Positions 1-64,000 of a DNA stretch of 64,000 nucleotides are shown here, in pieces (within the stretch, counting starts at the first letter, position 1; each line of letters opens with the position of its first letter). The stretch comes from Syntrophaceae bacterium UBA6252. Its GTDB lineage: Bacteria > Desulfobacterota > Syntrophia > Syntrophales > UBA6807. The stretch lies in NCBI GenBank assembly GCA_002441265.1, contig DJVQ01000036.1, positions 37,057 through 101,056 of the forward strand. Direction: 5' to 3'. A program made the position numbers and the translations under genes. The notes beneath the pieces were generated by a model. The model saw nothing but the letters and a program-made list of their open reading frames with translations, did no database searches and was not told the origin of the DNA.

Positions 1-17
1 TGCTCTGTCAAGCGAAA

Positions 18-785
18 TTACAGACAGATCCGGCCTACTTCCTGGAGAACGGAGAGGGAGCGGATCTCCCGGCCGACGATATGACGGATCATCCCGTGGA
101 GCACCTGGCGGCTTTCCCCGAGGGAACGGGGGGAGAAAGCGACCCGGGAAAGCCGTTCCGCTTCAAGGTTTCTGCCGTAAAGGAGGGTTTTGGCCGTTCC
201 CGGGGAAAGGGGCCAGGTGGTGTCCTCCGGAACGGCGCACCTTTCGCAGCGGATCCCTCCGTCGGCGGGACGGAAGGTGGGGCGGGAAATCTCTTCGACG
301 GCTGTGCCGCAGACGACGCAGCGTTCCAGGGAGGGTTCGTAACCGGAGTGCCGGAGGAGACGGAATTCGAAGAATCGCAGGAGGGCCTCCGTGGCGTCGT
401 TCTCCTCGAAGAGGTCGAGAAAATCCTCGATGAGGGCGAAAACGGAAAGGTTTTTCTTCCCGTCCACGGTGAAGAGATCGACGAGCTCGATCATGTAGGA
501 GGCCATGAGGGTCTTTTCGAGGTCCCCCCGGATCCCGGGATAGTTCTTCCGCACGTCGCATCCCTCGATCAGGGCGAAGCCGTCCCCGGACCCTGCGGTG
601 AAGAGGATGGTGGAACAGGAGAACAGGTCGAGTGCGTTGGCGAAACGCTTCCGGCTCCGCCTCGCCCCCTTGGCGATCCCCCTGAGCTTGCCCCGGTCTT
701 CCGTGAAGAAGGAGACGATCCGGTCCGATTCCCCGTAATCGACGGTCCGAAGGACGTATCCTGAGGTCTTGCCGCGGATCTTCAT
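18..785 (-). CDS. recO: DNA repair protein RecO
   Basis: 255-aa ORF. N-terminus MKIRGKTSGYVLRTVDYGESDRIVSFFT looks like the RecO OB-fold. C-terminal zinc motif CVVCG...RCERC is present. Confidence 0.9.
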   Translation of the reverse strand: MKIRGKTSGYVLRTVDYGESDRIVSFFTEDRGKLRGIAKGARRSRKRFANALDLFSCSTILFTAGSGDGFALIEGCDVRKNYPGIRGDLEKTLMASYMIELVDLFTVDGKKNLSVFALIEDFLDLFEENDATEALLRFFEFRLLRHSGYEPSLERCVVCGTAVEEISRPTFRPADGGIRCERCAVPEDTTWPLSPGTAKTLLYGRNLEAERLSRVAFSPRSLGESRQVLHGMIRHIVGREIRSLSVLQEVGRICL

Positions 786-788
786 GGC

Positions 789-2147
789 TTATGTCAGCAG
801 CTTGAGGAACAGGGTGGCCAGGCCGAGGAAGGAGAGGAAACCGAAGGAATCGGTGAATGCGGTGATGAAGATCTGGGATCCCAGGGCCGGGTCCGCCTTG
901 AACCATTTCAGTCCGAGGGGAATCAGCGTCCCGATGAGGGTTCCGACAAAGATGTTGAGAATCATGGCGAGGCAGAGGACCAGCCCGAGGATTGGCAATC
1001 CTTTCCAGTACCAGGCGATGAGTCCCACGAGCCCCCCGACGGCGACGCCGTTGACAATGCCCACCAGGAGCTGCCTCAGCACGGCCTTCCACGAGTTGGT
1101 CGAGTTCACCTCCCCGATGGCGAGGCCCCGGACCACCAGCGTCAGCGTCTGGCTCCCGGCGTTCCCTCCGAGGCCGGCGACGACGGGCATGAACAGGGCG
1201 AGGACCACCATGACCTGAAGCGTGTCCTCGAAGGCCCCGATGACGATGACCGAAGCGAAGGCCGTGAAGAGGTTGAGAAACAGCCAGGGGAGCCTCTTTT
1301 TCACCGATTCCATGGGAGGGCTCAGAATGCTGTCGTCTTCCTGGAGGCCGGCGATCCGGTACAGGTCCTCCGAGGTCTCCTCCTCCATGACGTCGACGAT
1401 GTCGTCCACGGTGATCCTTCCGAGAAGGTGGTTTCCGGCGTCCACCACGGGCAGGGAGACGAGGTCGTATTTTTCGAACATCCGGGCCACTTCCTCCTGG
1501 TCCACGTCGACGAGGACGCTGGGAATGGACCGGTCGATCGCATCGGCCACGGGATCGTTCCGCCTGGAGGCGACGAGTTTCTGGAGCGGGACGACGCCGA
1601 TGAGTTTCCGGTCGGCTTCGACGACGAATACGTTGTAGACGTTTCCGATTTCCTCGGACGCGTCCACCACCGCCTGGAGGGCCTGCCGGATCGTCGCGTC
1701 CGACGGGACGGTGACCATCTCCGACTGCATGAGGCCGCCGGCGGTGTCTTCCTCGTACTTGAGGAGTTCCTTCAGGTCCTCCGACTCTTCCGGCTCGATC
1801 TTTTCCAGGATCGCCCGGGCCTGGTCCTCCGGGAGTTCGGCGATGAGGTCCGCCGCGTCGTCCGAATCCATCTCGTCGATGATTTCGGCGATCTGCCTGT
1901 TCGAGAGGTCGCTTAGGATTTCCTCTTTCGACTGGTCGCTGAGTTCGAGGATGACGTCGGAGGCCTTTTCAACCTCCAGGAGGGAGAACAGGCGGATCTT
2001 TTCCTGCTCCGCCAGGTGGTCGATCAACTCGGCGATGTCGGCGGCGTGAAGGGTGGAGAAGGAATCGATGATATCGAATTCCCGGTTCTCCCGGATCCAC
2101 TCCCGCAACTGGTTCAGTTTTCCCACGAATTCACCTGAATCGGTCAT
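789..2147 (-). CDS. mgtE: Magnesium transporter MgtE
   Basis: 452-aa ORF. Acidic MgtE N-domain (DEMDSDDAADLIAELPEDQA), a tandem CBS region, and a hydrophobic C-terminal channel domain. Confidence 0.92.
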   Translation of the reverse strand: MTDSGEFVGKLNQLREWIRENREFDIIDSFSTLHAADIAELIDHLAEQEKIRLFSLLEVEKASDVILELSDQSKEEILSDLSNRQIAEIIDEMDSDDAADLIAELPEDQARAILEKIEPEESEDLKELLKYEEDTAGGLMQSEMVTVPSDATIRQALQAVVDASEEIGNVYNVFVVEADRKLIGVVPLQKLVASRRNDPVADAIDRSIPSVLVDVDQEEVARMFEKYDLVSLPVVDAGNHLLGRITVDDIVDVMEEETSEDLYRIAGLQEDDSILSPPMESVKKRLPWLFLNLFTAFASVIVIGAFEDTLQVMVVLALFMPVVAGLGGNAGSQTLTLVVRGLAIGEVNSTNSWKAVLRQLLVGIVNGVAVGGLVGLIAWYWKGLPILGLVLCLAMILNIFVGTLIGTLIPLGLKWFKADPALGSQIFITAFTDSFGFLSFLGLATLFLKLLT

Positions 2148-2261
2148 GGATTTTCCCGCCGCCCGGAACTGTGCAAACCGTCCCCCTTATACCACTCCTT
2201 CCCGCCAAGAACAAGAAAACCCGGAAGATGGAGGGCCGTCCGGGAGCGTATGGTGGAGGGT

Positions 2262-2549
2262 GAATGCAGGCCTGGGCGTCAGCCCCGGTTGGCACGAGGG
2301 CGTTCGGATTGATGTGGCCGTTCCCGGCGGGCGCGGACGGGTTTTCCGGCTCAGGAAGCGCTTTTCGACGGTTCCATTTTTCTTGCTCCACTGCAACACC
2401 GCAACGCGCCCTTCGGGCTTGGGAGCGGTGTTGCGGGCGTTCCGCATCGAAAGGAACCGTGGGCGAAAAGGCGATTGATTCGCCTCCGGAACCGTTCCGC
2501 GCCCTTCGACGGAGGTTGTCCGCGATAAATCCCGGTGGATGATAGGACA
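2262..2549. repeat. Rep-B interspersed repeat, degenerate copy lacking the right terminal hairpin
   Basis: Shares the internal blocks (GGAAGCGCTTTTCGACGGTTCC, GCAACACCGC...GCGGTGTTGC, GCGAAAAGGCG...TTCGCC) with 2558-2852 and 19653-19944. Confidence 0.7.
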
Positions 2550-2557
2550 TCTTCAGA

Positions 2558-2852
2558 TGTAGTCCGGGGCTTCAGCCCCGGTTGGAACGGGGGATGTCGG
2601 GTTGATGCGGCCGTTCCCGGGGGTCGCGGACGGGTTCTTCCGGCTCAGGAAGCGCTTTTCGACGGTTCCATTTTTCTCGCTTCACTGCAACACCGCAACG
2701 CGCCCTTCGGGCTTAGGAGCGGTGTTGCGGGCGTTCCGCATCGAAAGGAACCGTGGGCGAAAAGGCGCTTATTCGCCTCCAAAGCCGTTCCGCGCCCCTT
2801 TACGGTGAGCGTTTCCGGCAAGGTGCCGCCGGCCCTGAAGGGCCGGACTACA
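2558..2852. repeat. Rep-B interspersed repeat, full copy (~295 bp)
   Basis: Bounded by TGTAGTCCGGGGCTTCAGCCCCGG and CCGGCCCTGAAGGGCCGGACTACA, which form a terminal inverted repeat; each end is itself a hairpin. Internally near-identical to 19653-19944. Confidence 0.8.
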
Positions 2853-2900
2853 TAAGACAGACAACGACCGGCAGAGGTTCCGGCACATGAAAATCTCCAA

Positions 2901-2924
2901 TGTAGTCCGGGGCTTCAGCCCCGG
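2901..2924. repeat. Solo Rep-B terminal hairpin
   Basis: TGTAGTCCGGGGCTTCAGCCCCGG occurs alone, without the Rep-B body. Confidence 0.6.
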
Positions 2925-2947
2925 CGGAATGAAAGAGACCCGGACGG

Positions 2948-2991
2948 CGAAAGAAGGGCAACACAGCATATGGGCTTTTTACGAAGCCGTC
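2948..2991. repeat. Rep-A 3' end fragment
   Basis: GAAAGAAGGGCAACACAGCATATGGGCTTTTTACGAAGCCGTC matches the right end of Rep-A copy 13661-13821. It abuts the pyrC stop codon. Confidence 0.6.
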
Positions 2992-4276
2992 ACAGTTCGT
3001 TGTGCCGGATTTCCCCCCCCAGGAGGGTCATGACGGCCTTTCCCTGGAGGGGCCAGCCGTGGAATGGGGAATTGCGGCTCAGGGAACGGAAGGAATCCAC
3101 GCGGACCTTCCAGAAGACGTCCGGATCGATGACGGTGACGTCCCCGTCGGCGCCCTCCTTCAGGGTACCCCGGGGGATGCGCAGGATGCGGGCGGGATGA
3201 AGGCTCATCTTCTCGACGAGTTGCGGCATGGTGAGAACGCCGTCGCGGACCAGCTTCAGGGAAAGGCCCAGGGCGGTCTCCAGCCCGATCATGCCGCAGG
3301 CGGCGTATTCGAACTCCACGTCCTTCTCGATGGAGGAATGGGGGGCGTGGTCGGTGGCGATGGCGTCGATGGTTCCGTCGGCGAGTCCCTCCTTCACGGC
3401 CTCCACGTCCCGCTCCGCCCGGAGGGGCGGGTTTACCTTGTACGCCGTGTCGTACCCCTCCAGAAGGTCTTCCGTCAGCGTGAAATAATGGGGGGCCGTC
3501 TCCGCCGTCACGGGGATCCCCGCCTTCTTCGCCTCCCGGATCGCCCGGACGGAACCCGCGGTGCTCACGTGGGCGATGTGAACGGGGACTCCCGTATATT
3601 CCGCCAGGGCGATCTCCCTGCGGACGGCGATTTCCTCCCCGATGGAGGGGATTCCCTGGAGCCCCAGTTCGGTGGAGACCCTTCCCTCGTTCATGGCGCC
3701 GTCTTTCGAGAGGAAGGGGTCCTCGCAGTGGGAGATCACGGGCATTCCGAACGAGGCGGCGTACTCCAGGGCCTGTCTCATGAGAGAGCTGTCGACCACC
3801 CATTTCCCGTCGTCGGAAAAGGCCGCGGCGCCCGCCTCCTTCAGGTCCCCGAACTCGGTGAGCACCTCGCCCCGGAGACCCCTGCTGATGGCGGCCACGG
3901 GATAGACGCGGACGATTCCGTGCTCCCGGGCCTTCCGGAGGATGAACTCGGTCACGGAGCGGGTGTCGTTCACGGGATTGGTGTTCGCCATGCAGGCGAC
4001 GGAGGTGAAGCCGCCCGCCGCGGCCGCCTCGCTTCCCGACCGGATGGTTTCCTTGTACTCGAATCCCGGTTCGCGAAGGTGGGTGTGCATGTCGACGAGT
4101 CCCGGAACGACGATCTTTCCCGTCAGGTCCCATTCCTCGATCCCGGTTCGGTCCCCCCCGGCGGTCGTTGTTTCCCCCAGGGATCTGATCCGGCCGTCCT
4201 CGATGAGAAGGTCGAGCACGCCGTCGAGGTTCTGCGAGGGATCGATGATCCGGGCGCCTCTCAAAAGCCGTTTCAC
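2990..4276 (-). CDS. pyrC: Dihydroorotase
   Basis: The longest ORF (2990-4633) is over-extended. A GTG at 4276 is preceded by AGGAGG and overlaps the pyrB stop (GTGA). The 428-aa product carries [14 protein letters not shown] and a conserved amidohydrolase core. Confidence 0.9.
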
Positions 4277-5196
4277 GGGGATCCTCCTGACAGCAGATAT
4301 AGCAGGGCCATTCGAACGGCGATGCCGTTGGTCACTTGTTCGAGGATCACGGACTGCATGCCGTCGGCGATGTCCGGCGCGATTTCCGTTCCCCGGTTGA
4401 TCGGCCCGGGGTGCATGACCAGGGCTCCCGGATTGGCGAGGGCCAGACGCTCCTCGTTCAGGCAGTAGAACTTGGCGTATTCCCGGATGGACGGGAAGGA
4501 CGCCCGGTGCCTCTCGAACTGGATCCGGAGCATCATGACGACGTCCCGGTTCCTGACCGCCTCTTCCATATTGCAGGTGACGGAGACGCCGAGCTTTTCG
4601 ACGTCCCTGGGGATCATCGGCGCCGGGCCGCACACGGTGACCCGGCAGCCCATCCGGGTGAGCCCGTGGATATTGGAGTGGGCCACCCGGCTGTGGGCGA
4701 TGTCCCCGATGATGGCCACTTCCAGGCCCTTGAGGCTCCCCTTTCTCCTCCGGATGGTCAGCATGTCGAGAAGCGCCTGGGTGGGGTGTTCGTGGAAACC
4801 GTCCCCCCCGTTGATGACCGAATGGCGGACCATCCGGGCGATCAGGTGGGGAGCCCCGGAAGCGCTGTGACGGATGACGACGATGTCGGGATTCATGGCC
4901 TCCAGGGTCCTTGCCGTGTCGATCAGGGTTTCCCCCTTGACGACGCTGCTCGTGGACGTGGAGATGTTGATGGCGTCCGCGCTGAGGCGTTTGGCGGCCA
5001 GTTCGAAGGACGTCCGCGTCCGCGTGCTCGCCTCGTAAAACAGGTTGATGATGGTCTTCCCCCGGAGGGTGGGGACCTTCTTGATGTCCCGCGTGGAAAC
5101 CTCGGCAAAGGAGTCCGCCGTGTCCAGGATCAGGAGGATCTCCCCGGGAGTCAGTTCCTTCATGCCGAGAATGTCTTTGCTGTGAAGCTTCATCAA
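4273..5196 (-). CDS. pyrB: Aspartate carbamoyltransferase catalytic subunit
   Basis: 307 aa. Carbamoyl-phosphate motif STRTRTSFE, plus HPTQ and HPGP motifs. Confidence 0.93.
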
Positions 5197-5207
5197 TGGT
5201 TCTCCCG

Positions 5208-5741
5208 TTATCCTTCCTCCTCGATGACCACCTGATCCTTCCCGGTCCGTTCGAAGAGTTGCACCTTCACGTTTTCCCAGAGGCTCGACGGAAGGTCGAG
5301 CCCCGTGTAATCGGGCCAGATGGGAAGTTCCCTGTGCCCCCGGTCGACAAGAACGGCAAGCTGGATCAGCTTCGGGCGGCCGAAATCGATGAGCGCGTCC
5401 ATGGCTGCCCGGATCGTGCGGCCCGTGAAGAGAACGTCGTCCACGAGAACCACTTTCTTTCCGTCGATGGAGAAGGGAATGTCCGTTCTTCCCGGTTTCG
5501 GCTTGTTGTCCATCTTTGTCACGTCGTCACGATAGAACGTGACGTCGAGGATGCCGAAGGGGATTTCCCTCTTTTCGATGGCCGAGATCTTGTCTCTCAG
5601 GCGGCTCGCCAGGAAGACGCCCCCCGTGCGGATGCCGATGACGATCAGGGCGTCGGCCCCCCGGTTTTTTTCCAGGATCTCATAGGCGATCCGGGTGATG
5701 GACCTTTCGATTTCCTCTCCGTCCATGACGACCTTGTTCAT
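5208..5741 (-). CDS. pyrR: Bifunctional pyrimidine operon regulator / uracil phosphoribosyltransferase PyrR
   Basis: 177 aa. PRTase motif [13 protein letters not shown]. Sits first in a pyrR-pyrB-pyrC operon. Confidence 0.93.
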
Positions 5742-5761
5742 TCCCTTTTCCCCCTGCGATC

Positions 5762-5794
5762 AAAAAAAAAAGCCTTCCCAGGACCGGGAAGGCT
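5762..5794 (-). terminator. Intrinsic terminator-like hairpin in the pyrR leader (attenuator candidate)
   Basis: On the minus strand: AGCCTTCCC-GGTCCT-GGGAAGGCT followed by a 9-10 nt T run. It ends about 20 nt upstream of the pyrR ATG. Confidence 0.6.
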
Positions 5795-5860
5795 TCCAGC
5801 ATCGCATCTGTCAATCGTTACAGTCATCTACGTACTCGACCTGCCTGTTATTCGTCACAA

Positions 5861-5890
5861 AATATAACAGCCGGAAGGGGATGCCGTCAA
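5861..5890 (-). promoter_or_regulatory. Candidate sigma70 promoter of the pyr operon
   Basis: Minus strand reads TTGACG-N17/18-TATATT, about 100 nt upstream of pyrR. Confidence 0.4.
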
Positions 5891-5903
5891 GGAATTAATG
5901 GGT

Positions 5904-6064
5904 GACGGCTTCGTGAAAAGTTCCTGTGCCGCGTTGCCCCTCATCCCTCGACCCTTTGGCGTACCATAAGTACGCCTCATTCCTGGGATTCGGGCGCCTT
6001 TCCTCTGGTGCTTTTTACTTTGCCGTTCGAAAAAGCGTTGACCCGGCTTTTTTACGAGTTCGTC
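5904..6064. repeat. Rep-A interspersed repeat, full copy, inverted orientation
   Basis: Reverse complement aligns end to end with 13661-13821. Central hairpin GGCGTAC-CATAA-GTACGCC at 5958-5976. The terminus abuts the lepB stop codon. Confidence 0.8.
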
Positions 6065-6677
6065 AATGGATCGGTTTTCCGAGGCGGTTCCAGCGGGGGG
6101 AATTGTCCTCGCTGTCCCAGGACCAGTAGATGATGAAGGCCTTGCCAAGGATGTCCTTCCGGTCCACGAAGCCCCAGAAACGGCTGTCGTAGCTCTGGTC
6201 GCGGTTGTCCCCCATGACGAAAACGGTTCCATCGGGGACCTTGACCGGCCCGAAGTTGTCTCTCGGCTGGATGGTTTTCGGAATGACGAGATTGTCCGTG
6301 TACACCCCGTAGGGATCGTCGAAAGGCTCGTCGTTCACGTAGACTTTCTTGTCGCGGACTTCCACCGTGTCCCCGGGGATCCCGATGACCCGCTTGATGA
6401 AGTCCTTGCTCCTGTCCAGGGGGTAGATGAAGACGATGGTGTCGCCCCGCTTCGGATCGCTGACGGGGATCAGCGTGGATCGCAGAACGGGGATCTTCAC
6501 GCCGTAGATGAACTTGTTCACCAGGAGCCAGTCCCCCACGAGAAGGGTCGGTTTCATCGATCCCGACGGGATTTTGAATGCCTGGACGACGAAGGTCCGG
6601 ATGAACAGGGCGATCAGGACGGCGATCAGGATGGCTTTTCCGTATTCGATCACTACGGAGGATCTGCTTTTTACCAC
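6063..6677 (-). CDS. lepB: Signal peptidase I
   Basis: 204 aa. N-terminal TM helix, catalytic SGSMKPTL box, and GDNRDQSYDSR box. Confidence 0.92.
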   Translation of the reverse strand: MVKSRSSVVIEYGKAILIAVLIALFIRTFVVQAFKIPSGSMKPTLLVGDWLLVNKFIYGVKIPVLRSTLIPVSDPKRGDTIVFIYPLDRSKDFIKRVIGIPGDTVEVRDKKVYVNDEPFDDPYGVYTDNLVIPKTIQPRDNFGPVKVPDGTVFVMGDNRDQSYDSRFWGFVDRKDILGKAFIIYWSWDSEDNSPRWNRLGKPIH

Positions 6678-6690
6678 TGGTTTCTCCTCT

Positions 6691-7176
6691 TTACGTCGGC
6701 GCGTAGATCGTTGACAGGGTGACGATGATCATGACGATCGCCAGGCTGCCTTTCAGGGCGGTCTGGGCGGTGGAGAAGAGGATGTTTCTCCACCCGTTCC
6801 GGAAGGCCGGTTTCAGGCGAAGGTCTTCGATGATCCGGAAGAAAAGGGTTCCGGCAAGCCCCCCCAGGTAGAATCCGAGAAAAAGTCCGAGACCCTGGAG
6901 GGAGGGGTAAAGAAAACACGCCCCCGCCACCGCGGCCGCAAGAACGGCGAAAAAATACCTCACGGTAAGGGGAAGCGGCTTGTGCATTCCCAGGGAGGTC
7001 AGCCAGAAGTCGCCCCCCTCCGCGGCTGCGACCATGAGGAGGAGGGCGGCAAGAACGGTGAAGCCGACGGGGGCGAAGCTCGTCCAGATGGCGAAGACGA
7101 AGGTGTCCACAAAAATGACGACCGTTCCGGGGAGGCCGAAGTTGATGAGAAAGATCCCCAGGAACAGAAAAGCCAT
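6691..7176 (-). CDS. DUF456-like small integral membrane protein
   Basis: This is the C-terminal part of the over-extended ORF 6691-7665. The first ATG at 7176 gives a 161-aa, four-helix hydrophobic protein (MAFLFLGIFLINFGLPGTVVIF...). The start is uncertain. Confidence 0.65.
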   Translation of the reverse strand: MAFLFLGIFLINFGLPGTVVIFVDTFVFAIWTSFAPVGFTVLAALLLMVAAAEGGDFWLTSLGMHKPLPLTVRYFFAVLAAAVAGACFLYPSLQGLGLFLGFYLGGLAGTLFFRIIEDLRLKPAFRNGWRNILFSTAQTALKGSLAIVMIIVTLSTIYAPT

Positions 7177-7214
7177 GAACAGGGTGTATCCCGCGGTTTC
7201 GATGGAAGACAAGG

Positions 7215-8132
7215 CTACCTTTTTTTCTTCTCTTTTGCCGGCCTTGCCTGTTCCCATGCGAGAACGATGGGGCTGGCGATGAATATGGAGGAATAGGTTC
7301 CCACGGCGATGCCGACGATCAGGGCGAAGGCGAAGTCGCGGATGACGGCGCCGCCGAGAAAGAAGAGGGCGAGGACGACGAGAAGGGTGGTTCCCGCCGT
7401 GAGGAGCGTGCGGCTCAGGGTCTGGTTGATGCTTCCGTTGATGATTCCCCTCAGCTCGCCCCGGATGTTCGCCCTGCGGTTTTCCCGGATCCGGTCGAAG
7501 ACGACGATGGTGTCGTTCAGGGAGTACCCGATGATCGTCAGGAGCGCCGCGACGATGGGCAGCGTGAATTCCAGGTTCAGGAGGGAGAAGATCCCCACGG
7601 TGATGAAGACGTCGTGGATGAGGGCGACCACGGCGCCGATGCCGTACCGGAACTCGAACCGCCACGTGATGTAGATCAGGATGCCGATGATCGCGTAGAG
7701 GATCGAAAGCAGCCCTTTCTCCCTGAGGTCCTTGCCCACCTTCGGTCCCACCATTTCCACCCGCCGGACTTCGAAATCCCCCTTTGTGAAGGTTTTTGCC
7801 AGCGCGTCCTCGAGGGTGTCGGAAAATCCTTTCAGCTCCGACGTGGACAACGGGGTTTTCACGAGGTATTCGTTCTCTTCGTATCCGAATCTCTGGATGA
7901 CGCTGTCCTGGAGATTCACGGGCTTCAGGGCCTCGCGGATCTGCTCGACCGTCGTCGGTTTCTGGAACTTGAGCTGGACCAGCGTTCCCCCGGCGAAGTC
8001 GATTCCCATGTTGAGGCCGCCGTGGATGAGGATGGAAACGATGCTGACGGCGATCACGAAGAGGGACAGGGAGAAGGCCATCTTCATCCTGCCAACGAAA
8101 TTGATGTTCGTCCCCGGTTTGATGAGTTCCAT
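7215..8132 (-). CDS. secF: Protein translocase subunit SecF
   Basis: 305 aa with typical SecF TM topology and GIDFAGGT motif. Directly downstream of secD. Confidence 0.93.
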   Translation of the reverse strand: MELIKPGTNINFVGRMKMAFSLSLFVIAVSIVSILIHGGLNMGIDFAGGTLVQLKFQKPTTVEQIREALKPVNLQDSVIQRFGYEENEYLVKTPLSTSELKGFSDTLEDALAKTFTKGDFEVRRVEMVGPKVGKDLREKGLLSILYAIIGILIYITWRFEFRYGIGAVVALIHDVFITVGIFSLLNLEFTLPIVAALLTIIGYSLNDTIVVFDRIRENRRANIRGELRGIINGSINQTLSRTLLTAGTTLLVVLALFFLGGAVIRDFAFALIVGIAVGTYSSIFIASPIVLAWEQARPAKEKKKR

Positions 8133-8153
8133 GAGAGTCTCCTGCGCTGTTGT

Positions 8154-9755
8154 CTAAATGCTTACCGTCTTGATTTTCCGGAACCAGAGAAGGTAGTCGA
8201 AGAAGATCCTGGTCACGAAAATGGCCGTGAACATGCTGCAGATGATACCGATGCTCAGGGTGACGGCGAACCCCTTCACGGGACCCGTTCCAAACTGGAA
8301 GAGGACGACGGCGGCAATGAGCGTGGTCACGTTGGCGTCGATGATGGTCATGAGCGCCCTGGAATAACCGGCGGCGACGGCCGCGCTGGCCGATTTTCCG
8401 ACGCGGATTTCCTCACGGATGCGCTCGAAGATGAGCACGTTGGCATCCACGGCCATGCCGATGGTGAGGACGATGCCGGCGATGCCCGGCAGGGTGAGGG
8501 TCGCCCCGAAGGCGGCCAGGGCCGCCATGATGAGAATGACGTTCAGAATCAGCGCCACGTTGGCGATGACACCCGATACGCGGTAGTAAAGAATCATGAA
8601 GAAGACGACGAGAATGCCTCCCACGATGATGGACAGGAATCCTTTCTCGATGGAATCCTGGCCGAGGGAGGGTCCCACCGTCCTCTGCTCGAGGATTTTC
8701 ACGGGGGCGGGAAGCGCGCCCGCCCGAAGGACGATGGCGAGGTCCCGGGCTTCGTCCATGGTGAAGGTGCCGGTGATCTGGGCTTCACCGCCGGCGATCT
8801 TTTCCTGGATGACCGGGGCGGAGTGCACCACGCCGTCGAGGACGATGGCGAGCCGTCTTTTCACGTTCTCCCCGGTGATCCGTTCGAAATCCCGGGCTCC
8901 CTGGGAGTTGAACTTCAGGCCCACGTAGGGTTCCCCGAAACGGTCGCTGATTTTCACTGTTGCGTTTTCAAGGGCGTCCCCCGTCAGGGCGGCCTTCGAC
9001 TTCAGGAGATAGGGCGTTCTCACCCGCTGCCCCGTCTGGCGGTTCATCACCGTTCCGTAGTAAACGGCGCTTCCCTCGGGGATGTTGCCTTTCAGGGCCT
9101 CGTCGAGCGACCCCTCCTCGTCCACCAGGTGGAATTCGAGGAGCGCCGTTTTCCCGATGAGATTGATCGCCCGCCTCGGGTCCTTGATCCCCGGCAGCTG
9201 CACGAGGATCCGGTCCGTCCCCTGGGGGACGATTTCCGGTTCCGTGACGCCGAACTGGTCGATCCGGTTCCGGATCGTTTCCAGGCTCTGGTCGATGGCG
9301 AACTTCCGGATGTCGTCGGCGTTGGCCTTCCGGAACTGGAGCGTCACCGTTTCCTTCCCGTCGGTGAAGTCGGAGGACTGGATCTCCAGGTTGGGGAAGA
9401 GGTCCGCCAGGATTTTACGGAAGGTGTCCCCTTCCTCCCTTCCGGGAAGCTCGAGGGACAGGGTCTTCCCCTCGTGAACGGCGAAGGCCCGAAAGCGGAG
9501 GTTCCGTTCCATGAGGACGTCCTTCAGGTCGCTCCCCGCCCGGGTGAGGGCGTTTTCCATGGCCTTTTCCGTGTCGACCTCGAGGACGAGGTGCATCCCT
9601 CCCTGGAGGTCGAGGCCCAGATGGATCTTGTCGTGGGGGAGATAGGATTTCCAGAAGTCGGGAAGACGGTCCGTCAGGGAGGGGGTCAGGTAGAACAGAC
9701 CCGCCAGCGCGATGAGAACCGCGAGAATACCTCTCCACTTGATGCTTGAGGCCAT
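8154..9755 (-). CDS. secD: Protein translocase subunit SecD
   Basis: 533 aa. LGLDLQGG motif, large periplasmic domain and C-terminal 6-TM region. Confidence 0.93.
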   Translation of the reverse strand: MASSIKWRGILAVLIALAGLFYLTPSLTDRLPDFWKSYLPHDKIHLGLDLQGGMHLVLEVDTEKAMENALTRAGSDLKDVLMERNLRFRAFAVHEGKTLSLELPGREEGDTFRKILADLFPNLEIQSSDFTDGKETVTLQFRKANADDIRKFAIDQSLETIRNRIDQFGVTEPEIVPQGTDRILVQLPGIKDPRRAINLIGKTALLEFHLVDEEGSLDEALKGNIPEGSAVYYGTVMNRQTGQRVRTPYLLKSKAALTGDALENATVKISDRFGEPYVGLKFNSQGARDFERITGENVKRRLAIVLDGVVHSAPVIQEKIAGGEAQITGTFTMDEARDLAIVLRAGALPAPVKILEQRTVGPSLGQDSIEKGFLSIIVGGILVVFFMILYYRVSGVIANVALILNVILIMAALAAFGATLTLPGIAGIVLTIGMAVDANVLIFERIREEIRVGKSASAAVAAGYSRALMTIIDANVTTLIAAVVLFQFGTGPVKGFAVTLSIGIICSMFTAIFVTRIFFDYLLWFRKIKTVSI

Positions 9756-9778
9756 GACTGAAATCCCTTTCCGCCCGG

Positions 9779-10105
9779 TTATTCCTTCGGTGCCTTCTGG
9801 GTGACCGTGGCGATGTGATTTTTCGAAACCTTGACGCGGACCTTGTCCGCGATCTCTACGGTTACAATGGCGTCGGTGATGCCGGTGACCTTACCGTGGA
9901 GCCCCCCCACGGTGACCACCATGTCCCCGTGGCCCAGGCTGCCCAGCATGTCCTTGACCGCTTTCTGCCTTTTCTGCTGCGGCCGGATGAGCAGGAAATA
10001 GAAGATGGCGAAAATGGCCGCCATGAGGATGATGAAATGGTATTCCCCGCCCGGCGCCGTACCGCCCTGTCCCCCAGCACCCATTGCATACGCAATGCCG
10101 ATCAT
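9779..10105 (-). CDS. yajC: Preprotein translocase subunit YajC
   Basis: 108 aa. Single TM helix followed by RPQQKRQK and GDMVVTVGGLHGKV motifs. Confidence 0.9.
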   Translation of the reverse strand: MIGIAYAMGAGGQGGTAPGGEYHFIILMAAIFAIFYFLLIRPQQKRQKAVKDMLGSLGHGDMVVTVGGLHGKVTGITDAIVTVEIADKVRVKVSKNHIATVTQKAPKE

Positions 10106-10108
10106 GAT

Positions 10109-11422
<1,314 letters not shown>

Positions 11423-11424
<2 letters not shown>

Positions 11425-12460
11425 AGAGAATGAGCATGGCGTCGCCGTAACTGTAAAACCGGAATCCCTCCTCGACGGCCCGCCCGTATGCCCGGAGCAT
11501 GAGTTCCCTCCCGGCGAAGGCGCACACGAGGAGGAACAGGGAGGACCGGGGAAGGTGAAAATTCGTGAGGAGCCGGTCCACCCGGCGGAAGGGGAAGCCC
11601 GGGTAAATGTACAGATCGGTGGAACCGCGGAGGGAGAGGGGCCCTCCCGGATTGCGGAAGACCGTCTCGATCACCCGGGTGGACGTGGTCCCCACGGCGG
11701 TGACCCGCCGCGCCTCCCGGAGCCTTTCCAGGGTCTCCTCCGTCATTTCGAACGATTCCGGTTCCATCCGGTGTTCCTCCACCATTTCCGTTTCCACGGG
11801 CTGGAACGTTCCCAGCCCCACGTGAAGGGTGATCCGGGCCGTTTCCGCGCCCCTTCTCCCGATTTCCCCGAGGGTTCTCTCCGTGAAATGAAGCCCCGCC
11901 GTGGGGGCGGCGACGGAGCCGGCCACCCTGGCGTACACCGTCTGGTACCGCTCGAGATCGAGGCCGCGGAGCCCCTCCTTTCCCGTCCTCCGGATGTAGG
12001 GGGGAAGGGGCGCCTGTCCCTCCCGCTCGAGGAAGCGCTCGAAGGGCTCCCCGGTGTCGAAACGGAGCACCCAGCACTTCGGCGACACCCTCGAAATCAC
12101 TTCCGCCCGGGGGCGGCCGGTGAAATAAAGCCTTGTGCCTTCGCGGACCCTCTTCCCCGGCCGGAGGAGCACCTCCCACTCGCAGGAATCGACGGAATCG
12201 GAGATCTTCCGCAGGAGGAGGATTTCGACGGCGCCCCCCGATTCCTTCCGCGCGGCGAGCCGTGCGGGGATGACCTTCGATTCGTTCAGAACGAGGAGAT
12301 CGCCCGGCCCGAAGTACTCCGCCACGTCGGGAAAAGTCCGGCAGGCGACGGTTCCCGTCGCCCGGTGGACCACCATGAGCCGGGAACCGTCCCGGTCGGG
12401 AAGGGGGGTCTGGGCGATGAGCGCCTCGGGAAGGGGAAAATCGAAATCCTGGAGTCTCAT
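11423..12460 (-). CDS. queA: S-adenosylmethionine:tRNA ribosyltransferase-isomerase
   Basis: The longest ORF is over-extended to 12655. The ATG at 12460 gives 345 aa starting MRLQDFDFPLPEALIAQTP, a canonical QueA N-terminus. Confidence 0.93.
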
Positions 12461-12480
12461 GGGTGCGCCGGGAAAGGGGT

Positions 12481-12669
12481 TCATCCCCTTCTTGCAAAGA
12501 AAACGAGGACGAGCCCGCCGAGGACGGCCAGCAGACCGAAAACCCGCAACTGTCCGTCGGAGAACTCCATGACCTTGAGGAGATACGATTTCATCCGTTC
12601 GGGACTGATGAACCAGGGAAGCCCTTCCAGGAAGAGCACGAGCCCGAGGGCGCAAAGAAACAGTTCCAT
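12481..12669 (-). CDS. DUF2065-like small membrane protein
   Basis: 62 aa with two hydrophobic helices (MELFLCALGLVLFLEGLPWFISP...). Packed with zero gap after the mazG stop. Confidence 0.7.
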   Translation of the reverse strand: MELFLCALGLVLFLEGLPWFISPERMKSYLLKVMEFSDGQLRVFGLLAVLGGLVLVFFARRG

Positions 12670-13482
12670 TTACTTTCGCGGGATTCCTTCTTCCTTTTTA
12701 TATTGGTCCCACAGGGCGTCCATCTCCTCCAGGGTCGACGACCGGGGGTCCTTTCCCCGCTCCTTCAGGGTCTTCTCGATCCGAAGGAAACGGCGGACGA
12801 ATTTGTCCGTCGCCTCGTGGAGCGCCTCCTCCCCGTCTGCGGGGAGAAACCGGGAAAGGTTGACCAGGGAGAAGAGAAGGTCCCCGATCTCCTCCCTCTC
12901 GGCCGGCGGGGAGCCCGATTCCACGGCTTTTTCCAGTTCCCCCAGCTCCTCCCGGACCTTTTCCAGGACCCCCCGTTTGTCCTTCCAGTCGAATCCCACC
13001 GCCGAGGCCCGCTCCGTGACGGCCCGGGCGCGGCGAAGGGCGGGCAGGGAGCGGGGGATGCCGTCGAAGAAGCCCGCCGTTTTCTCCTTCTTCTCGCGGG
13101 CCTTGATGGCCTCCCAGTTTTCCCGGACCTCCTCCACGGAATCGACCCGGACGTCCCCGAACACGTGGGGATGCCGGCGGATCATCTTTTCCGAGATTCC
13201 CCGGAGAACGTCCTCCAGGGTGAATTCGTTTTCCTCCTCATAGAGGCGCACGAGAAAAAGGATCTGGAACAGGAGATCGCCCAGTTCCTCCCGGGCCTCT
13301 CCGGGGTCGCCCCCGCGGACGGCGTCCACCGCCTCGCAGGCCTCGTCCTGCAGGTACCGGAGGAGATCTTCCTTCCGCTGCTTCCGGTCCCAGGGGCAGC
13401 CTCCGGGCGACCGGAGCCTCCCGATGATTCCCAGAAGGGCGTCGAGAGAGCCTCCGGAAGGCCTGTTTCGATCTTTTTCCAT
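12670..13482 (-). CDS. mazG: Nucleoside triphosphate pyrophosphohydrolase MazG
   Basis: Tandem MazG domains (CPWDRKQ, EEAYE-like EACEAVDA, second repeat EELGELEKAV). The start chosen at 13482 gives 270 aa; upstream in-frame ATGs also exist, so the start is uncertain. Confidence 0.85.
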   Translation of the reverse strand: MEKDRNRPSGGSLDALLGIIGRLRSPGGCPWDRKQRKEDLLRYLQDEACEAVDAVRGGDPGEAREELGDLLFQILFLVRLYEEENEFTLEDVLRGISEKMIRRHPHVFGDVRVDSVEEVRENWEAIKAREKKEKTAGFFDGIPRSLPALRRARAVTERASAVGFDWKDKRGVLEKVREELGELEKAVESGSPPAEREEIGDLLFSLVNLSRFLPADGEEALHEATDKFVRRFLRIEKTLKERGKDPRSSTLEEMDALWDQYKKEEGIPRK

Positions 13483-13660
13483 CCTCCGCGATCCCGGTTC
13501 GTTCCCGTTTCTCAACATATTTACGGCGGGTCCTGAATAACACGGATTCCCTCCCCGTGTCAAAATGCAGTTCCCGAATAATTGCATCCTCCCCCCTGTT
13601 TCAACTTGATTTTTCGAGGTGAAGGTGTTAAGCAATCATGTTCTTAATGCTCGAAACTTG

Positions 13661-13821
13661 ACGAAGTCGTAAAAAGGCCGGTTCAACACTTTTTCGAGCG
13701 GCAAAGTAAAAAGCTCCAGAGGCAAGGCGCCCGAATCCCGACGAATGAGACGTACTGATGGTACGCCAAAGGGTCGAGGGAAGAAGGGCAACGCAGCATA
13801 TGGGCTTTTTACGAAGCCGTC
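13661..13821. repeat. Rep-A interspersed repeat, type copy (161 bp)
   Basis: Ends ACGAAGTCGTAAAAAGG ... CCTTTTTACGAAGCCGTC form an imperfect terminal inverted repeat. It is flanked on both sides by AAACTTG (13654-13660 and 13822-13828). Confidence 0.85.
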
Positions 13822-13927
13822 AAACTTGCGTCATGGAGCGTAATGAACAGGCGTCTTTTTTTCAAGGAAGGGCGTGAAGGAGCGTTGGATAAATTGCGCA
13901 GTGATCAGAAAGGAGGAGGATGCGTTT

Positions 13928-15601
13928 ATGGCTGAAGAAAGAAAGAAGATGACCCGGGCCGAACGGCTCGAGGCGGAAAGGGAAGCCAACCTCAAACACT
14001 GGCTGGAGCAGGACGAGCTTCTCTTCAAACACAGGGAAGAATCCTACGATATCGGCGGTCAGCCGCAGGTCGAACGGCTTGCGAAACAGAAAAAGAAACC
14101 GGTCAGACAGCTCATCACCCAGCTCGTTGACCCCGGCGAGGAATTCTTCGAAATCGGTCAGGATTGCGGCTACGACATCGGGAAGGTCCGTCTTTACGGC
14201 GGAGAAATCTACGACTCGGAGAAGAGGGGGCATATCCCCGGCGGCGGAATGGTGACGGGTGTCGGCAAGGTCCACGGCAAGGACTGCATGATTTTCGGAA
14301 ACGAGAACCGCTATGCCGCGGGCACCTACTTCCCCATCACCCTGAAGAAACACATGCGGGCCCAGGCGATCGCCGAGGCGAGCCGGCTGCCCTGCATCTA
14401 CATCGCCGACTCCGGCGGAATCAACCTGCCCCTCCAGGTGGGCTGCTTCGCCGATGACGGTCATTTCGGCTCCATGTTCTACAACATGTGCCGCATGTCC
14501 GCCATGGGAATCAAGCAGTACACCCTCTCCACGGGCGGGAACACGGCGGGCGGCGCCTACATCGTCTACCTCGCCACGGAATCGATCATGATCGAGAAGA
14601 TGTCCTTCGCCTTCCTGGCCGGCCCCCCCATGGTGAAGTCGGCCATCGGCGAAACCGTTTCCCCGGAAGACCTGGGCGGCGCCTACGTTCACACCCAGCA
14701 CTCGGGCGGTTGCGACCACTTCGTCCGGAGCCAGGATGAGGGGATCCAGAAACTCAGGGACATCATGGAGTTCGAGCCCTCCCAGTCGCTGTACACCGAC
14801 CGGAGGGAGACGCGGCCCCCCAAGTTCGACTACAAGGAAATGATGCGGGGCACCCCCGTCGACACCTACAAGTACATCAACATCAAGGACACCATCAAGT
14901 GTCTTGCCGACGACAGCTATTTCCATGAGTACAAACCCACCTACGGGCCCGGCCGCGGCGACGCGATCATCGCCGGGAAGATGTGGATGAAGGGTATTCC
15001 CGTGGGCGTCGTGGCTTCCAACGCCAGCGGCGTCATCTACATCGACGCGGCGAGAAAAGCCACCGAGTGGATGATCCGCTGCGGGAACTCGAACCTCCCC
15101 GTCCTCTTCCTCCAGGGCTCGCCTGGTTACATGGTGGGCAAGGCCGAGGAATGGGGCGGCATCGGCAAGTACGGTTCCGACATGGTCCGTGCGTGCTCCT
15201 GCCTCAAGAGCCCCAAGGTCACCTACGTCATCGGCCCCGACCACGGCGCCGCCAACTACGGCATGTGCGGCAGGGCTTTCCGTCCGAAATTCGCCTTCAC
15301 GAACATGAGAGGGCGCACGACCGTCATGTCCGGCGAAACGGCGGGCTTCATCGTGGAAACGGTCCGCAGGAAGAACATCATCGACAAGGGCCAGACGGTG
15401 GACGAAGAAGACATGAAGAAATTCCGCCAGATGATGAGAGACCGGTACGACGCGGAAGGGCATCCCTTCTACACCGGCTCCATCAATTTCCACGACGGCG
15501 TCATCGCCTTCAGCGAGGCCCGGGACAAGCTGGCGAGAGCGTTTGAAATCGCCCTTCGCGTGCCCGTCGAAAGCTCCGACTGGGGCGACCTCAAATTGTA
15601 A
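13928..15601 (+). CDS. Acyl-CoA carboxyltransferase (methylcrotonyl-CoA carboxylase beta / glutaconyl-CoA decarboxylase alpha family)
   Basis: 557 aa from the ATG preceded by AGGAGGAGGA. Two crotonase-like carboxyl-transferase halves (GGGMVTGVGKVHG, ADSGGINLP, GPDHGAANYGMCG). Confidence 0.88.
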   Translation: MAEERKKMTRAERLEAEREANLKHWLEQDELLFKHREESYDIGGQPQVERLAKQKKKPVRQLITQLVDPGEEFFEIGQDCGYDIGKVRLYGGEIYDSEKRGHIPGGGMVTGVGKVHGKDCMIFGNENRYAAGTYFPITLKKHMRAQAIAEASRLPCIYIADSGGINLPLQVGCFADDGHFGSMFYNMCRMSAMGIKQYTLSTGGNTAGGAYIVYLATESIMIEKMSFAFLAGPPMVKSAIGETVSPEDLGGAYVHTQHSGGCDHFVRSQDEGIQKLRDIMEFEPSQSLYTDRRETRPPKFDYKEMMRGTPVDTYKYINIKDTIKCLADDSYFHEYKPTYGPGRGDAIIAGKMWMKGIPVGVVASNASGVIYIDAARKATEWMIRCGNSNLPVLFLQGSPGYMVGKAEEWGGIGKYGSDMVRACSCLKSPKVTYVIGPDHGAANYGMCGRAFRPKFAFTNMRGRTTVMSGETAGFIVETVRRKNIIDKGQTVDEEDMKKFRQMMRDRYDAEGHPFYTGSINFHDGVIAFSEARDKLARAFEIALRVPVESSDWGDLKL

Positions 15602-15613
15602 GTTTCCAACAAG

Positions 15614-15649
15614 AAACGGCGGCGGAATCGATTTTCCGCCGCCGTTTTT
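15614..15649 (+). terminator. Hairpin plus T-tract between the carboxyltransferase and hydratase genes
   Basis: AAACGGCGGCGGA-loop-TCCGCCGCCGTTT followed by TTC; the stem is 13 bp. Confidence 0.5.
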
Positions 15650-15697
15650 CAAACCGTTCAACAGCTTTTTTTCATACGATAAAAAAGGAGCCCAGCC

Positions 15698-16498
15698 ATG
15701 GCAGACGTACTCTTACAGGAAAGGACGGACGACGGCATCCTGATCCTGACGCTGAATCGTCCCGATGCTATGAACTGTTTCAATTTCGATCTTCTCGCGG
15801 TGCTGGGAGAGGCCATCCGGGAAGCGAACTTCGATATGAATCTCCGGTGCATCGTCATCACCGGAGCGAAAGCGGGCGAAGAGCCCAAGAAGTGGTCCTT
15901 CTCCACGGGGGCGGACCTCAAGGAAAGACGGACGCTCTCCCAGGATCAGGTCCGCCGGTTCATCTTCACCATCCGGAACACCTTCACGGCGGTGGAGCAG
16001 GTCCGGGTTCCCGTCATCGCGGCTATCAACGGGTTTGCCTTCGGCGGCGGGACGGAACTGGCCCTCGCCTGCGACCTTCGGATCTGTTCGTCCAACGTCC
16101 TCATGGGACTGACCGAAACGAGCCTGGCCATCATTCCCGGCGCCGGCGGAACCCAGCGTCTTCCGAGAATCGTCGGGATGGCGAAGGCGAAGGAACTGAT
16201 CTACACGGCCCGCAGGATCGATGCGAAGACGGCCCTGGAAGTCGGCCTCGTGTGCAAGGTCGTGGAGCCGGACAAGCTCATGGATGCCGCCCTCGAACTG
16301 GCCCGGGAAATCGCGAAGAACGGCCCCATCGGCGTGGCCCAGGCGAAATTCGCCATCAACTACGGCATGGAAGCGAGCCTCGGCGTGGCACTGCCTCTCG
16401 AATCCAAGGCCTATGAAGTCACCATTCCCACGAAGGACCGCCTGGAGGCCCTGGCCGCCTTTGTGGAGAAGAGAAAACCCGTTTTCAAGGGTGAATGA
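15698..16498 (+). CDS. Enoyl-CoA hydratase (methylglutaconyl-CoA hydratase-like)
   Basis: 266 aa crotonase fold. AAINGFAFGGGTELALACD oxyanion-hole motif and GLTETSLAIIPGAGGTQRLPR. RBS AAGGAG. Confidence 0.9.
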   Translation: MADVLLQERTDDGILILTLNRPDAMNCFNFDLLAVLGEAIREANFDMNLRCIVITGAKAGEEPKKWSFSTGADLKERRTLSQDQVRRFIFTIRNTFTAVEQVRVPVIAAINGFAFGGGTELALACDLRICSSNVLMGLTETSLAIIPGAGGTQRLPRIVGMAKAKELIYTARRIDAKTALEVGLVCKVVEPDKLMDAALELAREIAKNGPIGVAQAKFAINYGMEASLGVALPLESKAYEVTIPTKDRLEALAAFVEKRKPVFKGE

Positions 16499-16544
16499 AC
16501 GAAGCGTTCGTCCTTGATTATAACAACGCAGGAGGAAGGATTTT

Positions 16545-17735
16545 ATGGCAACGGAATATGATTACTGGAAGATTTTCCCGAGAATGCCGAAAAAGGTAAG
16601 CATCGGGGACATCACAATCCGTGATGGGTTCCAGCATGAAGAGAGATTCATCTCGACCCAGGCGAAGATTTTCTATGGCCAGGAAAGCATTCTGGCGGGC
16701 TGCCGGGAGCTCGAGGTGACCAACATGGCCGCCGGCACGACCCCCCAGTTCGTGGACGGCGCCGAAGTCATGAAGGCGATGCGGAGCGACGAGTTCCGGA
16801 AACGGGCCTCCCGCCAGGGCATCGATCTGGACAAGGACGTCTGCCTGACGGCCGTGACGATCCGCGAGCCCTCGGTGGACAAGGCCATTCAGTGGAGGAA
16901 GGAAGGGTATGGTCCCGACCGTATCCTCATGATGGTTTCCACGGACCCGGAACACCATTTTGCCAATTCCGGATCCACCCTGACCCAGTACTGGCGCGAA
17001 GCGGAGAAGTGCATCAAGAAAGCCCGCGATGCCGGGATGAAGATGGTCGGCACCGTGAGCACGATCTGGGGAAGCCCCATCAGCGGCGCCACGAAACTGC
17101 AGGATGCCGTGGAGTTCACGAAGCGCTGGTTCGAAATCGGCGCCCATGACATCGAGCACGCCGACCACGACGGCTCGGCCAACGCCGCCGACGTGTACCG
17201 GTATTTCTCGATGATCCTCGACGCCATGCCGAACCCTGAAGCCCACCTGTGCCACCTCCATGAAACGAAGCGGGTTGCCTCGTCGTCCATCCTGGCGGCG
17301 CTCCATGCGGGGATCACCCGGTTCGAAGCGACCTTCGGCGGCCTCGGCGGCCAGCCGGCCAACTTCCTCGACGATTGTCCCATCCGGGGCACCGGCGAGT
17401 ACTACTATGACGATCCCCGGTATGTCGGTCTCATCTGCCTGGAAGACCTTCTCGTCCAGGTCGACGAACTCGGCATCGAGCACGGATATGACGTGGACCG
17501 CATCCTGTGGCTGGGCCGGAAGATGGAGAAGACCATCGGCCGCCGGCTCCGCTCCGAGGCGGTCATCAACGGCAGGACCCAGAAGGCGGGCCACATGAAG
17601 TTCGCCCGGCCGGGCCTGAAGAAACTCATCGATAAGCTGGGTGAGAAGCAGGGCCAGCGGGTTCCCCCCGACTGGAAGGCGGAAGCGGTTCTTCCCGAGA
17701 ACTGGGGTCCCTCGGATCCGCTCTGGAAGAAATAA
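16545..17735 (+). CDS. Divergent HMGL-like (DRE-TIM) lyase-family protein with a C-terminal extension
   Basis: 396 aa. It has IRDGFQHE, HLHET and GGLGGQP motifs; the corresponding lyase motif is GGLGGCP. Confidence 0.8.
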   Translation: MATEYDYWKIFPRMPKKVSIGDITIRDGFQHEERFISTQAKIFYGQESILAGCRELEVTNMAAGTTPQFVDGAEVMKAMRSDEFRKRASRQGIDLDKDVCLTAVTIREPSVDKAIQWRKEGYGPDRILMMVSTDPEHHFANSGSTLTQYWREAEKCIKKARDAGMKMVGTVSTIWGSPISGATKLQDAVEFTKRWFEIGAHDIEHADHDGSANAADVYRYFSMILDAMPNPEAHLCHLHETKRVASSSILAALHAGITRFEATFGGLGGQPANFLDDCPIRGTGEYYYDDPRYVGLICLEDLLVQVDELGIEHGYDVDRILWLGRKMEKTIGRRLRSEAVINGRTQKAGHMKFARPGLKKLIDKLGEKQGQRVPPDWKAEAVLPENWGPSDPLWKK

Positions 17736-17752
17736 CAGGGATGCAAGACAAC

Positions 17753-17780
17753 GGGCGGGGGAACGCCCCCGCCCGCTTTT
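17753..17780 (+). terminator. GC-rich hairpin plus T-tract after the HMGL-like gene
   Basis: GGGCGGGGG-AACG-CCCCCGCCC followed by GCTTTT. Confidence 0.55.
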
Positions 17781-17869
17781 AACCTGTGACGCGATCATTC
17801 GAGTGCCCCTTCGTTTTCCGTCGAGAGCACTCACGAATATGTGAAATAATGTTGAAGGAGGATGTTCCA

Positions 17870-18085
17870 ATGGCAGTTGAAGTCGTAGCCCCCATGCCCG
17901 GCACGATCGCCGAGATTCTAGTGGAAGTGGGAGACAATGTCAGGACCGATGAGGAACTCATCATTCTCGAGGCGATGAAGATGGAAAATCCCATCGTTGC
18001 CCCCGCCGACGGCACCGTCAAGGAAATCAAGGTTGCCGAAGAGGACAAGGTGGACACGAACCAGGTCCTGCTCGTCCTGGAGTAA
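17870..18085 (+). CDS. Biotin carboxyl carrier (biotinyl-domain-only protein, 71 aa)
   Basis: EAMKMEN biotinylation motif. The ATG at 17870 is preceded by GAAGGAGGA. The track ORF starts earlier, at 17786. Confidence 0.85.
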   Translation: MAVEVVAPMPGTIAEILVEVGDNVRTDEELIILEAMKMENPIVAPADGTVKEIKVAEEDKVDTNQVLLVLE

Positions 18086-18114
18086 TTTTTTTCAGGATAA
18101 AGGAGTCATCACGG

Positions 18115-18158
18115 TATGCCGGGAGGATCTGCACGGGTTCTCCCGGCATACTTGTTTC
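18115..18158 (+). terminator. Hairpin after the biotin carrier gene
   Basis: TATGCCGGGAG-N14-CTCCCGGCATA followed by CTTGTTTC, a weak U-tract. Confidence 0.45.
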
Positions 18159-18180
18159 AGGATACCGGTTGTCTTATAAT
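18152..18180 (+). promoter_or_regulatory. Candidate sigma70 promoter for the HMG-CoA lyase gene
   Basis: TTGTTT-N17-TATAAT, ending 33 nt upstream of the ATG at 18213. Confidence 0.4.
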
Positions 18181-18212
18181 GGTTCCCCGGGAAGAGGAAT
18201 CGCGGATCTTCA

Positions 18213-19151
18213 ATGGTTTCCATGACTGGAAAAAAAGAGAACATGCTGCCGGCGTCCGTGGCGATTCATGAGGTCGTTCTCAGGGACGGGATCCAGAACG
18301 AGCCCGTCCCGGTTCCGACGGACCGGAAACTCGACCTCCTGGACGGCCTCGTCCGTTCGGGGGTGGGCAGGATCGAACTCTCCTCTTTCGTCAATCCGCG
18401 CCTCGTCCCCCAGATGGCCGACGCGGAGGCTCTCTGGGAGCGGGTGGAGCGGCGTCCCGGCCTTCTTCTTTCCGCCCTGGTCCTCGGGGAAAAGAGCCTG
18501 GAACGGGCCATCCGATGCCGGGTTCCCCACGTGGGGATTTTCGTGTCCGCCAGCGAGACCCACAGCCTCCGGAACAGCAACCGCACGGTGGCGGAAGCGG
18601 CGGGCGAGGCGCTTCGCCTCATCGACAGGGCCAGGTCCCGGGGGATGCAGGTCCGGGCCGGCGTGATGAATGCCTTCGGATGCGCCTACGAGGGGGCGGT
18701 GCCCGTCGATCGCGTGCTCGGGCTCGTAGACCGCTTCATGACCCTTTCGCCGGACGAGATCTGTCTCGCCGACACCTCCGGCATGGGATATCCGGCGCAG
18801 GTGGGAGAGGTGATCGCCCGGGTCCGGGCCGTCGCGGGGGACGTCTCTCTGTCCCTTCACCTCCACAACACCCGGGGGCTCGGTCTCGCCAATCTCTGGG
18901 AGGCCCTTCGCCGGGGCGTGGCGATCTTCGACACCTCCCTGGGAGGTCTGGGGGGCTGTCCCTTCATCCCCGGGGCGAAGGGGAACATCGCCACGGAGGA
19001 TACGGTTCACATGCTCCATCTGTCGCATGTCGCCACGGGCATCCGCCTCGAATCCCTCGTCGAGGCGAGCCGGTCGTTCGAGTCCTTCATGAAGAAGGAA
19101 TTCCCCGCCATGATTCTTCACCTGCCGGACTCCGGCGCCTGCGAATCGTAG
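18213..19151 (+). CDS. Hydroxymethylglutaryl-CoA lyase
   Basis: 312 aa. LRDGIQNE, HLHNTRGLGLAN and GGLGGCPFIPGAKGN motifs. The start could be one of the downstream in-frame ATGs (M4 or M11). Confidence 0.88.
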   Translation: MVSMTGKKENMLPASVAIHEVVLRDGIQNEPVPVPTDRKLDLLDGLVRSGVGRIELSSFVNPRLVPQMADAEALWERVERRPGLLLSALVLGEKSLERAIRCRVPHVGIFVSASETHSLRNSNRTVAEAAGEALRLIDRARSRGMQVRAGVMNAFGCAYEGAVPVDRVLGLVDRFMTLSPDEICLADTSGMGYPAQVGEVIARVRAVAGDVSLSLHLHNTRGLGLANLWEALRRGVAIFDTSLGGLGGCPFIPGAKGNIATEDTVHMLHLSHVATGIRLESLVEASRSFESFMKKEFPAMILHLPDSGACES

Positions 19152-19211
19152 CCGATCCGCGCCCCCGGCCGCTCTTCGCCTGCGCGGGAACGCATGGCGG
19201 GACGTTGTTTC

Positions 19212-19523
19212 CGTAGTCCGGCCCTTCAGGGCCGGCGGTGCCTCGGGAGGAACGACGACCGCGGAGGGTCGCGGACGGTTTTCCAGCTCAGGAACCGCTT
19301 TTCGACGGTTCCTGATTTCTCGCTCCACTGCAACACCGCGGATTCGGCCTATGGGGCTTTTCCGGTTTGGACAAGCGGTGTTGCGGCCGTTTCGCTTCGA
19401 AAGGAACCGTGAGCGAAAAGGCGGTTATTCGCCTCCAAAACCGTTCCGCGACCCTTCACGGTGGTTGTTTTCAGGAGGGAACATCTATCGACCGTACCAC
19501 CGGCCCTGAAGGGCCGGGCTACA
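19212..19523. repeat. Rep-B interspersed repeat, full copy with a variant internal insert
   Basis: Ends CGTAGTCCGGCCCTTCAGGGCCGG ... CCGGCCCTGAAGGGCCGGGCTACA. The stem GCAACACCGC/GCGGTGTTGC is kept but encloses a different, longer loop sequence. Confidence 0.8.
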
Positions 19524-19571
19524 CGGGACAAAGACCGGTCGGTGCGGGCTCCGGCTCACGTATATCTTAAA

Positions 19572-19652
19572 TGTGGTCCGGGGTTTCAGCCCTGGTTGAA
19601 ACGGGGAAAGCCGGGTTGATGTGGCTGTTCCCGGGGCTGATGGGGTTTTGAA
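19572..19652. repeat. Rep-B 5' partial unit
   Basis: TGTGGTCCGGGGTTTCAGCCCTGGTTGAAACGGGGAAAGCCGGGTTGATGTGGCTGTTCCCGGGG matches the first ~80 nt of Rep-B. Confidence 0.65.
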
Positions 19653-19944
19653 TGTAGTCCGGGGCTTCAGCCCCGGTTGGAACAGGGAAAGCTGATTGAC
19701 ATGGCGGTTCCGAGGGGCGTGGACGGTTTTCAGGCTCAGGAACCGCTTTTCGACGGTTCCATTTTTCTCGCTCCACTGCAACACCGCAAACGCGCCCTTC
19801 GGGCTTAGGAGCGGTGTTGCGGGCGTTCCGCTTCGAAAGGAACCGTAAGCGAAAAGGCGGTCATTCGCCTCCAAAACCGTCCCGCGTCCTGCTACGGTGA
19901 GCGTTTCCGGCAAGGTGCCGCCGGCGCTGAAGGGCCGGGCTACA
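19653..19944. repeat. Rep-B interspersed repeat, full copy
   Basis: Near-identical to 2558-2852 and has both terminal hairpins. Confidence 0.85.
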
Positions 19945-19991
19945 TAGGACAAAGACCGGCCGGTGCGGGCTCCGGCTCATGCGAATCTCGA

Positions 19992-20031
19992 ATGCGGCCC
20001 GGGGCAGCCGATTCTGAAGGGCCGGACTACA
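19992..20031. repeat. Rep-B right-end fragment
   Basis: TGCGGCCCGGGGCAGCCGATTCTGAAGGGCCGGACTACA. It contains the TAG stop (20027-20029) of the methyltransferase gene. Confidence 0.6.
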
Positions 20032-20581
20032 ATTTTCTGCCCAGGTAGAGCTGCCGGAGAAAATATTCGTCGTAATTTCTGAAAAGATTGCCGGGGATGC
20101 TCATCCTCAGGACCTCGATGCCCGAACGGGCAAGATCCTCCGCCGTGAGATGGCACGAGGTGTATCCCGTGATGATGACGTATCCTCCCGCGGCGAGTCT
20201 TCCGAGGGCGTTTCGAAGAACGGAGAGCGCCTTGTCCTTTGTGGGAAGGACCTGGCGGTTCAGAAGGCCGCAGAAAAGGATCAGGTCGAAGGTGACTTCC
20301 GCGGGAAGGATCTCGGCGATTTTCTCGCCGTCTCCCAGATAGATGTTTTCGAGGCGCCTGTCCTTTGCCGCTTCCACGTTTCCGTCGCTGATGTCGATGC
20401 CGTAACACTGGTAGCGGGACATCATCCCCCTGCGGATTTCGATGAGGTTCCCGCATCCGCAGCACTCCCATTCCCGTTCACAGCACCTGGGATCGCATTG
20501 CTCTCCGATGGTCTCGATGAGGTTGCCGCACCCGCATCCGGCGTCCAGGAGGCGTTTGGGGGGAATCCTGTCGAGCGCCAC
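20027..20581 (-). CDS. Class I SAM-dependent methyltransferase with a Cys-rich in-frame duplication
   Basis: 184 aa with a GTG start. Motif I LLDAGCGCGNLIE is followed by an extra TIGEQCDPRCCEREWECCGCGNLIE, and then YGIDIS (the acidic end of beta-2). Confidence 0.8.
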   Translation of the reverse strand: MALDRIPPKRLLDAGCGCGNLIETIGEQCDPRCCEREWECCGCGNLIEIRRGMMSRYQCYGIDISDGNVEAAKDRRLENIYLGDGEKIAEILPAEVTFDLILFCGLLNRQVLPTKDKALSVLRNALGRLAAGGYVIITGYTSCHLTAEDLARSGIEVLRMSIPGNLFRNYDEYFLRQLYLGRKL

Positions 20582-20599
20582 GGCCCGAAGATGTTCCGG

Positions 20600-21061
20600 T
20601 CAGAGACAGAGCTTGTTCAGCAGGCCCCCCGAATCGATTTCCTCCATGACGTCGATGATTCTGGGATAAATGTGGTCCCTGTAAATCCGATATTCCCGGG
20701 AGTCCTCGAAGATGTCCCATTCCACGGGGCGCGCGACGTTTCTTTCGGGGACGATGAGTTCCACTTCGCCGGGATGGCGGGAGGAAAGGTACTCCACGAG
20801 AAGGCTTTCCTCTGACGGGCTTACCGGGCGCCCGGAGACCTCCGGCCAGAATCCGTCGAGGCTGCCGGGGTCGGTGCCTTCCCACAGGAGGGCGATGTTC
20901 CTGAGGACGCCCCGGGGATCGTCTTCCTCGACGACGCTTCCCTGGAGAAATCGACAGTCCCTGTACCGGATCAGGTTGAACCAGGACCCGGTACGTTCCT
21001 CCTCGGGTCTGCCGCGGATCGTCCGGATGGTTTTTTCAAAATCGGTTTCCGTGACGGTCAT
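20600..21061 (-). CDS. Hypothetical protein (no recognisable motif)
   Basis: 153-aa ORF. It is in the same frame as, and 18 nt upstream of, the methyltransferase ORF, separated from it by a TGA. Confidence 0.55.
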   Translation of the reverse strand: MTVTETDFEKTIRTIRGRPEEERTGSWFNLIRYRDCRFLQGSVVEEDDPRGVLRNIALLWEGTDPGSLDGFWPEVSGRPVSPSEESLLVEYLSSRHPGEVELIVPERNVARPVEWDIFEDSREYRIYRDHIYPRIIDVMEEIDSGGLLNKLCL

Positions 21062-21142
21062 CGAACGCTTTCAGGTTCCGGACGTAAAAAAGGGGTTCAC
21101 CTCCAGGCGTCCCCCTTTGTCCGCTTCAATGAAAAAAGATGC

Positions 21143-21538
21143 CTATTTGATCGGCCATTCGCCCCGTTCCTTCAGGACCTCACGATAAACCTCCAGGGCC
21201 TCGTTCACCGCGGGCATGCCCGCGTAGGTCGCCACCTGGAAGAAGATCTCCGCGAGCTTCTTCGGGTCGCATCCCACGTTCAGGGCGGCGTTCACATGAA
21301 GTCTCAACTCCCCCGTGGCCCTCAGGGCCGCCAGCATGGCACAGGCCGCCATCTGCCGTTCAGGAAGCGTGAGAACCGTCCTGGAATAGAGATTTCCCGT
21401 GATGAACTTGGAGAATTCATTGGCCAGATCCTTGTCGAATTCCCGCCACATGAGATAGGGCGGGTCCATCTTGATGCCTTTGCCGAAAAGCTTCGTCGCT
21501 GTTTCCTGGGTTCTTTTCCTGATTGCCTCTTCGTTCAC
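21143..21538 (-). CDS. Carboxymuconolactone decarboxylase (AhpD-like) family protein
   Basis: 131 aa. Helical CMD-type sequence (ERQMAACAMLAALRATGELRLHVNAALNVG). Confidence 0.8.
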   Translation of the reverse strand: MNEEAIRKRTQETATKLFGKGIKMDPPYLMWREFDKDLANEFSKFITGNLYSRTVLTLPERQMAACAMLAALRATGELRLHVNAALNVGCDPKKLAEIFFQVATYAGMPAVNEALEVYREVLKERGEWPIK

Positions 21539-21630
21539 GACAACATCCTCCTTTTTGCGATCCTCCGGGTGATCCTTTCAGATTCCCTGGATTTCCGGCG
21601 ACTGTAATGGATAGGCACCCCCCTGTCAAG

Positions 21631-21756
21631 GTCGAAGTTCGGTGAATTCGCGGGAGTCAAGACAACACGTTTTCCAACGGCAAAGTAAAAAGCTCCGCAG
21701 CCAAGGCGCCCGGGCCCCGACGGCCGGGGCGTACTTCGGGTACGCCGCAGGGTTCA
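21631..21756. repeat. Rep-A interspersed repeat, 3'-truncated copy
   Basis: Core CGGCAAAGTAAAAAGCTCCGCAGCCAAGGCGCCCGGGCCCCGACG plus hairpin GGCGTAC-TTCGG-GTACGCC (21728-21746). It ends 1-2 nt from the HDAC-family stop. Confidence 0.7.
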
Positions 21757-21757
21757 G

Positions 21758-23074
21758 TTATTTGACGAGGTACAGATCCCTGTCCCGATCCTGAAAATAG
21801 ATGTGCTGATAGGGGCCGTCTCCCCGGGAACGGGATCCGTAGATCTCTTCCCCTTTCCGGCGGCATGCGGGACAGCTCCCGCCGGGGACCACCACGGCGA
21901 AGATCCGGGTGGTGTAATTCGCCGTCGAGTCGATGGTGACGAGACCGCCGCAGTCGTCGCAGACGCGGACTTCTTCCGTCTGCTCTTCCGAGATGTGGTC
22001 CGTGTCGTAGTACACGCTCCGGCGCCGCCGGATGAATTCGCTGTCCCGCCTGATCTTTTGCTTCTGCTCCTCACGCCGCTTCCAGAGTCCCAGGATCCCC
22101 TCGGAAAGCCTTTCGATGTAACGGGTCGTGTCGGCGGACTGCCGGATCCTCTCCGGGTCGTAGTCCGGTTCCCGCACCTGGCTGTAGTCCAGACCAGCCA
22201 TGGCGAGGATGATTCCCACGTTGATGTATGGCAGGGCCGTTTCCACCGAATATCCGCCCTCCAGAACGGCGATGTCCGGGGAAAGCCGGTCGTTGAGGCG
22301 GGCGTATCCCTGGGCGGTGAACTGCATGTCCGTGATGGGATCCGTGTAGTGGTTGTCCTGCCCGGCGGAGTTGATCACGAGATCGGGCTTGAAATCGTCG
22401 AGAATGGGCAGAATGAGATGGTCGAGAACGTACAGGAACCCTTCCTCGGACGTCTGCGGCGGCAGGGGGATGTTGACCGTCATTCCCACGGCGTTGGGTC
22501 CCCCGAACTCTTCCGGGAATCCAGAACCCGGGTAAAGGGTTCTTCCATCCTGGTGAATCGAGAGGAACAGGGTGTCCGGGTCGTGCCAGAAGATGTCCTG
22601 GGTCCCGTCCCCGTGATGGCAGTCCGTGTCCACGATGGCGATCCGCCTCCGGCCGTACTTTCTGCGGATGTGCTCGATCATGACCGCTTCGATGTTGATG
22701 TTGCAGAATCCACGGGCGCCGTGGACGATCCGCATGGCATGGTGACCGGGGGGACGGACCAGGGCGAAGGCGTTGTCCACTTCCCCGCTCATGACCTTGT
22801 CCGCGGCCGTGATGGCGCCGCCCGCCGAGATCATGTGGGATTCCGTGGTGACCCGCTCCACGTCGGGCACGCAGATGTGGACCCTCTCCACGTCCTCCTT
22901 CGTGGCGATTCCCGGTTTGAATTCGAAAATGTTGCCCAGGTCGAGAAGCCCTTCCTCGAAAACCTGGTCCTGGGTGTACAGGAGCCGTTCCTCCCGCTCC
23001 GGGTGGGTGGGGCTGATGGCCCAGTCGAAGGCGGGGAAGAACACGAGGCCCGTTTTTCTCTTTCCTGCCGTCAT
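21758..23074 (-). CDS. Histone deacetylase-family (arginase-fold) amidohydrolase with a C-terminal zinc-ribbon extension
   Basis: 438 aa. RPPGHHA, DCHHGDGTQ and LEGGYS catalytic motifs. C-terminal CDDCG...CPACRR lies at about 21850-21965. Confidence 0.9.
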   Translation of the reverse strand: MTAGKRKTGLVFFPAFDWAISPTHPEREERLLYTQDQVFEEGLLDLGNIFEFKPGIATKEDVERVHICVPDVERVTTESHMISAGGAITAADKVMSGEVDNAFALVRPPGHHAMRIVHGARGFCNINIEAVMIEHIRRKYGRRRIAIVDTDCHHGDGTQDIFWHDPDTLFLSIHQDGRTLYPGSGFPEEFGGPNAVGMTVNIPLPPQTSEEGFLYVLDHLILPILDDFKPDLVINSAGQDNHYTDPITDMQFTAQGYARLNDRLSPDIAVLEGGYSVETALPYINVGIILAMAGLDYSQVREPDYDPERIRQSADTTRYIERLSEGILGLWKRREEQKQKIRRDSEFIRRRRSVYYDTDHISEEQTEEVRVCDDCGGLVTIDSTANYTTRIFAVVVPGGSCPACRRKGEEIYGSRSRGDGPYQHIYFQDRDRDLYLVK

Positions 23075-24750
23075 GACGGTGTCCCTCCGTCTTTCCGGGG
23101 GCTGATGAGCCCCGGCTTGATCTGGGCCTTGATCCGGATGTTCTTTCCGGTGGTGTAGAATCCTCTTACCATGTTGAATTCCTGGTCCTCGATGATTTCC
23201 ATGATCAGGTCCTCCTCCCGGGCGCCCATCTTCAGGGCCCTTTCCAGGAGCTTTTCACGGCAGATGAAGAGGGCGTCATCCCGGGAGAACCTCCCGGGGA
23301 TGTCCTGCCGGATTCCTTCCTCCACGATGGTCAGGATCTTCTTCTCCGTGTCCGCGAGAAGGGTGATCTCCGTCGTTGTCCTTGCCAGGGCCGCCCCGAC
23401 GGCGTTGGCCACTTCCGCGTGCTTCGGCAGGCCGGGCCGGCAGCCGAGCAGTTCCCCGAGCCTCGGGGCCATGGCTTCCGCCGGCCCGCCGACGACGTAG
23501 AGAACCTTCGGCTCGATGATTTTGCCCTCCAGCATTTCGTGGATGGTGTAGACGGGCTTGTTGTTGATCTCGTCGAGGATCTCCCGGACGGCGTCCGCGA
23601 TCAGCCCGCACGTTTTTTCAAAGACGATCCGGGCCGTTTCCCCGGGAGAGGCGTTCGCCTCCCCGCCGAGGAGGTCCATGGCCGCCACGGCCTTTTCCCG
23701 GTCTCCGATCTTGGTGAGGCCGAGGACGATCATGGCGTCCGTGGGGGTGGGGAAGGGGCCGCCGAAGGCCATTGCCGGTCCCTCCCGTTCCGGGCCGATC
23801 CTGAGTTCCCCCTGTTCCCACCGGACCCTGCTGTCCCCGGCGACGCCGATGGACCGCGTCTGGAGACCCCGGACCAGGGTCTTCCGTCCTTCGATGGTGA
23901 CGCCGAAAGGCTCCAGGAGGGGGACGCCGTCTGCGAAGAGGGCGATGTCCGTGGTGGTTCCCCCGATGTCGAGGGCGACGGCGTCTTCCTTCCCTGCGGT
24001 CAGGCTCAGGATGCCCATGATGCTCGCCGCGGGTCCCGAAAGAATCGTCCCGACCGGGTATTTCGCCGACTGGCTGATTTCCGAGGTGCCGCCGTCGGCC
24101 TTGAGAATGTACACCGGTGCGGTGGTTCCGATCTCGGCGGTGAACCGGAGGATGTCCTCGACGAACCGGTTGTAGACCCTCCAGATGGCGGCGTTCAGGT
24201 AGGTCGTGGCGATCCGCCTGGGGTAATTCAGGTTTCCCGACATGCGGTGGCCGAAGGAGAGATGCTCGAAGTCCCCTTCGACGAGATCGCCGATTCTCTG
24301 CTCGAGACCGGGATTTCTCGTGGAAAACTTTCCCACGATTCCCAGGTGGCGGATTCCTTTTTTCTTCAGGCTGTCCGCCGCATCGCGGACTTCCCTCTCG
24401 TCCGTTCCCGCCGCTTCGAGTCCCCGGTGGCTGACGTACCCGGAGATGAAGCGGGTGTCCTCGTTGATCCGGAGCGTCTCCGGGGCAAGCCCCGGCCCTC
24501 CCGCGAGGATCATTCCCACCCGGTCCACCCGGTTCTGCACGATGGCGTTGGTGGACATGGTGGTGCTCAGGACGATCCTTTCGAGCTGTTTCAGGTCTCC
24601 CCCGTTCAGGATCCGGGAAGTCGCCTCCCGGAACGAGACGATGAGGTTTTCGGGGTTCGTGAGGACTTTGGCGGATGCGACCACTTCGAAGCGGCCGTTC
24701 AGGAGAACGGCGTCCGTGTGGGTGCCGCCGACATCGATTCCCAGGATCAT
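23071..24750 (-). CDS. Hydantoinase/oxoprolinase (HyuA-like, ASKHA fold) family protein
   Basis: 559 aa. MILGIDVGGTHTDAVLL N-terminus and a second phosphate motif LDIGGTTTDIA. Its stop overlaps the HDAC-family start (ATGA). Confidence 0.85.
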   Translation of the reverse strand: MILGIDVGGTHTDAVLLNGRFEVVASAKVLTNPENLIVSFREATSRILNGGDLKQLERIVLSTTMSTNAIVQNRVDRVGMILAGGPGLAPETLRINEDTRFISGYVSHRGLEAAGTDEREVRDAADSLKKKGIRHLGIVGKFSTRNPGLEQRIGDLVEGDFEHLSFGHRMSGNLNYPRRIATTYLNAAIWRVYNRFVEDILRFTAEIGTTAPVYILKADGGTSEISQSAKYPVGTILSGPAASIMGILSLTAGKEDAVALDIGGTTTDIALFADGVPLLEPFGVTIEGRKTLVRGLQTRSIGVAGDSRVRWEQGELRIGPEREGPAMAFGGPFPTPTDAMIVLGLTKIGDREKAVAAMDLLGGEANASPGETARIVFEKTCGLIADAVREILDEINNKPVYTIHEMLEGKIIEPKVLYVVGGPAEAMAPRLGELLGCRPGLPKHAEVANAVGAALARTTTEITLLADTEKKILTIVEEGIRQDIPGRFSRDDALFICREKLLERALKMGAREEDLIMEIIEDQEFNMVRGFYTTGKNIRIKAQIKPGLISPRKDGGTPS

Positions 24751-24827
24751 GGCGTTTCCCCCGGTCCGTGATGACGAGACCGCCCGGGCCCCGGGCGGCG
24801 TTCGGTGTTTCCTGTGAAGCCTCTCAT

Positions 24828-25004
24828 GACGGCTTTCGTCTTGACGCGCTCACTTCAGAGATCAAAAAACTTCTTTCGAAGGGCAACGTAGAAAGTTCAG
24901 GAGGCATGGCGCCCGACTCCCGGGACCGGCGCATATGGAGAATACGCCGCAGGGACGGTGAGCAACGGGCGACGCGGCATGGGACTTTTACGGAGCCATC
25001 CGTC
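24828..25004. repeat. Rep-A interspersed repeat, diverged copy
   Basis: GGCAACGTAGAAAGTTCAGGAGGCATGGCGCCCGACTCCCGG core and right end GGGACTTTTACGGAGCCATCCGTC. The boundaries are approximate. Confidence 0.55.
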
Positions 25005-25540
25005 TTGTATCACAGGCGGTGGGGGACCGTCAATTTCCCCGAGTCAGCTTTTCCTTGACTTGGCGGGCTTTTTTCTGTATGCCGAAGACGTTACACAATC
25101 CCCGCCATAATAAATTTAGGACATTCGGAACTGATCGAACACTCCCGTTTCCAGGGAACGGCTGGACTCGGGACATAGCGTTGGAGGAAAGGTGACTCCT
25201 TTCGGATTCGTCCCTGTGGTCCGTCATCGAGCCTTTTTGTGTCCGTTACTCCCCGTGACGCCGACCGTCCCCCTTTATTCCCTGAAATCCGAAATCTGTG
25301 CGCAAGCACCTCCATCCAAGTGCTTCCGGGAAGACCTGCATCATGAGAAAGGCTTTCATCCCGCGGGGAGCAAACCCGCCCCGCGGAAGGAAATCCCCGG
25401 GTTTGGGAAGGAGGTGACAGGCGTCGCGTGATGACATCAGGGGGATGTCCGCCGTTCCCCCCGTTCCAGGAAACAAGGGAAATCGTGACAGAACAGCGGA
25501 CGATTGATTTTTCAGAACGCGAATGTATTAGGAGGTGATT

Positions 25541-26941
25541 ATGTTATCCGGTATCGGCCGCTTTTTTGCGGAAAAATTCAGAAGATGGCTTCCTGACTCG
25601 TTTATTTTCGCTATTTTGCTGACCTTTCTCGCGGCAATCATGGCGCTCCTGTTCGTGAAGGCGACGCCTCACGCCATCGTTCAGGGATGGTACAAGGGGT
25701 TCTGGATGCTCCTGGGCTTCGCCATGCAGATGATTCTCATCCTCGTTACGGGATACGCCATCGCCATATCCCCTCCGGCGGAGAAGTTCCTCAACTGGCT
25801 CGCGGAACGGGTAAAGAGCCCTGTCGCCGTATACGCCGTCGTGACGTTCATGGGCTGCGTCTTCTCCCTCATCAGTTGGGGCTGGATCGTCCTCACGGCG
25901 GTCCTGGGGAGGGAACTTGCGAAGAGGGTGAAGAAAGTGGATTACAGGCTTCTGGCCGCCTGCGTCTACACGGCGTTCATCCCGTGGCACGGCGGACTGT
26001 CCGGTTCGATCCCCCTCGTCCTCAACACGCCGGAAAACTTTCTCATCAAGGCCAAGGTCCTCGGGGAGACCATCCCCACGTCCCTGACCCTTCTGAGCCC
26101 CATGAACATCGTCTGCAACCTGGCGTTTCTCATCGCTCTTCCCGCCCTGATGGTCATGATGCGGCCCTCCGATGAGCATGTGACGGAATTTTCCGACATG
26201 CTCGACGAGGAGCACAAGTTCGCGAAACCCGTTACCGTGGCGGATGAGGCCGCGTCCCTGAACATGAAGGACAAGAACCTTTCCGACCTCCTGAACAACA
26301 GCGTGATCCTTCAGGTCCTCATTGTTCTCATGGGCGCGTGGATCATCGTGGAGCACTTCTACGGCAAGGGTTTCGACGTCAACCTGAACATCATGAACTT
26401 CCTGTTCATCATCGTGGGGATGCTCTGCCACAAAACGCCCCTCCGTTACCTGATCGCCATGAAGAGGGCCTGCAGCAACGTTTCCGGCATCGTTCTCCAG
26501 TTTCCCTTCTATGCCGGCATCATGGGGATCATGATGTACACGGGTCTCGGGAAGGCCATCGCCGCCTGGCTCGCGGGCTTCGCGACGGTCGGCAGCTACC
26601 CCTTCATCTGCTTCATCATCGGGGGATTCGTGAACATCTTCATCCCCTCGGGCGGCGGCGAGTGGGCCGTGGTCGGCCAGCCGATCATCGAGGCCGCGAG
26701 GACCCTGGGCGCCACCCTGTCCCCGGACCAGCTGACGGCGTTCATCTCCCGCTCCAGCATGGCCATCGCCTACGGCGACGCGTGGACGAACATGATCCAG
26801 CCCTTCTGGACCCTGGCGTTCTTCCCCGTCATCGCGGCGGGGACCAAGATGCAGGCCAGGGACATCATGGGATACACCTTCGTGTCGCTGATCGTTGCTT
26901 TCTTCGTGTTTGCCATCTGCGTCACGTGGCTGCCCGTCTAA
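25541..26941 (+). CDS. atoE: Short-chain fatty acid transporter AtoE family
   Basis: The ATG lies 5 nt after AGGAGG. The multi-TM protein has RWLPDSFIFAILLT, QFPFYAGIMG and PSGGGEW blocks, colinear with E. coli AtoE as I recall it. Confidence 0.9.
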   Translation: MLSGIGRFFAEKFRRWLPDSFIFAILLTFLAAIMALLFVKATPHAIVQGWYKGFWMLLGFAMQMILILVTGYAIAISPPAEKFLNWLAERVKSPVAVYAVVTFMGCVFSLISWGWIVLTAVLGRELAKRVKKVDYRLLAACVYTAFIPWHGGLSGSIPLVLNTPENFLIKAKVLGETIPTSLTLLSPMNIVCNLAFLIALPALMVMMRPSDEHVTEFSDMLDEEHKFAKPVTVADEAASLNMKDKNLSDLLNNSVILQVLIVLMGAWIIVEHFYGKGFDVNLNIMNFLFIIVGMLCHKTPLRYLIAMKRACSNVSGIVLQFPFYAGIMGIMMYTGLGKAIAAWLAGFATVGSYPFICFIIGGFVNIFIPSGGGEWAVVGQPIIEAARTLGATLSPDQLTAFISRSSMAIAYGDAWTNMIQPFWTLAFFPVIAAGTKMQARDIMGYTFVSLIVAFFVFAICVTWLPV

Positions 26942-27092
26942 AAACGTTTTCTTCCGTCCGGACCCGGGGCCCGCGTTCCTGCGGGCCCCGGCTTCCCGGG
27001 CCGGTCTCCCGCGGCCGGATCCCGCGATCCGGCGGCCCCGTCCCGCGAAAAAAAAGAAACCGGAAGCCGGCTTGAAAGAAGCCGCCGTCTTT

Positions 27093-27253
27093 GACGAACT
27101 CGTAAAAGACAAGACACCCCTTTTTTCTAACGGCAAAGGAAAAAGCTCCAGAGGCAAGGCGCCCGAATCGCGACGACCGAGGCGTACTTCCGGTACGCCG
27201 CAGGGACGAGGGATGAAGGGGAACGCAGGATATGGGGCTTTTTACGAAACCGC
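27093..27253. repeat. Rep-A interspersed repeat, full copy
   Basis: GACGAACTCGTAAAAG ... GGGGCTTTTTACGAAACCGCC. Core and hairpin GGCGTAC-TTCCG-GTACGCC (27181-27199) are conserved. Confidence 0.8.
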
Positions 27254-27351
27254 CCCTCTTGACAAGAGGAGGGCGTTCCCTTACGAAAGGGAACGGGGCG
27301 GTTCGCCCGGGGGGCTTTGGGCGCCCGCCCGGAAACGGAACAGGAGGGAAT

Positions 27352-28137
27352 ATGACGCGAAGACGATTCATCGATTTAAGCATCAGCATCGAACCCGCCC
27401 TTCCGAGCGATCCTCCGATGATGATTCCCGAAGTGGAGTACGTCGGCCACGAGGAGGGCGCGGAGCAGATGAAGTCCTTCTTCCCGGGGCTCGTCCGGGA
27501 GCAGCTCCCCGGAGGCCTGGGGTGGGCCCTGGAATTCCTCCGGCTGACCTCCCACAGCGGAACGCACCTGGATGCCCCGTATCACTACCATCCTACAATG
27601 GACGGGGGAAGCCCGGCTCTCACGATCGACGAGATCCCCCTCGACTGGTGCTTCGGCAACGGCGTGGTCCTGGATTTTTCCCGCAAAGGGGACGGCGAAC
27701 GGATCACTGCGGCGGACCTGAAGGAGGAACTTGAAAGGATCGGCTACCGGATCAGGCCGATGGACATCGTTCTCATCCGGACCGGCGCCGACGCGGCCTG
27801 GGGAACGCCGGCCTACCTGACGAAGGGGGCCGGGATGGATCGGGAAAGCACCCTGTACCTGCTGGACCAGGGCGTCAGGGTGGTCGGCATCGACGCCTGG
27901 AGCTGGGACCGGCCCCTTCCTTTCCTGGCGGAGGAATTCCGGAAAACCGGCGACCCGAAGGTCGTCTGGGAAGCACACTTCGCGGGAATCGAACGGGGAT
28001 ACTGTCACATGGAGAAAATGGCGAACCTTGCGGCGATCGGCAGGCCCTTCGGATTCACCGTCTGCTGTTTCCCCGTCAGGATCAAGGGGGCGAGCGCCGG
28101 GTGGGTGCGGCCGGTGGCCATCATCGAGGAGGAATGA
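27352..28137 (+). CDS. Cyclase-family metal-dependent hydrolase (kynurenine formamidase-like)
   Basis: 261 aa from the ATG after CAGGAGGGAA. It carries the HSGTHLDAPYH metal-binding motif. Confidence 0.85.
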   Translation: MTRRRFIDLSISIEPALPSDPPMMIPEVEYVGHEEGAEQMKSFFPGLVREQLPGGLGWALEFLRLTSHSGTHLDAPYHYHPTMDGGSPALTIDEIPLDWCFGNGVVLDFSRKGDGERITAADLKEELERIGYRIRPMDIVLIRTGADAAWGTPAYLTKGAGMDRESTLYLLDQGVRVVGIDAWSWDRPLPFLAEEFRKTGDPKVVWEAHFAGIERGYCHMEKMANLAAIGRPFGFTVCCFPVRIKGASAGWVRPVAIIEEE

Positions 28138-28141
28138 AATC

Positions 28142-30250
28142 GTGAAGAAGTTTTTCTGTCCCGAATCCGTCGTAATCATCGGCGCCCCGGGGAAAACCGG
28201 CGTCGGTTCGTTCAACAACGTGGAAATGATGATCCGCTATGGTTACGGTGGACGGATCTATCCCGTCAACCCGAAGGTCCGTGAGATCTGCGGCCTGAAA
28301 TGCTATCCGTCTGTTCTGGAGGTGCCGGAGGCGGCCGACGTCGCCGTCATCTCCGTCGGCCGGGACCGGGTGATCCCCCTGTTCCTGGAGTGCGCCCAGG
28401 CGGGGATCCGGCGGGTGGTGGTCGTCACCCAGGGATTCGGCGACGCCGACGAACGGGGGAGAACGCTTCAGCAGGAACTCGTTTCCCTGGCCCGGCGGCA
28501 CCAAGTCCGGATCGTCGGACCGAACACCATGGGGATTGTCAACAACTACAACCGGTTTACGACCAGTTTCGTCGATCTTCCTTACCACGAGGATTTTTCC
28601 CCCGTTTCGCTCATCGCCCAGACCGGTTTCATCCAGGTCGCGTCGAAGGATTACGCATACCGTTGGTGGGGGAAGGCCCTGGACATCGGGAACGCGGCGG
28701 ACGTCCATTTCGCCGACGGGCTCCGTTACTTCGGGGACGACCCGGAGACGGAAGTGATCGCCCTCCACATGGAAGGGATCGAGCGGGGAAGGGAATTTCT
28801 CGATCTGGCGTCGGAAATAACGAGAAAGAAACCCATCGTCGTTCTCAAGACGGGAAGAAGCCGGGCGGGGGCGAAGGCGGCCCTTTCCCATACAGGCTCC
28901 CTCACCGGAGAGGACGCCGTGTTCGAAGCCGCCTTCGACCGGGCCGGGATCCTCCGCGTCCGGGACACGGCGGAACTGAGGGACACCCTCCGGGCGCTCG
29001 TGTGCATGCGGGAAATGAAAGGGCCTGGCATCGGCGTCATCACCGTCACGGGCGCCGGCGGCATCATGGCCATCGATGCCTGCGAGGAAAGGGGAATCGG
29101 GATGGCGCCCCTGCCGGAGGGCCTGTCGGATCGGCTCAGGGCCGGGATGCCCGAATGGCTGCACGTCGGAAATCCCATCGATATCTGGCCGATCAGCATG
29201 ATCGGGGGGAATTATTCCGGACCCGTCCGGACCGCCCTGGACGGCATGCTCGCTTCTCCCGACATTCACGGGGTCCTTCTCATCACCCCGGCGCTGAGGT
29301 CGTCCCTCCATTCCGACATGTCCGATCTCACCGGGCTTGTGGCGGAAGCGCGGAAGAAGGCGGGAAACGACAAGCCGATCGCGGTCTTTCCTTACGCCGA
29401 CGAGAGCGGCCGGGCCCCGGGCGACTACGAGCGCATTCGGGGCGTCGCCGCCTTCCCCTCGGCGGAGGAGTGCGTGAGGGGCCTTGCCGCGTGCTTCCGG
29501 TACCACGGGATCCGGAATCGCCGGATTCCCTCCGTGGAGCGGCTCGAAGCGGACGCCGGCCGGGCGGAACCCCTCGTCGCGAAGGGGCGAAGGGAGGGGC
29601 TTCTCCTGGGGGAGGACGCACTGGCGCTTCTCGCCGCGTTCGGGATTCCCGTGGCGCGGGGAGGAATTCTGGGGACTTCCGGGGAATGGGAGGCCCTGTC
29701 CGGGGGCATCCCCTATCCGGTCGTGCTGAAGGTCCATGGCCGGCATTTCCTTCACAAGAGCGAATGGGGAGGCGTGCTCACGGGGATCGCCGACGGAGAC
29801 TCCTTTTCCCGGGCATGGGCGACGCTGGAGGCGCGAGTCCGGGAGAAGGCGCCCGGCGTTCCCTTTGAGGGGTTTCAGGTCCAGGAGGCGATCGCCGGCA
29901 CGGAGATTCTTTTCGGGATCCGGCGGGATCCCCAGTTCGGGCCGGTCGTCGCCTGCGGTTTCGGCGGGATTTACACGGAGGTTTTCAGGGATGTGGCCCG
30001 GCGGATCGCGCCGATCGACAGGGAGGAGGCCCGGGAGATGCTCCGCTCCCTGAGGATGTACCCCATTCTCCAGGGGATTCGGGGACGGAAGGGTGCGGAC
30101 CTGGAACAACTCGCGGACGTTCTTCTCCGGATCTCCCGTCTCGCCCTGGAAATCCCCGATCTCGTCGAGATGGACGTCAATCCCTTCATCTGCGGGGAAA
30201 CGGTTTCCGCGGCCGTGGACGCCCGAATGCTCTGGAAGGAGGGTTCCTGA
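28142..30250 (+). CDS. ADP-forming acyl-CoA synthetase (fused alpha-beta; CoA-binding + ligase-CoA + ATP-grasp)
   Basis: The GTG lies 4 nt after the cyclase stop, with GAGGAGGA upstream. SVVIIGAPGKTGVGS (CoA-binding), the phosphohistidine loop ALSHTGSLTG, and a C-terminal ATP-grasp (YPVVLKV...HKSEWGGV). Confidence 0.88.
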   Translation: MKKFFCPESVVIIGAPGKTGVGSFNNVEMMIRYGYGGRIYPVNPKVREICGLKCYPSVLEVPEAADVAVISVGRDRVIPLFLECAQAGIRRVVVVTQGFGDADERGRTLQQELVSLARRHQVRIVGPNTMGIVNNYNRFTTSFVDLPYHEDFSPVSLIAQTGFIQVASKDYAYRWWGKALDIGNAADVHFADGLRYFGDDPETEVIALHMEGIERGREFLDLASEITRKKPIVVLKTGRSRAGAKAALSHTGSLTGEDAVFEAAFDRAGILRVRDTAELRDTLRALVCMREMKGPGIGVITVTGAGGIMAIDACEERGIGMAPLPEGLSDRLRAGMPEWLHVGNPIDIWPISMIGGNYSGPVRTALDGMLASPDIHGVLLITPALRSSLHSDMSDLTGLVAEARKKAGNDKPIAVFPYADESGRAPGDYERIRGVAAFPSAEECVRGLAACFRYHGIRNRRIPSVERLEADAGRAEPLVAKGRREGLLLGEDALALLAAFGIPVARGGILGTSGEWEALSGGIPYPVVLKVHGRHFLHKSEWGGVLTGIADGDSFSRAWATLEARVREKAPGVPFEGFQVQEAIAGTEILFGIRRDPQFGPVVACGFGGIYTEVFRDVARRIAPIDREEAREMLRSLRMYPILQGIRGRKGADLEQLADVLLRISRLALEIPDLVEMDVNPFICGETVSAAVDARMLWKEGS

Positions 30251-30658
30251 ACGGACAATGCAATTGACAGATTTCACATTTCTTTATATCGTAAGCTGAA
30301 ATCCTGCCGGGGGGCACCGTACGACATGACAGGAAAGAATCCGGCGGAGGATGCTTTTCGGATCCGTGTCGCTGCAGGAAACAATACAACTTCGGAATAA
30401 AGGGGTTCCGCCGGGTCGTCGCGCGCTTTCGGAGCAGGAGAAGTCATCGTCGGCTTGAGGCGGAGGTTTCCGTCCTCCGGGGACGGCTGGAGAACAGGCA
30501 TGCACCGGTTCCGGCCCGATGGACCGGGCGGGCGTTCTTCATGAACCGCCGCGGAGGAAGAATTCACTGGGAAGGGGGTGATGCATCGATTTCAGGAACA
30601 TTCGGGATTTCCTCCGTGGATGGATCCTTCAACAGGTGAATGCAAAAGGAGGTAGGCC

Positions 30659-32008
30659 ATGATCAGAGCAATGGGGCGCGTCTTTGACAAATGGGCGCGG
30701 AAATGGATGCCGGATCCGATGTTGTTCGCGATCCTTCTTACCTTCATTACGTACCTCTTGGGGCTCATCCTGACGGACAGCGGCCCCTTCCAGATGATCC
30801 AGCACTGGTACAAGGGTTTCTGGGAACTCCTTTCCTTCGCAATGCAGATGTGCCTGATTCTCGTCACCGGGCACGCCCTGGCGACGTCTCCCCTTGTACG
30901 AAGGTGGATCGAGCATCTGGCGGAGATTCCCAAGCACCAGGCCGGGGCGATCTTTCTCGTCGGCTTTACCGCGGCGATCGCGTCGTGGATCAACTGGGGC
31001 CTCGGGATCATCGTGGGAGCCCTCATGGCCCGCGAGGTCGGCAGGAGCGGCCAGCTCCGTGGGATTCCCATGCACTATCCCCTTCTCGGCGCGGCCGGCT
31101 ATGCCGGGTTCCTCACCTGGCACGGCGGTCTTTCCGCTTCGGCTCCTCTCCTGGTGGCCACGGATAAGCACTTCCTGGTGAACGAGATCGGAGTCATCCC
31201 GTCCCGCCTGACCCTTTTCAGCACCATGAACATCGTCATTTCCATCGTACTCATCCTGCTCATTCCCCTGGTGTGCATGCTCATGGCCCCGAAGAACAAG
31301 GAGGAGATGGAGACCATCGTCGATGTGGACCCGGACCTGGTGAAAAAAGAGGAGGTCAAGGTCATTCCCCGGGAAAAGATGGTTGTGGCGGACAAGATCG
31401 AAAACAGCGTCGTCATCTCCGGGATCATCGGCATCGCCGGCATGATTTATGTCGTCTGGTTCTTCTACACCAAGGGATTCGCCCTTGACCTGAACATCGT
31501 GAACTTCACGTTCCTGTTCCTGGGCATCCTCTTCCAGCGAACCCCGATCAACTACATCCGGGCCGTCAGCGAAGGCGCCAAGGCCTGCGCCGGGATCATC
31601 GTCCAGTTCCCCTTCTACGCGGGAATCATGGGGATGATGAAGTACTCCGGCCTCGTGGCCATCATCGCCAACTGGTTCGTCGTCATCTCCACGGCGACAA
31701 CCTATCCCGTCTTCACGTTCCTCAGCGCCGGCCTGGTGAACCTCTTCGTTCCCTCCGGCGGCGGCCAGTGGGCGGTTCAGGGGCCCATCATGGTGAAGGC
31801 GGCCCAGGCCATGAACTTCGACATGAACAAGACGATCATGGCGGTGGCCTACGGCGATGAATGGACGAACATGCTCCAGCCCTTCTGGGCGCTGGCCCTC
31901 CTGGGGATCACCAGGCTGAAGGCCCGTGAAATCGTCGGGTACACCATGGTGGTTCTCGTGGTGAGTGCCATCGTGTTTATCCTCGGACTTCTGTATCTCC
32001 CCGTGTGA
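30659..32008 (+). CDS. atoE: Short-chain fatty acid transporter AtoE family (second paralogue)
   Basis: 449 aa with RBS AAAGGAGG. KWMPDPMLFAILLT, QFPFYAGIMGMM, PSGGGQWAVQGP and AVAYGDEWTNMLQPFWALA blocks. Confidence 0.92.
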   Translation: MIRAMGRVFDKWARKWMPDPMLFAILLTFITYLLGLILTDSGPFQMIQHWYKGFWELLSFAMQMCLILVTGHALATSPLVRRWIEHLAEIPKHQAGAIFLVGFTAAIASWINWGLGIIVGALMAREVGRSGQLRGIPMHYPLLGAAGYAGFLTWHGGLSASAPLLVATDKHFLVNEIGVIPSRLTLFSTMNIVISIVLILLIPLVCMLMAPKNKEEMETIVDVDPDLVKKEEVKVIPREKMVVADKIENSVVISGIIGIAGMIYVVWFFYTKGFALDLNIVNFTFLFLGILFQRTPINYIRAVSEGAKACAGIIVQFPFYAGIMGMMKYSGLVAIIANWFVVISTATTYPVFTFLSAGLVNLFVPSGGGQWAVQGPIMVKAAQAMNFDMNKTIMAVAYGDEWTNMLQPFWALALLGITRLKAREIVGYTMVVLVVSAIVFILGLLYLPV

Positions 32009-32037
32009 GAACGGCACGGGGAAATTAACGGCCGTAT

Positions 32038-32070
32038 GGGGGCGCCCGTTCCGAGACGGAGGGCGCCCCC
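32038..32070 (+). terminator. GC hairpin after atoE-2
   Basis: GGGGGCGCCC-N13-GGGCGCCCCC followed by a weak T-tract. Confidence 0.4.
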
Positions 32071-32224
32071 TGATCTTGCCGGAAACCCGCATCCCGGCGG
32101 GAAGGGAATTTTCACCTTGACCCGCGGCACCCCCCGAGGCTATAGTTTCCTCGGGGCAGATGATGGGGACGAGGGCCGGTGCGGAATGCGGGATGAGGGG
32201 ATTCCACCCGGAAAGGAAGCGTTC

Positions 32225-34168
32225 ATGGAAGAGAAACCTTCCCGTCCCGGGGAGGAGAGGTATTGGCACAGCCTTCAGCGTGAGATCAACCAACGGAAGA
32301 TCGAGGAACTGAAGGCCCTTTACCCTGAAAAATTCGTCCCCGAGAACACGTTCTTCCAGAACATCCACCGGGGAGACCGCATTTTCATCAGCACGGGCTG
32401 CGGCGAGCCCCGGTCCCTGGTGGATGCGCTCATCCGCTATGTCGACGGGCACCCCAAGTCGTTTTTCGACGCCGAGGTGCTTCATGTCTGGACGCTCGGC
32501 GTCGCCCCCTACACGGACCAGAGATTCAAGTCCAATTTCCGGCACAACTCCTTCTTCGTCGGCGACAACACCCGCGATACGGTGAACCGGGGAATGGCCG
32601 ATTACACCCCCATCTTCCTGTCCGAGGTCCCCAGCCTCCTGTACCGCCGCATCGTTCCCATCGACGTGGCTCTCGTCCAGACCTCGTTTCCGGACAAGCA
32701 CGGGTACATGAGCCTCGGCGTCAGCGTGGACATCGACAAGGCGGCGGTGGAATGCGCCCGGATCGTCATCGCCCAGGTGAATTCCTGCATGCCCCGGGTG
32801 CACGGGGACGGGTTCATCCACATCCGGGACGTGAACTTTGTCTATCCCTTCGAGGAACCGCTTCTGGAATACCACACCGGCACCGATTCCGAAGAGATCC
32901 AGAAGATCGGCCGCTACGTGGCGCGGCTCGTTCAGAACGGGGACACCATCCAGGTGGGGTACGGGAGCATCCCCAACGCCATTCTGAAAAGCCTGAAGGA
33001 GAAGAAGGATCTCGGGGTCCACACGGAGCTCATCGGCGACGGCATCGTGGAACTCATGAAGGATGGGGTCGTCACCAACAGCCGCAAATCGCTGAACCGG
33101 GGAAAAACCATCGCCGCCTTCTGCATGGGGGCGCCGGAAACTTACGAATATCTTCACGACAACCCCATGATCGAACTGCGGACCATCGACTACACGAACG
33201 ATCCCCTCGTCATCGCCCAGCACGAAAACATGACGGCCATCAATTCGGCCCTGGAAATCGATCTGACGGGACAGGCAAGCGCCGAATCGATCGGCAAGGT
33301 GTTCTACAGCGGCATCGGAGGGCAGGCGGATTTCATGCGCGGGGCCGTCCTCGCGAAAAACGGGAAAACGATCCTGGCCATGCTTTCCACGGCGTCCGGG
33401 GGGGAGATCTCCCGGATCGTCCCATTCCTGAAGGAGGGCGCCGGGGCCACCCTGAACCGCGGCGACATCCATTACGTGGTCACCGAGTACGGGATCGTGT
33501 ACCTCCACGGCAGAAACATCCGGGAGCGGGCCATGGAACTCATATCCATCGCTCATCCCCGGTTCCGGCCCTGGCTCATCGAGGAGGCGAAGAAAGCGGG
33601 TCTCATCTACCGCGACCAGAGCTACATTCCGGGAAAGAAAGGGGAGTACCCTGAAAGTCTCGAGGGCTACCGGACGACGAAAACGGGCATGAACATCTAT
33701 CTCCGGCCCGTCCGGATCAGCGACGAGCCGCTCCTCAAGGATTTTTTCTATTCCCTTTCCGACAGCAGCCTGTACCGGAGGTTCATCTCCGCCCGGAAGG
33801 ACATCCCCCACGAGCGCCTGCAGGACTTCACCGTCATCGACTATTCGAAGGAGATGGCGATCGTGGCGGTGGTGGACAGGAAGATCCGGGAAACCATCGT
33901 CGGCATGGGACAGTACGGCATCGACGAGCGGACGCACACGGCGGAGGTGGCCTTCGCCGTCCGCGACGACGAGCAGGGCCGCGGCATCGCCACGGAAATC
34001 CTTTCCTATCTCACATACCTGGCAAAGAAGCAGGGCCTCCTCGGTTTCACCGCGGAGGTGCTCGTGGAAAACAAACCCATGCTTCATGTCTTCGAGAAGA
34101 TGGGCTTCGATATGGAGAGGCGGGTGGCCGAAGGGGTCTATGAACTCCGCATGTCCTTCCGTTCCTGA
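32225..34168 (+). CDS. Acetyl-CoA hydrolase/transferase domain fused to a C-terminal Pat-type GNAT acetyltransferase domain
   Basis: 647 aa from the ATG after GGAAAGGAAG. The N-terminal ~480 aa have FISTGCGEP and GIGGQADF blocks of the Ach1/Cat1 CoA-transferase family. The C-terminal ~160 aa (33686-34165) carry the GNAT motif A QGRGIA. Confidence 0.85.
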   Translation: MEEKPSRPGEERYWHSLQREINQRKIEELKALYPEKFVPENTFFQNIHRGDRIFISTGCGEPRSLVDALIRYVDGHPKSFFDAEVLHVWTLGVAPYTDQRFKSNFRHNSFFVGDNTRDTVNRGMADYTPIFLSEVPSLLYRRIVPIDVALVQTSFPDKHGYMSLGVSVDIDKAAVECARIVIAQVNSCMPRVHGDGFIHIRDVNFVYPFEEPLLEYHTGTDSEEIQKIGRYVARLVQNGDTIQVGYGSIPNAILKSLKEKKDLGVHTELIGDGIVELMKDGVVTNSRKSLNRGKTIAAFCMGAPETYEYLHDNPMIELRTIDYTNDPLVIAQHENMTAINSALEIDLTGQASAESIGKVFYSGIGGQADFMRGAVLAKNGKTILAMLSTASGGEISRIVPFLKEGAGATLNRGDIHYVVTEYGIVYLHGRNIRERAMELISIAHPRFRPWLIEEAKKAGLIYRDQSYIPGKKGEYPESLEGYRTTKTGMNIYLRPVRISDEPLLKDFFYSLSDSSLYRRFISARKDIPHERLQDFTVIDYSKEMAIVAVVDRKIRETIVGMGQYGIDERTHTAEVAFAVRDDEQGRGIATEILSYLTYLAKKQGLLGFTAEVLVENKPMLHVFEKMGFDMERRVAEGVYELRMSFRS

Positions 34169-34281
34169 CGAAGGCTCCCGCCGAGGAAAAAGACGGCTCC
34201 GGAACCTCTCCGGGGTGCCGGATGTCTTTCCGGTAAAAGGGATTCTCCGGAATCCTTCGACGTTATGAAGAGGTCTGTTTC

Positions 34282-36411
34282 ATGAATCGCAAAGATGAAG
34301 ACGGAAACATCCGCCGTCTTTTCGAACCCCGTTCCATCGCGGTCGTCGGGGCATCGGCCGACCCGGGGAAGATCGGGTACAAGATCCTGGAGAACATCCA
34401 CTCCGGCGGTTACGCGGGGAGGATCGCCCCCGTGAATCCCCGGGGCGGCGAAATCCTGGGGCTTCCCGTTCATGAGAACGTGGAGGCCGTTCCGGGCGAG
34501 GTCGATGTCGCGGTCATCACCGTGCCGGCGAAATTCGTCCGCGCGGCGGTGGAGGATTGCGGGCGGAAGGGGGTGAAGTACCTCCTCGTCATCACCTCCG
34601 GATTTTCCGAAGTGGGAAATCTCCGCGGGGAACGGGAAGTGGTCTCCCTGGCCCGGGAAGCGGGCATGCGGATCGTCGGCCCGAACATGTTCGGAATCTA
34701 TTCCGCCGCCGCGTCCCTGAACGCGACCTTCGGCCCTTCGACGATCCGGCCCGGGGGCGTGGCCATCATCAGCCAGAGCGGGGCGCTCGGTCTGGCCATG
34801 ATCGGAAAGACGTACACGGAGAACATCGGTCTTTCCGCCATCTGTTCCGTGGGGAACAAGGCGGACGTGGACGAGGCCGACCTCCTCGAATACCTCGTCC
34901 CCCAGGAGGAGACGAAGGTCATCCTCATGTACATCGAGGGCGTCCGGGAGGGCGAACGGTTCATCAAGGCCCTGAGGGAGGCGACGGCGGTGAAACCGGT
35001 GATCGTCGTCAAGTCGGGGCGCTCCGCCCGGGGGGCGGCCGCCGCGGCGTCCCACACGGGATCCCTGGCGGGATCGGACCGGGTCTTCGACGCCGTGGCC
35101 AGGCAGTGCGGCGCGCTTCGGGCGGAGACCGTCAAGGACGCCTTCGACTGGTGCCGCTACGTTTCCGTGAATCCCCTTCCCCGGGGGGAGGAAACGGTGA
35201 TCATCACGAACGGAGGGGGAATGGGCGTCCTTGCCACCGACGCCTGTGAGAAATTCGGCATCCACCTCTACGACGACCTGGAGGTCCTGAAGAACATCTT
35301 TTCCCCGGTGACCCCCGAATTCGGGTCCACGAGAAATCCCGTGGACCTGACGGGAGGGGCGGAGGCGGGGGACTACGACCGGGCTCTCGAAGCCGCCCTG
35401 GAACGGGACGACGTTCACTCCGTCATCGCCCTGTACTGCGAGACCGCCGTGTTCGACGCCGGGAAGCTTCCCGGCATGGTCCATGAAAATTACCGGAAAT
35501 ACCGGGAGAGGGAAAAACCGGTCACGTTTTCGCTGTTCGGCGGCGAGTCCACGGAGGCGACGGTTTCCCGCCTTTCCAGGGAACAGGTTCCCGTGTTCAG
35601 CGACGTGTACGAGGCGATTTCCCCGCTGGGAGCGGCCTATGCCTGCCGCCGCTACCGGGAAAGCCGGAAGGAGGCTTTCGACGTTCCCGCCGTCGACCGG
35701 GAGGCCCTGCGGGGCATCATCGGGCCCATCCAGGCGGAGGGCCGTCATTTTCTTCTGGCCGGGGAGGCCCAGAAACTGATGGGAATCAGCGGCGTCCCCG
35801 TCCCCCGGACGCGGCTGGCGTCCACCCTCGGGGAGGCCGTGGAGGCTTCCAGGGACATCGGGTATCCCGTGGTCATGAAGGTCGTTTCCCGGGACATCGT
35901 TCACAAGAGCGACGCCGGCGGAGTGGCCCTCGATCTGGACAATGAAAAGGAGGTCATGGACGCCTACGAGGCGATCCTGCAGAACTGCAGGACCCGGGTC
36001 CCCGGCGCCAGGATCCAGGGCGTCGAGGTCGCCGAAATGGTCAAAGGGGGGACGGAAATGATCGCGGGGGCGAAGATCGATCCGTCCTTCGGCCCCATCG
36101 TCATGGTCGGCCTGGGAGGGATTTACGTGGAGGTGATGAAGGATGTCGCCTTCCGGTCCTATCCCCTGGACCGGGGGGAAGTGCTTTCCATGATCCGGGA
36201 GATCCGGTCCTATCCGCTTCTTCTCGGCGTCCGGGGCGAAAGCCCGAAGGACATCCGCACCCTGGTCGATACGATCCTCCTTCTGGGGGAAATGGTGTTC
36301 CAGTGCCGGGAAGTGAGCGATATTGAAATCAATCCCCTGGTCGTCTACGACGAGGGCCGGGGAGCCAGGGCCGTGGACGTACGGGTCCTGCTCGCGAAAG
36401 AAGAGAGGTGA
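34282..36411 (+). CDS. ADP-forming acetyl/acyl-CoA synthetase (fused alpha-beta)
   Basis: 709 aa. SIAVVGASADPGKIGYKI, the phosphohistidine loop AASHTGSLAG, and an ATP-grasp (GYPVVMKVVSRDIVHKSDAGGV). Confidence 0.9.
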   Translation: MNRKDEDGNIRRLFEPRSIAVVGASADPGKIGYKILENIHSGGYAGRIAPVNPRGGEILGLPVHENVEAVPGEVDVAVITVPAKFVRAAVEDCGRKGVKYLLVITSGFSEVGNLRGEREVVSLAREAGMRIVGPNMFGIYSAAASLNATFGPSTIRPGGVAIISQSGALGLAMIGKTYTENIGLSAICSVGNKADVDEADLLEYLVPQEETKVILMYIEGVREGERFIKALREATAVKPVIVVKSGRSARGAAAAASHTGSLAGSDRVFDAVARQCGALRAETVKDAFDWCRYVSVNPLPRGEETVIITNGGGMGVLATDACEKFGIHLYDDLEVLKNIFSPVTPEFGSTRNPVDLTGGAEAGDYDRALEAALERDDVHSVIALYCETAVFDAGKLPGMVHENYRKYREREKPVTFSLFGGESTEATVSRLSREQVPVFSDVYEAISPLGAAYACRRYRESRKEAFDVPAVDREALRGIIGPIQAEGRHFLLAGEAQKLMGISGVPVPRTRLASTLGEAVEASRDIGYPVVMKVVSRDIVHKSDAGGVALDLDNEKEVMDAYEAILQNCRTRVPGARIQGVEVAEMVKGGTEMIAGAKIDPSFGPIVMVGLGGIYVEVMKDVAFRSYPLDRGEVLSMIREIRSYPLLLGVRGESPKDIRTLVDTILLLGEMVFQCREVSDIEINPLVVYDEGRGARAVDVRVLLAKEER

Positions 36412-36416
36412 GTTTC

Positions 36417-37439
36417 ATGGAACGGGTTATCGTGGCCTCGACGAGGAAAAGCGCCGGAAAGACCAGCCTGATCGTGGGAATGGCGAAGGTCCTGGGAGCG
36501 CCTTTTTCCTATATCAAGCCTTTCGGGGACCGGTTGTTCTACCGGAAGAAAAGGCTCTGGGATTACGACTCCGCCGTTGTGACGCAGGTCTTCGGCCTTT
36601 CCACGGACCCGGAGGAGATGAGCATCGGGTTCGAGCATGCCAAAGTCCGATACATGTACGACGAGAACTCCATCAAGGAGAAACTCCTCGACATGACCGG
36701 ACGGGGGGAGGGGCGGGCTTTCATCGAGGCGGGGGGCGATCTCTGCTCCGGCGCCTCGGTCCACCTGGACGCCCTCTCCCTGGCGAGACTGGGAGCGGGC
36801 AAGCTGATCCTGGTCCTGAGCGGCGGGGAGGGCCCCGTCATGGACGATCTCACCTTCCTGAAACGTTCCGTGGAGCTGGGTGCCGTATCCGTGGCAGGCG
36901 TCATCGTCAACAAGGCGGAGGACCGGGACGATTTCGAAAGGGTCTTCAGCAAGGAGATCGAGGCCATGGGGTTCCCCCTTCTCGGGATCGTTCCCTTTAT
37001 CCGGGAACTGACCTATGTACGGGCGGCGATCCTGGCGGAGCGGCTTTTCGTCAAGGTGATCGCCGGCGGGGAGGGACTGGGAAACGTCATCCGGAACGTC
37101 TTCATCGGCGCCATGAACGCCCACGCCGCCCAGCGGGACCCCCTTTTCAGGCGGGAAGGGAAGCTGCTCATCACGAGCGGGGACCAGAGCGACATGATCG
37201 TGGCCGGCCTGGAGAGCGACACCGCCTGCATTCTCATCACGAACAACATCGTTCCACCCCCGACGATCCTGGCCCTCTCGGCGGAGCGGAACATCCCCCT
37301 CCTCCTGGCGTCCGGCGACACCTACCAGGTGGCCAGGGAAGTGGACTGCTTCGAACCCATTCTGGCCCGGGGAGACGAGGATAAAGTCGCGTTGATGGAA
37401 GATACCGTGAAAAAATATGTCCGAATGGACATCTTCTGA
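36417..37439 (+). CDS. Phosphotransacetylase N-terminal-like protein (BioD-like P-loop + DRTGG domain) lacking the PTA catalytic domain
   Basis: The ATG lies 5 nt after the ACD stop. [21 protein letters not shown]-loop-like N-terminus. C-terminal [28 protein letters not shown] resembles a DRTGG domain. Confidence 0.72.
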
Positions 37440-37461
37440 CAGGGAAAGGAGAAAGAATCCC

Positions 37462-38070
37462 ATGGCGAAATTCTACGAACTGCCGAAACTTCCTTACGGT
37501 TACGGGGACCTGGCACCGGTCCTTTCGGAAGAGCAGCTCACGCTCCATCACCAGAAGCACCACCAGGCCTATGTCACCGGGGCGAACGGGCTCCTGGAGA
37601 AGTTCGACAAGGCGCGGAAGGAAGGGGTCGACCTCGATCAGAAGGCGCTCCTGAAGGAACTCTCCTTCAACATCGGGGGGCACGTCCTTCACTCCCTCTT
37701 CTGGGGGAACCTGGCCCCCAAGGGAAAAGGCGGGAGCGGACCGGAGGGGGGCCTGGAAAAGGCCCTGAAGGAGGAGTTCGGATCGGTGGACCGGTTCCGG
37801 AAGGAATTCACCCAGGCGGCGGTTTCCGTGGAAGGATCCGGCTGGGCCGCGCTTTCCTTCTGCCGGCTCACGGGGCGGCCCGTGATCATGCAGGTGGAGA
37901 AACACAACGTGAACGTCTATCCCATGTTCACCCTTCTCATGGTCCTCGACGTCTGGGAGCACGCCTACTATGTCGATTACAGAAACCTCCGGGCGAAATT
38001 CGTCGAGGGCTTCTGGGACATCCTGAACTGGAAGGAAGTGTCCCGCCGTTTCGAGAAGATCGGTTCGTAG
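37462..38070 (+). CDS. Fe/Mn superoxide dismutase
   Basis: 202 aa. [29 protein letters not shown]-terminus and DVWEHAYY metal-ligand motif. Confidence 0.93.
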
Positions 38071-38086
38071 AGGGAAGAACGCCTTC

Positions 38087-38542
38087 ATGGCCAGGTTGAC
38101 CTTCAGCAGCGACGGCAGACGGGTGAAGGGTGCGGTCCGGAAGGAGCCGGGAGCGTCCGGCCGTTCCCCCGACGAAGTCGTCCGCGGGATGAAGGAGGAG
38201 GCGAAAAAGCCGCCCGGCGAGGACTACCGCGAACGGTCGCTGCGGATTCACGGGCTCGTGTGCGCCCACTGCGGGCGGGTGTTCGACGAGGCGAACCGCC
38301 ATCTTCTGACGGTCCACCATCGCGACGGGAACCACCACAACAACCCCCCCGACGGGAGCAACTGGGAAAACCTCTGCGTGTACTGCCACGAGAACGCCCA
38401 CAGCCGGGAGGTCCTCGGAGAGTACCTCGGCGGTGCGGCGGGAAGGGACCGGGACCGTCCCGTGGTCTCCGGAGAGGGCAACGGCGGCTTCGGCCTCCTT
38501 GCGGAAAAACTGCAAAAAGCCATGAAAGACAAAAGGAAATGA
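38087..38542 (+). CDS. yajD: YajD-like HNH endonuclease-family protein
   Basis: CAHCG...LTVHHRDGNHHNNPPDGSNWENLCVYCHENAH core. The start may be internal (ATG 38189), because homology begins near YRERSLRIHG. Confidence 0.78.
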   Translation: MARLTFSSDGRRVKGAVRKEPGASGRSPDEVVRGMKEEAKKPPGEDYRERSLRIHGLVCAHCGRVFDEANRHLLTVHHRDGNHHNNPPDGSNWENLCVYCHENAHSREVLGEYLGGAAGRDRDRPVVSGEGNGGFGLLAEKLQKAMKDKRK

Positions 38543-38726
38543 CGAGGCTGAGGTGATGTTTTCCCTTCGATTTTCCTTGATAAGTTTCTTTATTTATGGT
38601 AAGAGTCGCCCCGAATTGGATGGGGGAAGTCCGCAATTTCCAGATGACTTGCGATCGAGCCTTCCGGTCGGTTTTTTCGTGAGAAAGACCGGAGGGTAGC
38701 GAATAAAGAGGAGGAGGTATCAGACA

Positions 38727-39719
38727 GTGGACGTAATAGAAAAAGGAGTCGGTAGGATCTTTACGGATCCCGATGCGGACAAAGCGCGGGAATTTTTCAG
38801 ACACAAGAGCCGCGCCCTGGTGAGCAAGCTGACGACCGTAAAAGAGGCGGTGAAGGAACTGATCAAGGATGGGGACTATATTTCCGTCGGCGGTTTCGGC
38901 GCCAACCGGGTCCCCATATCGGTTCTCCATGAAATCCTGAGACAGAAGAAAAAAGACCTCGGCCTCGCCGGGCACACGGCGACCCACGACTTCCAGATCC
39001 TCTCCGCCGGGAAGGTGTTCAACCGGTGCGATATCGCCTACATCATCGGGCTCGAGGCGAGAGGTCTGTCCCCCAACGCGAGGGCCTACATGCAGAGCGG
39101 CGAGGTGGAAGTCACCGAGTGGACGAACTACACCATGTCCGCCCGTTACAAAGCAGCCGCGGCAGGCGTCTCCTTCCACCCCATCCGCAACATGATGGGG
39201 ACGGACACGTTCAAGTACAGTGCAGCCGCGGTCTCGGAGTGCCCCTTCACGGGCCAGAAGTACACCCTCGTCCCCGCCCTCTATTCCGATGTGGCCGTCA
39301 TCCATGCGCATGAGGCGGACATCTACGGGAACTGCCGGGTTCGGGGCATCCTCATGTCCGACTGGGACATTGCACGCTCCTCCAAGAAGGTCATCATCAC
39401 CTGCGAACGGCTCATCCCGAACGACGAGATTCGGAGAGACCCGACCATGACCTTCATTCCCTACTACTGTGTCGACGCCGTCTGTGAAGTTCCCTACGGA
39501 AGCTATCCCGGCAACATGTACCAGGAGTACTTCTCCGATGAAGACCATCTGCGGGAATGGCTGAAGGTGGAGAAAGATCCCGAAGCGTTCAAGAAGTTCC
39601 TCGACAAGAACATCTACGGTGTCCAGGACCACTTCGAGTACATCGAGAGGAACGGCGGGATCCGCAAGATGCAGATGCTGCGGCAGAAAGAGTGGCTGTT
39701 CAGAGGCGCCAGACAATAA
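38727..39719 (+). CDS. CoA-transferase subunit A (glutaconate CoA-transferase GctA-like)
   Basis: 330 aa with a GTG start after GAGGAGGAGG. DGDYISVGGFGANRVPISVLHEILRQ resembles the family I CoA-transferase alpha N-terminus. Confidence 0.86.
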   Translation: MDVIEKGVGRIFTDPDADKAREFFRHKSRALVSKLTTVKEAVKELIKDGDYISVGGFGANRVPISVLHEILRQKKKDLGLAGHTATHDFQILSAGKVFNRCDIAYIIGLEARGLSPNARAYMQSGEVEVTEWTNYTMSARYKAAAAGVSFHPIRNMMGTDTFKYSAAAVSECPFTGQKYTLVPALYSDVAVIHAHEADIYGNCRVRGILMSDWDIARSSKKVIITCERLIPNDEIRRDPTMTFIPYYCVDAVCEVPYGSYPGNMYQEYFSDEDHLREWLKVEKDPEAFKKFLDKNIYGVQDHFEYIERNGGIRKMQMLRQKEWLFRGARQ

Positions 39720-39737
39720 CGAGGAGGTAAGGAGACA

Positions 39738-40508
39738 ATGGCTGACTTTAACACGATGGAATTGATGATATGCACCGCCGCCAGAGAACTCGAGGACGGT
39801 GCTTGCGTAGGGGTCGGAACGGGCGCTCCCTGTGCGGCCGCCATGTTGGCCCAGAAGACGAAATCCCCCAACCTGACGATTATTTTCGAGGCGGGCGGTG
39901 TCGCCCCCCTGGTTCCCGAAATGCCCATTTCCGTGGGTGACAGCCGTACGACCTGGAAAGCCTGCATGGCCAGCAGCATGCCCGACGTCATGGAAACGGG
40001 ATGCCGGGGCATGTTGGACTACACCTTCCTCGGCGGCGCCGAGATCGACATGTACGGAAACCTGAACTCGACGAGAATCGGTTCGGACCACCAGAAGCCG
40101 AAAGTCCGCTTCCCCGGCAGCGGCGGTGCGAACGATTTCGCCTCCTTCGCCTGGAGAATGATGGTCATGACCCCCCAGGACAGCAAGCGGTTCGTGGAGA
40201 GATGCACCTACGTCACGACCCCCGGCTGGATCAACGGCGGCGATTCCCGCGCCAAGTGCGGCCTTGCCGTAGGCGCCGGTCCTTACAAGATCATCACGAA
40301 CATGGCCGTCATGGACTTCGAACCCGAATCCAAGAGGATGCGGATCGTCGCCCTGAACCACGGGTTCGGTCTGAAGGACGTCGAGGAGAACTGCGGCTTC
40401 GAACTCATCAAGGCCGCGAAGATCATCGAGAACCCGCCCCCCACGGAGCAGGAACTCGCCATCCTGAGAGAGGAAGTGGATCCCTACCGGTACGTCATCG
40501 GCCGGTAA
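39738..40508 (+). CDS. CoA-transferase subunit B (GctB-like)
   Basis: 256 aa with RBS AAGGAG. It carries the EAGGV block (IIFEAGGVAPL) expected for the catalytic glutamate region. Confidence 0.86.
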   Translation: MADFNTMELMICTAARELEDGACVGVGTGAPCAAAMLAQKTKSPNLTIIFEAGGVAPLVPEMPISVGDSRTTWKACMASSMPDVMETGCRGMLDYTFLGGAEIDMYGNLNSTRIGSDHQKPKVRFPGSGGANDFASFAWRMMVMTPQDSKRFVERCTYVTTPGWINGGDSRAKCGLAVGAGPYKIITNMAVMDFEPESKRMRIVALNHGFGLKDVEENCGFELIKAAKIIENPPPTEQELAILREEVDPYRYVIGR

Positions 40509-40530
40509 CGGAGCCTGCAGGAAAATAAGA

Positions 40531-40566
40531 AAGCCGCGGTCTGTCACGGACCGCGGCTTTTTTTTA
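40531..40566. terminator. Bidirectional intrinsic terminator between convergent genes
   Basis: AAGCCGCGGTC-TGTCACG-GACCGCGGCTT followed by a T7 run, with an A-rich 5' flank. Confidence 0.7.
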
Positions 40567-40589
40567 CAAAGCCGTCCCGTTTTGCCTGC

Positions 40590-40784
40590 TCATCGGGGAA
40601 TTCTCAGGTTGTCCTTCTTCTTGTCCATCTTGTCCCCCACGGAAGTACCGCAGTAGGCGCAACTGTAATCGTACTGGTCCCCCTCGGCAAGGACCAGGAG
40701 AAGCCGCTTCCGGACGGGAACGGCCCTCCGGCATTTCGGGCAGTACAATTCCGTTGCATCGAAGTCCCTGTAATCGCTTTTCAT
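40590..40784 (-). CDS. Small zinc-ribbon protein (64 aa), translationally coupled to nadE
   Basis: [20 protein letters not shown]...[10 protein letters not shown] (CPxC...CxxC). Its ATG overlaps the nadE TGA (ATGA at 40781-40784). Confidence 0.6.
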
Positions 40785-42859
40785 TGAGCTTCCTCGTCCC
40801 CCTCCGGGATGTTCCCGGCGTTTTCGAGCCACACCGCCGCCTCGCTGTCGCTCGGGGCCCGGTAATCCCCCCGGGGGGAAAGAGACCCGCCGGATCCCAC
40901 CTTGGGGGCGTTGGGGATGCAGGTCCGCTTGAACTGGCTTGTCTTGAAAAACCGGTGCAGGTACACATTGAGCCATTTCCGGATTTCTTCGATGGCGTAC
41001 GCGTTTCTCCCGTTCTCCGGGATGTCCGGCCAGTGGCCCCGAAGCGGGTCGCGCCACGCGCAGTAGGCCATGAAGGCGACCTTGGACGGCAGATATCCGA
41101 ACCGGGTGATGTAGAAGTTGTTGAAGTCCTGGAGTTCGTAAGGACCGATGACGGATTCCGATTTCTGGGACGGCTGGTCTCCGCCGTCGCCGGGGATCAG
41201 TTCGGGGCTGATTTCCGTGTCCAGAATGTCCAGGAGGATCCGGGAAGTCTCGCCGGGGAAGATTCCCGCCTGGGCGACCCACCGCATGAGGTGCTGGATG
41301 AGGGTCTTGGGGACGCTGGCATTCACCGCGTAATGGGACATGTGGTCTCCGACGCCGTAGGTGCACCACCCGAGGGCAAGCTCGCTCAGGTCTCCCGTTC
41401 CGAGCACCAGCCCGTTCCGGTGGTTGGCGATCCGGAACAGGTGGGAGGTCCGCTCTCCCGCCTGGACGTTTTCGAACGTGGTGTCGTACACCTCTTCCCC
41501 TTCCGTGAAGGGATGCCCGATGTCGTGGAACATCTGCATGGAACTCGGCCGGATGTCGAGCTCGTTCACTTCCACGTCGAGGGACCTCATGAGACGGAGC
41601 GCGTTGCCGTAGGTTTTCCCCGTCGTTGCGAATCCCGGCATGGTATAGGCCAGGATGCGGGACCGGGGACGGCCCAGGAGGTCCATCGTCCGGGCCGCCA
41701 CGATCAGGGCGTGGGCCGAGTCGAGTCCCCCGGAAACCCCGATCACCACGTTGCCCATTCCCGCCGACTGGAGGCGCTTGGCCAGGCCCTGGACCTGGAT
41801 GTTGTAGACCTCGTAGCACCGCTGGTCCCGTTTCCCCGGGTCCGCCGGTATGTAGGGGAAGCGGGGGATGTCCCGGGTAAGGAGAATCCTCCGGTCGGGG
41901 ACCTTCACCGTCAGGGGGATCTTCCTGAATTTCCGGAGGGCTTTCCCGTGGATGCGGGCGTTCTGCCGGAACGTCGTCATGCGCATCCGGTCCTGGATGA
42001 GCCGGTCCAGGTCCACTTCTCCGTAGATTGCCTGGGATTTCTGGAGGAAACGCTCCGACTCCGCCAGGAGGGTTCCGTTTTCATGGATCATGGCGTGGCA
42101 GTCCCAGGCGAGGTCCGTCGTCGACTCCCCGGGGCCGGCCGAGGAGTAAAGGTATGCCGAGATGCAGCGGGCCGATTGATTCGATACGAGACACGCCCGG
42201 TATTCCGATTTTCCCACGGTCACGTTGGACGCGGAAAGGTTCGCGATCACCGTCGCTCCCGCGAGGCAGGCGTAACTCGACGGGGGGATGGGAACCCAGA
42301 GGTCCTCGCAGATTTCCGTGAAAAGGGTGAATCCGGGGATGTTTTCCACCGTGAAGAGAAGATTGGGGCCGAACGGGATGTCCTTCTGGCCGAGGAGGTC
42401 GATCGTGTCCGACCGGGCTTCGGATGCAGAGGCGAACTGCCTCGCCTCGTAGAATTCCCTGTAATTGGGGAGATAGGATTTGACCGGCACGCCGAGAATC
42501 CTGCCCCGGTGAATGACGGCGGCGCAGTTGAAGAGCATGGCGTCCACCCGGAGCGGAAACCCCGCCAGGAGAATCGTATCCAGTTTCCGGGAGACCTTGA
42601 CCAGCCGTTCCAGGGCCTTCAGCGCTCCCTCGAGGAGGGCGTCCTGGTGGAACAGATCCTCGTTGGAGTAAGCGGAAAGAACGAGTTCCGGAAAGAGGGC
42701 GAGGACGGCGTCGTTTTCCGCGGCTTCCACGGCCAGGCGGATGCAGCTTTCCCCGTTGAATCCCGGATCGGCCACCCGGACTTCGGGAACGCACACGGCG
42801 ACACGGATGAACCCGTGGCGATAGAGATTGAAAAAATTCCCCCGTGCGGTTTTCTTCAT
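40781..42859 (-). CDS. nadE: Glutamine-dependent NAD+ synthetase (large, nitrilase-domain fused form)
   Basis: 692 aa. The N-terminal carbon-nitrogen hydrolase domain has the ICEDLW catalytic Cys. The C-terminal synthetase domain has the [10 protein letters not shown]-loop. Confidence 0.92.
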
Positions 42860-43521
42860 GTTCCCTCCGTCATTCTTTCCTCGAGGCTCCCGGCGCGGCT
42901 CAGAACCGCCTCGGCCCGTTCCCCGGCTTCTCTCATGGTGCGTCCCAGGGAGAGGAAGCCATGCTTCCGCAGGATCAGGAAGGAGTGATTCCCGAGAACG
43001 CCGAGAACGCTTCGGACAAGCTCCATCGATCCGAAAGGTTCCGCCGTTTCCGTCGCCGGAAGCCCAAGCAGATCGGCTTTTTTCAGAATCTCCCGCGAGT
43101 GGCCGTGAAAAATCGCCATGACGTCCTTTCTCGCCTCATACACATGAAAGTGGAGCAGGCTTTCCGAGGATGGGGTTCCCGTTCCGCCCGCGAGCACCGC
43201 CTTTCCCCCGTCCGCCGTTCCGTAAACGGAGACGAAGGCTTCGCCGGCAAGGTCCTGTTTCAGGGCGAGTCCCGAGGCGGTGATGACGAAGGCGTTTTCC
43301 CCCTCCCGGATCCGGAAGCTCAGATTTCCCATGGAGCGCCCCCGGAAAACCGGCGCTAGGCCGAGATCATGAAAACGGTTGCACCAGTACCGGAGTTCCC
43401 CGGTTTTTTCGCTTTCCGGCGGGTCTTTGCGGATCCTCACCGTCCGGAACGGCTCCGCCGCCGCATCTTCCTCCGGCTCCTGGAGGGACCCCGTTTCATG
43501 GCGCGCAGTTCCCTTTTCCAT
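42856..43521 (-). CDS. Class II aldolase/adducin N-terminal domain family protein
   Basis: 221 aa. GNLSFR...FVITASG...ESLLHFHVY...AIFHGHS pattern. Its stop overlaps the nadE start (ATGA). Confidence 0.75.
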
Positions 43522-43530
43522 GAAAGACCT

Positions 43531-44013
43531 CTAATAGGCGGCCCTGACCGGCTTGGGCGAAAGCAGGCGGACGAGATCGGAAGGGGAGATCCGGACGAGA
43601 AACCCCCTTTTGCCCCCGTTGATGAAGATGGCCGGCAGCTCGAGAATTGTTTCCTCCACGTACAGGGGAAGGGTTTTCTTCGTCCCGAAGGGGGAGGTGC
43701 CGCCCACCAGGTATCCCGTGTGCCTCTGCGCCGTTCCCGGTTCGCAGGGCTGGACCGCGCGCACTCCCAGGTGCCGCGCAAGGGCCTTGGTGGAAACCTG
43801 CCTGTTTCCGTGCATCAGGATGATGAGGGGATTTTTCCCGTCGTCTTCCATGACGAGGGTCTTGACGACGGCGTATTCATCCACACCGAGTTCCCGGGCG
43901 GCCCTCGCCGTCCCTCCCTTTTCCTCGTACTTGTAGGGGCAGGGGACGAATGGGACCCCGTTTTGCTTCAGAAAGCGCACGGCCGGTGTCGCAGGGATCG
44001 TTTCCTTGACCAT
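43531..44013 (-). CDS. ybaK: Cys-tRNA(Pro)/Cys-tRNA(Cys) deacylase YbaK/EbsC family
   Basis: 160 aa. TPAVRFLKQNGVPF...KTLV...GGTSPFG motifs. Confidence 0.86.
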   Translation of the reverse strand: MVKETIPATPAVRFLKQNGVPFVPCPYKYEEKGGTARAARELGVDEYAVVKTLVMEDDGKNPLIILMHGNRQVSTKALARHLGVRAVQPCEPGTAQRHTGYLVGGTSPFGTKKTLPLYVEETILELPAIFINGGKRGFLVRISPSDLVRLLSPKPVRAAY

Positions 44014-44076
44014 AATAAAAAAAAATAACAGAAAAAAATGGATTTCTCAAGGTGGAAACCGGAGAAACGGGAACGA

Positions 44077-44139
44077 GAAAACCAGGGACACTGACGGAAA
44101 AACCAGGGACGCTGACGGAAAAACCAGGGACACTTCCCG
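44077..44139. repeat. Three tandem ~21-bp direct repeats GAAAAACCAGGGACRCTGACG
   Basis: Units at 44077-44096, 44097-44117 and 44118-44139, in the divergent ybaK / STAS intergenic region. Confidence 0.85.
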
Positions 44140-44172
44140 TATTTTTCCTTAGAAAAATGCGGGAAGTGTCCC
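44127..44172. promoter_or_regulatory. 46-bp near-perfect palindrome overlapping the third repeat unit
   Basis: GGGACACTTCCCGTATTTTTC-CTTA-GAAAAATGCGGGAAGTGTCCC, with one mismatch in the 21-nt arms. Confidence 0.6.
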
Positions 44173-44329
44173 GGCTTTTCCGGAGACTCAGTGTCCCCGT
44201 TTTCCCACTTTCCTCATTCCCGCGGCATGATTCGGCATTGTAAGACCCTTCCCGTTCTGATATGGAAACAGTCATGGAACCTGCCGGAACGGCGGGGAAC
44301 ACAGGGATCATGCCACGGGGGGTAAAGGA

Positions 44330-44662
44330 ATGGATACGGAAAAGATCGGTGATGTGCGGATTGTCCGTCTTCAGGGCAGGCTGGGGGAGGTCTCGGCCCC
44401 CCAGTTTGAGGACAGGATGAAGGAAATGATCGAGGAGGGGGAAGTCCTGTTCGTCGTAGATCTGGGAGGACTCGAGTACATCAGCAGCGCCGGTCTCAGG
44501 AGCATCCTTTCCACGGCGAAGGAATTGAAGAAGCTGGACGGTCTTCTTTTCCTGTCCGATCTGCGGGGACCGGTGAAGGAGGTTTTCGAGATCTCCCATT
44601 TCGTCGATATTTTCCGGATCTTCGGATCCGTTCAGGAAGCATTGGAAGCAATGCCGCGGTGA
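44330..44662 (+). CDS. STAS-domain anti-sigma-factor antagonist
   Basis: 110 aa. LEYISSAGLR carries the phosphorylatable serine motif. Confidence 0.88.
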   Translation: MDTEKIGDVRIVRLQGRLGEVSAPQFEDRMKEMIEEGEVLFVVDLGGLEYISSAGLRSILSTAKELKKLDGLLFLSDLRGPVKEVFEISHFVDIFRIFGSVQEALEAMPR

Positions 44663-44682
44663 GTTGTCCCCGGTGGCGGGTC

Positions 44683-45138
44683 ATGGCGGAAACGGTTAGA
44701 TCGGCTGCAAAAATAGACCAGTTGGAGCGCATCCTGGAATTCGTCCGTTCCTGTGCGGCCCGGGCGGGTTTTTCCGGAAGGCGCATCATCGATCTGGAAC
44801 TCGCCGTGGAAGAGGCGATGGTCAATATCTGCCGCTACGCGTACACGGAACATTCCGGCGAGGTGGAAGTCGCCTGCCTCCAGGAGCCGGGAGGGATCCT
44901 CCGGATCGAGATCGTCGACCGGGGCAGGCCTTTCAACCTCCTGAACGCGGAAAAACCGGTATTCGAATGCGACATCGGCCGGCAGCAATTGGGCGGGCTG
45001 GGCATTCACATCATCCGGAACATGGTCGACGATATCCGTTACAGGAGGGAGGGCGACAAAAACCGGCTGACTCTTGTCCTTCATGACAGAAAACAAAACT
45101 CCCCCTCCACCCCCGATCCGGCCGGTCCGGGGCGGTAA
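44683..45138 (+). CDS. Anti-sigma regulatory factor (RsbW/SpoIIAB-type Ser kinase, HATPase_c)
   Basis: About 151 aa from the internal ATG. EEAMVNICRYAY (N box) and GGLGIHIIRNMVD (G box). Confidence 0.8.
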   Translation: MAETVRSAAKIDQLERILEFVRSCAARAGFSGRRIIDLELAVEEAMVNICRYAYTEHSGEVEVACLQEPGGILRIEIVDRGRPFNLLNAEKPVFECDIGRQQLGGLGIHIIRNMVDDIRYRREGDKNRLTLVLHDRKQNSPSTPDPAGPGR

Positions 45139-45163
45139 GGAAGATCTCTCTCCGGGGCGGAAG

Positions 45164-45625
45164 TCAGGAGGGACGAATCTCCGGGAGGTTGAAAAACCGG
45201 CGAACCGCAGAGACGTTTTTCAGACGGTTCATGACCCTCTGGATCTGCCGATTTTCCCAGAACCCCTTCAGTGCGATCACGGCCTTGCAGACCTGGAGCT
45301 TTTCCGGGTTCCGCATCAGCTCTTCGATCAGCGCCCTCTGGCTGTTCACGAAACTGTCGAACCGAAGCTGAAGGGCCTGGTCTTCCGAAAAGGAGGTTCC
45401 GCTTTCCCGTTCCACTTCCTCCGGCGTCAGGCCGAGCCCCCCGAGCATCTTGAGGAAGTATTCCGCGGTGATGTTCCTCGACTGCTGGGAAAACTCGCTG
45501 AAACGCTGGGCGGACAGTCCCGAAGCCTTCATGAACTGTCCCTTGGTCAAGGCCCTCCCCTGGGCCTTTTCCCAGAGAAAATCGAAATAGTTGTTGAAAT
45601 CCGTTTCTTTCTGCCTGGCTGCCAT
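45164..45625 (-). CDS. Hypothetical protein with a possible helix-turn-helix
   Basis: About 153 aa from the ATG at 45625. LTKGQFMKASGLSAQRFSEFSQQSRNITAEYFLKML resembles an XRE-type HTH. Weak call. Confidence 0.5.
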   Translation of the reverse strand: MAARQKETDFNNYFDFLWEKAQGRALTKGQFMKASGLSAQRFSEFSQQSRNITAEYFLKMLGGLGLTPEEVERESGTSFSEDQALQLRFDSFVNSQRALIEELMRNPEKLQVCKAVIALKGFWENRQIQRVMNRLKNVSAVRRFFNLPEIRPS

Positions 45626-45720
45626 ACATGGTAACGTAACAGCGCGATTTTTTCCTGTCAAGGGAAAAAGTCCGGAAATGCAGGGGAAACCGATTTTTTA
45701 TGATGCCGTCGTCTGGTGGT

Positions 45721-46758
45721 TCAGGATCTTCTCCTGTTCAACTCCCTCTCGAAGGCGTTCACGAGCTTTTCGATGGCTTTCCGGCTCTGTCCCCAGTCGT
45801 AAACGGGCCGTATCTTGATGAGGAAGACCTTCTCCGCCTGGGAGAAGATGCGCACGCCGCTCGCGTTTTTCAGGCTCTTGATTTCGACCGTGATGTCGTG
45901 TCCCCCATGGAGAAGGCTCAGGGACTGGTGAATCCTGATGACCCCCATTTTCCTGTTTGAGCTTTTGACTTCCATGCCGGCGGCGCGGGCGGCCCGGATC
46001 ATGGCGTCGAAGGTGACGCCGGAGGGTCTGTCGATCTTTTTCAGGTAAAGGCTCGAATTGGCCGACGGCCTGGCCCATTCGACGAAGGCCAGTTCTTCCC
46101 TTGCCTCGCTGAAGTTCGGGTCTTCCCGGACCGCCTCGTCCAGGTAGGCCTTCGCATCGTCGAACCGGTCCTTCTTCATGAGGCTCACGCCCTCGGTGTA
46201 GTTCTTGTATGCCGCCACCGAAGCCGTGGGATTCCGTGCGATTTGCCGCTTTTCCGCGTCCGACGCCTCGATCCCCAGATTGTTCAGGATGTCGTCGGCC
46301 ATGTCGTCTTCCAGGGAAAAGATGTCGTTGTAGTTCCCCGTGACCATGGCCGTGTTGGAGACGACTCCCGTTTCCACCTTGACGAACCGGGCGGTGAGGC
46401 GGAGCTTTTCCCCCATTTTCTGGTAGGCGCCGGTGACCACCGTTTCCGCCCCGAGCACTTTCCCCGCCCTGGCGGCCGATTCCGGATCGATGACGCCGCT
46501 CTGGCCGAGGCTCACCTCGTTGAGGACCGCGTCGATCCGCTGCCGCTCCACGATCCGGATCCGCCGGACGCTTCCGAGCTTGGTGGTCAGCGTTTCCGCG
46601 ATGCCCTCGGAAAGCCAGTCCGTCTCCTTGTCCTTGTTCACATTGGAAAAAGGCATGACGGCGATGGTGGGGACGTCTCCTTCGCCGGCGGTTCCGGGTG
46701 GTGGAACCGCCAGGAACGCCGCGACGGCCAGAAGCGCCGCGGCCAGGAATTTCCTCAT
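45721..46758 (-). CDS. Secreted protein, TolB-N/CsgG-like N-domain + TPR-like middle + unknown C-domain (paralogue 1)
   Basis: 345 aa. Signal peptide without a lipobox Cys. IAVMPFSNVNKDKETDWLSEGIAETLTTKL...VVTGAYQKMGEKLRLTARFVKVETG pattern. Confidence 0.72.
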   Translation of the reverse strand: MRKFLAAALLAVAAFLAVPPPGTAGEGDVPTIAVMPFSNVNKDKETDWLSEGIAETLTTKLGSVRRIRIVERQRIDAVLNEVSLGQSGVIDPESAARAGKVLGAETVVTGAYQKMGEKLRLTARFVKVETGVVSNTAMVTGNYNDIFSLEDDMADDILNNLGIEASDAEKRQIARNPTASVAAYKNYTEGVSLMKKDRFDDAKAYLDEAVREDPNFSEAREELAFVEWARPSANSSLYLKKIDRPSGVTFDAMIRAARAAGMEVKSSNRKMGVIRIHQSLSLLHGGHDITVEIKSLKNASGVRIFSQAEKVFLIKIRPVYDWGQSRKAIEKLVNAFERELNRRRS

Positions 46759-46777
46759 CGGGCACCCCCCTTTTTCT

Positions 46778-47815
46778 TCAGCTCCTTCCCCGGTACAGCT
46801 CCAGTTCGAAGGCCCCCACGAGCTTTTCGATGGCGTCCCGGCTCTGCCCCCAGTCGTAAAGGGGCCGCATGCCGATGCAGAAGACCTTTTCCGCCTGGGA
46901 GAAAATGCGGACGCCGCTCGCGTTTTTCAGGCTCTTGATTTCGACCTCGATGTCATGGCCCCCGTGAAGGAGGCTCATGGACTGGTGCACCCGGAGAATC
47001 CCCTTCTTTTTATTTACGCCCCGGACGTCCATACCGGCGGTGCGGGCGGCCTGGATCATGGCGTCGAAGGTGACGCTGAAGGGCTTGTCGATCTTTTTCA
47101 GGTAAAGGCTCGAGTTGGCCGACGGTCTTGCCCAATCGACGAATGCCAGGTCCTCCCTTGCCTCGCTGAAGTTCGGGTCCGCCCGGACCGCCTCGTCCAG
47201 GTAGGCCTTTGCGTCATCGAACTGGTCCTTCTTCATGAGGTTCACGCCCTGGGTGTAGCTCTTGTACGCCGCCACCGAGGTCGTGGGGTTCTTGGCGATC
47301 TTCTGCTTTTCCGAGGTCGAGGTCTCGATCCCCAGGTTTCTCAGAATGTTGTCGGCCATGTCGTCTTCCAGGGAAAAGATGTCGTTGTAGTCCCCGGTGA
47401 CCATGGCCGTGTTGGAGACGATCCCCGTTTCCACCTTGACAAACCGGGCGGTCAGGCGGAGATTCTCCCCCATTTTCTGGTAGGCGCCGGTGACCACCGT
47501 TTCCGCCCCGAGCACCTTCCCCGCCTTGGCGGCCGATTCCGGATCGATGACGCCGCTCTGGCCGAGGCTCACCTCGTTGAGGACCGCGTCGATCCGCTGC
47601 CGCTCCACGACCCGGATCCGCCGGACGCTTCCGAGCTTGGTGGTCAGCGTTTCCGCGATGCCCTCGGAGAGCCAGTCCGTCTCCTTGTCCTTGTTCACGT
47701 TGGAAAAAGGCATGACGGCGATGGTGGGGACGTCTCCTTCGCCGGCGGCTCCGGGCAGTGGAACCGCCAGGAATGCCGCAACGGACAGAAGCGCAACGGC
47801 CAGGAATTTCCTCAT
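46778..47815 (-). CDS. Secreted protein, paralogue 2 of 45721-46758
   Basis: 345 aa from the ATG at 47815 (the track ORF extends to 47884). Colinear with paralogue 1, and the N-terminal third is almost identical at the DNA level. Confidence 0.72.
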   Translation of the reverse strand: MRKFLAVALLSVAAFLAVPLPGAAGEGDVPTIAVMPFSNVNKDKETDWLSEGIAETLTTKLGSVRRIRVVERQRIDAVLNEVSLGQSGVIDPESAAKAGKVLGAETVVTGAYQKMGENLRLTARFVKVETGIVSNTAMVTGDYNDIFSLEDDMADNILRNLGIETSTSEKQKIAKNPTTSVAAYKSYTQGVNLMKKDQFDDAKAYLDEAVRADPNFSEAREDLAFVDWARPSANSSLYLKKIDKPFSVTFDAMIQAARTAGMDVRGVNKKKGILRVHQSMSLLHGGHDIEVEIKSLKNASGVRIFSQAEKVFCIGMRPLYDWGQSRDAIEKLVGAFELELYRGRS

Positions 47816-47894
47816 CGGGCGTTTCCTCCTTTCAGGGCCCTTTGGGCGCATCGGCCGGACGGCGTTGCGAACGGCCGAAAACACTTTTCTTAGA

Positions 47895-47940
47895 CTTTTT
47901 TTACGGCTTCGTCAATTTCGTATCGTTTTTTTACGAAGGG
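47895..47940. repeat. Rep-A terminal-motif fragments
   Basis: CTTTTTTTACGGCTTCGTCA and GTTTTTTTACGAAGG resemble Rep-A ends. The second contains the TAA stop (47931-47933) of the CoA-transferase::GNAT gene. Confidence 0.35.
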
Positions 47941-49829
47941 GACGGACCGGCCGGTTCCCCCGAATCGGTCTCCTCCGGGAAGGTCAGGGTCAGTTCGTAC
48001 ACGCCCGCGTTTACCATGGCCTGTAACGGGAAGGGCGCCTTTTCGAAAACCTTCAGCATGGCCTGGTTGTCCGTGAGGACGTCCGCCCGGAATCCCCGGA
48101 CGTTTCGTTTCCTGGCGATGTCGATGAGGAGGTGGAACAGAAAGGAGGCGATGCCGATCCCCTGGTACTTCTCGTCGACGACGAAGGCCGTGTCGGCATG
48201 GCCGGAACCTTCCAGCCGGACGTACCGCCCCTCGGCGATGATGCGCTCCATTCCCGATTCCTCGATCGTGCCGATGACGGACATGGTTTTTTCGTAATCC
48301 ACATTCACGTAGGCCTGCATCTTCATGTGCGGCATCGTCTTGATGCGGCTGAAATACCGGTAGTAGACCGCCTGGTCGGAAAACCGGTAGAAAAGCCGCC
48401 GCATCTCGTCCACGTCGGAGGGCTTGATGGCCCGGAAGCGTACCGTCAGGTCGTCACGGAAGGTGCGGACGACATGGATGTCCTCCGGGTAAAGCCGGCC
48501 CGACCCGGTGACGTAGGCCTGGTCCCGGTAAAGAATGTTGGCTTCCCGGGCTTCCTCCACGAGCCGTTCCCGGTCGTCGGGGTGGGCGATGTCGATGAGG
48601 GCCAGCGCCCGTTCCCGGACCGTTCTCCCCCTGAGGGAGGCGACGCCGTGGTCGGTGATGACGAAGTCGAGGGACTCCCGGTAGGTGAACTGGTTCGGGT
48701 AGGCGTCCGCGGAGAGGAGGATGTTGGATTTTCCCTCCAGGTTCCGGCTCGGCAGGGCGACGATCGTTCTCCCTTCCCTGGAATGGATGGCCCCGGCCAC
48801 CAACTCCTGGACTTCCCCGGGGCCGGCGGTGACGTTTCCTTTTCCCGTGTGGAGCGCCATGTTTCCCGTGAGATCGATCTTGCGGGCGGGGATTACGGCC
48901 ATGAACCGGTCGTTCAATCCCACCCCCCGCGGATCGGTCACCACGTCGATTCCCTGAAACTCGATCAGGGGGTTCCTGTGGAGCCAGTCCATGAGTTCCT
49001 TGGTTCCCTGGGCGTAGGATACCAGGGTCTTTCCCCTGAAGAACCGTTTGTTCCGGTTGGTGACGGCACCGCTTTCGATGAGGTCCATGAGGGGATCGGT
49101 GCACAGCAGGGAGTGGATTCCCAGGTCCCGTTTCCTGGAGAGCGGTTTCACCAGGGCCTCGAAAAGGGCGCCCACGAGAAAGCACAGACAGCTTCCATCC
49201 TCGATTACCGATGCCACATTGTGGGCAAGCCGTTCGAAGGGTTCGTCCGTCTTCCACCGGGGGAAATAAAAAGGGGGATCCTCGGAGCGGACGATGAAGT
49301 GGAGGTCGTCCACGTGGACGAGGGTGTCCCCGAACGCAAAGGGGAACTCGTCGCTCACTTCGCCGACGACGAGTTCGGCGTGGTCCATGGCTTGCCTGGC
49401 CACGTCCACCGCAGGGCCGAGACTGCAGTACCCGCGGCTGTCCGGGGGAGTGACCCGGACGAAGGCGGCGTCGAGCCGCACCATCCCGGAACGGAAAAAA
49501 CCGGGGATCCGGGAGAACCGGTAGGGAATGAGGTCGATGCGGCCCGTCGTGATCGCGTCGCTGGCCACCCATCCGGAGAAGAAGGTCTTCAGCCGGTATT
49601 TCTGGGCATATCGCCCGTCCAGGGGGATGGCGTCCCCGAAGCTGAGAAGCTGGATCAGGTCGAGATCCTTGAGGTTGGGAAGCGAGGAGGCCATGAGGTG
49701 CTTGATGAGGGTCCGCGGCTCCGCCACTCCCGTTCCCAGGAAGATGCTCATCCCCGGCTTGATCCTCGAGAGGATCTCTTCCGGCGGGACGGGTTCCTTG
49801 TTCCACTTGGCAAGGTCGTTCTTTTCCAT
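47931..49829 (-). CDS. Acetyl-CoA hydrolase/transferase domain fused to a Pat-type GNAT domain (second paralogue)
   Basis: 632 aa with the same architecture as 32225-34168. The GNAT tail at about 47931-48443 has YQGIGIA motif A and the FRAIKPSDVDEMRRLFYRFSDQAVYYRYF block. Confidence 0.85.
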   Translation of the reverse strand: MEKNDLAKWNKEPVPPEEILSRIKPGMSIFLGTGVAEPRTLIKHLMASSLPNLKDLDLIQLLSFGDAIPLDGRYAQKYRLKTFFSGWVASDAITTGRIDLIPYRFSRIPGFFRSGMVRLDAAFVRVTPPDSRGYCSLGPAVDVARQAMDHAELVVGEVSDEFPFAFGDTLVHVDDLHFIVRSEDPPFYFPRWKTDEPFERLAHNVASVIEDGSCLCFLVGALFEALVKPLSRKRDLGIHSLLCTDPLMDLIESGAVTNRNKRFFRGKTLVSYAQGTKELMDWLHRNPLIEFQGIDVVTDPRGVGLNDRFMAVIPARKIDLTGNMALHTGKGNVTAGPGEVQELVAGAIHSREGRTIVALPSRNLEGKSNILLSADAYPNQFTYRESLDFVITDHGVASLRGRTVRERALALIDIAHPDDRERLVEEAREANILYRDQAYVTGSGRLYPEDIHVVRTFRDDLTVRFRAIKPSDVDEMRRLFYRFSDQAVYYRYFSRIKTMPHMKMQAYVNVDYEKTMSVIGTIEESGMERIIAEGRYVRLEGSGHADTAFVVDEKYQGIGIASFLFHLLIDIARKRNVRGFRADVLTDNQAMLKVFEKAPFPLQAMVNAGVYELTLTFPEETDSGEPAGPSPS

Positions 49830-49830
49830 T

Positions 49831-51012
49831 TCACCTCGAAGCCGGTTCGGAATTTCCCGCTTTACGGCTTCCCTCGTAAAGTTCGTACTCGAGGAGTCTG
49901 CATTCGATGGGCCCGTTGAAGAAAGGGATTCTCCTGGCGGTCCGGAGTCCGACGGACTTGGCGAGATCCGGATTGCCGGTGAAGACGTATCCCAGGCGGC
50001 CCCTTCCCCGTTTCTTCAGAAAGTCGCCGATTTTTCCGTACACGTCCCGGAGCAGGGAAGCTTCCCCCATCCGCTCTCCGTACTCGGGGTTCATGAAGAT
50101 GACGCCGCCGCCGGCCGGGATTTCCGTTTCCTCGAAGGGACACACGTTAAATTCGATCGCCTGTTCCACCCCCGCGGCCCGGGCGTTTTCCCGCGCCGCC
50201 GCCACGGCATCCGGGTCCCGGTCGGTGGCGAGGATCCGGCAACCCGGGGGCAGGCGGCCGCCGGCCTTCGCTTCCGCCCGGAGCTCTCTCCATCGCCGGG
50301 GGGAATACCCGCGGACATGCATGAATCCGAAATTTTCCCGGGTCAGTCCCGGCGGCCTTCCGAGGGCCAACAGGGCGGCCTCGACGGCCAGGGTCCCGCT
50401 TCCGCACATGGGGTTGACGAAAGGGCTTTTCCGGTCCCAGCGGGACGCCAGGATCGTCGCCGCCGCGAGACTTTCCTGCATGGGGGCCTTCCAGGGGAGC
50501 TTCCGGTACCCCCGTCTGGAAAGGGGCTCCCCGGAAGTGTCGAGGGAAATCGCCGCATCCTCCCCCGTCCACTGAAGATGAAACACCGTTCTTCTCCGGT
50601 CCGGCCCCGAATCGGGACGGATTCCCCTGGTCCTGTAGAACCGGTCCGCGATTCCGTCCTTGATCCTGAGGGACGCAAACCTGGGATCCCGGATCGCCGG
50701 CGTCCGGACGGTGGAGGTCACCGAAAAATACCCGTTTTCCGAAAGCAGGTCCTCCCAGGGAAAGGCGCTGACGAAACGGTAAAGTTCCTCGGGGCCTTCC
50801 GCCCGGAATGCACACAGCCCGAGAAGAACCCGGTGGGCCGTCCGCAGATGAAGGTTCAGGCGCATGGCGTCCTCCAGGTTCCCTTCCGTCTCGACGGCCG
50901 TTTCCCCGGCGCGGAGAACGGGAAAGGGAAGGGAGGAGAGCTCCCCGGCGAGAAAGGGTCCGATCCCCCTGGCGCAGGTGACCGCGATGGGATGCTTTTC
51001 CGTCAGGATCAC
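49831..51012 (-). CDS. THUMP-domain class I SAM-dependent RNA methyltransferase (RlmL/UPF0020-like)
   Basis: 393 aa with a GTG start. PMCGSGT SAM motif and FMNPEYGERMG (NPPY-like) motif. Its stop is 1 nt from the downstream start. Confidence 0.86.
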   Translation of the reverse strand: MILTEKHPIAVTCARGIGPFLAGELSSLPFPVLRAGETAVETEGNLEDAMRLNLHLRTAHRVLLGLCAFRAEGPEELYRFVSAFPWEDLLSENGYFSVTSTVRTPAIRDPRFASLRIKDGIADRFYRTRGIRPDSGPDRRRTVFHLQWTGEDAAISLDTSGEPLSRRGYRKLPWKAPMQESLAAATILASRWDRKSPFVNPMCGSGTLAVEAALLALGRPPGLTRENFGFMHVRGYSPRRWRELRAEAKAGGRLPPGCRILATDRDPDAVAAARENARAAGVEQAIEFNVCPFEETEIPAGGGVIFMNPEYGERMGEASLLRDVYGKIGDFLKKRGRGRLGYVFTGNPDLAKSVGLRTARRIPFFNGPIECRLLEYELYEGSRKAGNSEPASR

Positions 51013-51030
51013 CGGCGGTTCCCGTTGGTT

Positions 51031-51190
51031 GACAAGGTTTCAAAAAGTTTCAAAAACATTCGGTTCGAACGGCTTCGTAAAATGCTCCGCGGCAAGGCGC
51101 CCGAATCCCGACGACTGAGACGTGCTCTTTCGTACGCCGCAGGGAGGAGGGATGAAGGGGAGCGCGGCATGAATTTTTTGTGAAACCGTC
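51031..51190. repeat. Rep-A interspersed repeat, full-length diverged copy
   Basis: GACAAGGTTTCAAAAAG ... core GCGGCAAGGCGCCCGAATCCCGACG ... TTTTTTGTGAAACCGTC. The right end overlaps the usp stop codon. Confidence 0.75.
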
Positions 51191-51623
51191 ACTTTTTCAC
51201 TACGAGGATCGGCTTCTTGACCCTCTTTACCAGCTTGTACGACACGGTCCCGAGAAGCATCTGATCGATGTTGCTCTTTCCGTGGGATCCGACGACGATC
51301 ATCGAAACCTCCTCCTCGTCGGCCACGCGGAGGATCTCGTTGCAGGGCCCCCCCTTCTCGATCCTCTTCCTGACGGCGTACCCGAGTTCCTTGAGCTCCC
51401 GCTCCAGGGGAAGCATCTCCCCGGTCACCTTCTTCTCAAGATCGCTGAGAACCTCGGGGACATCCTTCTTGGAGAACTTGGCCAGGTCGTCGAGCCCGCG
51501 GCGGTCGATCACGTGGAGCAGAATGACTTCCCGTCCTCCGGCTTCTTTCAGCCTTTTAACGTAGTCCAGCGCTTTCCGGGCCTCTTCGGAAAAATCCGTT
51601 GCGTAGAGAATCTTTTCGAACAT
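51189..51623 (-). CDS. Universal stress protein (UspA family)
   Basis: 144 aa from the ATG at 51623, with RBS AGAGGGGGA. MFEKILYATDFSEEA...VVGSHGKS...LGTVS motifs. Confidence 0.88.
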   Translation of the reverse strand: MFEKILYATDFSEEARKALDYVKRLKEAGGREVILLHVIDRRGLDDLAKFSKKDVPEVLSDLEKKVTGEMLPLERELKELGYAVRKRIEKGGPCNEILRVADEEEVSMIVVGSHGKSNIDQMLLGTVSYKLVKRVKKPILVVKK

Positions 51624-51710
51624 GATTCCCCCTCTTTCACGGGTTGGTGCCCGCCTGCGGCGGGGCGGTCCCCTCCATTCACTCCCCAGCGGGTCCAAGG
51701 GATCCCGCTT

Positions 51711-52574
51711 CTATCGGACCTTCCGGGATCGTTCCGCTTCCTCCAGCTCCCGGGACCGGTCCCGTCCGAGATCCATGTCGCCGAAGGATGCCCCTTCGGG
51801 AAGGATCATGAAGAAACGGTTACAGGCGGCGATCTGCGCCTCCCCCGCTTCAAGAACGAAATCAAGAATGTGCCCCCCCGAGACCCGTCCCCCGTCGATA
51901 TAATGGAGGTGATACCCGGGAACGCCCACCCCTTTCACGAAGGCGGGGCTCCGGAATCCCACGATCGTCCCCTCCGATCGATCCAGGGTAAAAACCGCCT
52001 GGTGTTTCGTCGCCTCGGCCAGAGGGGGGTAGGGCTTCTCCTGGGGGGGGACGGAACGGACCTTCATTCCGGAAAACGTTCCGTCGATGCGGATGCCGTA
52101 AAAAAGATTGAGGTTTGCCAGATCCCCGTCGAGGACACGGAGAAGTTCCTCCATCCCCATGCGGGACTGGAAGGGAATCCGCCGGTCCGCCCGGAAGGGA
52201 ACCACCGCGGCGTACGGGGTCGTGCCCCCATCGGGGACGACCACCCTCCCGCCGGACGGCACCTGGTAAACCTTCCCGTCAAGGACGATCATCTCGCCGT
52301 CGAGGCGGTCGAAGGTCCCGATTCCGAAATCCCCGTACCGGCCAAGCTCGTCAAGCGGAAAGAATCCGTCGTATCCGCCCACGAGGAGGGCTTCTATCGT
52401 GGAGATCTGCGTGACCGTGTGAATCCTGCTTGGGGAGGTCGCGCAGCCCGAGAGCAGGAAAAGGACGAGGATGAGAGGCAGGAGCCTCTCCGCCGTCCTT
52501 CGGGCTGCTCCGGAGAGAAGGCCCCGGAAAGACGTCCCGCCCGGTGCTGCCGGGAATCCTCCGATCGTCTTCAT
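51711..52574 (-). CDS. Alpha-acetolactate decarboxylase-family lipoprotein
   Basis: 287 aa from the ATG at 52574. Lipobox LLSGC. QISTIEALLVGGYDG...GIGTFDRLDGEMIVLDGKVYQ...GYHLHY motifs. Confidence 0.83.
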   Translation of the reverse strand: MKTIGGFPAAPGGTSFRGLLSGAARRTAERLLPLILVLFLLSGCATSPSRIHTVTQISTIEALLVGGYDGFFPLDELGRYGDFGIGTFDRLDGEMIVLDGKVYQVPSGGRVVVPDGGTTPYAAVVPFRADRRIPFQSRMGMEELLRVLDGDLANLNLFYGIRIDGTFSGMKVRSVPPQEKPYPPLAEATKHQAVFTLDRSEGTIVGFRSPAFVKGVGVPGYHLHYIDGGRVSGGHILDFVLEAGEAQIAACNRFFMILPEGASFGDMDLGRDRSRELEEAERSRKVR

Positions 52575-52582
52575 CGAACGCC

Positions 52583-52789
52583 CTACGCCTCGATGGTGGC
52601 CCCGATCTTCACGGCCACCTGCCAGTAGCTGATCTTGCCTTCCTCGATGTACCCCCGGGTCTCGACCACTTCGAACCAGCGGAGGTTTTTCGACTTCTTC
52701 CCCGCCGCCGCAACGGCGTTCTTCACGGCGTCCTCGATGCTCTTCTTCGACGAACCCGCCACTTCCAGAATTTCGTAAACGTGCTCCAT
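52583..52789 (-). CDS. Dodecin-family flavin-binding protein
   Basis: 68 aa. MEHVYEILEVAGSSKKSIEDAV...WFEVVETRGYIEEGKISYWQV, a typical dodecin pattern. Confidence 0.85.
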   Translation of the reverse strand: MEHVYEILEVAGSSKKSIEDAVKNAVAAAGKKSKNLRWFEVVETRGYIEEGKISYWQVAVKIGATIEA

Positions 52790-52889
52790 CTCTCACTCTC
52801 CCTTCCTTGTCTTGACCGGATCCGGGTTCGGGTTTCCCCAATCCGGCCGCCCGTTCAAAAGGTCATGAAGTCGCTTCCCCGGGAAATCC

Positions 52890-53744
52890 TTATTTTTTGA
52901 GCCAGTCTTCCATTTCCTCCGCCTGGTAGGCCTCCTGCTGGAGGGCCAGGTCGAGCTTTACGACCACGCCGCCGTGCTTTTTCAATTCTTCGTCCCGCCG
53001 CAGGGCCTCGTGGCGTTTCATGGTGTTTCGGACGTCCCCGGCGGCCCGCCGGACGGCCTCCTCGAGGGAGGGGAGCGCGCCCATGGGAGCCGGTTTGAAC
53101 CGGAGCACCGCGCCGTCCTCCGCCACCGCTTCGGCGAATATGGCGAGATGCTTCATTTTTTCCATGGCCTGGTCCATAAGGTTCCAGCCCGCCGTCCCTT
53201 CGTCCTGGAAAGCCCAGGACATGCGGATGTGCCGGAGCATCTCGTCGTACTTGCCGGCAAGTTCCGTCTGGAGGGTTTCCAGGAAACCGGCGGGAAGTTC
53301 GCCGCCCCCCGATGGAAGGCCGCCGGCCTCTTCGGGGCTCAGCTTTTCGAGAAGACGCTGGAACCTTCTCGCGTGGATGGCCGACTCCCACGCCTCCCGC
53401 AGGAGAACGCGGCGGATGTGGGGATCGTCCACTTTTTCCGCTTCCCCGTTGTAGTGGGGGATGAGCTTTTCCTCGTATTCCCGGTAGGATTGAAGCATGG
53501 AGGCCCGGCTGGACGGGTCGTAGGGATAGGGAGCGGGCTGGAAAACCGGCTCCCCGCCGAGCTTCGCGATGATCATGCCGAGCCAGTGCATGTGCCACAT
53601 TTCCTCCCGGGACCGGGAAAGCAGGCTGGCGCCGACGGTCGTGTCCTCCCCCTCCTGGTAGGCATGTACGAGATAACGGATCACTGCCGCATGTTCATCC
53701 GCGAGGTCCCGGTTGAGCATGTCGATCAGCTCCTTTTTTTTCAT
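52890..53744 (-). CDS. Ferritin-like (bacterioferritin-related) two-domain protein
   Basis: 284 aa. LNRDLADEHAAVIRYLVHAY...EEMWHMHWL resembles a ferritin-like di-iron helix pair. The second half is also helical. Confidence 0.72.
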   Translation of the reverse strand: MKKKELIDMLNRDLADEHAAVIRYLVHAYQEGEDTTVGASLLSRSREEMWHMHWLGMIIAKLGGEPVFQPAPYPYDPSSRASMLQSYREYEEKLIPHYNGEAEKVDDPHIRRVLLREAWESAIHARRFQRLLEKLSPEEAGGLPSGGGELPAGFLETLQTELAGKYDEMLRHIRMSWAFQDEGTAGWNLMDQAMEKMKHLAIFAEAVAEDGAVLRFKPAPMGALPSLEEAVRRAAGDVRNTMKRHEALRRDEELKKHGGVVVKLDLALQQEAYQAEEMEDWLKK

Positions 53745-53924
53745 GAAAGGTCCCCTTTCTTTTCCCGATGGTGTTCGACGGCGTTCCGTTCAGGGACGGT
53801 TGCCGGATGAGATGCGGCGAATCAAGCCGGCGGATGGTAAAACCGTGATTCCGGCCACTCAAGACATATTACAGGAATCCCCCCCGGGATGTCCAGCGGG
53901 AGAAAGCGGAAAAATGGGCTCCCG

Positions 53925-55214
53925 TCAGGGAGAGATGCGTTCCTGCCTGCCCTGGTTCTCGTCGACGAAGAACAGAAGGGCTCCCCCCGCCACAAAGAGA
54001 AGGACCACGGCGGAGATCCCGAACCGCGACGCAAGCGGACCCTCCGCCCCGAGGGAGCGGGCAAGCTGGCCCGTGAGGCCCACGAGAAGGGGGCCCAGGA
54101 TGACGGAGAACTTTCCCGTGAGGTTGTAAAAGCCGAAATATTCGCCCGCCCTGCCCGGCGGAATCAGCCTTCCGAAGAGGGAGCGGCTCAGCGCCTGAAC
54201 GCCTCCCTGGACGAGCCCGACAGTGGCGGCCAGGGCGAGAAACTCCATCCGGGTCTCGATGAAGGTCCCCCAGACGGATACGATGAGATAGACGGCGATG
54301 GCGAGGAGCAGGGCCCGTTTCGTTCCCGTCTTTCCCGCAAGGAAGCCGAATCCCAGCGCGGCGGGGAATCCGACGAACTGGGTGACGAGCAGGGACAGGA
54401 GCAGGTCCTTCGCCTCCAGCCCGATGGAGAGGCCGTAGTCCACCGCCATCCGGATGATCGTGTCCACCCCGTCCATGTAGCACCAGTAGGCTACCAGGAA
54501 CAGAAAAACTGTCCGGTGGCGGCGGAGGTTCCGGAGGGTCCCTGCGACCTGCCGGAAGGCCTCCCGGAGGGCCGGCCGCCCCGTTCCGGCGGCGGGGGGT
54601 TCCTCCCGGACGAAGCGGAACAGGGGCAGGGAGAAGAGAAACCACCAGACCCCCACGGTGAGAAAGGAAACCTGCACCGCCGCCCCGGCGCCGGCGAGCC
54701 CGAAGGTGCCGGGAGAGAGGACCATCCAGAGGTTCAGGGCGAACAGGATCCCCCCTCCCAGGTAACCGAGGGAGAATCCCAGCGAGGAGACAAGGTCGTA
54801 CCGCCGTTCCGGGGCCACCACGGGGAGAAGGGCGTCGTAGAAGATGTTTCCCCCGGTGAACCCGAGAACCGCGACAATGTACAGCATCGCCGCCGCGGTC
54901 CACAGCCCGGGGGGGACGCGGGAGAGGGCTGAGGTCGCGAGGACCCCGAGGATCATGAAGGCGGCGAGGAACCGTTTCCGGCCTCCCCGACGGTCGGCCA
55001 TGGCGCCGAGAAAGGGGGCGGAAACGGCGAGGAGGATCCCCGCGGCGGCGTTGGCGAGGCCGAGCCGGGCCGTGCTGACCACCGCATCGGTTCCCTGGGA
55101 GCACCAGGTCTTGAAGAAAACGGGAAAAAATCCCGACATGACCGTGGTGGCGAAGGCGGAGTTCGCGAAGTCGTAAAACGCCCATCCCCAGACGGACCGA
55201 TCCGGTTTGTTCAC
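53925..55214 (-). CDS. MFS transporter (UMF1/Atg22-like family)
   Basis: 429 aa with a GTG start and 12 predicted hydrophobic segments. N-terminal WAFYDFANSAF motif. Confidence 0.84.
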   Translation of the reverse strand: MNKPDRSVWGWAFYDFANSAFATTVMSGFFPVFFKTWCSQGTDAVVSTARLGLANAAAGILLAVSAPFLGAMADRRGGRKRFLAAFMILGVLATSALSRVPPGLWTAAAMLYIVAVLGFTGGNIFYDALLPVVAPERRYDLVSSLGFSLGYLGGGILFALNLWMVLSPGTFGLAGAGAAVQVSFLTVGVWWFLFSLPLFRFVREEPPAAGTGRPALREAFRQVAGTLRNLRRHRTVFLFLVAYWCYMDGVDTIIRMAVDYGLSIGLEAKDLLLSLLVTQFVGFPAALGFGFLAGKTGTKRALLLAIAVYLIVSVWGTFIETRMEFLALAATVGLVQGGVQALSRSLFGRLIPPGRAGEYFGFYNLTGKFSVILGPLLVGLTGQLARSLGAEGPLASRFGISAVVLLFVAGGALLFFVDENQGRQERISP

Positions 55215-55417
55215 GGTGCTTCCCCTTCCCGCGGGCGGCTCTCCGGAACCGTTCGCAACGGTCCCTGCTGTGTTTCTCCGTCACGATGAAAACCGGCTGC
55301 CTTCCGCCCTGCCGCGGCCGGTTGCCGGGGGCGGGACGGCCGGGAAAAGGAACCGGCCGACGAAATGCCGAAGATTTTCGAGGCGTCTCCCGGGACGCCG
55401 GCGGGGTGAGGGCTTCC

Positions 55418-55909
55418 TCAGAGGTCGTAAAGGGTCTCGTCCACCCTGGGCCGCTCTTTCTTCCTTCCCCGTTTCCCTCTCGATTCGAGAAGAAAGGGCT
55501 CCTCCCCCTCCAGGAGATCCCCCAGTTCCTCCTCGATCTTCTCCGGGTCCTCCCCCCGTTCCATCCGGGCAAGGGCCTCTTCCATGGAGGCACTCAGGTT
55601 CATCCCCGTCGCTTCCGTGATCTTTCGCATGATCCCGGCCGCCGCACGGGGATCGTTCTCGTCGATCCGGTCCGCTTCCCCCGCGAGCATCTCCATGGCC
55701 CGTTCCATCCGGGATTCGTCGAAGGGGGGAAGATCCTCCTCGCCCCGTTCCTCCCGGTTTCCGGAGATCTTCGAGAAAACGGACATCTGCCGCTTCAGCT
55801 TCACGGTCCCGCACCGGGGGCACAACGGGATTTTTCCGGTGTCCGCCTTCCGGGAGAAGAAATTGTAGACGGTGTTGCATTTCCGGCAGTAAAACTCGTA
55901 GATCGGCAT
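55418..55909 (-). CDS. FmdB-family zinc-ribbon protein with an acidic C-terminal tail
   Basis: MPIYEFYCRKCNTVY...CPRCG N-terminal zinc ribbon; 163 aa. Confidence 0.75.
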   Translation of the reverse strand: MPIYEFYCRKCNTVYNFFSRKADTGKIPLCPRCGTVKLKRQMSVFSKISGNREERGEEDLPPFDESRMERAMEMLAGEADRIDENDPRAAAGIMRKITEATGMNLSASMEEALARMERGEDPEKIEEELGDLLEGEEPFLLESRGKRGRKKERPRVDETLYDL

Positions 55910-55998
55910 GGCTGTTCCTTCTTAATTGGGGGACACTTCCCATATTTTTTTCCGGAGGGCCGGTCTGCACCGCCCCGGGCTTTTCTGAAGATCCCCCA

Positions 55999-56022
55999 TG
56001 TAGTCCGGGGCTTCAGCCCTGG
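55999..56022. repeat. Solo Rep-B terminal hairpin
   Basis: TGTAGTCCGGGGCTTCAGCCCTGG lies between the FmdB-like and thyX genes. Confidence 0.55.
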
Positions 56023-56086
56023 TTTGTGCCTCCCAGGTCCCGGAGGGCCGGACGGCACCTCCTCGACGCCTTTTTTGCGCTTCCGC

Positions 56087-57532
56087 TCAGGGACCGTCCT
56101 CCTTCCCGGGGAAGAGGGACCGGTAGAGGCCGTCGAACCGGTCTTTCCCGGCGGCAAGAAGAAAGGTGAGGGGCAACGCCTTCCTCGCGAGGCGGACCAT
56201 GGCGGCCGTCGTCTCCCGGATGTCCCACTGGGCATGGCGGTCCTCCCGGAGCCGGGACATGTGGTACAGCTCGCGGGCGTTCACCTTGAGAAGCACCCGT
56301 TTCCGGTGGGCGTTGGTGAGAATGTAGGGCGCGGCGCCGGGGGCCTTCTCCACGATCCGGCGGTACAGTGCGTCCGTATCCGCGACGAGGTCGCGGAAGG
56401 GTCCCTCCATGCCCGCTTCCGTTATGGAGGGGGGGACGGTCGCTCCCAGTCCGGGATCGTACTCCTGGGTCGTGAGGGTGGCCATGCGGTGCCTTTTGAG
56501 CTGAGCGAAGCAGCTTGCGCTGACCACGAGCTCGAAAGTGAGTTCGACGTGTTCGAACGCCCGGGGAGGGGCGTCGTGGGCCCGCATGTCCTCCAGGGCG
56601 GCCCGAACGAGGCCCTCCCGTTCCCCGGGGGACATGGCCGCGGCCCTCTTCAGGCAGTCCGCGGCGGAAAGGCGCGAAGCGGAATGAAGGAGCCACGCGA
56701 CGAGTTTTTCGTCCCCGTCCGCCGTCCAGGCGACGAGGGCCGCGTTCCCGTCCGATCCTTCCCGTTCGTTCCGTTCCACCGGTTCCCCGGCCTGGGGGAC
56801 CGCTTTCTCCCGGAGCCGTTTCACCCGTTCCAGGTCGTACGCGGTGGGCTTCACGTACCGCACCAGCGAGGGCGCGGCACCGATGACCGCCCCGTACAGT
56901 CCGTCCGCGAAGTCTCTCACTTCCTTCAGGGGATGGGCCGCGCAGCGGCGGATCATGAGTTCCAGATTGCGGGCGTTCAGGGTCATGCCGAGCTGGGTTT
57001 CCGTGGCGAGGGAAAGGGCGTACCTTGCGTCTTCCCTGGCGGATTCACCGGCGGCGGCCGCCGTCCCGCCGGCGGACCGGAGCCGTTCCTCCCGGATGGC
57101 CTCGTCCAGTTTCAGATACAGGTCGTTCTGGCGTCCGATCATTTCCCGGAACGGCGCCTCCAGCCCCGCCAGGACGATTTCCCGGGGAAGGACGAAGCCC
57201 CCTTCGAGACGGACGTAGCGCTGGGATTTCTCCGTGTAGGAACACAGGCGGAAGCTTTCCACCGCCTCCACGGCGAGCCGCGAGATGTCGAGGACGTCCA
57301 GGTTGAAGACGGCGTGCTCGGCGATGGAACTGTGTCCCATGTCGAAAACGATCGACCGGTTCGATTTCCTCGCCTTTTCCACCTCGTTCCGCGAGGCGCG
57401 CCGCAGCTCGGGCACGGAAAGCGGGCTCCGGCTGATCCGGGCATAGGCCGCGGAAAGGGTTTCCGGGGTCAGCCTGTCGGGGGAAACGGGACCGGTCTGC
57501 GCCTCCCGGATCACGTCATGGTCGATGTTCAT
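56087..57532 (-). CDS. thyX: Tandem-domain FAD-dependent thymidylate synthase ThyX-like protein
   Basis: About 481 aa from the ATG at 57532 (start uncertain). The N-half has SIAEHAVF...FRLCSYTEKSQRY. The C-half has FEHVELTFELV...LKRHRMATLTTQ. Confidence 0.78.
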   Translation of the reverse strand: MNIDHDVIREAQTGPVSPDRLTPETLSAAYARISRSPLSVPELRRASRNEVEKARKSNRSIVFDMGHSSIAEHAVFNLDVLDISRLAVEAVESFRLCSYTEKSQRYVRLEGGFVLPREIVLAGLEAPFREMIGRQNDLYLKLDEAIREERLRSAGGTAAAAGESAREDARYALSLATETQLGMTLNARNLELMIRRCAAHPLKEVRDFADGLYGAVIGAAPSLVRYVKPTAYDLERVKRLREKAVPQAGEPVERNEREGSDGNAALVAWTADGDEKLVAWLLHSASRLSAADCLKRAAAMSPGEREGLVRAALEDMRAHDAPPRAFEHVELTFELVVSASCFAQLKRHRMATLTTQEYDPGLGATVPPSITEAGMEGPFRDLVADTDALYRRIVEKAPGAAPYILTNAHRKRVLLKVNARELYHMSRLREDRHAQWDIRETTAAMVRLARKALPLTFLLAAGKDRFDGLYRSLFPGKEDGP

Positions 57533-57717
57533 TCCTGCGAGAAGTACTTCCAAGAGAGGCCCCCCTTTCGTGGATCGCTTCCGCCGCCCCTGCCGGCGGC
57601 CGCCGGGTCCCCGTGCGCGTGCGGCCGGCTTCCCGGCCGGGCGGAGCCCGGTCACAACCGTTTACCATGAAAACGGCGCTTCCGGGAAGACCCGGGATGC
57701 GGTTCGGCGGATTTTCC

Positions 57718-58869
57718 TCATTCCAGGAGCTTTTCGAGGCGGCGGATCCGGAAGTCGAGAACGAGGTCGATGAAGCGCGGGGAGGAAAGCGGCGGATCGT
57801 CCATGTGGAAGAGGTGGCTCCCGCAGGAGCAGTCGGAGGAGCCGAATCCCGGAACGGGCCGGCCGGTCAGCTCGAAAAGCCTTCGGGCGAGCTCGTGTTC
57901 GTCGTCGAAGCTGGACCGGATGGGGACGGCGACGGCGCGGTCCGCGGCGTTCCGGAGAAAGTCGATGTGCCAGTGGAAGGTTTTCCGAAGTCTCAGGTGC
58001 CGTTCGACCCGCCGCGATAGGCCGCGCTTCGCGGAACCGACGTAGATGTAGTGCCCCTTCTCGAAGGAAACGTTCCCGAGCTTTCCCACGGCAAGCGAAA
58101 TTCCCCGGTCGAGGCGGAGAAGAAGGAGGTAGCTTCCCCGGTCCTTCGCCTCCCGCCGGATCAGGTCCCAGGGAATGGCGAGGTCCCTGACCTCCGGGGA
58201 GAGGCTGAGGTCTTCGTTCCACCGGGCCGCCACGGCCTGGAGGCGGAGTCTGTCCCTTACGGCGAGAAAGGTTTCGGTGAAGTCCGGGTCGGTGTGGTAG
58301 TCGGGGAGGAAAAAGCGGGCCCGGGGCCACTGGACGAAAAAAAGAACGCCGCAGTCTTTCCCGTTCCCGGCGATCCGGGACAGGGCCTCCAGATGCCGCT
58401 TTCCCCGTGCGGTCACCGCATCGGGAAACATGGCGATCCCGTTGCCGAAAAGGGTGCACGACTTCACTTCCAGGTAGAAGGGTCGCCCGTTTCTTCGAAG
58501 GAGAAAATCGAACCGGCTCTCCCCGACGGTTTTCTCCCTTTCGATCCCGCCGATGGTTTCGAAGCCCGGGACGGCGCCCCGCCGCAGGAGCCACTCCACG
58601 GCCCGGTTCGTTTCGTGGGTGTGGAGAAAGACGGGAAGGTCCTCCCGGAGGACCGCCACGGCGGTGTATCTCGTCTTTCTTTCCGCCCCGCGGTTCTCGG
58701 CGAGGAATACCGTCCGTCCGGGCAGGAGCAGTTCCCAGAGCCTCCCCGGGTTGGGGAGGTGGGCCTGGACGGCCTTCCCGTCGAGAAGACATTCCACGGC
58801 GAAGCGGTTCGGGCGGCGGAGAAACTCCGCCCGTCTCGTTTCCGGAAACAGGACCAGACGGTCGTCCAT
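57718..58869 (-). CDS. sfsA: SfsA-family nuclease-like domain fused to a C-terminal DUF123 (GIY-YIG superfamily) domain
   Basis: 383 aa. The N-terminal ~235 aa have RPNRFAVECLLDGKAVQAHLPNPGRL...SRFDFLL...YLEVKSCTL...FPDAVTARGKRHL. The C-terminal ~140 aa have YIYVGSAKRGLSRRVERHLR...HWHIDFL...GFGSSDCSCGSHLF. Confidence 0.85.
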   Translation of the reverse strand: MDDRLVLFPETRRAEFLRRPNRFAVECLLDGKAVQAHLPNPGRLWELLLPGRTVFLAENRGAERKTRYTAVAVLREDLPVFLHTHETNRAVEWLLRRGAVPGFETIGGIEREKTVGESRFDFLLRRNGRPFYLEVKSCTLFGNGIAMFPDAVTARGKRHLEALSRIAGNGKDCGVLFFVQWPRARFFLPDYHTDPDFTETFLAVRDRLRLQAVAARWNEDLSLSPEVRDLAIPWDLIRREAKDRGSYLLLLRLDRGISLAVGKLGNVSFEKGHYIYVGSAKRGLSRRVERHLRLRKTFHWHIDFLRNAADRAVAVPIRSSFDDEHELARRLFELTGRPVPGFGSSDCSCGSHLFHMDDPPLSSPRFIDLVLDFRIRRLEKLLE

Positions 58870-58948
58870 AGAAATTACCCTTCAAAAGCGCTGAACGGGG
58901 TCAGTCCCGGGATTCAAGGCGAAACGTCAAGGCCTGTTTCCCGATCCG

Positions 58949-59296
58949 TCAACGGGGGCTCGGTTTCCTGGCGCGTCCTGTTTTCCGATTCGCCGGGACA
59001 AGTTTGATTTCGAGGCGACATCCCACGGCCTTTGCATATTTTTGAAGCGTCGTCAGAGACGGGGCGTGCTTCCCCGCCGATTCCAGACGGGAAACGGAAC
59101 TTTTGGTGGTTCCCATCAATTCCGCGACAGCTTCCTGCGTAAGTCCCGAATTCGAACGTGCGGAAAGCATTGCCCGTATGAGAGCATGCCTCTCCTCCAG
59201 CTCTTCGTATGCCTTGGAAAATCCTTTCCGCTTCCGGGCATCTCTGAGAAATGTCTCATGGTCGTGAGGCACCGGCTTGTATTTCAATTCAGTCAC
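58949..59296 (-). CDS. higA: XRE-family HTH antitoxin (HigA-like)
   Basis: 115 aa. GLTQEAVAELMGTTKSSVSRLE helix-turn-helix. It overlaps the toxin gene by 8 nt. Confidence 0.85.
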   Translation of the reverse strand: MTELKYKPVPHDHETFLRDARKRKGFSKAYEELEERHALIRAMLSARSNSGLTQEAVAELMGTTKSSVSRLESAGKHAPSLTTLQKYAKAVGCRLEIKLVPANRKTGRARKPSPR

Positions 59297-59615
59297 CCTG
59301 TACCTCCTTCATTCTTTTTCGGGCCGTCCTCAATTCCCTGTAAGGGGTGTTCTGAGATTTCTTGATGAACGCATGAAGGATAACGATGCGTCGGCCGATG
59401 AGGAAACAGTAAAACGCGCGGCCAATGCCTTCCCGGCCTCGCGGCCGGAGTTCGAAAAGCCCGTCTCCCATGGTTCGCGAATGCGGCATGCGTACATCCG
59501 GCCCGAATTCCATCAGCAGTTCCATCATCCGTGCATAATCGGCGAGTACGCCGGCGGGCCAGGTTTCGATCTCATCCTTGACGCGCAAATGGAAATACTC
59601 GATGGAATAGAGCAT
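59289..59615 (-). CDS. higB: RelE/HigB-type toxin (phage Gp49-like, DUF891)
   Basis: 108 aa. LFELRPRGREGIGRAFYCFLIGRRIVILHAFIKKSQNTP pattern. The gene order is toxin first. Confidence 0.85.
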   Translation of the reverse strand: MLYSIEYFHLRVKDEIETWPAGVLADYARMMELLMEFGPDVRMPHSRTMGDGLFELRPRGREGIGRAFYCFLIGRRIVILHAFIKKSQNTPYRELRTARKRMKEVQGD

Positions 59616-59656
59616 GTGTTGAAGTTAGCAAATGTGCTAACATTTGTCAATGACAA
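59616..59656 (-). promoter_or_regulatory. higBA promoter with two palindromic operator candidates
   Basis: Minus strand reads TTGACA-N17-TAACTT, ending 6 nt before the ATG. Palindromes are GTTAGCA-AATG-TGCTAAC (59624-59641) and TTGTCA-A-TGACAA (59644-59656). Confidence 0.5.
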
Positions 59657-59664
59657 AGCAAGAC

Positions 59665-59719
59665 GGGGTCAGTCCTTGACGTTTGACCATTTGCTTGTCA
59701 AACGTCAAGGACTGACCCC
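59665..59719. repeat. Perfect 23-bp-stem inverted repeat (hairpin) between the DUF3568-like gene and higB
   Basis: GGGGTCAGTCCTTGACGTTTGAC-CATTTGCTT-GTCAAACGTCAAGGACTGACCCC. Confidence 0.8.
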
Positions 59720-59784
59720 GTATTCAGACTCCGGATTCAACGCCGGACGTCAAGAACCGGCCGCGAATCCGGCGTTTCGTGCGG

Positions 59785-60177
59785 TCACCTTTTGAGAAGG
59801 TTTTCCTTGATCCGGTCGTGGATCTGCTGGGACATGGCGTTGTTGCCCGAGATTCCAACCCGGACGCCCACGGTGATCACGTTGTATTCGGCGTATTCGA
59901 TGAAGATGTCCACCTTGTCTTCCGCAATGGTGCCCGAGATCGTGCCCTTGGAGATCTTCCTCTCTTCCATGATTTCCTTCGCGCCCATGTTCCGGAGGGC
60001 CTGCACGCAGGCCGTCCAGACGGCCTCGAAGGGGGCGTGGTAATTGGTTCTCAGGGTGCCGTCGGTGAAAAAGAATCTTCCCGACTGGATGCCCACCGTC
60101 TGGTTCCCCACGGTAACGGCGCAACCGGCGATGAACGCCGGAAGGACAATCAGCAAAAGGATCAGGGTCTTCTTCAC
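59785..60177 (-). CDS. DUF3568-like lipoprotein
   Basis: 130 aa from the GTG at 60177, preceded by AAGGAGGAG. Lipobox FIAGC. The track ORF extends to 60225. Confidence 0.72.
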   Translation of the reverse strand: MKKTLILLLIVLPAFIAGCAVTVGNQTVGIQSGRFFFTDGTLRTNYHAPFEAVWTACVQALRNMGAKEIMEERKISKGTISGTIAEDKVDIFIEYAEYNVITVGVRVGISGNNAMSQQIHDRIKENLLKR

Positions 60178-60336
60178 TGTGCTCCTCCTTTCCTCCCGCC
60201 CCGGCCGCTCCGGTGGTTCCTTCACGCGGGGAAGATGAGCAAACTATAGGAGAACCGGACGGACCTGTCAATAGATCCTTCCGGGCCCGCTTTTCAATGC
60301 GGTTCCGCGGTCCGGCCGTTCAAGGCCGGCGCGTGC

Positions 60337-61185
60337 TCAGTGAAAGAAACGGAGAAACACCGCATAGGCCAGGGCGTAAACGAGGATCCCCGCGGTGAGG
60401 AGCACCGTCGCCCCGGAAAGGAGACGCTGGAGAGGGCTTTCCCTGCGAAGGTCCGCGTAGCCGAGAAGAAATCCCAGGAGGATTCCCCCCACGAGGCCGC
60501 CGCCGTGGGCCCAGTTGTTGATCCCCGGCACCATGAAGCCGAAGAGGATCAACCCGATGGTCCATCCCATGACCTGGCGGTAGACGATGTTCCCGTAAAG
60601 GCCCCCCCGGCTTTTCCCGTAGTAGAGGGTGGCGCCGATCAGACCGCAGATGCTTGCCGACGCCCCGATGGTGAAGGGAATGCCCGCGAGCCAGGAAACG
60701 AGGAATCCGAGAACGCCGCTCCAGGTATACACGAGAAAGAAGCGGTGGAAGCCGTATTCGCGGAGAACGAAGGGACCGAGCTGGAGAAAGGCGAGCATGT
60801 TGAAGAAGATGTGAAGGAGCCCCCCGTGGAGATAGGACGCCGAGATGAGGGTCCACCAGCGGTGGAGCTGGTCGATGGGAATCGTTCCCGTGGCGCCGAG
60901 GAGAAAGAGGCTCGTGCTGGAGGGGGAGAGGAAGGTGAAAGGGTTCATTCCCAGTCCGGGAACGGAGGGGTTCAGGACCAGGGATGCGAGGAAAAAGGCC
61001 ACGTTCACGTAGAGAATGATCCGGATCCAGTCCCTGTTTCCGTCGATGAACCGGAAGGAGAGGATCCGCTGGGCCGATCCGCCGGGTCTTAACAGCCCGC
61101 AGTAGGGACACCGGGGCTCGTCGGCGCTGATCAGCTTCCGGCAGTTGGGGCACAGTATCGAATTTCGTTCCCGTTGCTGTTCCAT
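60337..61185 (-). CDS. Rhomboid-family intramembrane serine protease with an N-terminal zinc ribbon
   Basis: 282 aa from the ATG at 61185; the track ORF to 62229 is over-extended. CPNCRK...CPYCG, HGGLLHIFFNM and GASASICG (catalytic Ser) motifs. Confidence 0.88.
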   Translation of the reverse strand: MEQQRERNSILCPNCRKLISADEPRCPYCGLLRPGGSAQRILSFRFIDGNRDWIRIILYVNVAFFLASLVLNPSVPGLGMNPFTFLSPSSTSLFLLGATGTIPIDQLHRWWTLISASYLHGGLLHIFFNMLAFLQLGPFVLREYGFHRFFLVYTWSGVLGFLVSWLAGIPFTIGASASICGLIGATLYYGKSRGGLYGNIVYRQVMGWTIGLILFGFMVPGINNWAHGGGLVGGILLGFLLGYADLRRESPLQRLLSGATVLLTAGILVYALAYAVFLRFFH

Positions 61186-61205
61186 GATTGCTCTTCCTCT
61201 TTTCC

Positions 61206-62369
61206 TCAGCCCGGCGGAAGATACCGGACCATGAGCGGGATGGCGGCAAAAGTCCCGATGACGCTGCCGAGGTTGACGAAAATGACGAGAAGGAGAATGC
61301 GGGTGATCTTGTTTCTCCAGAATCCGCGCAGGGAGGAAATGTCCTCCCTCAGATGAACGAAATCCGAGACGCGGGGCTTCCTCACGGAGGCCTCCACCAG
61401 GCCGGCGACCCAGCCCGCCGCGATCATGGGGTTCAGGGACGTGAACGGCGCGGCGGCGAAAGAGGCGGCGATCGTCGCGGGGTGCGCGAAGGCGGCGAGG
61501 GCCCCCAGGGCGGCCAGAACGCCGTTCGCCAGGACCCACCACTTCACCATTCCCAGCCCGGCCTCCGCGCCGGACCGGAAAAAGCCGGCGATGATGAGCG
61601 CCAGGATTCCCAGGGGGATGGCCCAGCCGATGATTCTGCCCAATCGTCCGCGAGGCGGGATTCGTTCCAGTTCCTTCATGTCCTGGTCCTTCCCCAGGTA
61701 GCGGAGGATGCCGGGAACGTGGCCCGCTCCGGCGACGGCGACGATCTTTTTTCCGGGGGCGTGGGAAACGCTGTGGGCGATGTACCGGTCCCGCTCGTCG
61801 ATCAGGGTCTCCCGGATCTCGGGAAGTTTTGAACCGAAGGCCTGAAGCGCCGTTTCGAGGGCGTCGCGGTTTTTCAGATTCTCGATGTCCTCCTCGGTGA
61901 TTTCCTCGGAGAACAGGAAGGAGAGGGGGACCTCCGCGGCGAGGCGGAGACGGCTGGTGAATCTCATTTTCCGCCATGTCCGCAGCATGGTGGTCCGGAT
62001 GTCCCGGTCGGCGAGAACGACCCGGGCCCCCGTCGCCTCCGCCCGGGCCACGGCCCGGAGCATTTCCTCCCCCGGCCGGACGCCGAACCGGTCCGCGAGT
62101 TTTTTCTGGAAGGAGGCCATGAGGAGCTGGGCGAGGAGCTGGGCGGACTGCTTTTTCCGGATCACCTGGAAAAGGTCCGTTTTTTCCCATTCCTCCTTCC
62201 GGGTGATGGCTTCGTACCGCGACCGGCACAGCTCGACGCAGACCGTGTCCGGCCTTTCCCCGTCGATGATCCGCTCCACGAGATCGGCGCTTTCCCGGGA
62301 AACGTGGGCGGTCCCGACGAGAACGATTTCCCTGTCCTCCAATGATATCCGGTGTACGTTTTCTTCCAT
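61206..62369 (-). CDS. TraB/GumN family protein
   Basis: 387 aa from the ATG at 62369. IVLVGTAHVSRESADLV motif and a hydrophobic C-terminal region. Confidence 0.84.
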   Translation of the reverse strand: MEENVHRISLEDREIVLVGTAHVSRESADLVERIIDGERPDTVCVELCRSRYEAITRKEEWEKTDLFQVIRKKQSAQLLAQLLMASFQKKLADRFGVRPGEEMLRAVARAEATGARVVLADRDIRTTMLRTWRKMRFTSRLRLAAEVPLSFLFSEEITEEDIENLKNRDALETALQAFGSKLPEIRETLIDERDRYIAHSVSHAPGKKIVAVAGAGHVPGILRYLGKDQDMKELERIPPRGRLGRIIGWAIPLGILALIIAGFFRSGAEAGLGMVKWWVLANGVLAALGALAAFAHPATIAASFAAAPFTSLNPMIAAGWVAGLVEASVRKPRVSDFVHLREDISSLRGFWRNKITRILLLVIFVNLGSVIGTFAAIPLMVRYLPPG

Positions 62370-62503
62370 TGGCACCCGTCTCGAAATCGACAGGAAACCT
62401 ACCAGTTGAGGAAACCCTTGTAAAGAGAAAAGAGGGACATACCGTTTGCCCTCGAGGACAAAATGAAATAAGTAGGTATGCGGACGGTTACGGGGAGGCT
62501 TCA

Positions 62504-63697
62504 TTGCGATCGAGACAGGCGGACGTGAGAATCGGGACCATCGCCTTCGGCGGGGAAGGGGTGGGGCGGATCGGCGAAAAGGTCGTCTTCGTCCCCTTCA
62601 CGGCCGCGGGCGACACGGTCCGGGTGGAGATCACGGAGGAGCGGAAGCGCTATCTCCGGGGGGTGCCGCTGGACGTTCTCGAGCCGGGACCGGAAAGGCG
62701 GAATCCTCCCTGTCCCCTCTTCGGGCGTTGCGGCGGCTGCGATTACCAGCACCTTTCACCGGGGGAGCAGCTTTCCGTCAAGGAACGGCAGGTCCGGGAG
62801 GTGTTCCAGCGGATCGGAAAGATTCCCGATCCCCCCGTCCTTCCCATCGTTCCCTCGCCGGAGGTCTTCCACTACCGGGGGAAGGGGGAGTACCACCTCC
62901 GCCGCGGAAAGGGCAGGGTACCGGCGTTCGGCTTCATGGACGTCCGGGGGGGAACGGTGGTCCCCGTGTCCCGCTGCCTTCTCATGGACGATTCCATCAA
63001 CGGGGCGGCGAACCGGTTTTTTGCCGATGTCCTCGCAGGCCGGGCGGACGTCCCGGACGGCCGGTACGTTTTCTGGTCCGACGGGGAATCGGCCGGTTCC
63101 GGCCTTCCAGGAGAGGGCCTCCCTTTTCCCGCGGTGACGCGGCAGGTGAAAGGGGTGTCCTTTCTCGTACCCCGGGAGGGCTTTTCCCAGGCCAATCTCT
63201 TCCTGGCCGGGACGCTCGTAGACGAGGTCCTCGCCGCGGGGGGGTGGAAACCGGGCGATTCCGTTCTCGACGGGTACTGCGGTTCCGGCCTCTTCTCCCT
63301 GTTTCTCGCCTCCCGGGTGGCCCGGGTGACCGGCGTGGATTCCGACGGCCCGGCCGTTCTTGCCGCCCGGGCGAACGCGCTGGCGCGGGGACTGGACGGG
63401 GTCGTTTTCCTGGAGGGTACGGCGGAGGAAACCGTCAGGGACCTCCACGGGCGGGGAGCGCGTTTCGACGCCGTCCTGCTCGACCCGCCCAGGGCGGGCT
63501 GCGGGCGGTCCCTTCTCGAGACCCTCGCGGACGCTCCTCTCCGGGAAATCGTTTACGTTTCCTGCAATCCCGCCACCCAGGCCCGGGATGTCCTCCTCCT
63601 CGTGGAAAAGGGGTTCCGCCTTTCCTCTCTGCGGCCCCTGGACATGTTTCCCCAGACGAAGCACATCGAGGTGATCGCCCGGCTGACCCGTTCCTGA
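62504..63697 (+). CDS. 23S rRNA (uracil-5-)-methyltransferase RumA/RlmD family (TRAM + 4Fe-4S + MTase)
   Basis: A TTG at 62504 follows GGGGAGG; an alternative GTG is at 62525. TRAM-like GEGVGRIGEKVVFVPF, Cys cluster CPLFGRCGGCDYQH, LDGYCGSG SAM motif and the SCNPAT catalytic Cys. Confidence 0.84.
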   Translation: MRSRQADVRIGTIAFGGEGVGRIGEKVVFVPFTAAGDTVRVEITEERKRYLRGVPLDVLEPGPERRNPPCPLFGRCGGCDYQHLSPGEQLSVKERQVREVFQRIGKIPDPPVLPIVPSPEVFHYRGKGEYHLRRGKGRVPAFGFMDVRGGTVVPVSRCLLMDDSINGAANRFFADVLAGRADVPDGRYVFWSDGESAGSGLPGEGLPFPAVTRQVKGVSFLVPREGFSQANLFLAGTLVDEVLAAGGWKPGDSVLDGYCGSGLFSLFLASRVARVTGVDSDGPAVLAARANALARGLDGVVFLEGTAEETVRDLHGRGARFDAVLLDPPRAGCGRSLLETLADAPLREIVYVSCNPATQARDVLLLVEKGFRLSSLRPLDMFPQTKHIEVIARLTRS

Positions 63698-63770
63698 GGG
63701 CCGGCTTTACATTTCCCCTCTTTTGTGCATTATAAGCGGGGAAAGCGAAAACCCATCGAAAGGGAAGGAA

Positions 63771-64000
63771 ATGCCCGTCAGACCGAAAGAAGCGGCAACG
63801 GTGATCCTCCTGAGGCGGTGTCCGCCCGATGACGGCGGATTCGAGGTTCTCATGGTCCTCCGGCACCCGAAGAGCCGGTTCGTTCCCCGGGCATACGTCT
63901 TTCCCGGCGGCATCCTGGACGATGAGGACACCTCCGCCGCAATGGAGGAACGCATCGAGGGGATCGACCGCGAAGGCGCGTTCCGGATCCTCGAGGACTG
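63771..64000 (+). CDS. NUDIX-family hydrolase, 5' partial (runs off the window)
   Basis: The ATG follows GGGAAGGAA. The open frame runs to the window end: MPVRPKEAATVILLRR...EVLMVLRHPKSRFVPRAYVFPGGILDDED. Confidence 0.6.
   Translation, partial: MPVRPKEAATVILLRRCPPDDGGFEVLMVLRHPKSRFVPRAYVFPGGILDDEDTSAAMEERIEGIDREGAFRILED

Follow-up and report, generated by a model that had tools for sequence, protein, structure and literature searches.

The conserved five-gene cluster analysed here encodes a carboxyltransferase (CT), a hydratase, two proteins with the HMG-CoA lyase fold and a 71-aa biotin carrier, and we regard it, with about even confidence, as a Liu-type methylcrotonyl-CoA carboxylase module of Syntrophales that would serve leucine/isovalerate catabolism and borrow its biotin carboxylase (BC) in trans. 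The first of the two lyase-like proteins, here called HMGL-X, is a constant partner of the CT, an association missed in the preliminary description of this DNA. The window, i.e. the whole stretch analysed (64,000 nucleotides), comes from Syntrophaceae bacterium UBA6252, whose 3.3-Mb genome is 100% complete by marker genes. Profile scores and reading of the gene starts confirmed that all five genes are present and co-directional on the + strand, where they had been placed (Table 1), and the earlier interpretation of the cluster as a whole was partly supported. The module bears on how energy-starved anaerobes pay for carboxylation.

Table 1. Features of the cluster and the associated CoA-transferase genes, in positions of the window
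Feature	Position	Strand	Evidence
MccB-family carboxyltransferase (CT1), 557 aa	13928..15601	+	PF01039 306 bits
16-bp hairpin then U-run, between CT and hydratase genes	15612..15649	+	RNA fold -34.4 kcal/mol, z -5.8 vs shuffles
AUH/LiuC-type 3-methylglutaconyl-CoA hydratase (crotonase fold), 266 aa	15698..16498	+	PF00378 204 bits
HMGL-X, divergent HMG-CoA-lyase-fold protein, 396 aa	16545..17735	+	PF00682 70 bits; alignments; AF2 model
GC-rich 10-bp hairpin then CUUUU, 3' of HMGL-X	17752..17775	+	RNA fold -28.5 kcal/mol, z -3.4
Stand-alone 71-aa biotin carboxyl carrier, EAMKMEN	17870..18085	+	PF00364 73.7 bits
20-bp hairpin then UUGUUU, 3' of carrier gene	18111..18153	+	RNA fold -34.8 kcal/mol, z -4.7
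Canonical HMG-CoA lyase, 312 aa	18213..19151	+	NF004283 293.6 bits; PF00682 138 bits
GctA/GctB-type CoA-transferase pair, 330 + 256 aa	38727..40508	+	PF01144; synteny in relatives

The true start of CT1 is the ATG at 13928, with an AGGAGG ribosome-binding site ahead, which gives 557 aa. The preliminary description had labelled the CT 'MCCase-beta / GcdA family' and had proposed that its placement be checked. By bit score to solved structures, CT1 was closest to MCC beta subunits (3u9r_B from P. aeruginosa, 371 bits; human MCCB, 368 bits), followed by GCC beta (257 bits), the 12S subunit (141 bits) and the GcdA structures (71-77 bits), which places CT1 in the MccB family and does not support the GcdA label. 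The hydratase matched human AUH (222 bits) and M. xanthus LiuC (213 bits) better than generic crotonase (~156 bits); its top solved match was 3kqf, presumably from a Bacillus species and annotated merely as an enoyl-CoA hydratase/isomerase family protein. Translation of the carrier from the ATG at 17870, behind a GGAGG ribosome-binding site, yields the 71-aa biotinyl protein with EAMKMEN read earlier; its EAMKM biotinylation motif is intact and is kept in 27 orthologues, and carrier orthologues lie downstream of HMGL-X in 36 of 76 informative loci. The canonical lyase passes the HMG-CoA lyase model NF004283 (293.6 bits vs a curated cut-off of 246 bits) and retains GGLGGCP and the metal-binding Asn in the alignment.

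In the pathway that we propose, the MccB-type CT would carboxylate 3-methylcrotonyl-CoA at the gamma-methyl group with a carboxyl group supplied by carboxybiotin on the 71-aa carrier, and the AUH/LiuC-type hydratase would convert 3-methylglutaconyl-CoA to HMG-CoA. The nearness of the CT to MCC beta and of the hydratase to AUH/LiuC, a lyase above its cut-off and an intact carrier motif all point to a catabolic module, as do the dehydrogenase, transporter and CoA-transferase genes added to the clusters of relatives. A published precedent is Desulfococcus multivorans, where the products of an Ech-Mcc-HmgL-Acs cluster were formed during growth on isovalerate and under no other condition (PMC5109826).

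No BC was found within the 64-kb window, as had been reported; the ATP-grasp proteins there, at 28028-30250 and 34282-36411, were rejected as BCs, both being ADP-forming acyl-CoA synthetases. A genome-wide search for accC-like and gcdB/oadB-like genes, suggested in the preliminary description, returned two BCs, both outside the window on contigs C46 and C54, and no OAD_beta (PF03977), which extends the reported absence of a Na+-pump beta subunit to the whole source genome. The C46 protein is an AccA3-like BC-BCCP fusion of 589 aa without a BT domain; it aligns with mycobacterial AccA3 over its full length, and its BC part is equally close to the BCs of pyruvate/2-oxoglutarate carboxylases and to MccA. 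Because AccA/AccD were not found in the source genome, this fusion is the sole alpha subunit for the genome's one ACC/PCC-type CT, and it probably acts as the alpha subunit of a housekeeping acetyl-CoA carboxylase. The C54 protein is BC-only and PycA/CfiB-like. Neither is a dedicated MccA, and no MccA-type alpha subunit of BC-BT-BCCP architecture was found in the source genome. The earlier suggestion that the missing subunit is encoded elsewhere thus survives in a weak form, as BCs on other contigs; a BC-BCCP alpha subunit that clusters with MccA and is co-regulated with the locus was also envisaged, and the C46 fusion, with no BT domain and with unrelated genes around it, does not fit that picture.

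The carrier would most likely receive its carboxyl group in trans, at the expense of ATP, from one of these two BCs: either the BC-only C54 protein or the C46 alpha subunit, which would probably also serve the housekeeping PccB-type CT. Mycobacterial AccA3 is an alpha subunit common to several beta subunits, and it shows that a single alpha can work with more than one carboxyltransferase. The two BCs in the genome and the full-length likeness to AccA3 are consistent with such borrowing, as is a relative assembled in one contig (G007, 99% complete), in which biotin carriers are limited to an alpha subunit of 684 aa and a biotinyl domain within an open frame of 665 aa, so that its CT must draw on a carrier in trans. 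Against borrowing, the alpha-beta link of solved MCC and PCC holoenzymes is formed by a BT domain, which is missing from the C46 alpha, and, were the fused alpha to do the charging, a separate dedicated carrier would have no easy explanation. A BC is, moreover, never part of the module, some relatives lack one, and no dehydrogenase adjoins the cluster: no isovaleryl-CoA dehydrogenase was found within the window, and at least 15 acyl-CoA dehydrogenase genes lie elsewhere in the source genome. Syntrophic isovalerate oxidation gains ~1 ATP by substrate-level phosphorylation, so on general energetic reasoning ATP-dependent carboxylation would consume the whole gain.

This energy argument favours ATP-free carboxylation and with it a serious rival, to which we give a minor but real share of belief, namely an ATP-independent biotin cycle in which the carrier would take its carboxyl group from another donor or pass it to another acceptor. 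Oxaloacetate, via a PycB/5S-type domain, and methylmalonyl-/malonyl-CoA, via a PccB-type CT, are candidates; CT and carrier would then form a 3-methylcrotonyl-CoA transcarboxylase or, in OAD-beta-bearing relatives, a Na+-coupled carboxylase/decarboxylase. A BC was absent from the module in 80 of 80 related loci, and 13 of 88 module-bearing Syntrophales genomes had none over the family cut-off. For five of those 13, which are 99-100% complete, three separate BC queries found none, and these five keep the module, several CTs and small carriers. In each of them another protein could load the carrier: four have a 5S-like PYC_OADA protein and three have OAD_beta. One of the five (G079) comes from the family of the source genome and shares its five-gene set, and in G079 the OAD_beta gene lies beside a small carrier gene. 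Genome analysis has led to the proposal of transcarboxylases of this kind in the related anaerobe Geobacter bemidjiensis (PMC2996986). The five relatives therefore indicate that the module is not generally dependent on ATP-driven biotin carboxylation, although BC absence in metagenome-assembled genomes may stem from assembly gaps. The source genome itself, however, has two BCs and no OAD_beta, and the one 5S-like domain in it has a carrier of its own fused to it and a BC as partner. Transcarboxylation would also spare ATP only with ATP-free regeneration of the donor, for which isovalerate breakdown offers no evident cycle. The soluble decarboxylase and the transcarboxylase raised in the preliminary description, both candidates in the source genome, gain comparative support from module-keeping relatives without any BC.

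HMGL-X lies just downstream of an MccB-type CT in 70 of 77 informative related loci and was duplicated along with the CT in the source genome, where another contig carries a second paralogous set (MaoC, CT2, HMGL-X2) whose MaoC hydratase is R-specific. Its score with PF00682 is only 70 bits, and with NF004283 113 bits vs the cut-off of 246. Alignment showed GGLGGQP in place of the GGLGGCP of HMG-CoA lyase, loss of the loop Cys and of the metal-binding Asn (residues per PMC6941031), a ~20-aa insertion with DDCP and a ~60-aa C-terminal tail, with the Arg-Asp, Glu and His-x-His residues retained. The best structural matches of its AF2 model (pLDDT 93) were HMG-CoA lyases (TM 0.90-0.94), and 5S and PC domains matched far more poorly. 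Judged from alignment, model and a locus in a relative (G014, below) with no CT nearby, HMGL-X would most likely be an acyl-CoA lyase that needs a metal, descends from HMG-CoA lyase and differs from it in substrate or stereospecificity; with the loop Cys and the metal-binding Asn gone, lyase activity is inferred. It most likely works beside the canonical lyase and does not replace it. A canonical lyase over the cut-off was found in ~78 of 88 HMGL-X-positive vs ~17 of 63 HMGL-X-negative Syntrophales genomes, and second HMGL-like genes of three non-orthologous kinds have entered the cluster, which together argues for a joint demand for both lyases.

A way to meet this demand, which we consider improbable, would be for each lyase to have a substrate of its own in a single cycle or branch. 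HMGL-X would, for example, interconvert 3-hydroxyisovaleryl-CoA and acetone plus acetyl-CoA, and 3-methylcrotonyl-CoA would be the entry point for acetone/3-hydroxyisovalerate, from which, after carboxylation, the canonical lyase would release acetoacetate. In another version HMGL-X would take the other HMG-CoA stereoisomer. Every gene would then have a job, the co-occurrence of both DRE-TIM enzymes would be accounted for, and the R-specific MaoC hydratase of the second copy would fit, as would the G014 locus, in which the genes ahead of HMGL-X encode a TRAP transporter and an acyl-CoA ligase and neither a CT nor a carrier is nearby. In HMG-CoA lyase the free carboxylate of the substrate lies near the metal-binding Asn and loop Cys, the residues lost in HMGL-X. 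However, our literature search found no paper on a lyase of this kind, aldol addition to acetone is unfavourable, and some genomes (e.g. G013, 100% complete) have HMGL-X without a canonical lyase.

It is also quite improbable that HMGL-X is a second, 5S-like carboxyl-transfer site that would load or unload carboxybiotin, e.g. from a beta-keto acid, and so replace the BC. The module does lack a BC while holding an extra protein of the DRE-TIM superfamily, which takes in the carboxyltransferase domains of 5S, PC and OadA; HMGL-X is co-duplicated with the CT, and in a few genomes it adjoins PccB+PccA or PycA+PycB, biotin being the common factor of these neighbours. Yet a profile search found no PYC_OADA domain in HMGL-X, the position of the carbamylated Lys has no Lys (IEHADHDG vs IKNHAG in the PycB-like protein of the same genome), the modelled structure is far nearer to HMG-CoA lyases than to 5S or PC domains, the G014 copy stands apart from any CT or carrier, and the small carrier is absent in G007 and similar clusters. 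HMGL-X has the look of an acyl-CoA lyase whose specificity has changed, and not of a 5S-type subunit.

Neighbouring genes also speak for the catabolic module that we favour. One related cluster (L072) is extended by an acyl-CoA dehydrogenase, CoA-transferases, with a CoA_trans pair directly downstream of HMGL-X, and a sigma-54 activator; that of G007 is extended by a short-chain fatty acid transporter and a GctAB-like pair, of which the A subunit, an orthologue (71% identical) of the A subunit in the window, is encoded directly upstream of the CT cluster. The window also holds orthologues of the relatives' transporter and CoA-transferase genes, and its GctA/GctB-type pair probably belongs to the same pathway as the cluster. 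A soluble, biosynthetic decarboxylase after the model of the myxobacterial alternative pathway, which would run from HMG-CoA through 3-methylglutaconyl-CoA to 3-methylcrotonyl-CoA for isovaleryl-CoA/iso-fatty acids, with carboxybiotin discharged or handed on, would suit a cluster with neither BC nor membrane subunit and a GctAB/AibAB-family pair syntenic with it in relatives, but is very unlikely given the canonical HMG-CoA lyase, the catabolic neighbours in relatives and a CoA-transferase pair much nearer to glutaconate CoA-transferase (1POI, its nearest solved relative, 150/155 bits) than to AibA/B (80/70 bits).

RNA-library contigs from three anaerobic-digester/sludge studies covered all five genes of near-identical relatives and bridged each gap. 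A contig of a close relative (15388-15765) crosses the CT/hydratase gap, two others (17575-17937 and 17710-18084) cross the hairpin after HMGL-X, and one (18028-18732) crosses that after the carrier gene. Such contigs register presence only, with DNA carry-over possible, and give a weak hint that the cluster is expressed in relatives.

Among known systems, the Bacillus subtilis yng operon likewise clusters an MccB-type carboxyltransferase (YngE), a methylglutaconyl-CoA hydratase (YngF), an HMG-CoA lyase (YngG) and a tiny free carrier (YngHB, ~73 aa), but it has its own BC (YngH), whereas the Syntrophaceae cluster lacks a BC and adds HMGL-X. Mycobacteria have their own AccA1-AccD1 pair for MCC and no free small carrier, unlike the Syntrophaceae cluster; the C46 alpha (589 aa) nevertheless resembles mycobacterial AccA3 (PDB 30hu, 5mlk) over its full length. 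The Pseudomonas Liu pathway and human MCC (alpha6-beta6; 3U9R/3U9S, 8J4Z) provide the nearest beta subunits and the same logic of MCC, hydratase and HMG-CoA lyase; they have a dedicated BC-BT-BCCP alpha, whereas the source genome has no BT-domain alpha and its 71-aa carrier is free. By its published description, the EchA2, Mcc, HmgL and AcsA6 set of Desulfococcus multivorans (PMC5109826) is a similar hydratase/Mcc/lyase set in an anaerobic member of the Desulfobacterota. The Na+-translocating GcdABCD also joins a CT and a small carrier on a glutaconyl-type enoyl-CoA, but the source genome lacks its beta subunit and CT1 is remote from GcdA. Propionibacterium transcarboxylase (12S + 5S + 1.3S) and the Geobacter bemidjiensis clusters (PMC2996986) share with the cluster the combination of CT, DRE-TIM protein and small carrier without a BC, and the ATP-saving logic; in contrast to the Propionibacterium enzyme, the CT is MccB-type (371 bits to MCC beta vs 141 bits to 12S), and, unlike 5S, HMGL-X has neither the PYC_OADA domain nor the carbamyl-Lys motif.

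Profile searches and a read-through of the DNA recovered all five genes that the preliminary description had placed in the cluster (table). CT1, the carboxyltransferase, matched PF01039 with 306 bits over residues 112-564 of a 575-aa open reading frame. Reading of the DNA gave a start behind a GGAGG-type ribosome-binding site and a protein of 557 aa, within the about 530-565 aa typical of two-domain, crotonase-fold PF01039 carboxyltransferases. We compared CT1 with solved structures and found that it scored highest against the methylcrotonyl-CoA carboxylase (MCC) beta subunits of P. aeruginosa (371 bits) and human (MCCB, 368 bits), followed by geranyl-CoA carboxylase (GCC) beta (257 bits) and a lower tier of PCC beta (155 bits), 12S (141 bits) and GcdA (71-77 bits). 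By these scores CT1 is assigned to the MccB family, and the GcdA-type assignment suggested earlier was rejected. The hydratase matched PF00378 with 204 bits; it scored 222 bits against AUH and 213 bits against LiuC, the methylglutaconyl-CoA hydratases with which it groups, and about 156 bits against generic crotonases. The 71-aa carrier, with an EAMKMEN motif, also starts behind a GGAGG-type ribosome-binding site, and the last gene passed the HMG-CoA lyase model NF004283 with 293.6 bits (cut-off 246). Judged by these similarities, CT1, the hydratase and the canonical lyase are predicted to form the lower Liu pathway of MCC, hydratase and HMG-CoA lyase. Among the annotated ORFs of the window, mainly those of 1-40.5 kb, there was no isovaleryl-CoA dehydrogenase or other acyl-CoA dehydrogenase; elsewhere the source genome has at least 15 acyl-CoA dehydrogenase genes. 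Upstream of the cluster, a 654-aa ORF with high GC2 (0.57) matched no family and is probably a shadow ORF of a GC-rich genome. Antisense shadow ORFs from longest-ORF or GC3-based gene calling were replaced by hand-checked calls.

Coordinates of the features discussed, in the window and in other contigs and loci
Feature	Location	Coordinates	Strand	Remark
654-aa ORF	window	11279-13243	+	overlaps MazG gene
MazG gene	window	12670-13635	-	
CT1	window	13928-15601	+	ATG at 13928
Hydratase, AUH/LiuC type	window	15698-16498	+	
HMGL-X	window	16545-17735	+	
71-aa biotin carrier	window	17870-18085	+	ATG at 17870
Canonical HMG-CoA lyase	window	18213-19151	+	
Putative acid-handling block	window	25535-37439		
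GctA/GctB-type CoA-transferase pair	window	38727-40508		
MaoC dehydratase	C14 (locus L009)	6654-7217		
CT2	C14 (locus L009)	7276-8928		
HMGL-X2	C14 (locus L009)	9017-10198		
BC-only protein	C54 (locus L007)	7704-9158		
PycB-like protein	C54 (locus L007)	9173-11125		
Third kind of HMGL-like gene	L072	7159-8184		directly upstream of CT
DctP, DctQ-sized ORF, DctM, PaaK-like acyl-CoA ligase, then HMGL-X	L100 (G014, contig C6)	9329-15036	-	no CT nearby

RNA folding revealed strong hairpins 3' of the CT1, HMGL-X and carrier genes (z -5.8, -3.4 and -4.7), each followed by a U-run that was long after CT1 and short after HMGL-X and the carrier. A simple terminator scan gave sites no more numerous than expected by chance. 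In three digester or sludge studies, RNA-library contigs from near-identical relatives covered all five genes and bridged each gap. This is a hint of read-through expression, but such contigs are no proof of a single transcript and may reflect carry-over of DNA. No meaning was attached to stretches free of contig cover (e.g. 15640-16000 in two runs).

We then took stock of the biotin enzymes of the source genome (3.3 Mb in 70 contigs, 100% complete by marker genes), which is assigned to Syntrophales by the names that its homologues of more than 80% identity bear. Besides CT1, carboxyltransferases were found on contig C38 (PccB-like, 610 bits to PF01039) and on contig C14 (CT2, MccB-like and 56% identical to CT1). 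The preliminary description had seen no biotin carboxylase (BC) in the 64 kb. This held, with BC domains confined genome-wide to C46, which carries a 589-aa BC-BCCP fusion among unrelated genes, and C54, where a 484-aa BC-only protein precedes a PycB-like protein of 650 aa. Biotin carriers were the 71-aa protein of the window, the C46 alpha subunit and the PycB-like protein. The absence of a Na+-pumping beta subunit extended from the window to the whole genome, PF03977 being unmatched there and present in some relatives. Of the suggestion that the missing subunit is encoded elsewhere, one part stood: two BCs are available in trans, neither near the cluster. A dedicated MCC alpha subunit with BC, BT and BCCP domains was absent genome-wide. 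Nor was there the alpha subunit clustering with MccA that had been named as speaking against an unusual enzyme: the C46 alpha subunit matched neither BT_MCC_alpha nor PCC_BT, its BC part is equally close to pyruvate/2-oxoglutarate carboxylase BCs and to MccA, and its full-length matches are mycobacterial AccA3. Because no AccA/AccD-type acetyl-CoA carboxylase was found in the source genome, the C46 alpha subunit and the C38 carboxyltransferase probably form the housekeeping acetyl-CoA carboxylase. Unusual motifs mark the C54 PycB-like protein: TERDLSQ replaces RDGHQ, and IKNHAG and HYHGH are also present. The C46 BC scored 443 bits against the small subunit of 2-oxoglutarate carboxylase (7kbl) and looks by eye closely similar to the C54 BC, so the substrate of the C54 pair may be 2-oxoglutarate and not pyruvate. 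Our best reading of the cluster, which we hold with about even confidence, is an MCC module of the Liu type that would borrow a BC encoded outside the cluster to charge its free 71-aa carrier at the expense of ATP.

The module recurs within the genome and among relatives. Contig C14 has CT2 next to a MaoC dehydratase and to HMGL-X2 (393 aa, 74% identical to HMGL-X of the window), with no carrier or canonical lyase beside them; since paralogues of both stand together there, CT and HMGL-X have been duplicated as a pair. The 80 best loci with HMGL-X orthologues were fetched with flanks of up to 10 kb on each side; they come from Syntrophales, Smithellaceae and Syntrophobacteraceae, and the orthologues are 75-92% identical. 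An MccB-type CT lay on the same strand within 3 kb upstream of HMGL-X in 70 of 77 informative loci, and a hydratase was nearby in 67 of 77. A small carrier followed HMGL-X in 36 of 76 informative loci, and a second HMGL-like gene was found near it in 36 of 76; 9 of 76 had both and 13 of 76 had neither. Identity within the clusters was on a par for HMGL-X and CT (78-90%) and mostly 60-69% for the canonical lyase, reaching 77% in the closest. A BC fell inside the flanks at 4 of the 80 loci, where it belonged to a neighbouring PccB+PccA or PycA+PycB pair, and not to the module. Such links with other biotin enzymes were seen at L025, L027, L033 and L059: in a few genomes HMGL-X stands beside a PccB-like CT and an alpha subunit of 673-696 aa (BT domain shown for that of L033), and in one it comes immediately after PycA+PycB.

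Across 151 sampled Syntrophales genomes, HMGL-X was present in 88 and BC in 122, and 13 of the HMGL-X-positive genomes were missing a BC over the family cut-off. In five of 99-100% completeness (G014, G083, G134, G029 and G079), three separate queries found no BC: Biotin_carb_N, Biotin_carb_C over cut-off and a protein-level search that gave only CarB-like ATP-grasp matches. Biotin_carb_C matched G014 and G083 weakly, below cut-off (E about 1e-4), and gene absences from metagenome-assembled genomes may be assembly gaps. Each of these five genomes retains 2-6 CT matches alongside small free carriers and a 5S-like PYC_OADA protein and/or OAD beta. One of them, G079, from the family of the source genome, has the same five genes over two contig ends, plus a MaoC-CT2-ECH-HMGL-X set. 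It may be that these relatives rely wholly on transcarboxylases or on Na+-coupled biotin enzymes. In another relative, G007 (a single contig), carriers are limited to two: a 684-aa alpha subunit, encoded beside a PccB-like CT some 10 kb upstream of the cluster, and a 665-aa open frame with a biotinyl domain. The CT of the G007 cluster must therefore use a carrier in trans. The BC-less relatives and G007 therefore indicate that the module is not tied to any one way of charging biotin.

These genomes bear on the main rival to the borrowed BC, an ATP-independent biotin cycle run by a transcarboxylase or, in relatives, by a Na+-coupled enzyme. In its favour, no copy of the module carries a BC, some relatives lack BC altogether and, by our own reasoning, the syntrophic oxidation of isovalerate leaves very little energy to spend. 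A search for literature on a transcarboxylase acting with methylcrotonyl-CoA returned nothing relevant. We consider such a cycle rather improbable, yet a serious rival to the borrowed BC. In anaerobic digesters and sediments, leucine fermentation releases isovalerate as one of the major intermediates. Oxidising it syntrophically requires CO2 and yields very little energy, and textbook ATP-dependent carboxylation would spend about all the ATP that the pathway makes. A wider proposal is that Syntrophales carboxylate 3-methylcrotonyl-CoA free of ATP, the module and its free carrier acting as a transcarboxylase or an ion-gradient-coupled carboxylase, with the carrier charged by 5S-, PccB- or OAD-type partners and HMGL-X serving as an indispensable new acyl-CoA lyase or carboxyl-handling DRE-TIM enzyme. 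We regard this as speculative and rather improbable; if true, it would explain the net energy yield of syntrophic isovalerate oxidation. The module occurs in 88 of 151 Syntrophales genomes, never with a BC of its own, and is kept in BC-less genomes, which makes the carboxylation question directly testable.

HMGL-X, a divergent HMG-CoA-lyase-like protein of 396 aa, matched PF00682 weakly (70 bits) and stayed below the curated NF004283 cut-off of 246 (113 bits). The best matches of its AF2 model (pLDDT 93) were HMG-CoA lyases (TM 0.90-0.94 at 21-24% identity), and those to 5S, PC and OadA domains were far weaker (TM to target 0.37-0.48 for 5S and PC). In the alignment HMGL-X keeps R26, D27, E57, H237 and H239, the equivalents of HMG-CoA lyase Arg41/Asp42, Glu72 and His233/His235. 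In HMG-CoA lyase, Cys266 of the GGLGGCP loop is catalytic and Asn275 is a metal ligand (PMC6941031). HMGL-X reads GGLGGQP, with Gln at the position of the loop Cys, and has Leu at that of the metal-binding Asn; behind the loop some 20 aa are inserted, among them a conserved DDCP, and the protein ends in a conserved Lys-rich tail. Tyr167, which we take to be the human HMG-CoA lyase numbering, was dropped as a test residue, no Tyr being aligned there even in the canonical lyase of the window. Databases label HMGL-X 'HMG-CoA lyase' or 'pyruvate carboxyltransferase'; it is a strongly conserved, uncharacterised DRE-TIM enzyme that lacks two residues needed by the canonical lyase.

Canonical lyases over the NF004283 cut-off were found in about 78 of the 88 HMGL-X-positive genomes versus about 17 of the 63 HMGL-X-negative ones, and a few complete genomes, e.g. 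G013, have HMGL-X and no canonical lyase. The second HMGL-like genes of the clusters are of three non-orthologous kinds: a canonical type 60-77% identical, a canonical GGCP type 35% identical, and a degenerate PREG/HFYEN type. Because the two lyase types co-occur and second HMGL-like genes have been recruited into the cluster, HMGL-X is not a simple substitute for the canonical lyase. The third kind stands directly upstream of CT in Syntrophobacteraceae-like MAGs (L072, L073, L074, L076, L079, L085 and L088); its metal site is degenerate (PREG for PRDG, HFYEN for HxH) and the GGCP loop is absent, so that its role may be that of a partner without catalysis or of an enzyme with other chemistry. 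The gene order at L100, in one of the BC-less genomes, hints at an imported acid that, once activated with CoA, can be a substrate of HMGL-X, and this context fits an acyl-CoA lyase able to act alone. An ESM Atlas look-up returned a cluster of its own kind and nothing beyond, and the distant relatives P0124, P0134 and P0141 gave no functional hint, their contigs being either short or of unrelated gene content. Judged from sequence and structure model together, HMGL-X is most likely an acyl-CoA lyase of altered specificity.

Other roles are less likely. The two lyases could work in one cycle, via 3-hydroxyisovaleryl-CoA or the other HMG-CoA stereoisomer, which would explain the frequent co-occurrence of both; no papers linking acetone to 3-hydroxyisovaleryl-CoA were found. 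Also less likely is that the cluster is a biosynthetic soluble decarboxylase. The same goes for a 5S-like carboxyl-transfer site in HMGL-X, since two defining features fail, with PYC_OADA (PF02436) unmatched and the carbamylated Lys missing (IEHADHDG vs IKNHAG in the PycB-like protein of the source genome), and the structure match is weak. Fused forms of HMGL-X of 694-2000 aa were not found, which is weak evidence, and a complex prediction for HMGL-X and the 71-aa carrier, both given as alignments, scored 0.00, counting neither for nor against binding.

The Liu-type reading of the module extends to its neighbours, all functional statements on the cluster being drawn from sequence. The L072 cluster adds a sigma-54 activator, a CoA-transferase pair, an acyl-CoA dehydrogenase and an acetyl-CoA hydrolase/transferase, and G007 has a short-chain fatty acid transporter, an acetyl-CoA hydrolase/transferase and a GctAB-like pair directly upstream of CT. 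The GctA/GctB-type pair of the window scored 150 and 155 bits against Acidaminococcus glutaconate CoA-transferase and 80 and 70 bits against AibA/B, and its A subunit is 71% identical to the G007 counterpart. Because such pairs adjoin the cluster in G007 and L072, that of the window probably belongs to the same pathway. The window also holds two AtoE-like short-chain fatty acid transporters, two ADP-forming acyl-CoA synthetases, an acetyl-CoA hydrolase/transferase-GNAT fusion and a DRTGG/AAA_26 protein, which look like a block for acyl-CoA or acid handling and ATP gain by substrate-level phosphorylation. Together, the neighbouring genes suit a short branched acid that is taken up, activated and oxidised. 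The literature searched gave no papers on the HMG-CoA lyase of Syntrophus aciditrophicus or on isovalerate and HMG-CoA lyase in syntrophs, and no description of the variant found here, which lacks a dedicated BC and combines a free 71-aa carrier with an additional, obligatory DRE-TIM enzyme duplicated with CT. The pathway type itself is already known: in Desulfococcus multivorans, Ech, Mcc and HmgL proteins are formed specifically on isovalerate (PMC5109826), which agrees with an isovalerate role for the cluster described here.

Follow-up and report, generated by a model that had tools for sequence, protein, structure and literature searches.

The canonical target of Pat is Acs, and in class II Pta a PtaN module is fused to an enzyme acting on acetyl-CoA and Pi. 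Syntrophales genomes typically hold many paralogues of the ADP-forming acyl-CoA synthetases (ACDs). In Pat, an ACD-like domain is fused to a GNAT of the kind discussed here (PMC8556138; bioRxiv 10.1101/2024.11.12.623305), the ACD-like domain being inactive (PMC8556138), and in most bacteria studied Acs is regulated by GNAT acetylation (bioRxiv 10.1101/2024.11.12.623305). A free-standing PtaN-like protein, DVU3031, adjoins pta-ack in Desulfovibrio vulgaris (PMC4481167), and in A. fulgidus the ADP-forming acetate-CoA ligase AF_1211 is followed at the next locus tag by the DRTGG protein AF_1212 (PDB 2ioj; PMC8359953). Systems of the acu type also include regulatory nucleotide-binding accessory proteins (PMC13039410), and S. 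aciditrophicus, which makes ATP from acetyl-CoA, has nine ACD genes (PMC4992975).

We studied positions 25541-37439 of the window, that is, of the whole 64-kb stretch of DNA analysed. With moderate confidence, we read this interval as a composite, in which a conserved, horizontally mobile three-gene operon (the triad) stands among lineage-specific acyl-CoA genes. Gathered round the triad are two AtoE permeases, a cyclase-family hydrolase, a second ACD, a superoxide dismutase (SOD), an HNH protein, and a class I CoA-transferase. The features are as follows.

21758-23074, minus strand: HDAC-family deacetylase, 438 aa (PF00850, 1e-67)
23071-24750, minus strand: hydantoinase-A-like protein, 559 aa (PF01968, PF05378)
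24870..24985, plus strand: dispersed intergenic repeat of ~115 nt, with more copies at ~21665-21790, ~27120-27235 and ~51060-51175
25541..26941, plus strand: AtoE-1, 466 aa, short-chain fatty acid transporter family (PF02667 SCFA_trans, 422.5 bits)
27352..28137, plus strand: cyclase-family metal-dependent hydrolase, 261 aa (PF04199, 134 bits)
28142..30250, plus strand: ACD-1, 702 aa, GTG start, fused alpha-beta ADP-forming acyl-CoA synthetase (CoA_binding_2, Succ_CoA_lig, Ligase_CoA_2, ATP-grasp_5)
30659..32008, plus strand: AtoE-2, 449 aa, short-chain fatty acid transporter family (PF02667, 530 bits)
32225..34168, plus strand: Fusion-1, triad gene 1, 647 aa (AcetylCoA_hydro, AcetylCoA_hyd_C, GNAT)
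34282..36411, plus strand: ACD-2, triad gene 2, 709 aa, fused alpha-beta ADP-forming acyl-CoA synthetase (Pfam)
36417..37439, plus strand: PtaN-like protein, triad gene 3, 340 aa (AAA_26 and DRTGG)
37462..38070, plus strand: Fe/Mn SOD, 202 aa (Sod_Fe_N, Sod_Fe_C)
38087..38542, plus strand: small HNH-domain protein, 151 aa (PF01844, 3.9e-07)
38727-39719 (A) and 39738-40508 (B), plus strand: class I CoA-transferase, two subunits (PF01144 in each)
47931..49829, minus strand: Fusion-2, 632 aa, a CoA-transferase-like::GNAT paralogue outside 25541-37439 (Pfam)

The first-pass annotation had described eight co-oriented plus-strand genes in 12 kb. Their co-orientation stands; the ORF list, the gene calls on the same contig, Pfam, and NCBIfam give seven genes in the interval, and the co-oriented run reaches 40508, past the interval's end. 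All of the family assignments made for the ORFs were borne out by Pfam and NCBIfam profile searches, and the general acyl-CoA and short-chain-acid theme holds at the level of families. The two close junctions were likewise found on reading the sequence: 4 nt separate the cyclase stop (TGA, ending at 28137) from the ACD-1 start (GTG at 28142), with GAGGAGGA immediately upstream, and 5 nt lie between the ACD-2 TGA, ending at 36411, and the PtaN ATG at 36417. The remaining intergenic spacings in the interval are long (410, 408, 216, and 113 nt), and the run is thus divided into several probable transcription units. Promoter and terminator scans in the window gave chance-level results only.

Across genomes, only the order fusion, ACD-2, PtaN is conserved, so the proposal that the whole interval is a self-contained conserved module is not supported. 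When gene neighbourhoods were compared, as that annotation had suggested, co-occurrence was found for the triad, failed for AtoE-1 and the cyclase, and extended to AtoE-2 in three genomes only (L005, L007, and L008). Full-length homologues of Fusion-1 with 66-86% identity are present in ~450 species-level genomes. Among the 66 loci of species-level genomes with enough downstream sequence to be informative, 25 have the fusion-ACD-PtaN order, the loci not being phylogenetically independent; 4 further loci have the fusion followed by PtaN. The carriers belong to Syntrophales, Spirochaetota, Dehalococcoidia, and Thermoplasmatota, and retrieval from the PtaN side recovered the triad at 3/3 distant loci (Bipolaricaulota, Theionarchaea, and a metagenome), with unrelated flanks. 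Of the 25 gaps measured between fusion stop and ACD start, 16 are -4 nt, and ACD-to-PtaN gaps are mostly 0-13 nt; in the window itself, 113 nt separate the fusion from ACD-2, with no overlap. From gene order and spacing, the triad appears to be a tight three-gene operon occurring in many anaerobic bacteria and archaea. We found no published description of a CoA-transferase::GNAT–ACD–PtaN operon in the literature.

The neighbours of the fusion fall into exclusive types. AMP-forming Acs lies within 10 kb of the fusion in 15 loci, none of which has ACD or PtaN, and Acs is likewise missing from every ACD/PtaN locus; when the fusions are ordered by a rough neighbour-joining analysis, which carries no support values, the two types interleave. 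Neither ACD/PtaN nor Acs is near the fusion in 24/66 informative loci, and hence the fusion can work without a linked partner.

For Fusion-1, the longest ORF starts at 32036, and the gene caller and homologues favour 32225. The protein consists of a CoA-transferase domain (~27-465), a conserved linker, and a Pat-type GNAT (~472-647). The CoA-transferase domain aligns over nearly its full length with PDB 9vag and 3eh7 (E ~1e-121), and its best NCBIfam match is TIGR03948 (271.8, cut-off 674.8). By these matches it belongs to the 4-hydroxybutyrate / butyryl-CoA:acetate subfamily, and not to the Ach1/Cat1 type named in the first-pass annotation. All of the 73 genomes compared keep E268 of the HTE motif (100%), and GxGGQxDF is conserved as well; the domain is probably catalytically competent. 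Among solved structures, the GNAT matches SlPatA, PatZ, and Mtb/Msm Pat best (4nxy 4e-20, 9it0 1e-19, 4ava), and its closest characterised relatives are solely Pat-family protein lysine acetyltransferases (Pat, PatZ, PatA). The likeness extends to motif A, which is conserved, to the N-terminal extension that is specific to Pat, and to a Glu corresponding to PatZ E809. This last residue, Glu574, shows 92% conservation across the same 73 genomes, where Q584 and G587 are also conserved. Among 1.84 billion representative proteins, relatives of the GNAT include ACD::GNAT, GNAT::ACD, and many CoA-transferase::GNAT proteins. The paralogue Fusion-2 is 33% identical to Fusion-1 over its full length, has HSL in place of HTE and GPGEVQEL in place of GIGGQADF, and retains the GNAT motif QGIGIA. 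Because the catalytic motifs of the CoA-transferase are gone and the GNAT is kept, a CoA-transferase-like domain can partner a GNAT non-catalytically.

ACD-2 matches PDB 8wzu (2.7e-154), 4xyl (1e-120), and the regulatory domain of PatZ (9it0, 1e-80). In 28 loci the gene next after the fusion encodes an ACD; these cassette ACDs are 54-81% identical to ACD-2 and only ~30% identical to ACD-1, and they form a distinct subfamily in which H258 and H541 are 100% conserved. ACD-2 and the CoA-transferase domain of Fusion-1 miss all NCBIfam equivalog cut-offs. ACD is not among the known Pat substrates, and no PX4GK-type motif was seen on reading the ACD-2 and PtaN translations. PtaN consists of a BioD-like P-loop domain (AAA_26) followed by DRTGG, with no PTA_PTB catalytic domain (Pfam), and matches PDB 2ioj (AF_1212) at 1e-10. 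Its AlphaFold2 model (pLDDT 83.7) matches BioD, AF1212 (TMt 0.81), the CBS-PPase DRTGG domain, and the E. coli Pta N-domain 7t85 in Foldseek, the best matches of the N-domain being BioD-family enzymes. In 20 homologues, Walker A G14-K15-T16 and a Y42-K45-R46-W48-D49-D51 motif are invariant.

The surrounding genes are less widely shared. AtoE-1 and AtoE-2 (39% identity) and ACD-1 and ACD-2 (35%) are pairs of old paralogues rather than products of recent duplication. AtoE-1, which scores 415.8 against TIGR00366, under the cut-off of 575.75, is an accessory, lineage-specific gene; it is flanked on both sides by copies of the dispersed repeat (24870..24985 and ~27120-27235), for which there is no Rfam match. 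In the neighbourhood comparison, the closest genome was L008, a Syntrophales MAG whose fusion protein is 86% identical; it has neither AtoE-1 nor the cyclase, and its ACD-1 comes straight after the divergent HDAC-hydantoinase pair. The cyclase contains an HSGTHLDAPYH motif and reaches just 37 bits against the NCBIfam arylformamidase equivalog (cut-off 223). Its 76-81% identical homologues occur in three neighbourhoods, all unrelated, and among the contexts examined the 4-nt cyclase/ACD-1 junction was therefore unseen outside the source genome. ACD-1 has the five ACD subdomains (Pfam), matches PDB 8wzu at 1.9e-97, and contains both catalytic His motifs (SHTGSLTG and LHKSEWGGV); its L008 counterpart is only 60% identical, whereas flanking genes are 81-92% identical.

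AtoE-2 synteny with the triad is limited to close relatives; only in L005 (81%), L007 (80%), and L008 (92%) does the permease gene precede the fusion. The same three genomes share synteny of AtoE-2, the triad, SOD, the HNH gene, and the class I CoA-transferase. SOD starts 22 nt past PtaN, is probably co-transcribed with it, and is 89, 73, and 72% identical in L008, L007, and L005, with synteny confined to the Syntrophales clade; the HNH gene starts 16 nt past SOD. The class I CoA-transferase subunits A/B, the last genes of the co-oriented run, are 88% / 93% identical in L008 and 69% / 75% in L007. Upstream of the run, the divergent HDAC and hydantoinase-A-like genes overlap by 4 nt and are syntenic in L008 (87% / 82% identity). 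The window and 3/80 other loci (L008, L035, and L062) have an HDAC close to the fusion, which in the last two is beside fusion and Acs; the HDAC is a possible 'eraser', weakly tied to the triad.

The triad probably controls the acetyl-CoA/acetate/ATP node. Going by its domains and conserved residues, we see about an even chance that it is a control module for this node centred on a Pat-like lysine acyltransferase whose architecture is of a new type. ACD-2 would be catalytically competent because its catalytic residues are conserved, interconverting acetyl- or short-acyl-CoA, ADP, and Pi with the acid, ATP, and CoA. The CoA-transferase domain would move CoA between acetate and a short acid such as butyrate or 4-hydroxybutyrate, and with ACD-2 it could turn various acyl-CoAs into ATP or activate acids through an acetate/acetyl-CoA shuttle. 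It would also fill the place of the dead ACD-like domain in Pat/PatZ, controlling or feeding the attached GNAT, which may act as a protein lysine acyltransferase. The GNAT's target would be ACD-2 or PtaN here and AMP-forming Acs where Acs replaces ACD-PtaN, and acylation would throttle the node in step with the acyl-CoA pool. PtaN may bind nucleotides and regulate ACD-2 as its partner, doing as a separate protein what the N-terminal regulatory domain does in class II Pta. A regulatory role had already been guessed for the GNAT and the Pta-N-like protein, and it fits the Pat-family kin of the one and the BioD-like and DRTGG model of the other, as at the class II Pta N-terminus.

We think it quite improbable that all seven or eight genes are one co-regulated, self-contained module for short-chain-acid import or export, CoA shuttling, and ATP conservation. 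The common orientation, the shared acyl-CoA or short-chain-acid families, the 4-5 nt at two junctions, and the syntenic block from AtoE-2 to the class I CoA-transferase in L005, L007, and L008 would all suit such a module. However, the closest genome is without AtoE-1 and the cyclase, cyclase homologues have unrelated contexts, the run is broken by four long gaps (410, 408, 216, and 113 nt), and beyond the three close relatives the triad alone recurs.

How the triad itself works can also be read in other ways. Since both fusion domains have their catalytic residues, a metabolic or small-molecule N-acylation role has to be considered. In a purely metabolic triad, CoA-transferase and ACD would take acyl-CoA through acetyl-CoA to acetate and ATP, or run in reverse for acid activation, the GNAT would N-acylate a small molecule (an amino acid, amine, or pathway intermediate) with acyl-CoA from the same polypeptide, and PtaN would be a BioD-like enzyme using NTP on a carboxylate or acyl-phosphate. 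Small molecules are the acceptors of many GNATs, catalytic residues are conserved in CoA-transferase and ACD, as is Walker A in PtaN, the CoA-transferase domain is close to characterised 4-hydroxybutyrate CoA-transferases, and BioD-family enzymes head the structural matches of the PtaN N-domain. We nevertheless regard this reading as unlikely, if credible, as the GNAT's characterised kin are exclusively Pat protein acetyltransferases down to the N-terminal extension, the mutually exclusive Acs and ACD neighbours suggest the enzyme itself as partner, and Fusion-2 keeps its GNAT without CoA-transferase catalysis. It is improbable, in our view, that the fusion is a Pat-like regulator with its target elsewhere (Acs or other AMP-forming acyl-CoA synthetases), ACD-2 and PtaN being co-expressed through a common metabolite pool with no direct interaction. 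The widespread regulation of Acs by GNAT acetylation (bioRxiv 10.1101/2024.11.12.623305) and the 24/66 loci with neither partner speak for it, and no Acs lies within the 64-kb window, which makes a distant target possible; but genes that overlap by 4 nt and a co-evolving ACD subfamily point to production in stoichiometric amounts, and the Pat fusions of ACD-like domain and GNAT argue for contact of the two folds (PMC8556138).

Compared with known systems, the control module that we favour combines familiar parts in a different arrangement. Like AbfT / butyryl-CoA:acetate CoA-transferase, Fusion-1 has the HTE Glu and GxGGQxDF and matches near full-length; it differs in the C-terminal Pat-type GNAT added through the linker, and in its TIGR03948 score below cut-off. 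AtoE-family permeases adjoin CoA-transferases in the window as in E. coli ato (AtoE and AtoDA), but the window has no thiolase or AtoSC-type regulator, and its permeases are not kept with the triad beyond close relatives. ACD-1 and ACD-2 resemble archaeal ADP-forming acetyl-CoA synthetases (AF_1211, Ca. Korarchaeum ACD1 4xyl, Nitrosopumilus 4-hydroxybutyrate-CoA ligase 8wzu) in having every subdomain and the two catalytic His, whereas ACD-2 sits between a CoA-transferase::GNAT and a full BioD-like and DRTGG protein. Bacillus subtilis acsA-acuABC encodes writer, eraser, and acetate-activating enzyme together (GNAT AcuA, HDAC-like AcuC, adaptor AcuB), which recalls the fusion, Acs, and HDAC of L035 and L062 and the HDAC a few kb upstream in the window and L008; here, however, GNAT subfamily and architecture are different, the partner in the window is ACD rather than Acs, and the HDAC link is weak.

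There are also parallels with Pat and class II Pta. Pat/PatZ (type I) and SlPatA (type II) likewise join a GNAT to a large acyl-CoA-binding, enzyme-like domain, but in Fusion-1 this is a 4-hydroxybutyrate-type CoA-transferase with its catalytic Glu instead of an NDP-forming acyl-CoA synthetase-like domain, an architecture that is not among GNAT types I-III (domain organisation in PMC8556138) nor types I-IV (bioRxiv 10.1101/2024.11.12.623305). The next gene here, ACD-2, also supplies an ACD-family protein, but on its own polypeptide and with both catalytic His retained, unlike the inactive ACD-like domain of Pat (PMC8556138). PtaN stands alone like DVU3031, and it lacks PTA_PTB and has ACD, not Pta-Ack, as its partner. 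The P-loop of the E. coli Pta N-domain is degenerate, whereas Walker A GKT is invariant in the PtaN family. The class II Pta N-domain of E. coli / Salmonella has the same AAA_26 (BioD-like) and DRTGG build as PtaN, matched structurally by 7t85, and in class II Pta as in the triad this module is tied to an enzyme taking acetyl-CoA and Pi towards acetate and ATP.

Seven plus-strand genes occupy the interval 25541-37439, on which the ORF listing and the external gene calls agree; the latter were taken from a metagenome contig that contains the window (ENA ERZ27315056 k141_540579, 454,689 bp). The first-pass annotation had counted eight genes, one too many, and the co-oriented run extends to 40508. 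The family that it had assigned to each named gene was confirmed by Pfam and NCBIfam profile searches. In the features below, ACD stands for an ADP-forming acyl-CoA synthetase and PtaN for a protein resembling the N-terminal part of Pta.

Features of the acyl-CoA island and its surroundings
13874-15601, plus strand: carboxyl-transferase-domain protein, upstream of the island
16545-17735, plus strand: HMGL-like protein, upstream of the island
21758-24750, minus strand: HDAC-family deacetylase (438 aa) and hydantoinase-A/oxoprolinase-like gene (559 aa), with a 4-nt overlap
25541-26941, plus strand: AtoE-1 (PF02667)
27352-28137, plus strand: cyclase-family protein (PF04199)
28142-30250, plus strand: ACD-1, GTG start, five-subdomain ACD architecture
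30659-32008, plus strand: AtoE-2 (PF02667)
32225-34168, plus strand: CoA-transferase::GNAT fusion (Pfam and NCBIfam)
34282-36411, plus strand: ACD-2, five-subdomain ACD architecture
36417-37439, plus strand: PtaN (AAA_26 and DRTGG)
37462-38070, plus strand: SOD, beginning 22 nt after PtaN
38087-38542, plus strand: small HNH protein, downstream of SOD
38727-40508, plus strand: two-subunit class I CoA-transferase, last of the co-oriented run
47931-49829, minus strand: Fusion-2, CoA-transferase-like::GNAT (632 aa; Pfam), 33% identical to the fusion over its full length
~21665-21790, ~24870-24985, ~27120-27235 and ~51060-51175, plus strand: dispersed intergenic repeat of ~115 nt (sequence comparison)

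The G+C content of the window is ~61%. Two junctions are tight and read from the sequence as first described, with 4 nt from the cyclase TGA to the ACD-1 GTG and 5 nt from the ACD-2 TGA to the PtaN ATG; the remaining intergenic gaps in the island are long (410, 408, 216, and 113 nt). The longest ORF of the fusion begins at 32036, and the gene caller and homologues favour 32225. A promoter scan of the window returned three promoter-like sites where 3.3 were expected, and a terminator scan returned 27 terminator-like sites (16.4 ± 4.7 expected); both consensus scans are at chance level and gave no usable transcription-unit boundaries. No Rfam family reached its gathering score anywhere in the window, and PADLOC defence models had no match for the fusion, ACD-2, PtaN, or the cyclase; the small HNH protein showed generic HNH similarity (ZorE) only.

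The core of this locus is, with high confidence, a real conserved operon of three genes: the fusion, ACD-2, and PtaN. With one genome scanned for each species, 450 genomes carried a relative of the fusion, and the best 80 loci (66–86% identity, 10-kb flanks) were searched by tblastn with all window proteins, while their neighbouring ORFs were clustered de novo. The closest of these, L008 (Syntrophales MAG AnMBR.bin292), has a fusion of 86% identity, which assigns the window to a Syntrophales bacterium. [quoted passage not shown] An Acs lies within 10 kb of the fusion in 15 of the 80 loci, and in none of them together with ACD/PtaN. In 16 of 25 cases measured, the ACD start lies within the fusion gene with a 4-nt overlap, and the gaps between ACD and PtaN are mostly 0–13 nt. 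Carriers include Syntrophales, other Thermodesulfobacteriota, Spirochaetota/Leptospirales, Dehalococcoidia, and one Thermoplasmatota archaeon. Retrieval from the PtaN side (homologues of ~50% identity) found the triad in all three loci fetched, from Bipolaricaulota, Theionarchaea, and a metagenome; the genes there overlap or abut, and the flanks are unrelated. Cassette ACDs in general are 54–81% identical to ACD-2 and ~30% identical to ACD-1, and form a distinct ACD subfamily that travels with the fusion. In a rough neighbour-joining order of the fusion proteins, made without support values, Acs-linked and ACD/PtaN-linked loci interleave and taxonomy is not followed, a pattern that points to recurrent changes of partner and to horizontal transfer.

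Several loci depart from the common arrangement. In four from Spirochaetota (L027, L029, L032, L039), the ACD is followed by a tandem pair of PtaN genes, both 47–51% identical to the window PtaN. A Syntrophales MAG (L019, 3966-11866) carries the full-length fusion gene twice (69% and 71% identity to the window fusion), on either side of a divergent ACD-like gene (38% to ACD-2). In seven Acs-linked loci (L013, L023, L025, L026, and related ones), a conserved 266-aa protein that Pfam does not match (cluster C3) lies between the fusion and a convergent Acs.

The rest of the island is far less constant. The first-pass annotation had taken the whole of it as a self-contained module and proposed a search for co-occurrence of its families; fusion, ACD, and PtaN passed this search, AtoE-1 and the cyclase did not, and AtoE-2 is retained in close relatives only. 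Its observation is confirmed in part, and its interpretation partly supported. AtoE-2 lies upstream of the fusion only in L005, L007, and L008 among the 80 loci, and it is in this small clade alone that the triad is followed by SOD, HNH, and the class I CoA-transferase. L008 has, in order, the divergent HDAC-hydantoinase pair, ACD-1, AtoE-2, and the remainder, without AtoE-1 and the cyclase. Co-linear conservation of all seven genes was not found in the related genomes, where the triad alone recurs. ACD-1 is 60% identical to its positional counterpart in L008 (5867-7963), and the flanking genes are 81–92% identical. Between the hydantoinase-like gene and AtoE-2 there seems to be a variable hot spot, in which AtoE-1 and the cyclase have been gained or lost and the ACD is divergent. 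Many ACD copies are normal for Syntrophales; Syntrophus aciditrophicus has nine (PMC4992975). Taken whole, the island is nothing unusual in a genome of this order.

Both AtoE proteins match PF02667 over their full length (422.5 bits for AtoE-1 and 530.2 for AtoE-2, cut-off 27) and score below the TIGR00366 cut-off of 575.75 bits (415.8 and 522.8), by which we class them as family members rather than equivalogs. The identities between AtoE-1 and AtoE-2 (39%) and between ACD-1 and ACD-2 (35%) rule out a recent tandem duplication and mark both pairs, as judged from these values, as old paralogues. The cyclase (PF04199, 134.2 bits) contains HSGTHLDAPYH, which fits HxGTHxDxPxH, presumably the metal-binding motif of its family. 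It scores 37 bits against the arylformamidase equivalog TIGR03035 (cut-off 223), and the name "kynurenine formamidase" in JGI records of its homologues is generic. At three loci, the neighbour of a homologue of 76–81% identity is an ABC transporter, a shikimate-pathway cluster, or a methyltransferase, in no case an ACD; on these contexts and on L008, we rejected the cyclase and ACD-1 as a conserved coupled pair. Homologues at 75–81% identity form a very large set from many metagenomes, in unrelated contexts, and such conservation is unusual for a protein of unknown substrate.

Two copies of the dispersed repeat (core GGCAAGGCGCCCGAATCCCGACGACCGxGGCGTACT...GTACGCCGCAGGGA) bracket AtoE-1, the gene missing from the closest genome. 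The repeat matches no Rfam family and so is no known RNA; a REP/MITE-like element and a recombination site are candidate identities. A putative third copy upstream of the fusion (32166-32203) aligned poorly and was judged a chance match.

Residues ~27–465 of the fusion align almost end to end with solved 4-hydroxybutyrate CoA-transferases (9vag, 1.9e-121; 3eh7, 1.4e-120), which places this domain, by sequence, in the AbfT / butyryl-CoA:acetate subfamily and not with the Ach1/Cat1-type enzymes named at first. Its Pfam matches (PF02550, 159 bits; PF13336, 209 bits) make it a member of the AcetylCoA_hydro-type family I. Across 73 genomes, E268 of the HTE motif, which we take to be the catalytic residue of the CoA-transferase, is invariant, and GxGGQxDF is conserved. 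Residues ~472–644 match the GNAT domains of Streptomyces lividans PatA (4nxy), PatZ (9it0/9isq, residues 709–879), and mycobacterial Pat (4ava/4orf), in an alignment that includes the Pat-specific N-terminal extension. Fusion E574 aligns with residue 809 of PatZ (9it0), which we take as the catalytic Glu, and motif A is present as QGRGIA; E574 is conserved in 92%, Q584 in 92%, and G587 in 99% of the 73 genomes. Mean identity to the window fusion in this set is 71% for the CoA-transferase domain, 71% for the linker, and 68% for the GNAT. From the conserved residues, both halves look catalytically competent.

The top GNAT matches among solved structures are all of the Pat family, and the best NCBIfam GNAT match is NF058543. 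What defines types I and II of the Pat family is that the GNAT chain also carries a regulatory domain resembling an NDP-forming acyl-CoA synthetase but inactive. The fusion falls outside this definition, since the attached domain is a CoA-transferase and the ACD is a separate gene with intact catalytic His, and it is at most a new architectural type of Pat-family GNAT. A search with the GNAT domain through 1.84 billion representative proteins gave 11,466 matches, and ten scanned by Pfam include several divergent CoA-transferase::GNAT subfamilies (one with an extra ferredoxin-type N-terminus), one ACD::GNAT (Pat type I), and one GNAT::ACD (type II). A relative from this search, P0436 (967 aa), has a 4Fe-4S ferredoxin-type match at its N-terminus, before CoA-transferase::GNAT, and suggests further architectural variants of the family. 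The best 120 of at least 8000 matches to the whole fusion are full-length, with identical Pfam architecture and 71–100% identity, and come from Deltaproteobacteria/Syntrophales, Promethearchaeota, Borrarchaeum (Asgard), Methanoperedenaceae, ANME-1, Bipolaricaulota, and Poribacteria. An identity of 66–86% across phyla and both prokaryotic domains marks the fusion as an important uncharacterised protein.

ACD-1 and ACD-2 share a five-subdomain architecture (CoA_binding, Succ_CoA_lig, Ligase_CoA_2, and ATP-grasp_5 in Pfam) and match the solved structures 8wzu, 4xyl, and 9y43; for ACD-2 the values are 2.7e-154 (8wzu), 1e-120 (4xyl), and 1e-80 (PatZ regulatory domain). H258 and H541 are conserved in all 26 cassette ACDs, and ACD-1 carries both. 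By analogy with the enzymes of Pyrococcus furiosus and Ca. Korarchaeum, we take the His of SHTGS in the alpha part to be the catalytic phospho-His and that of HKS/T in the beta part to be the second His. The ACD-like domain of Pat lacks the catalytic His (PMC8556138), whereas the cassette ACDs keep both. ACD-2 scores below the equivalog cut-offs (TIGR02717, 505.7 against 567; NF045493, 609 against 1300) and ACD-1 lower still, so that neither is assigned a specificity for acetate or another acid.

PtaN has the class II Pta N-terminal module (COG0857-like), with a BioD-like AAA_26 domain (PF13500, 45.6 bits) and a DRTGG domain (PF07085, 70.3 bits). Pfam and NCBIfam found no PTA_PTB catalytic domain in it, and it is therefore not a Pta; NF004167 matches its N-terminal half only (69 bits, cut-off 418). 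AF_1212 (2ioj) is its sole sequence match among solved structures. Its AlphaFold2 model (pLDDT 83.7) matches in Foldseek dethiobiotin synthetases (BioD) and AF1212 (TMt 0.81), as well as the DRTGG domain of a CBS-pyrophosphatase and the E. coli Pta N-terminal domain (7t85). Twenty PtaN homologues share an invariant Walker A G-K-T, K-P-x-G-x-R, Y42-K45-R46-W48-D49-D51, F-x-H-x-K, and the T-x-G-D core of the DRTGG domain.

Elsewhere in the window, Fusion-2 has lost the catalytic Glu of the CoA-transferase (HTE to HSL) and the GGQ motif and keeps an intact GNAT, which indicates that a CoA-transferase fold can act as a non-catalytic companion of a GNAT. Its upstream neighbour, 1 nt away, is an RlmL-like methyltransferase (49831-51012), and two CsgG-like genes (46778-47884, 45721-46758) lie on its downstream side. 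The HDAC-hydantoinase pair is divergent from the island, with counterparts in L008 of 87% and 82% identity, and HDAC-family genes adjoin fusion and Acs in L035 (Lyngbya) and L062, a weak hint at an eraser. L035, from Lyngbya sp. CCY1209, is the one recovered genome that is not a MAG, and it has fusion, Acs, and HDAC in place of the triad. The carboxyl-transferase-domain and HMGL-like proteins may belong to an acyl-CoA or oxo-acid carboxylase/decarboxylase, and their genes are in keeping with acyl-CoA-rich surroundings.

Conversion of acetyl-CoA to acetate with formation of ATP is the main substrate-level phosphorylation step of syntrophs, fermenters, and many archaea living near the thermodynamic limit, and to our knowledge the regulation of ADP-forming acyl-CoA synthetases is essentially unknown. 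A conserved operon in which an active ACD stands between a Pat-type acyltransferase and a P-loop protein like the Pta N-domain offers a concrete and testable handle on ACD regulation. The conserved residues in the triad support three active enzymes, as far as sequence can indicate. ACD-2 would interconvert acetyl- or short-acyl-CoA, ADP, and Pi with acid and ATP, and the CoA-transferase domain of the fusion would pass CoA back and forth between acetate and a second short acid. The Pat-type GNAT might acylate a lysine of the neighbouring acetate/acetyl-CoA enzyme, with ACD-2 or PtaN as the target here and Acs where Acs replaces them, while the CoA-transferase domain would sense or supply acyl-CoA, the role of the dead ACD-like domain in Pat. 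PtaN, by analogy with the homologous domain in class II Pta, would be a nucleotide-binding regulatory partner of the ACD. We hold the chances of such a regulatory-acylation mechanism to be about even. It is favoured by the logic of domain fusions (Pat joins an ACD-like domain to a GNAT, and Pta joins PtaN to an acetyl-CoA/Pi enzyme), by the mutually exclusive Acs or ACD-PtaN neighbours of the fusion, and by the second paralogue in the window. The main rival, a purely metabolic triad in which the GNAT acylates small molecules and PtaN is enzymatic, seems doubtful to us. The single module of seven to eight genes proposed at first is very unlikely, because the conserved part is limited to fusion, ACD, and PtaN.

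A bolder form of regulatory acylation, which we regard as improbable, would make CoA-transferase::GNAT a new and widespread type of Pat-family lysine acyltransferase, spanning bacteria and archaea including Asgard, ANME-1, and Theionarchaea. Its active CoA-transferase domain would make the acyl donor on site from a free short-chain acid and acetyl-CoA, and acylated lysines on the neighbouring ATP-yielding enzyme (ACD, elsewhere Acs) would be a direct readout of short-chain-acid availability, with PtaN as an NTP-binding third subunit of an ACD complex.

Made up of known families, the triad is a highly conserved operon that occurs in both prokaryotic domains and is undescribed. Searches of the literature on the fusion, the triad, and BioD-like/DRTGG proteins with ACD returned nothing relevant, most subscription journals lying outside their coverage. 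The domain organisation of GNAT lysine acetyltransferases of types I to III has been reviewed (PMC8556138), and types I to IV are discussed with the PatZ structure (bioRxiv 10.1101/2024.11.12.623305); the regulatory domains in both sources are ACS-like, cAMP-binding, NADP-binding, or ACT, and neither mentions a CoA-transferase type, so that the fusion would add a new regulatory-domain type to this classification. Free-standing AAA + DRTGG proteins have been noted and left unexplained, with DVU3031 adjoining pta-ack in Desulfovibrio vulgaris (PMC4481167), and the locus tag AF_1212 neighbours AF_1211, an ADP-forming acetate-CoA ligase (PMC8359953); the triad offers a function for such proteins. 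In Pat, the ACD-like domain and GNAT form one chain, whereas in the window the GNAT is on a CoA-transferase and the ACD is separate; in class II Pta, the PtaN-type domain is joined to the acetyl-CoA/Pi enzyme, whereas the window PtaN is free-standing. The triad suggests that Pat and class II Pta may both derive from separately encoded partners.

Follow-up and report, generated by a model that had tools for sequence, protein, structure and literature searches.

The locus described here raises the question of what a Pat-type GNAT domain does when it is joined to a CoA-transferase fold. Two such fusions, FUS1 and FUS2 (copy 1 and copy 2 in the following), lie in the window, that is, in the whole stretch of 64,000 nucleotides from Syntrophaceae bacterium UBA6252 that was analyzed. 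Databases annotate the fusion automatically, and no published characterization of a CoA-transferase fused to a GNAT/Pat domain was found in the literature available without subscription. The genes concerned are the following:

30659–32008, + strand: SCFA transporter (AtoE/SCFA_trans; Pfam PF02667, E 6e-159)
32225–34168, + strand: FUS1 (copy 1), 647 aa, AbfT-type CoA-transferase plus Pat-type GNAT (Pfam, NCBIfam, PDB, Foldseek)
34282–36411, + strand: ACD2, ADP-forming acyl-CoA synthetase, fused alpha-beta, 709 aa
36408–37439, + strand: PtaN-like protein, AAA_26 plus DRTGG without the PTA_PTB catalytic domain (Pfam)
47931–49829, − strand: FUS2 (copy 2), 632 aa, pseudo-CoA-transferase plus Pat-type GNAT (Pfam, NCBIfam, Foldseek)

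Architecture and spread of the fusion

The open frame of copy 1 extends in its longest form from 32036 to 34168 on the forward strand, and the ATG at 32225, which yields 647 residues, is likely the true start. A Shine-Dalgarno-like stretch, GGAAAGGAAG, is located 5′ of this ATG. In metatranscriptome contigs of ~97% identity, indels occur only at 32037 and 32148; coding from 32036 is incompatible with them because both lie 5′ of 32225. The protein contains the following elements:

32321–33589, + strand: CoA-transferase domain, aa 33–455 (Pfam PF02550 and PF13336)
33026–33028, + strand: codon of Glu268, the catalytic nucleophile (by alignment to 3qli/4n8i)
33308–33334, + strand: SGIGGQADF motif, the G-x-GG-Q/F loop of family-I CoA-transferases
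33590–33676, + strand: conserved linker, aa 456–484
33677–34129, + strand: Pat-type GNAT domain, aa 485–635 (Pfam, NCBIfam, PDB, Foldseek)
33944–33946, + strand: codon of Glu574, equivalent to PatZ E809 and SlPatA E123 (HMMER alignment to 9it0)
33974–33991, + strand: P-loop QGRGIA, the acetyl-CoA pyrophosphate-binding motif Q/R-x-x-G-x-G/A

Pfam locates AcetylCoA_hydro at residues 33–206 (E 1e-46), AcetylCoA_hyd_C at residues 302–455 (E 3e-62), and GNAT at residues ~491–628 (E 1e-12). Hence, as the initial annotation had proposed, the GNAT domain is preceded by a CoA-transferase and not by an ACD-like domain, and every string quoted there for copy 1 (LRPVRISDEPLL, FISTGCGEP, GIGGQADF) is found in the open frame. 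In the AF2 model (pLDDT 80.5, pTM 0.72), Foldseek recognizes AbfT/RipA with TM 0.85–0.88 and the GNAT of SlPatA with TM 0.90. The linker residues D464, Q465, Y475, and P476 (copy 1 numbering) are invariant across the clades of both copies, herein clade 1 and clade 2. Similarity to PatZ begins already in this pre-GNAT linker, copy 1 being homologous from P476 onward to PatZ from residue 711 onward.

An assembly or frameshift artifact that joins two genes is refuted, practically beyond doubt, by protein clusters, species genomes, RNA-derived contigs, and the conserved linker. The full-length fusion architecture recurs at 66–86% identity in more than 120 protein clusters and in no fewer than 450 species genomes; relatives occur in at least 450 species genomes for copy 1 and at least 63 for copy 2. 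The best 120 protein clusters per copy are ~620–650 aa long, contain all three Pfam domains, and stem from many independent sources, with a single exception among the 120 + 120 (P0173, 587 aa, without a GNAT match). Metatranscriptome contigs cover the intact open frame of copy 1 together with its neighbors. Overall, the fusion comprises thousands of proteins in many separate 50%-identity clusters, and its carriers include Syntrophales, sulfate reducers, Dehalococcoidia, and spirochaetes as well as ANME, Asgard, and Thermoplasmatota archaea.

A constant GNAT domain and two transferase clades

The tail had been described as Pat-type, and the comparison with solved structures bears this out: the best eight PDB matches are all Pat-type lysine acetyltransferases (E 9e-19 to 2.5e-10), with SlPatA at 9e-19, PatZ at 2e-18, and MsPat/MtPat at 4e-11 to 2.5e-10 for copy 1. 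The best non-Pat GNAT, a phosphinothricin-acetyltransferase-like protein, follows at 4e-5, which leaves an E-value gap of 13 orders. Among the NCBIfam models, mycobacterial Pat (NF058543) fits the tail of either copy best, and near relatives of the tail are found in Pat architectures of Type I (ACD+GNAT) and of a Type II-like kind (GNAT+CoA_binding). PatZ E809 and SlPatA E123 are the catalytic acid (PMC12184503). At this position, clade 1 has Glu in 116 sequences and Asp in 5; Asp is found in all 121 clade-2 sequences, a conservative change with which the copy-2 GNAT may be competent. The P-loop, as defined in PMC8556138, is conserved in both clades (Q 93–94%, central G 98–100%).

The N-terminal domain of copy 1 had been assigned to the Ach1/Cat1 type. 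The CoA-transferase fold stands, the subgroup does not: PDB matches to the AbfT/Cat2/RipA subgroup reach E 1e-121, the value obtained with the 4-hydroxybutyrate CoA-transferases 9vag/3eh7, versus 1e-13 to 1e-20 for Ach1/Cat1 proper. The NCBIfam equivalog models for butyryl-CoA:acetate and 4-hydroxybutyrate CoA-transferases score copy 1 below their cut-offs (TIGR03948, 272 bits with a cut-off of 674.8; NF053666, 115 with a cut-off of 740). Glu268 lies within HTELIG and aligns with Glu249 in HTEVLN of RipA, for which Glu249/Val250/Asn252 have been described (PMC3180442). Glu occupies this position in 121 of 121 clade-1 sequences, and SGIGGQADF, which aligns with SG(F/T/V)GGQxDF of the solved AbfTs, is 96–100% conserved. 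Judged by these motifs, the transferase of copy 1 is catalytically competent. Across bacterial and archaeal phyla, the clade-1 transferase retains ~75% identity. Such high conservation is equally compatible with metabolism as the main role and speaks against the explanation preferred below.

Copy 2, encoded on the opposite strand, contains the following elements:

48549–49802, − strand: Glu-less CoA-transferase-fold domain, aa 10–427
49107–49109, − strand: codon of Leu241 at the catalytic-Glu position (GIHSLL versus G[IV]HTE[ML])
48801–48827, − strand: AGPGEVQEL, degenerate remnant of SGxGGQxDF (sequence alignment)
48030–48464, − strand: Pat-type GNAT domain, aa 456–600
48192–48194, − strand: codon of Asp546 at the catalytic-acid position (alignment)
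48147–48164, − strand: P-loop QGIGIA (Q/R-x-x-G-x-G/A)

This gene had been presented as a second fusion of the same architecture. Pfam confirms the domains on the minus strand; neither the catalytic Glu nor the GGQ motif is present. Leu241 was placed by pairwise HMMER alignments of copy 2 to four solved AbfTs. Throughout clade 2, the catalytic-Glu position is taken by Y, L, P, F, T, or V, with E or D in none of 121 sequences, and the G-x-GG-Q/F loop has its second Gly and its Gln replaced. Copy 2 thus has the family-I CoA-transferase fold without the catalytic Glu and without an intact loop. Because the Glu and SGIGGQADF are lost while the fold and the GNAT acid are kept, the transferase domain of this clade is a pseudoenzyme. 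The AF2 model of copy 2 (pLDDT 82.2, pTM 0.82) matches AbfT/RipA with TM 0.81–0.85 and the SlPatA GNAT with TM 0.90, and the dead domain retains its fold and 64% identity across the clade. Thirty-four positions are at least 97% conserved in clade 1 and less than 60% in clade 2; 29 of these lie in the CoA-transferase domain and 3 in the GNAT domain, the gating loop of RipA and the catalytic motifs being among the 34. Several lineages of the family show a lost Glu or decayed motifs, with the GNAT acid being E or D in 37 of 38; the neighbor-joining tree is star-like with long branches and supports only motif loss in more than one lineage, not a branching order. On sequence grounds, the two copies fall into clades that differ in function, and the GNAT domain appears as the constant effector, the transferase as the variable partner.

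Gene neighborhood and transcription

The region around copy 1 is rich in SCFA and acyl-CoA genes. The gene downstream had been called a genuine ACD, and its product indeed contains the CoA_binding, Succ_CoA_lig, Ligase_CoA_2, and ATP-grasp_5 domains. It shows the five-subdomain ACD architecture, with the phosphohistidine His257 in SHTGS and, in the ATP-grasp part, a second His in HKSD at residue 541, and is apparently catalytically competent; its NCBIfam scores are all below the equivalog cut-offs. The stop of ACD2 is overlapped by 4 nt by the PtaN-like gene, whose product matches the N-terminal half of phosphate acetyltransferase in NCBIfam.

In 25 of the 67 loci with sufficient downstream sequence, an ACD2 ortholog starts on the same strand no more than 1.5 kb downstream. 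The fusion-adjacent ACDs are specific orthologs (54–81% identity), other ACD paralogs in the same loci being 29–38% identical. The PtaN-like gene occurs in ~30 loci and immediately 3′ of the fusion in four. By gene order and orthology, fusion, ACD, and PtaN-like DRTGG protein form a conserved three-gene cassette of copy-1 orthologs. The 77 clade-1 loci divide into those with ACD and DRTGG neighbors (25), ACD only (4), DRTGG only (4), an AMP-forming Acs only (16), all three neighbors (1), and none of them (27, some on incomplete contigs). The SCFA transporter is syntenic with the fusion in 3 of 80 loci, all from the closest genomes.

An Acs open frame is present within 6 kb in 17 of the 77 clade-1 loci, and 14 of these 17 contain PKTRSGKIMRR. 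This sequence is the Pat target motif on the AMP-forming Acs neighbors. The window itself contains no AMP-forming Acs with the target motif, the six-frame matches to SGK[IVLM]xR[RK] and Px4GK being spurious. An HDAC-type gene lies 9 kb from the fusion in the window; with such a gene no farther than 8 kb from the fusion in just 3 of 80 loci, it is too rare a neighbor to be claimed as a conserved eraser. Around clade 2, the neighbors are RlmL, a radical-SAM protein, PurB, NadB, and lipoproteins, each in at most 10 of 57 loci. No functional theme emerges among the neighbors of these 57 loci, which are housekeeping genes and silent on targets.

Two metatranscriptome contigs (X14 and X15) start at 30401 and pass through the transporter and the fusion. 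X15, from an anaerobic-digester metatranscriptome, also crosses the fusion–ACD junction and has an indel-free fusion frame, with DNA carry-over possible. Within the cassette, a single sigma-70-like site (32117–32146, 10 of 12 positions) and a weak hairpin with a poor T tract (34209–34222) are not above background for promoters and terminators, respectively. Rfam and tRNA scans of the whole window gave no match.

Proposed function and relation to known acetyltransferases

Bacterial lysine acetyltransferases are divided into five types by their regulatory domain, which may be an ACD-like domain at the N or C terminus, a cAMP-, ACT-, or NADP-binding domain, absent, or replaced by a tandem GNAT (PMC8556138, PMC12184503). 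A CoA-transferase-fold partner is absent from this published classification (PMC8556138, PMC12184503). Since neither fusion has a Pfam match to CoA_binding, Succ_CoA_lig, or ATP-grasp_5, both fall outside Type I and Type II Pat. Closest in layout is Type I, Pat of S. enterica and PatZ/YfiQ of E. coli (PDB 9it0, 9isq): the GNAT domain belongs to the same subfamily (HMMER E 2e-18) and has the catalytic Glu (E809) and the P-loop, the large N-terminal domain stems from an acyl-CoA-handling enzyme family and, as in copy 2, is devoid of the catalytic residue, and a link to Acs exists, which in many clade-1 loci takes the form of gene neighborhood. Unlike the ACD-like CoA_binding/Succ_CoA_lig/ATP-grasp region of ~700 aa in Type I, the fusion contains an AbfT-type fold of ~450 aa, which in copy 1 is still catalytically equipped and accompanied by a separate, apparently competent ACD encoded downstream. 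PatA of Streptomyces lividans (Type II; GNAT PDB 4nxy, 4u5y), solved in complex with Acs, provides the best match of the fusion GNAT in sequence (E 9e-19) and structure (TM 0.90, rmsd 2.1–2.2 Å), and its order of GNAT and ACD-like domain is mirrored by the end of the fusion and the following ACD gene. In SlPatA, however, GNAT and a dead ACD-like domain form one polypeptide, whereas the GNAT here is part of the CoA-transferase that precedes it, and a separate, apparently active enzyme constitutes the ACD.

AbfT, Cat2, and RipA (PDB 3gk7, 2oas, 3eh7, 9vag, 3qli) match copy 1 over the whole transferase domain with E 1e-101 to 1e-121, and GYG is found at the position of the GVG gating loop of RipA; the characterized members are, in contrast, stand-alone proteins of ~430–450 aa without a GNAT. 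The Type III Pats (cAMP-regulated MtPat Rv0998 and MsPat, and the ACT- and NADP-binding variants) likewise have a homologous GNAT (E 4e-11; NF058543 as best NCBIfam match) C-terminal to a gating sensor, but that sensor differs in fold, ligand class, and size. AcuA–AcsA of B. subtilis (with AcuB and AcuC) shares the placement of a GNAT gene beside its Acs target with a deacetylase nearby. AcuA itself consists of a single domain, a Type IV GNAT from a different subfamily, without a fused CoA-handling domain.

On balance, and with limited confidence, we lean toward the reading that both copies are Pat-family lysine acetyl(acyl)transferases with an AbfT-type partner, the mechanism being taken as a whole. 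In PatZ, the GNAT domain is opened allosterically when the inactive ACD-like domain binds acetyl-CoA (PMC12184503, PMC8556138). Beyond architecture, motif status, distribution, synteny, and transcription, which the data document, we infer lysine acetyltransferase activity and its targets, an allosteric coupling, and binding of CoA or acyl-CoA by the dead domain. The AbfT-type fold would take the place of the inactive ACD-like domain as the large acyl-CoA-binding partner of the GNAT. Copy 1 would be bifunctional, its transferase half still shuttling CoA in ping-pong fashion between a short-chain carboxylate and either acetyl-CoA or a different short acyl-CoA; together with the SCFA transporter, the competent ACD, and the PtaN-like regulator, it would form a node interconverting acetate/SCFA and acyl-CoA. 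The GNAT half would sense the acyl-CoA state of this node and acetylate enzymes by which acyl-CoA is made or consumed. Where Acs is the neighbor, the predicted target is the AMP-forming Acs at the PKTRSGK lysine; in the window, the partner ACD and the PtaN-like protein are candidates, as are distant AMP-forming ligases. Copy 2 would be a Pat-like regulator, the dead transferase domain of which binds a ligand and/or scaffolds the GNAT, comparable to the ACD domain of PatZ, and is probably only a sensor or scaffold. The acyl-CoA sensing suggested at the outset would fit copy 2, in which the transferase domain is conserved though catalytically dead.

The evidence for a working transferase also admits the rather unlikely reading that copy 1 is chiefly a metabolic CoA-transferase, for example, a short acyl-CoA:acetate transferase that forms an ASCT/SCS-like ATP-conserving or SCFA-activating pair with the ACD. 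The GNAT would then be a cis-regulatory appendage, either binding acetyl-CoA or auto-acetylating the enzyme or complex, without separate protein targets. A perfectly conserved active site in a transferase ~75% identical across phyla, a tight operon with the SCFA transporter, ACD, and PtaN-like gene, surroundings rich in SCFA and acyl-CoA functions, and the reliance of Syntrophales on ATP conservation from acetyl-CoA to acetate (PMC4992975) all agree with this. It leaves unexplained, however, why the GNAT acid and P-loop are strongly constrained in clade 2 and other Glu-less lineages, and why an Acs with the Pat target motif recurs as a neighbor. That the substrate of the GNAT is a small molecule or a protein N terminus, the fusion being the enzyme of a two-step small-molecule pathway, is very improbable. 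The fold alone does not reveal the substrate class of a GNAT, and weak NCBIfam matches to RimI and ArsN1 exist (E 2e-5 and 4e-5), but the strong matches in sequence and structure are all Pat-type lysine acetyltransferases, near relatives of the tail include Type I and Type II-like Pat architectures, and the recurrent Acs neighbor bears the target lysine motif.

A more intimate coupling of the two domains is conceivable for copy 1. That the free or glutamyl-CoA thioester state of Glu268 gates the GNAT, or that the domain makes acyl donors for it from imported acids, is doubtful; in the gating variant, the thioester state in the copy-1 clade would depend on how much acyl-CoA there is relative to free short-chain acid. 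Pat-type GNAT pockets are known mainly with acetyl- and propionyl-CoA, which counts against donor supply, the other option raised at the outset. In its specific form, in which the transferase makes a non-acetyl acyl-CoA (butyryl-, propionyl-, or 4-hydroxybutyryl-CoA) from acetyl-CoA and an imported acid so that the prevailing SCFA is written onto lysines, donor supply is decidedly unlikely. It would draw on the competent transferase of copy 1, the co-transcribed SCFA transporter, and the conserved linker, the pTM values of the models (0.72 and 0.82) suggesting a fixed domain arrangement. It could apply to copy 1 only, since neither clade 2 nor any other Glu-less lineage could work in this way, and channeling would be needless given free acyl-CoA pools.

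For the preferred reading of both copies as Pat-family acyltransferases, the setting is of note: the fusion is concentrated in organisms where converting acetate to acetyl-CoA and back is the main energy-conserving step. The recurrent ACD and PtaN-like partners suggest, as judged from gene order, an uncharacterized regulatory complex around ADP-forming acetyl-CoA synthetase. If gating or donor supply were true, an active enzyme of metabolism would at the same time serve a protein-acylation writer as its sensor or donor generator, and the external SCFA pool of syntrophs and of Asgard and ANME archaea would be coupled directly to lysine acylation of ACD and Acs, the ATP-conserving acetate enzymes; the clades without Glu would in that case have specialized later into pure sensors, in parallel to the dead ACD domain of Pat. 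The family constitutes a natural series in which one scaffold occurs with an active and with a dead transferase, and this series could show the path from a metabolic enzyme to an allosteric sensor domain.

Architecture of the two fusion proteins

The coupling of a CoA-transferase domain to a Pat-type GNAT at 32225-34168 (copy 1), as claimed in the initial annotation, is backed by the ORF call and by three Pfam domains. The mechanical ORF is 32036-34168(+). The true start is likely the ATG at 32225, since it is preceded by a Shine-Dalgarno-like GGAAAGGAAG and since single-base insertions at 32037 and 32148, the only indels across 30.4-36.1 kb in ~97%-identical metatranscriptome contigs, lie upstream of it and do not allow coding to begin at 32036. 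The genuine ADP-forming acyl-CoA synthetase (ACD) announced downstream is likewise present and complete. The genes concerned are as follows.

30659-32008, SCFA transporter
32225-34168, plus strand, copy 1, 647 aa: AcetylCoA_hydro at aa 33-206 (Pfam E 1e-46), AcetylCoA_hyd_C at aa 302-455 (E 3e-62), GNAT models at aa ~491-628 (E 1e-12)
34282-36411, plus strand, ACD2, the complete ACD next to copy 1, with SHTGS (His257) and HKSD
36408-37439, plus strand, PtaN-like gene (AAA_26+DRTGG), overlapping the ACD2 stop and followed by SOD
47931-49829, minus strand, copy 2, 632 aa, with the same three Pfam domains and weaker transferase scores

The GNAT tail is of the Pat type, as first proposed. Herein, the top PDB matches of the C-terminal 172 aa of copy 1 are Pat-type protein acetyltransferases only: the SlPatA GNAT (E 9e-19), E. 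coli PatZ (E 2e-18, with an alignment that starts from PatZ residue 711 and so takes in the linker ahead of the GNAT), and MsPat and MtPat (E 4e-11 to 2.5e-10). The next GNAT is a phosphinothricin-acetyltransferase-like protein at E 4e-5. Mycobacterial Pat (NF058543) is the best NCBIfam model for the tails of both copies, and the GNAT does not group with small-molecule GNATs in these searches. Glu574 of copy 1 aligns with PatZ E809 (SlPatA E123), which sits beside the acetyl group and is regarded as catalytic (PMC12184503); the P-loop reads QGRGIA. AF2 models of copy 1 (pLDDT 80.5, pTM 0.72) and copy 2 (pLDDT 82.2, pTM 0.82) are usable. Foldseek matches their N-terminal part to AbfT/RipA (TM 0.81-0.88) and their C-terminal part to the SlPatA GNAT (TM 0.90, rmsd 2.1-2.2 Å).

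For the N-terminal half, the CoA-transferase fold of the initial annotation stands and the Ach1/Cat1 subgroup does not. Solved 4-hydroxybutyrate CoA-transferases and RipA match it in the PDB at E 1e-86 to 1e-122, far above the Ach1/AarC-type enzymes (E 1e-13 to 1e-20), which by sequence places it in the AbfT/Cat2/RipA subgroup within family-I CoA-transferases. The catalytic residue of RipA is Glu249, followed by Val250 and Asn252 (PMC3180442). It stands in HTEVLN, which aligns with HTELIG of copy 1; hence, Glu268 is the putative nucleophile. GYG occupies the position of the RipA GVG gating loop, the SGIGGQADF motif is present, and copy 1 thus has the residues expected of a catalytically competent member of the AbfT/RipA fold group. 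Its score for the NCBIfam butyryl-CoA:acetate transferase equivalog, 272 bits, is far below the cut-off of 674.8 bits. The best solved relatives of the transferase domain (32321-33589) are 4-hydroxybutyrate CoA-transferases, and the best NCBIfam model of ACD2 is ADP-forming 4-hydroxybutyrate-CoA ligase (NF045493, 609 bits against a cut-off of 1300). Both being under equivalog thresholds, these matches are only a lead toward a 4-hydroxybutyrate or SCFA substrate.

Spread of the fusion and its two clades

The combination of AcetylCoA_hydro and GNAT is widespread in bacteria and archaea. With copy 1 as query, a protein search gave 8000 scored matches, and the best 120 clusters (618-674 aa, 71-100% identity) carry all three domains. 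Among the names given by the sources are 'GNAT family N-acetyltransferase', 'acyl-CoA hydrolase/GNAT superfamily N-acetyltransferase', and 'bifunctional acetyl-CoA hydrolase/transferase family protein/GNAT family N-acetyltransferase'. The fusion is abundant and recognised by annotation pipelines, yet uncharacterised as far as found. Relatives of copy 1 occur at at least 450 loci (GTDB contigs, one genome per species). The best 80 of these (66-86% identity) cover, among bacteria, Syntrophales, other Thermodesulfobacteriota, Spirochaetota/Leptospira, Dehalococcoidia, Nitrospirota, cyanobacteria (Lyngbya, Limnospira), and Actinomycetota and, among archaea, Asgard (Borrarchaeum), ANME-1, Thermoplasmatota, and 'Halobacteria' MAGs. 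The nearest genome, a Syntrophales MAG (L004, 86%), is syntenic with the window and also carries copy 2 (L081), ~14 kb from its copy 1 relative.

When the GNAT tail was searched exhaustively with phmmer, 3449 cluster representatives came up at E<=1e-10, and CoA-transferase sequence is found in 61 of the best 150 of these. For the tree, 27 full-length representatives were taken from the 61, many others being 5'-truncated fragments. The same list includes a Type I Pat (P0384, ACD+GNAT) and a Type II-like protein (P0315, GNAT+CoA_binding). Two relatives of ~960 aa from the representative library (P0313, P0350) combine an N-terminal 4Fe-4S dicluster domain with a Glu-less transferase domain and a Pat-type GNAT and may be a redox-sensing version of the architecture.

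Contigs of ~97% identity were found in three anaerobic-digester metatranscriptomes. One of 5681 nt corresponds to 30401-36067 (SCFA transporter, entire fusion, most of ACD2) and another to 30401-34161, and no indel lies within the fusion ORF in either. They are evidence of transcription with the qualification that metatranscriptome libraries can contain DNA. An assembly or frameshift artefact joining two genes is refuted and keeps virtually no probability: the full-length architecture recurs in the best 120 clusters, in many genomes, and in RNA-derived contigs.

The initial annotation had given copy 2 the same architecture as copy 1; the three domains are there, but the catalytic Glu and the GGQ are gone. 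The transferase domains of the two copies are only 31% identical and their GNATs 35%, and each copy heads a separate clade, compared here on 121 sequences per clade. The catalytic position is Glu in 121/121 sequences of clade 1, as opposed to Y, L, P, F, T, V, I, S, Q, or A in clade 2 (E/D in 0/121). The loop motif SGIGGQADF is 96-100% conserved in clade 1, whereas clade 2 has other residues in place of the second glycine of GG and of the Gln; in the window, copy 1 reads HTELIG and SGIGGQADF and copy 2 GIHSLL and AGPGEVQEL. Thirty-four positions are >=97% conserved in clade 1 and <60% in clade 2, with 29 in the transferase domain (among them gating loop G245/Y246, E268, S362, G366, F370, and R372) and three in the GNAT. 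The Glu-less domain still averages 64% identity inside clade 2 and has 52 invariant positions in common with clade 1, and that of copy 2 is predicted to keep the fold. The GNAT acid of clade 2 is Asp in 121/121, with the P-loop kept.

In a set of 38 diverse full-length fusions, several separate lineages show a replaced Glu or a decayed GGQ motif, a purely qualitative point taken from a crude NJ tree, and 37/38 have E or D as the GNAT acid. Copy 2, with neither the Glu nor the GGQ that catalysis in the AbfT/RipA group would call for, is a putative pseudo-transferase and is to be named as such. Because the transferase chemistry can be lost while the GNAT stays constant, the GNAT is probably the effector and the transferase fold its partner or sensor, the clade 1 fold being in addition a likely working enzyme. 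This asymmetry between the clades is the strongest internal argument for the GNAT as effector.

Genomic neighbourhood

ORFs were called in all 143 loci and clustered without prior assumptions. Three neighbour families dominate beside clade 1 fusions, namely ACD, a ~345-aa AAA_26+DRTGG protein, and a ~650-aa acetyl-CoA synthetase of the AMP-forming type (Acs). The AAA_26+DRTGG protein, with DVU3031 as comparison (PMC4481167), is the N-terminal regulatory half of a class-II phosphotransacetylase without the PTA_PTB catalytic domain. Within 6 kb of the fusion in 77 clade 1 loci, ACD and DRTGG occur together in 25, ACD only in 4, DRTGG only in 4, Acs only in 16, all three in 1, and none in 27, several of the last on short contigs. 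By a rough estimate, a gene of 1-3 copies per several thousand genes would fall within 6 kb by chance in <1% of loci.

A same-strand ACD starts <=1.5 kb downstream in 25 of the 67 loci with >=2.5 kb of downstream sequence, as a rule between a few and a few tens of nt past the fusion stop, and the DRTGG gene then follows. The adjoining ACDs are 54-81% identical to ACD2, as opposed to 29-38% for other ACD paralogs in the same loci, and by these identities fusion and ACD form a specific orthologous partnership. This cassette (fusion, ACD, PtaN-like) is found in Syntrophales, Spirochaetota, Leptospira, Dehalococcoidia, and one Thermoplasmatota archaeon. The DRTGG protein is linked to the fusion as tightly as the ACD; its gene directly follows the fusion without an ACD in four loci and is duplicated in tandem after the ACD in Spirochaetota loci (loci for these observations: L011, L016, L018, L026; L023, L025, L028, L035). 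We know of no function for stand-alone PtaN-like proteins.

Acs-adjoining loci span Asgard and ANME-1 archaea, cyanobacteria, and Thermodesulfobacteriota. PKTRSGKIMRR, the motif that surrounds the lysine acetylated by Pat enzymes, is present in 14/17 Acs-cluster ORFs near clade 1 fusions; an AMP-forming Acs with the target motif was not found in the 64-kb window. Clade 2 (63 genomes) is restricted to Syntrophales, Desulfobacterales, related 'Deltaproteobacteria'/Thermodesulfobacteriota MAGs, and one Gammaproteobacteria-labelled MAG. Its neighbours are housekeeping genes, for instance RlmL, which lies directly upstream in the window and in 7 loci, a setting as expected of a general regulator and uninformative on targets.

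Further out, the window has another SCFA transporter, another ACD, a CoA-transferase of two subunits, and an HDAC-type deacetylase; the three genes at 51711-52841, 56087-57655, and 57718-58869 have unusual domain arrangements.

21758-23074, minus strand, HDAC-type Zn-dependent deacetylase (Hist_deacetyl E 1e-67), beside a hydantoinase/oxoprolinase-like gene
25535-26941, plus strand, SCFA transporter
27232-28137, plus strand, putative cyclase
28028-30250, plus strand, second ACD, SHTGS present, with no more than about 30-38% identity to the ACDs of the cassette
38727-40508, plus strand, two-subunit CoA_trans (AtoDA/glutaconate-type) CoA-transferase
45721-46758 and 46778-47884, minus strand, tandem paralogous lipoprotein-like genes (CsgG/FlgO-like N-terminus and TPR repeats) directly downstream of copy 2
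49831-51012, RlmL, ending 1 nt ahead of the copy 2 start
51711-52841, minus strand, alpha-acetolactate decarboxylase with a ~140-aa N-terminal extension
56087-57655, minus strand, ThyX of 522 aa with two Thy1 stretches
57718-58869, minus strand, SfsA (OB + nuclease-like) protein fused to DUF123

The HDAC-type gene lies ~9 kb upstream of copy 1. A homolog is <=8 kb from the fusion in 3/80 loci only (L004, L031 of Lyngbya sp. CCY1209, the one isolate among the loci retrieved, and L058), and with this weak association the protein is a possible candidate eraser for the acylation system. The genes at 25535-30250(+) form a parallel module just upstream. The two-subunit CoA-transferase downstream of the cassette adds to the acyl-CoA gene density and is syntenic only in the nearest Syntrophales MAG. 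Scans of the whole 64 kb gave neither a tRNA gene nor an Rfam family at gathering threshold. At a window GC of 61.5%, a strong GC3 bias (~0.8) sets real genes apart from many long spurious antisense ORFs.

Proposed mechanism and relation to known acetyltransferases

From the observed architecture, residue status of both domains, distribution, synteny, and transcription, we consider it moderately probable that both copies are protein lysine acetyltransferases of a Pat-like kind, in which the partner domain has a CoA-transferase fold. In PatZ, acetyl-CoA binds to the inactive ACD-like domain, which opens the GNAT cooperatively and contributes to the Acs pocket (PMC12184503), the regulatory domains of Types I and II being inactive since the catalytic His is missing (PMC8556138). 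Family-I transferases follow a ping-pong mechanism via a glutamyl-CoA thioester (PMC3180442). The GNATs of both copies would acetylate protein lysines, with AMP-forming Acs among the targets; for ACD-type cassettes, the ACD, the PtaN-like protein, or distant acyl-CoA ligases may be targeted. Ligand occupancy of the transferase-fold domain would gate the GNAT; in copy 1, the domain's covalent state may contribute as well. Copy 1 may also move CoA between acetyl- or short acyl-CoA and imported short-chain acids, in which case the operon would be an SCFA/acetate-to-acyl-CoA node, working in both directions, with a built-in acylation brake. Copy 2 would be a sensor or scaffold only.

Copy 1 could instead be mainly a metabolic enzyme with the GNAT as a cis-regulatory appendage, a rather unlikely reading that fits the extreme conservation and the operon but leaves the Glu-less clades and the Acs adjacency unexplained. 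Supply or channelling of a non-acetyl acyl-CoA to the GNAT is conceivable for copy 1 only and is less probable again. A GNAT acting on small molecules or N termini is contradicted by all strong matches and is very improbable.

The fusions would work in the manner of Pat enzymes, with a large acyl-CoA-related domain ahead of a Pat-type GNAT. However, the ACD-like regulatory domain that defines Type I and Type II was looked for with Pfam and is absent; hence, the fusions fall outside both. SlPatA, of Type II, has the closest GNAT by sequence and by structure, and its order of GNAT before ACD-like domain is mirrored by the '...GNAT][ACD' order of the cassette, which hints at a shared history of the GNAT/ACD neighbourhood and the fusion. 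The acetyltransferase types described in 2019-2025 have an N- or C-terminal ACD-like domain, a cAMP-, ACT-, or NADP-binding domain, a GNAT only, or a tandem GNAT (PMC8556138, PMC12184503). A CoA-transferase-type regulatory domain is not in this five-type classification, and no description of a CoA-transferase and Pat-GNAT fusion was found in the full-text literature, of which coverage is incomplete. GNATs recruit varied sensor domains, so the fusion is no conceptual surprise. It marks a clear gap in the acetyltransferase typology and offers a natural series from active to dead domain.
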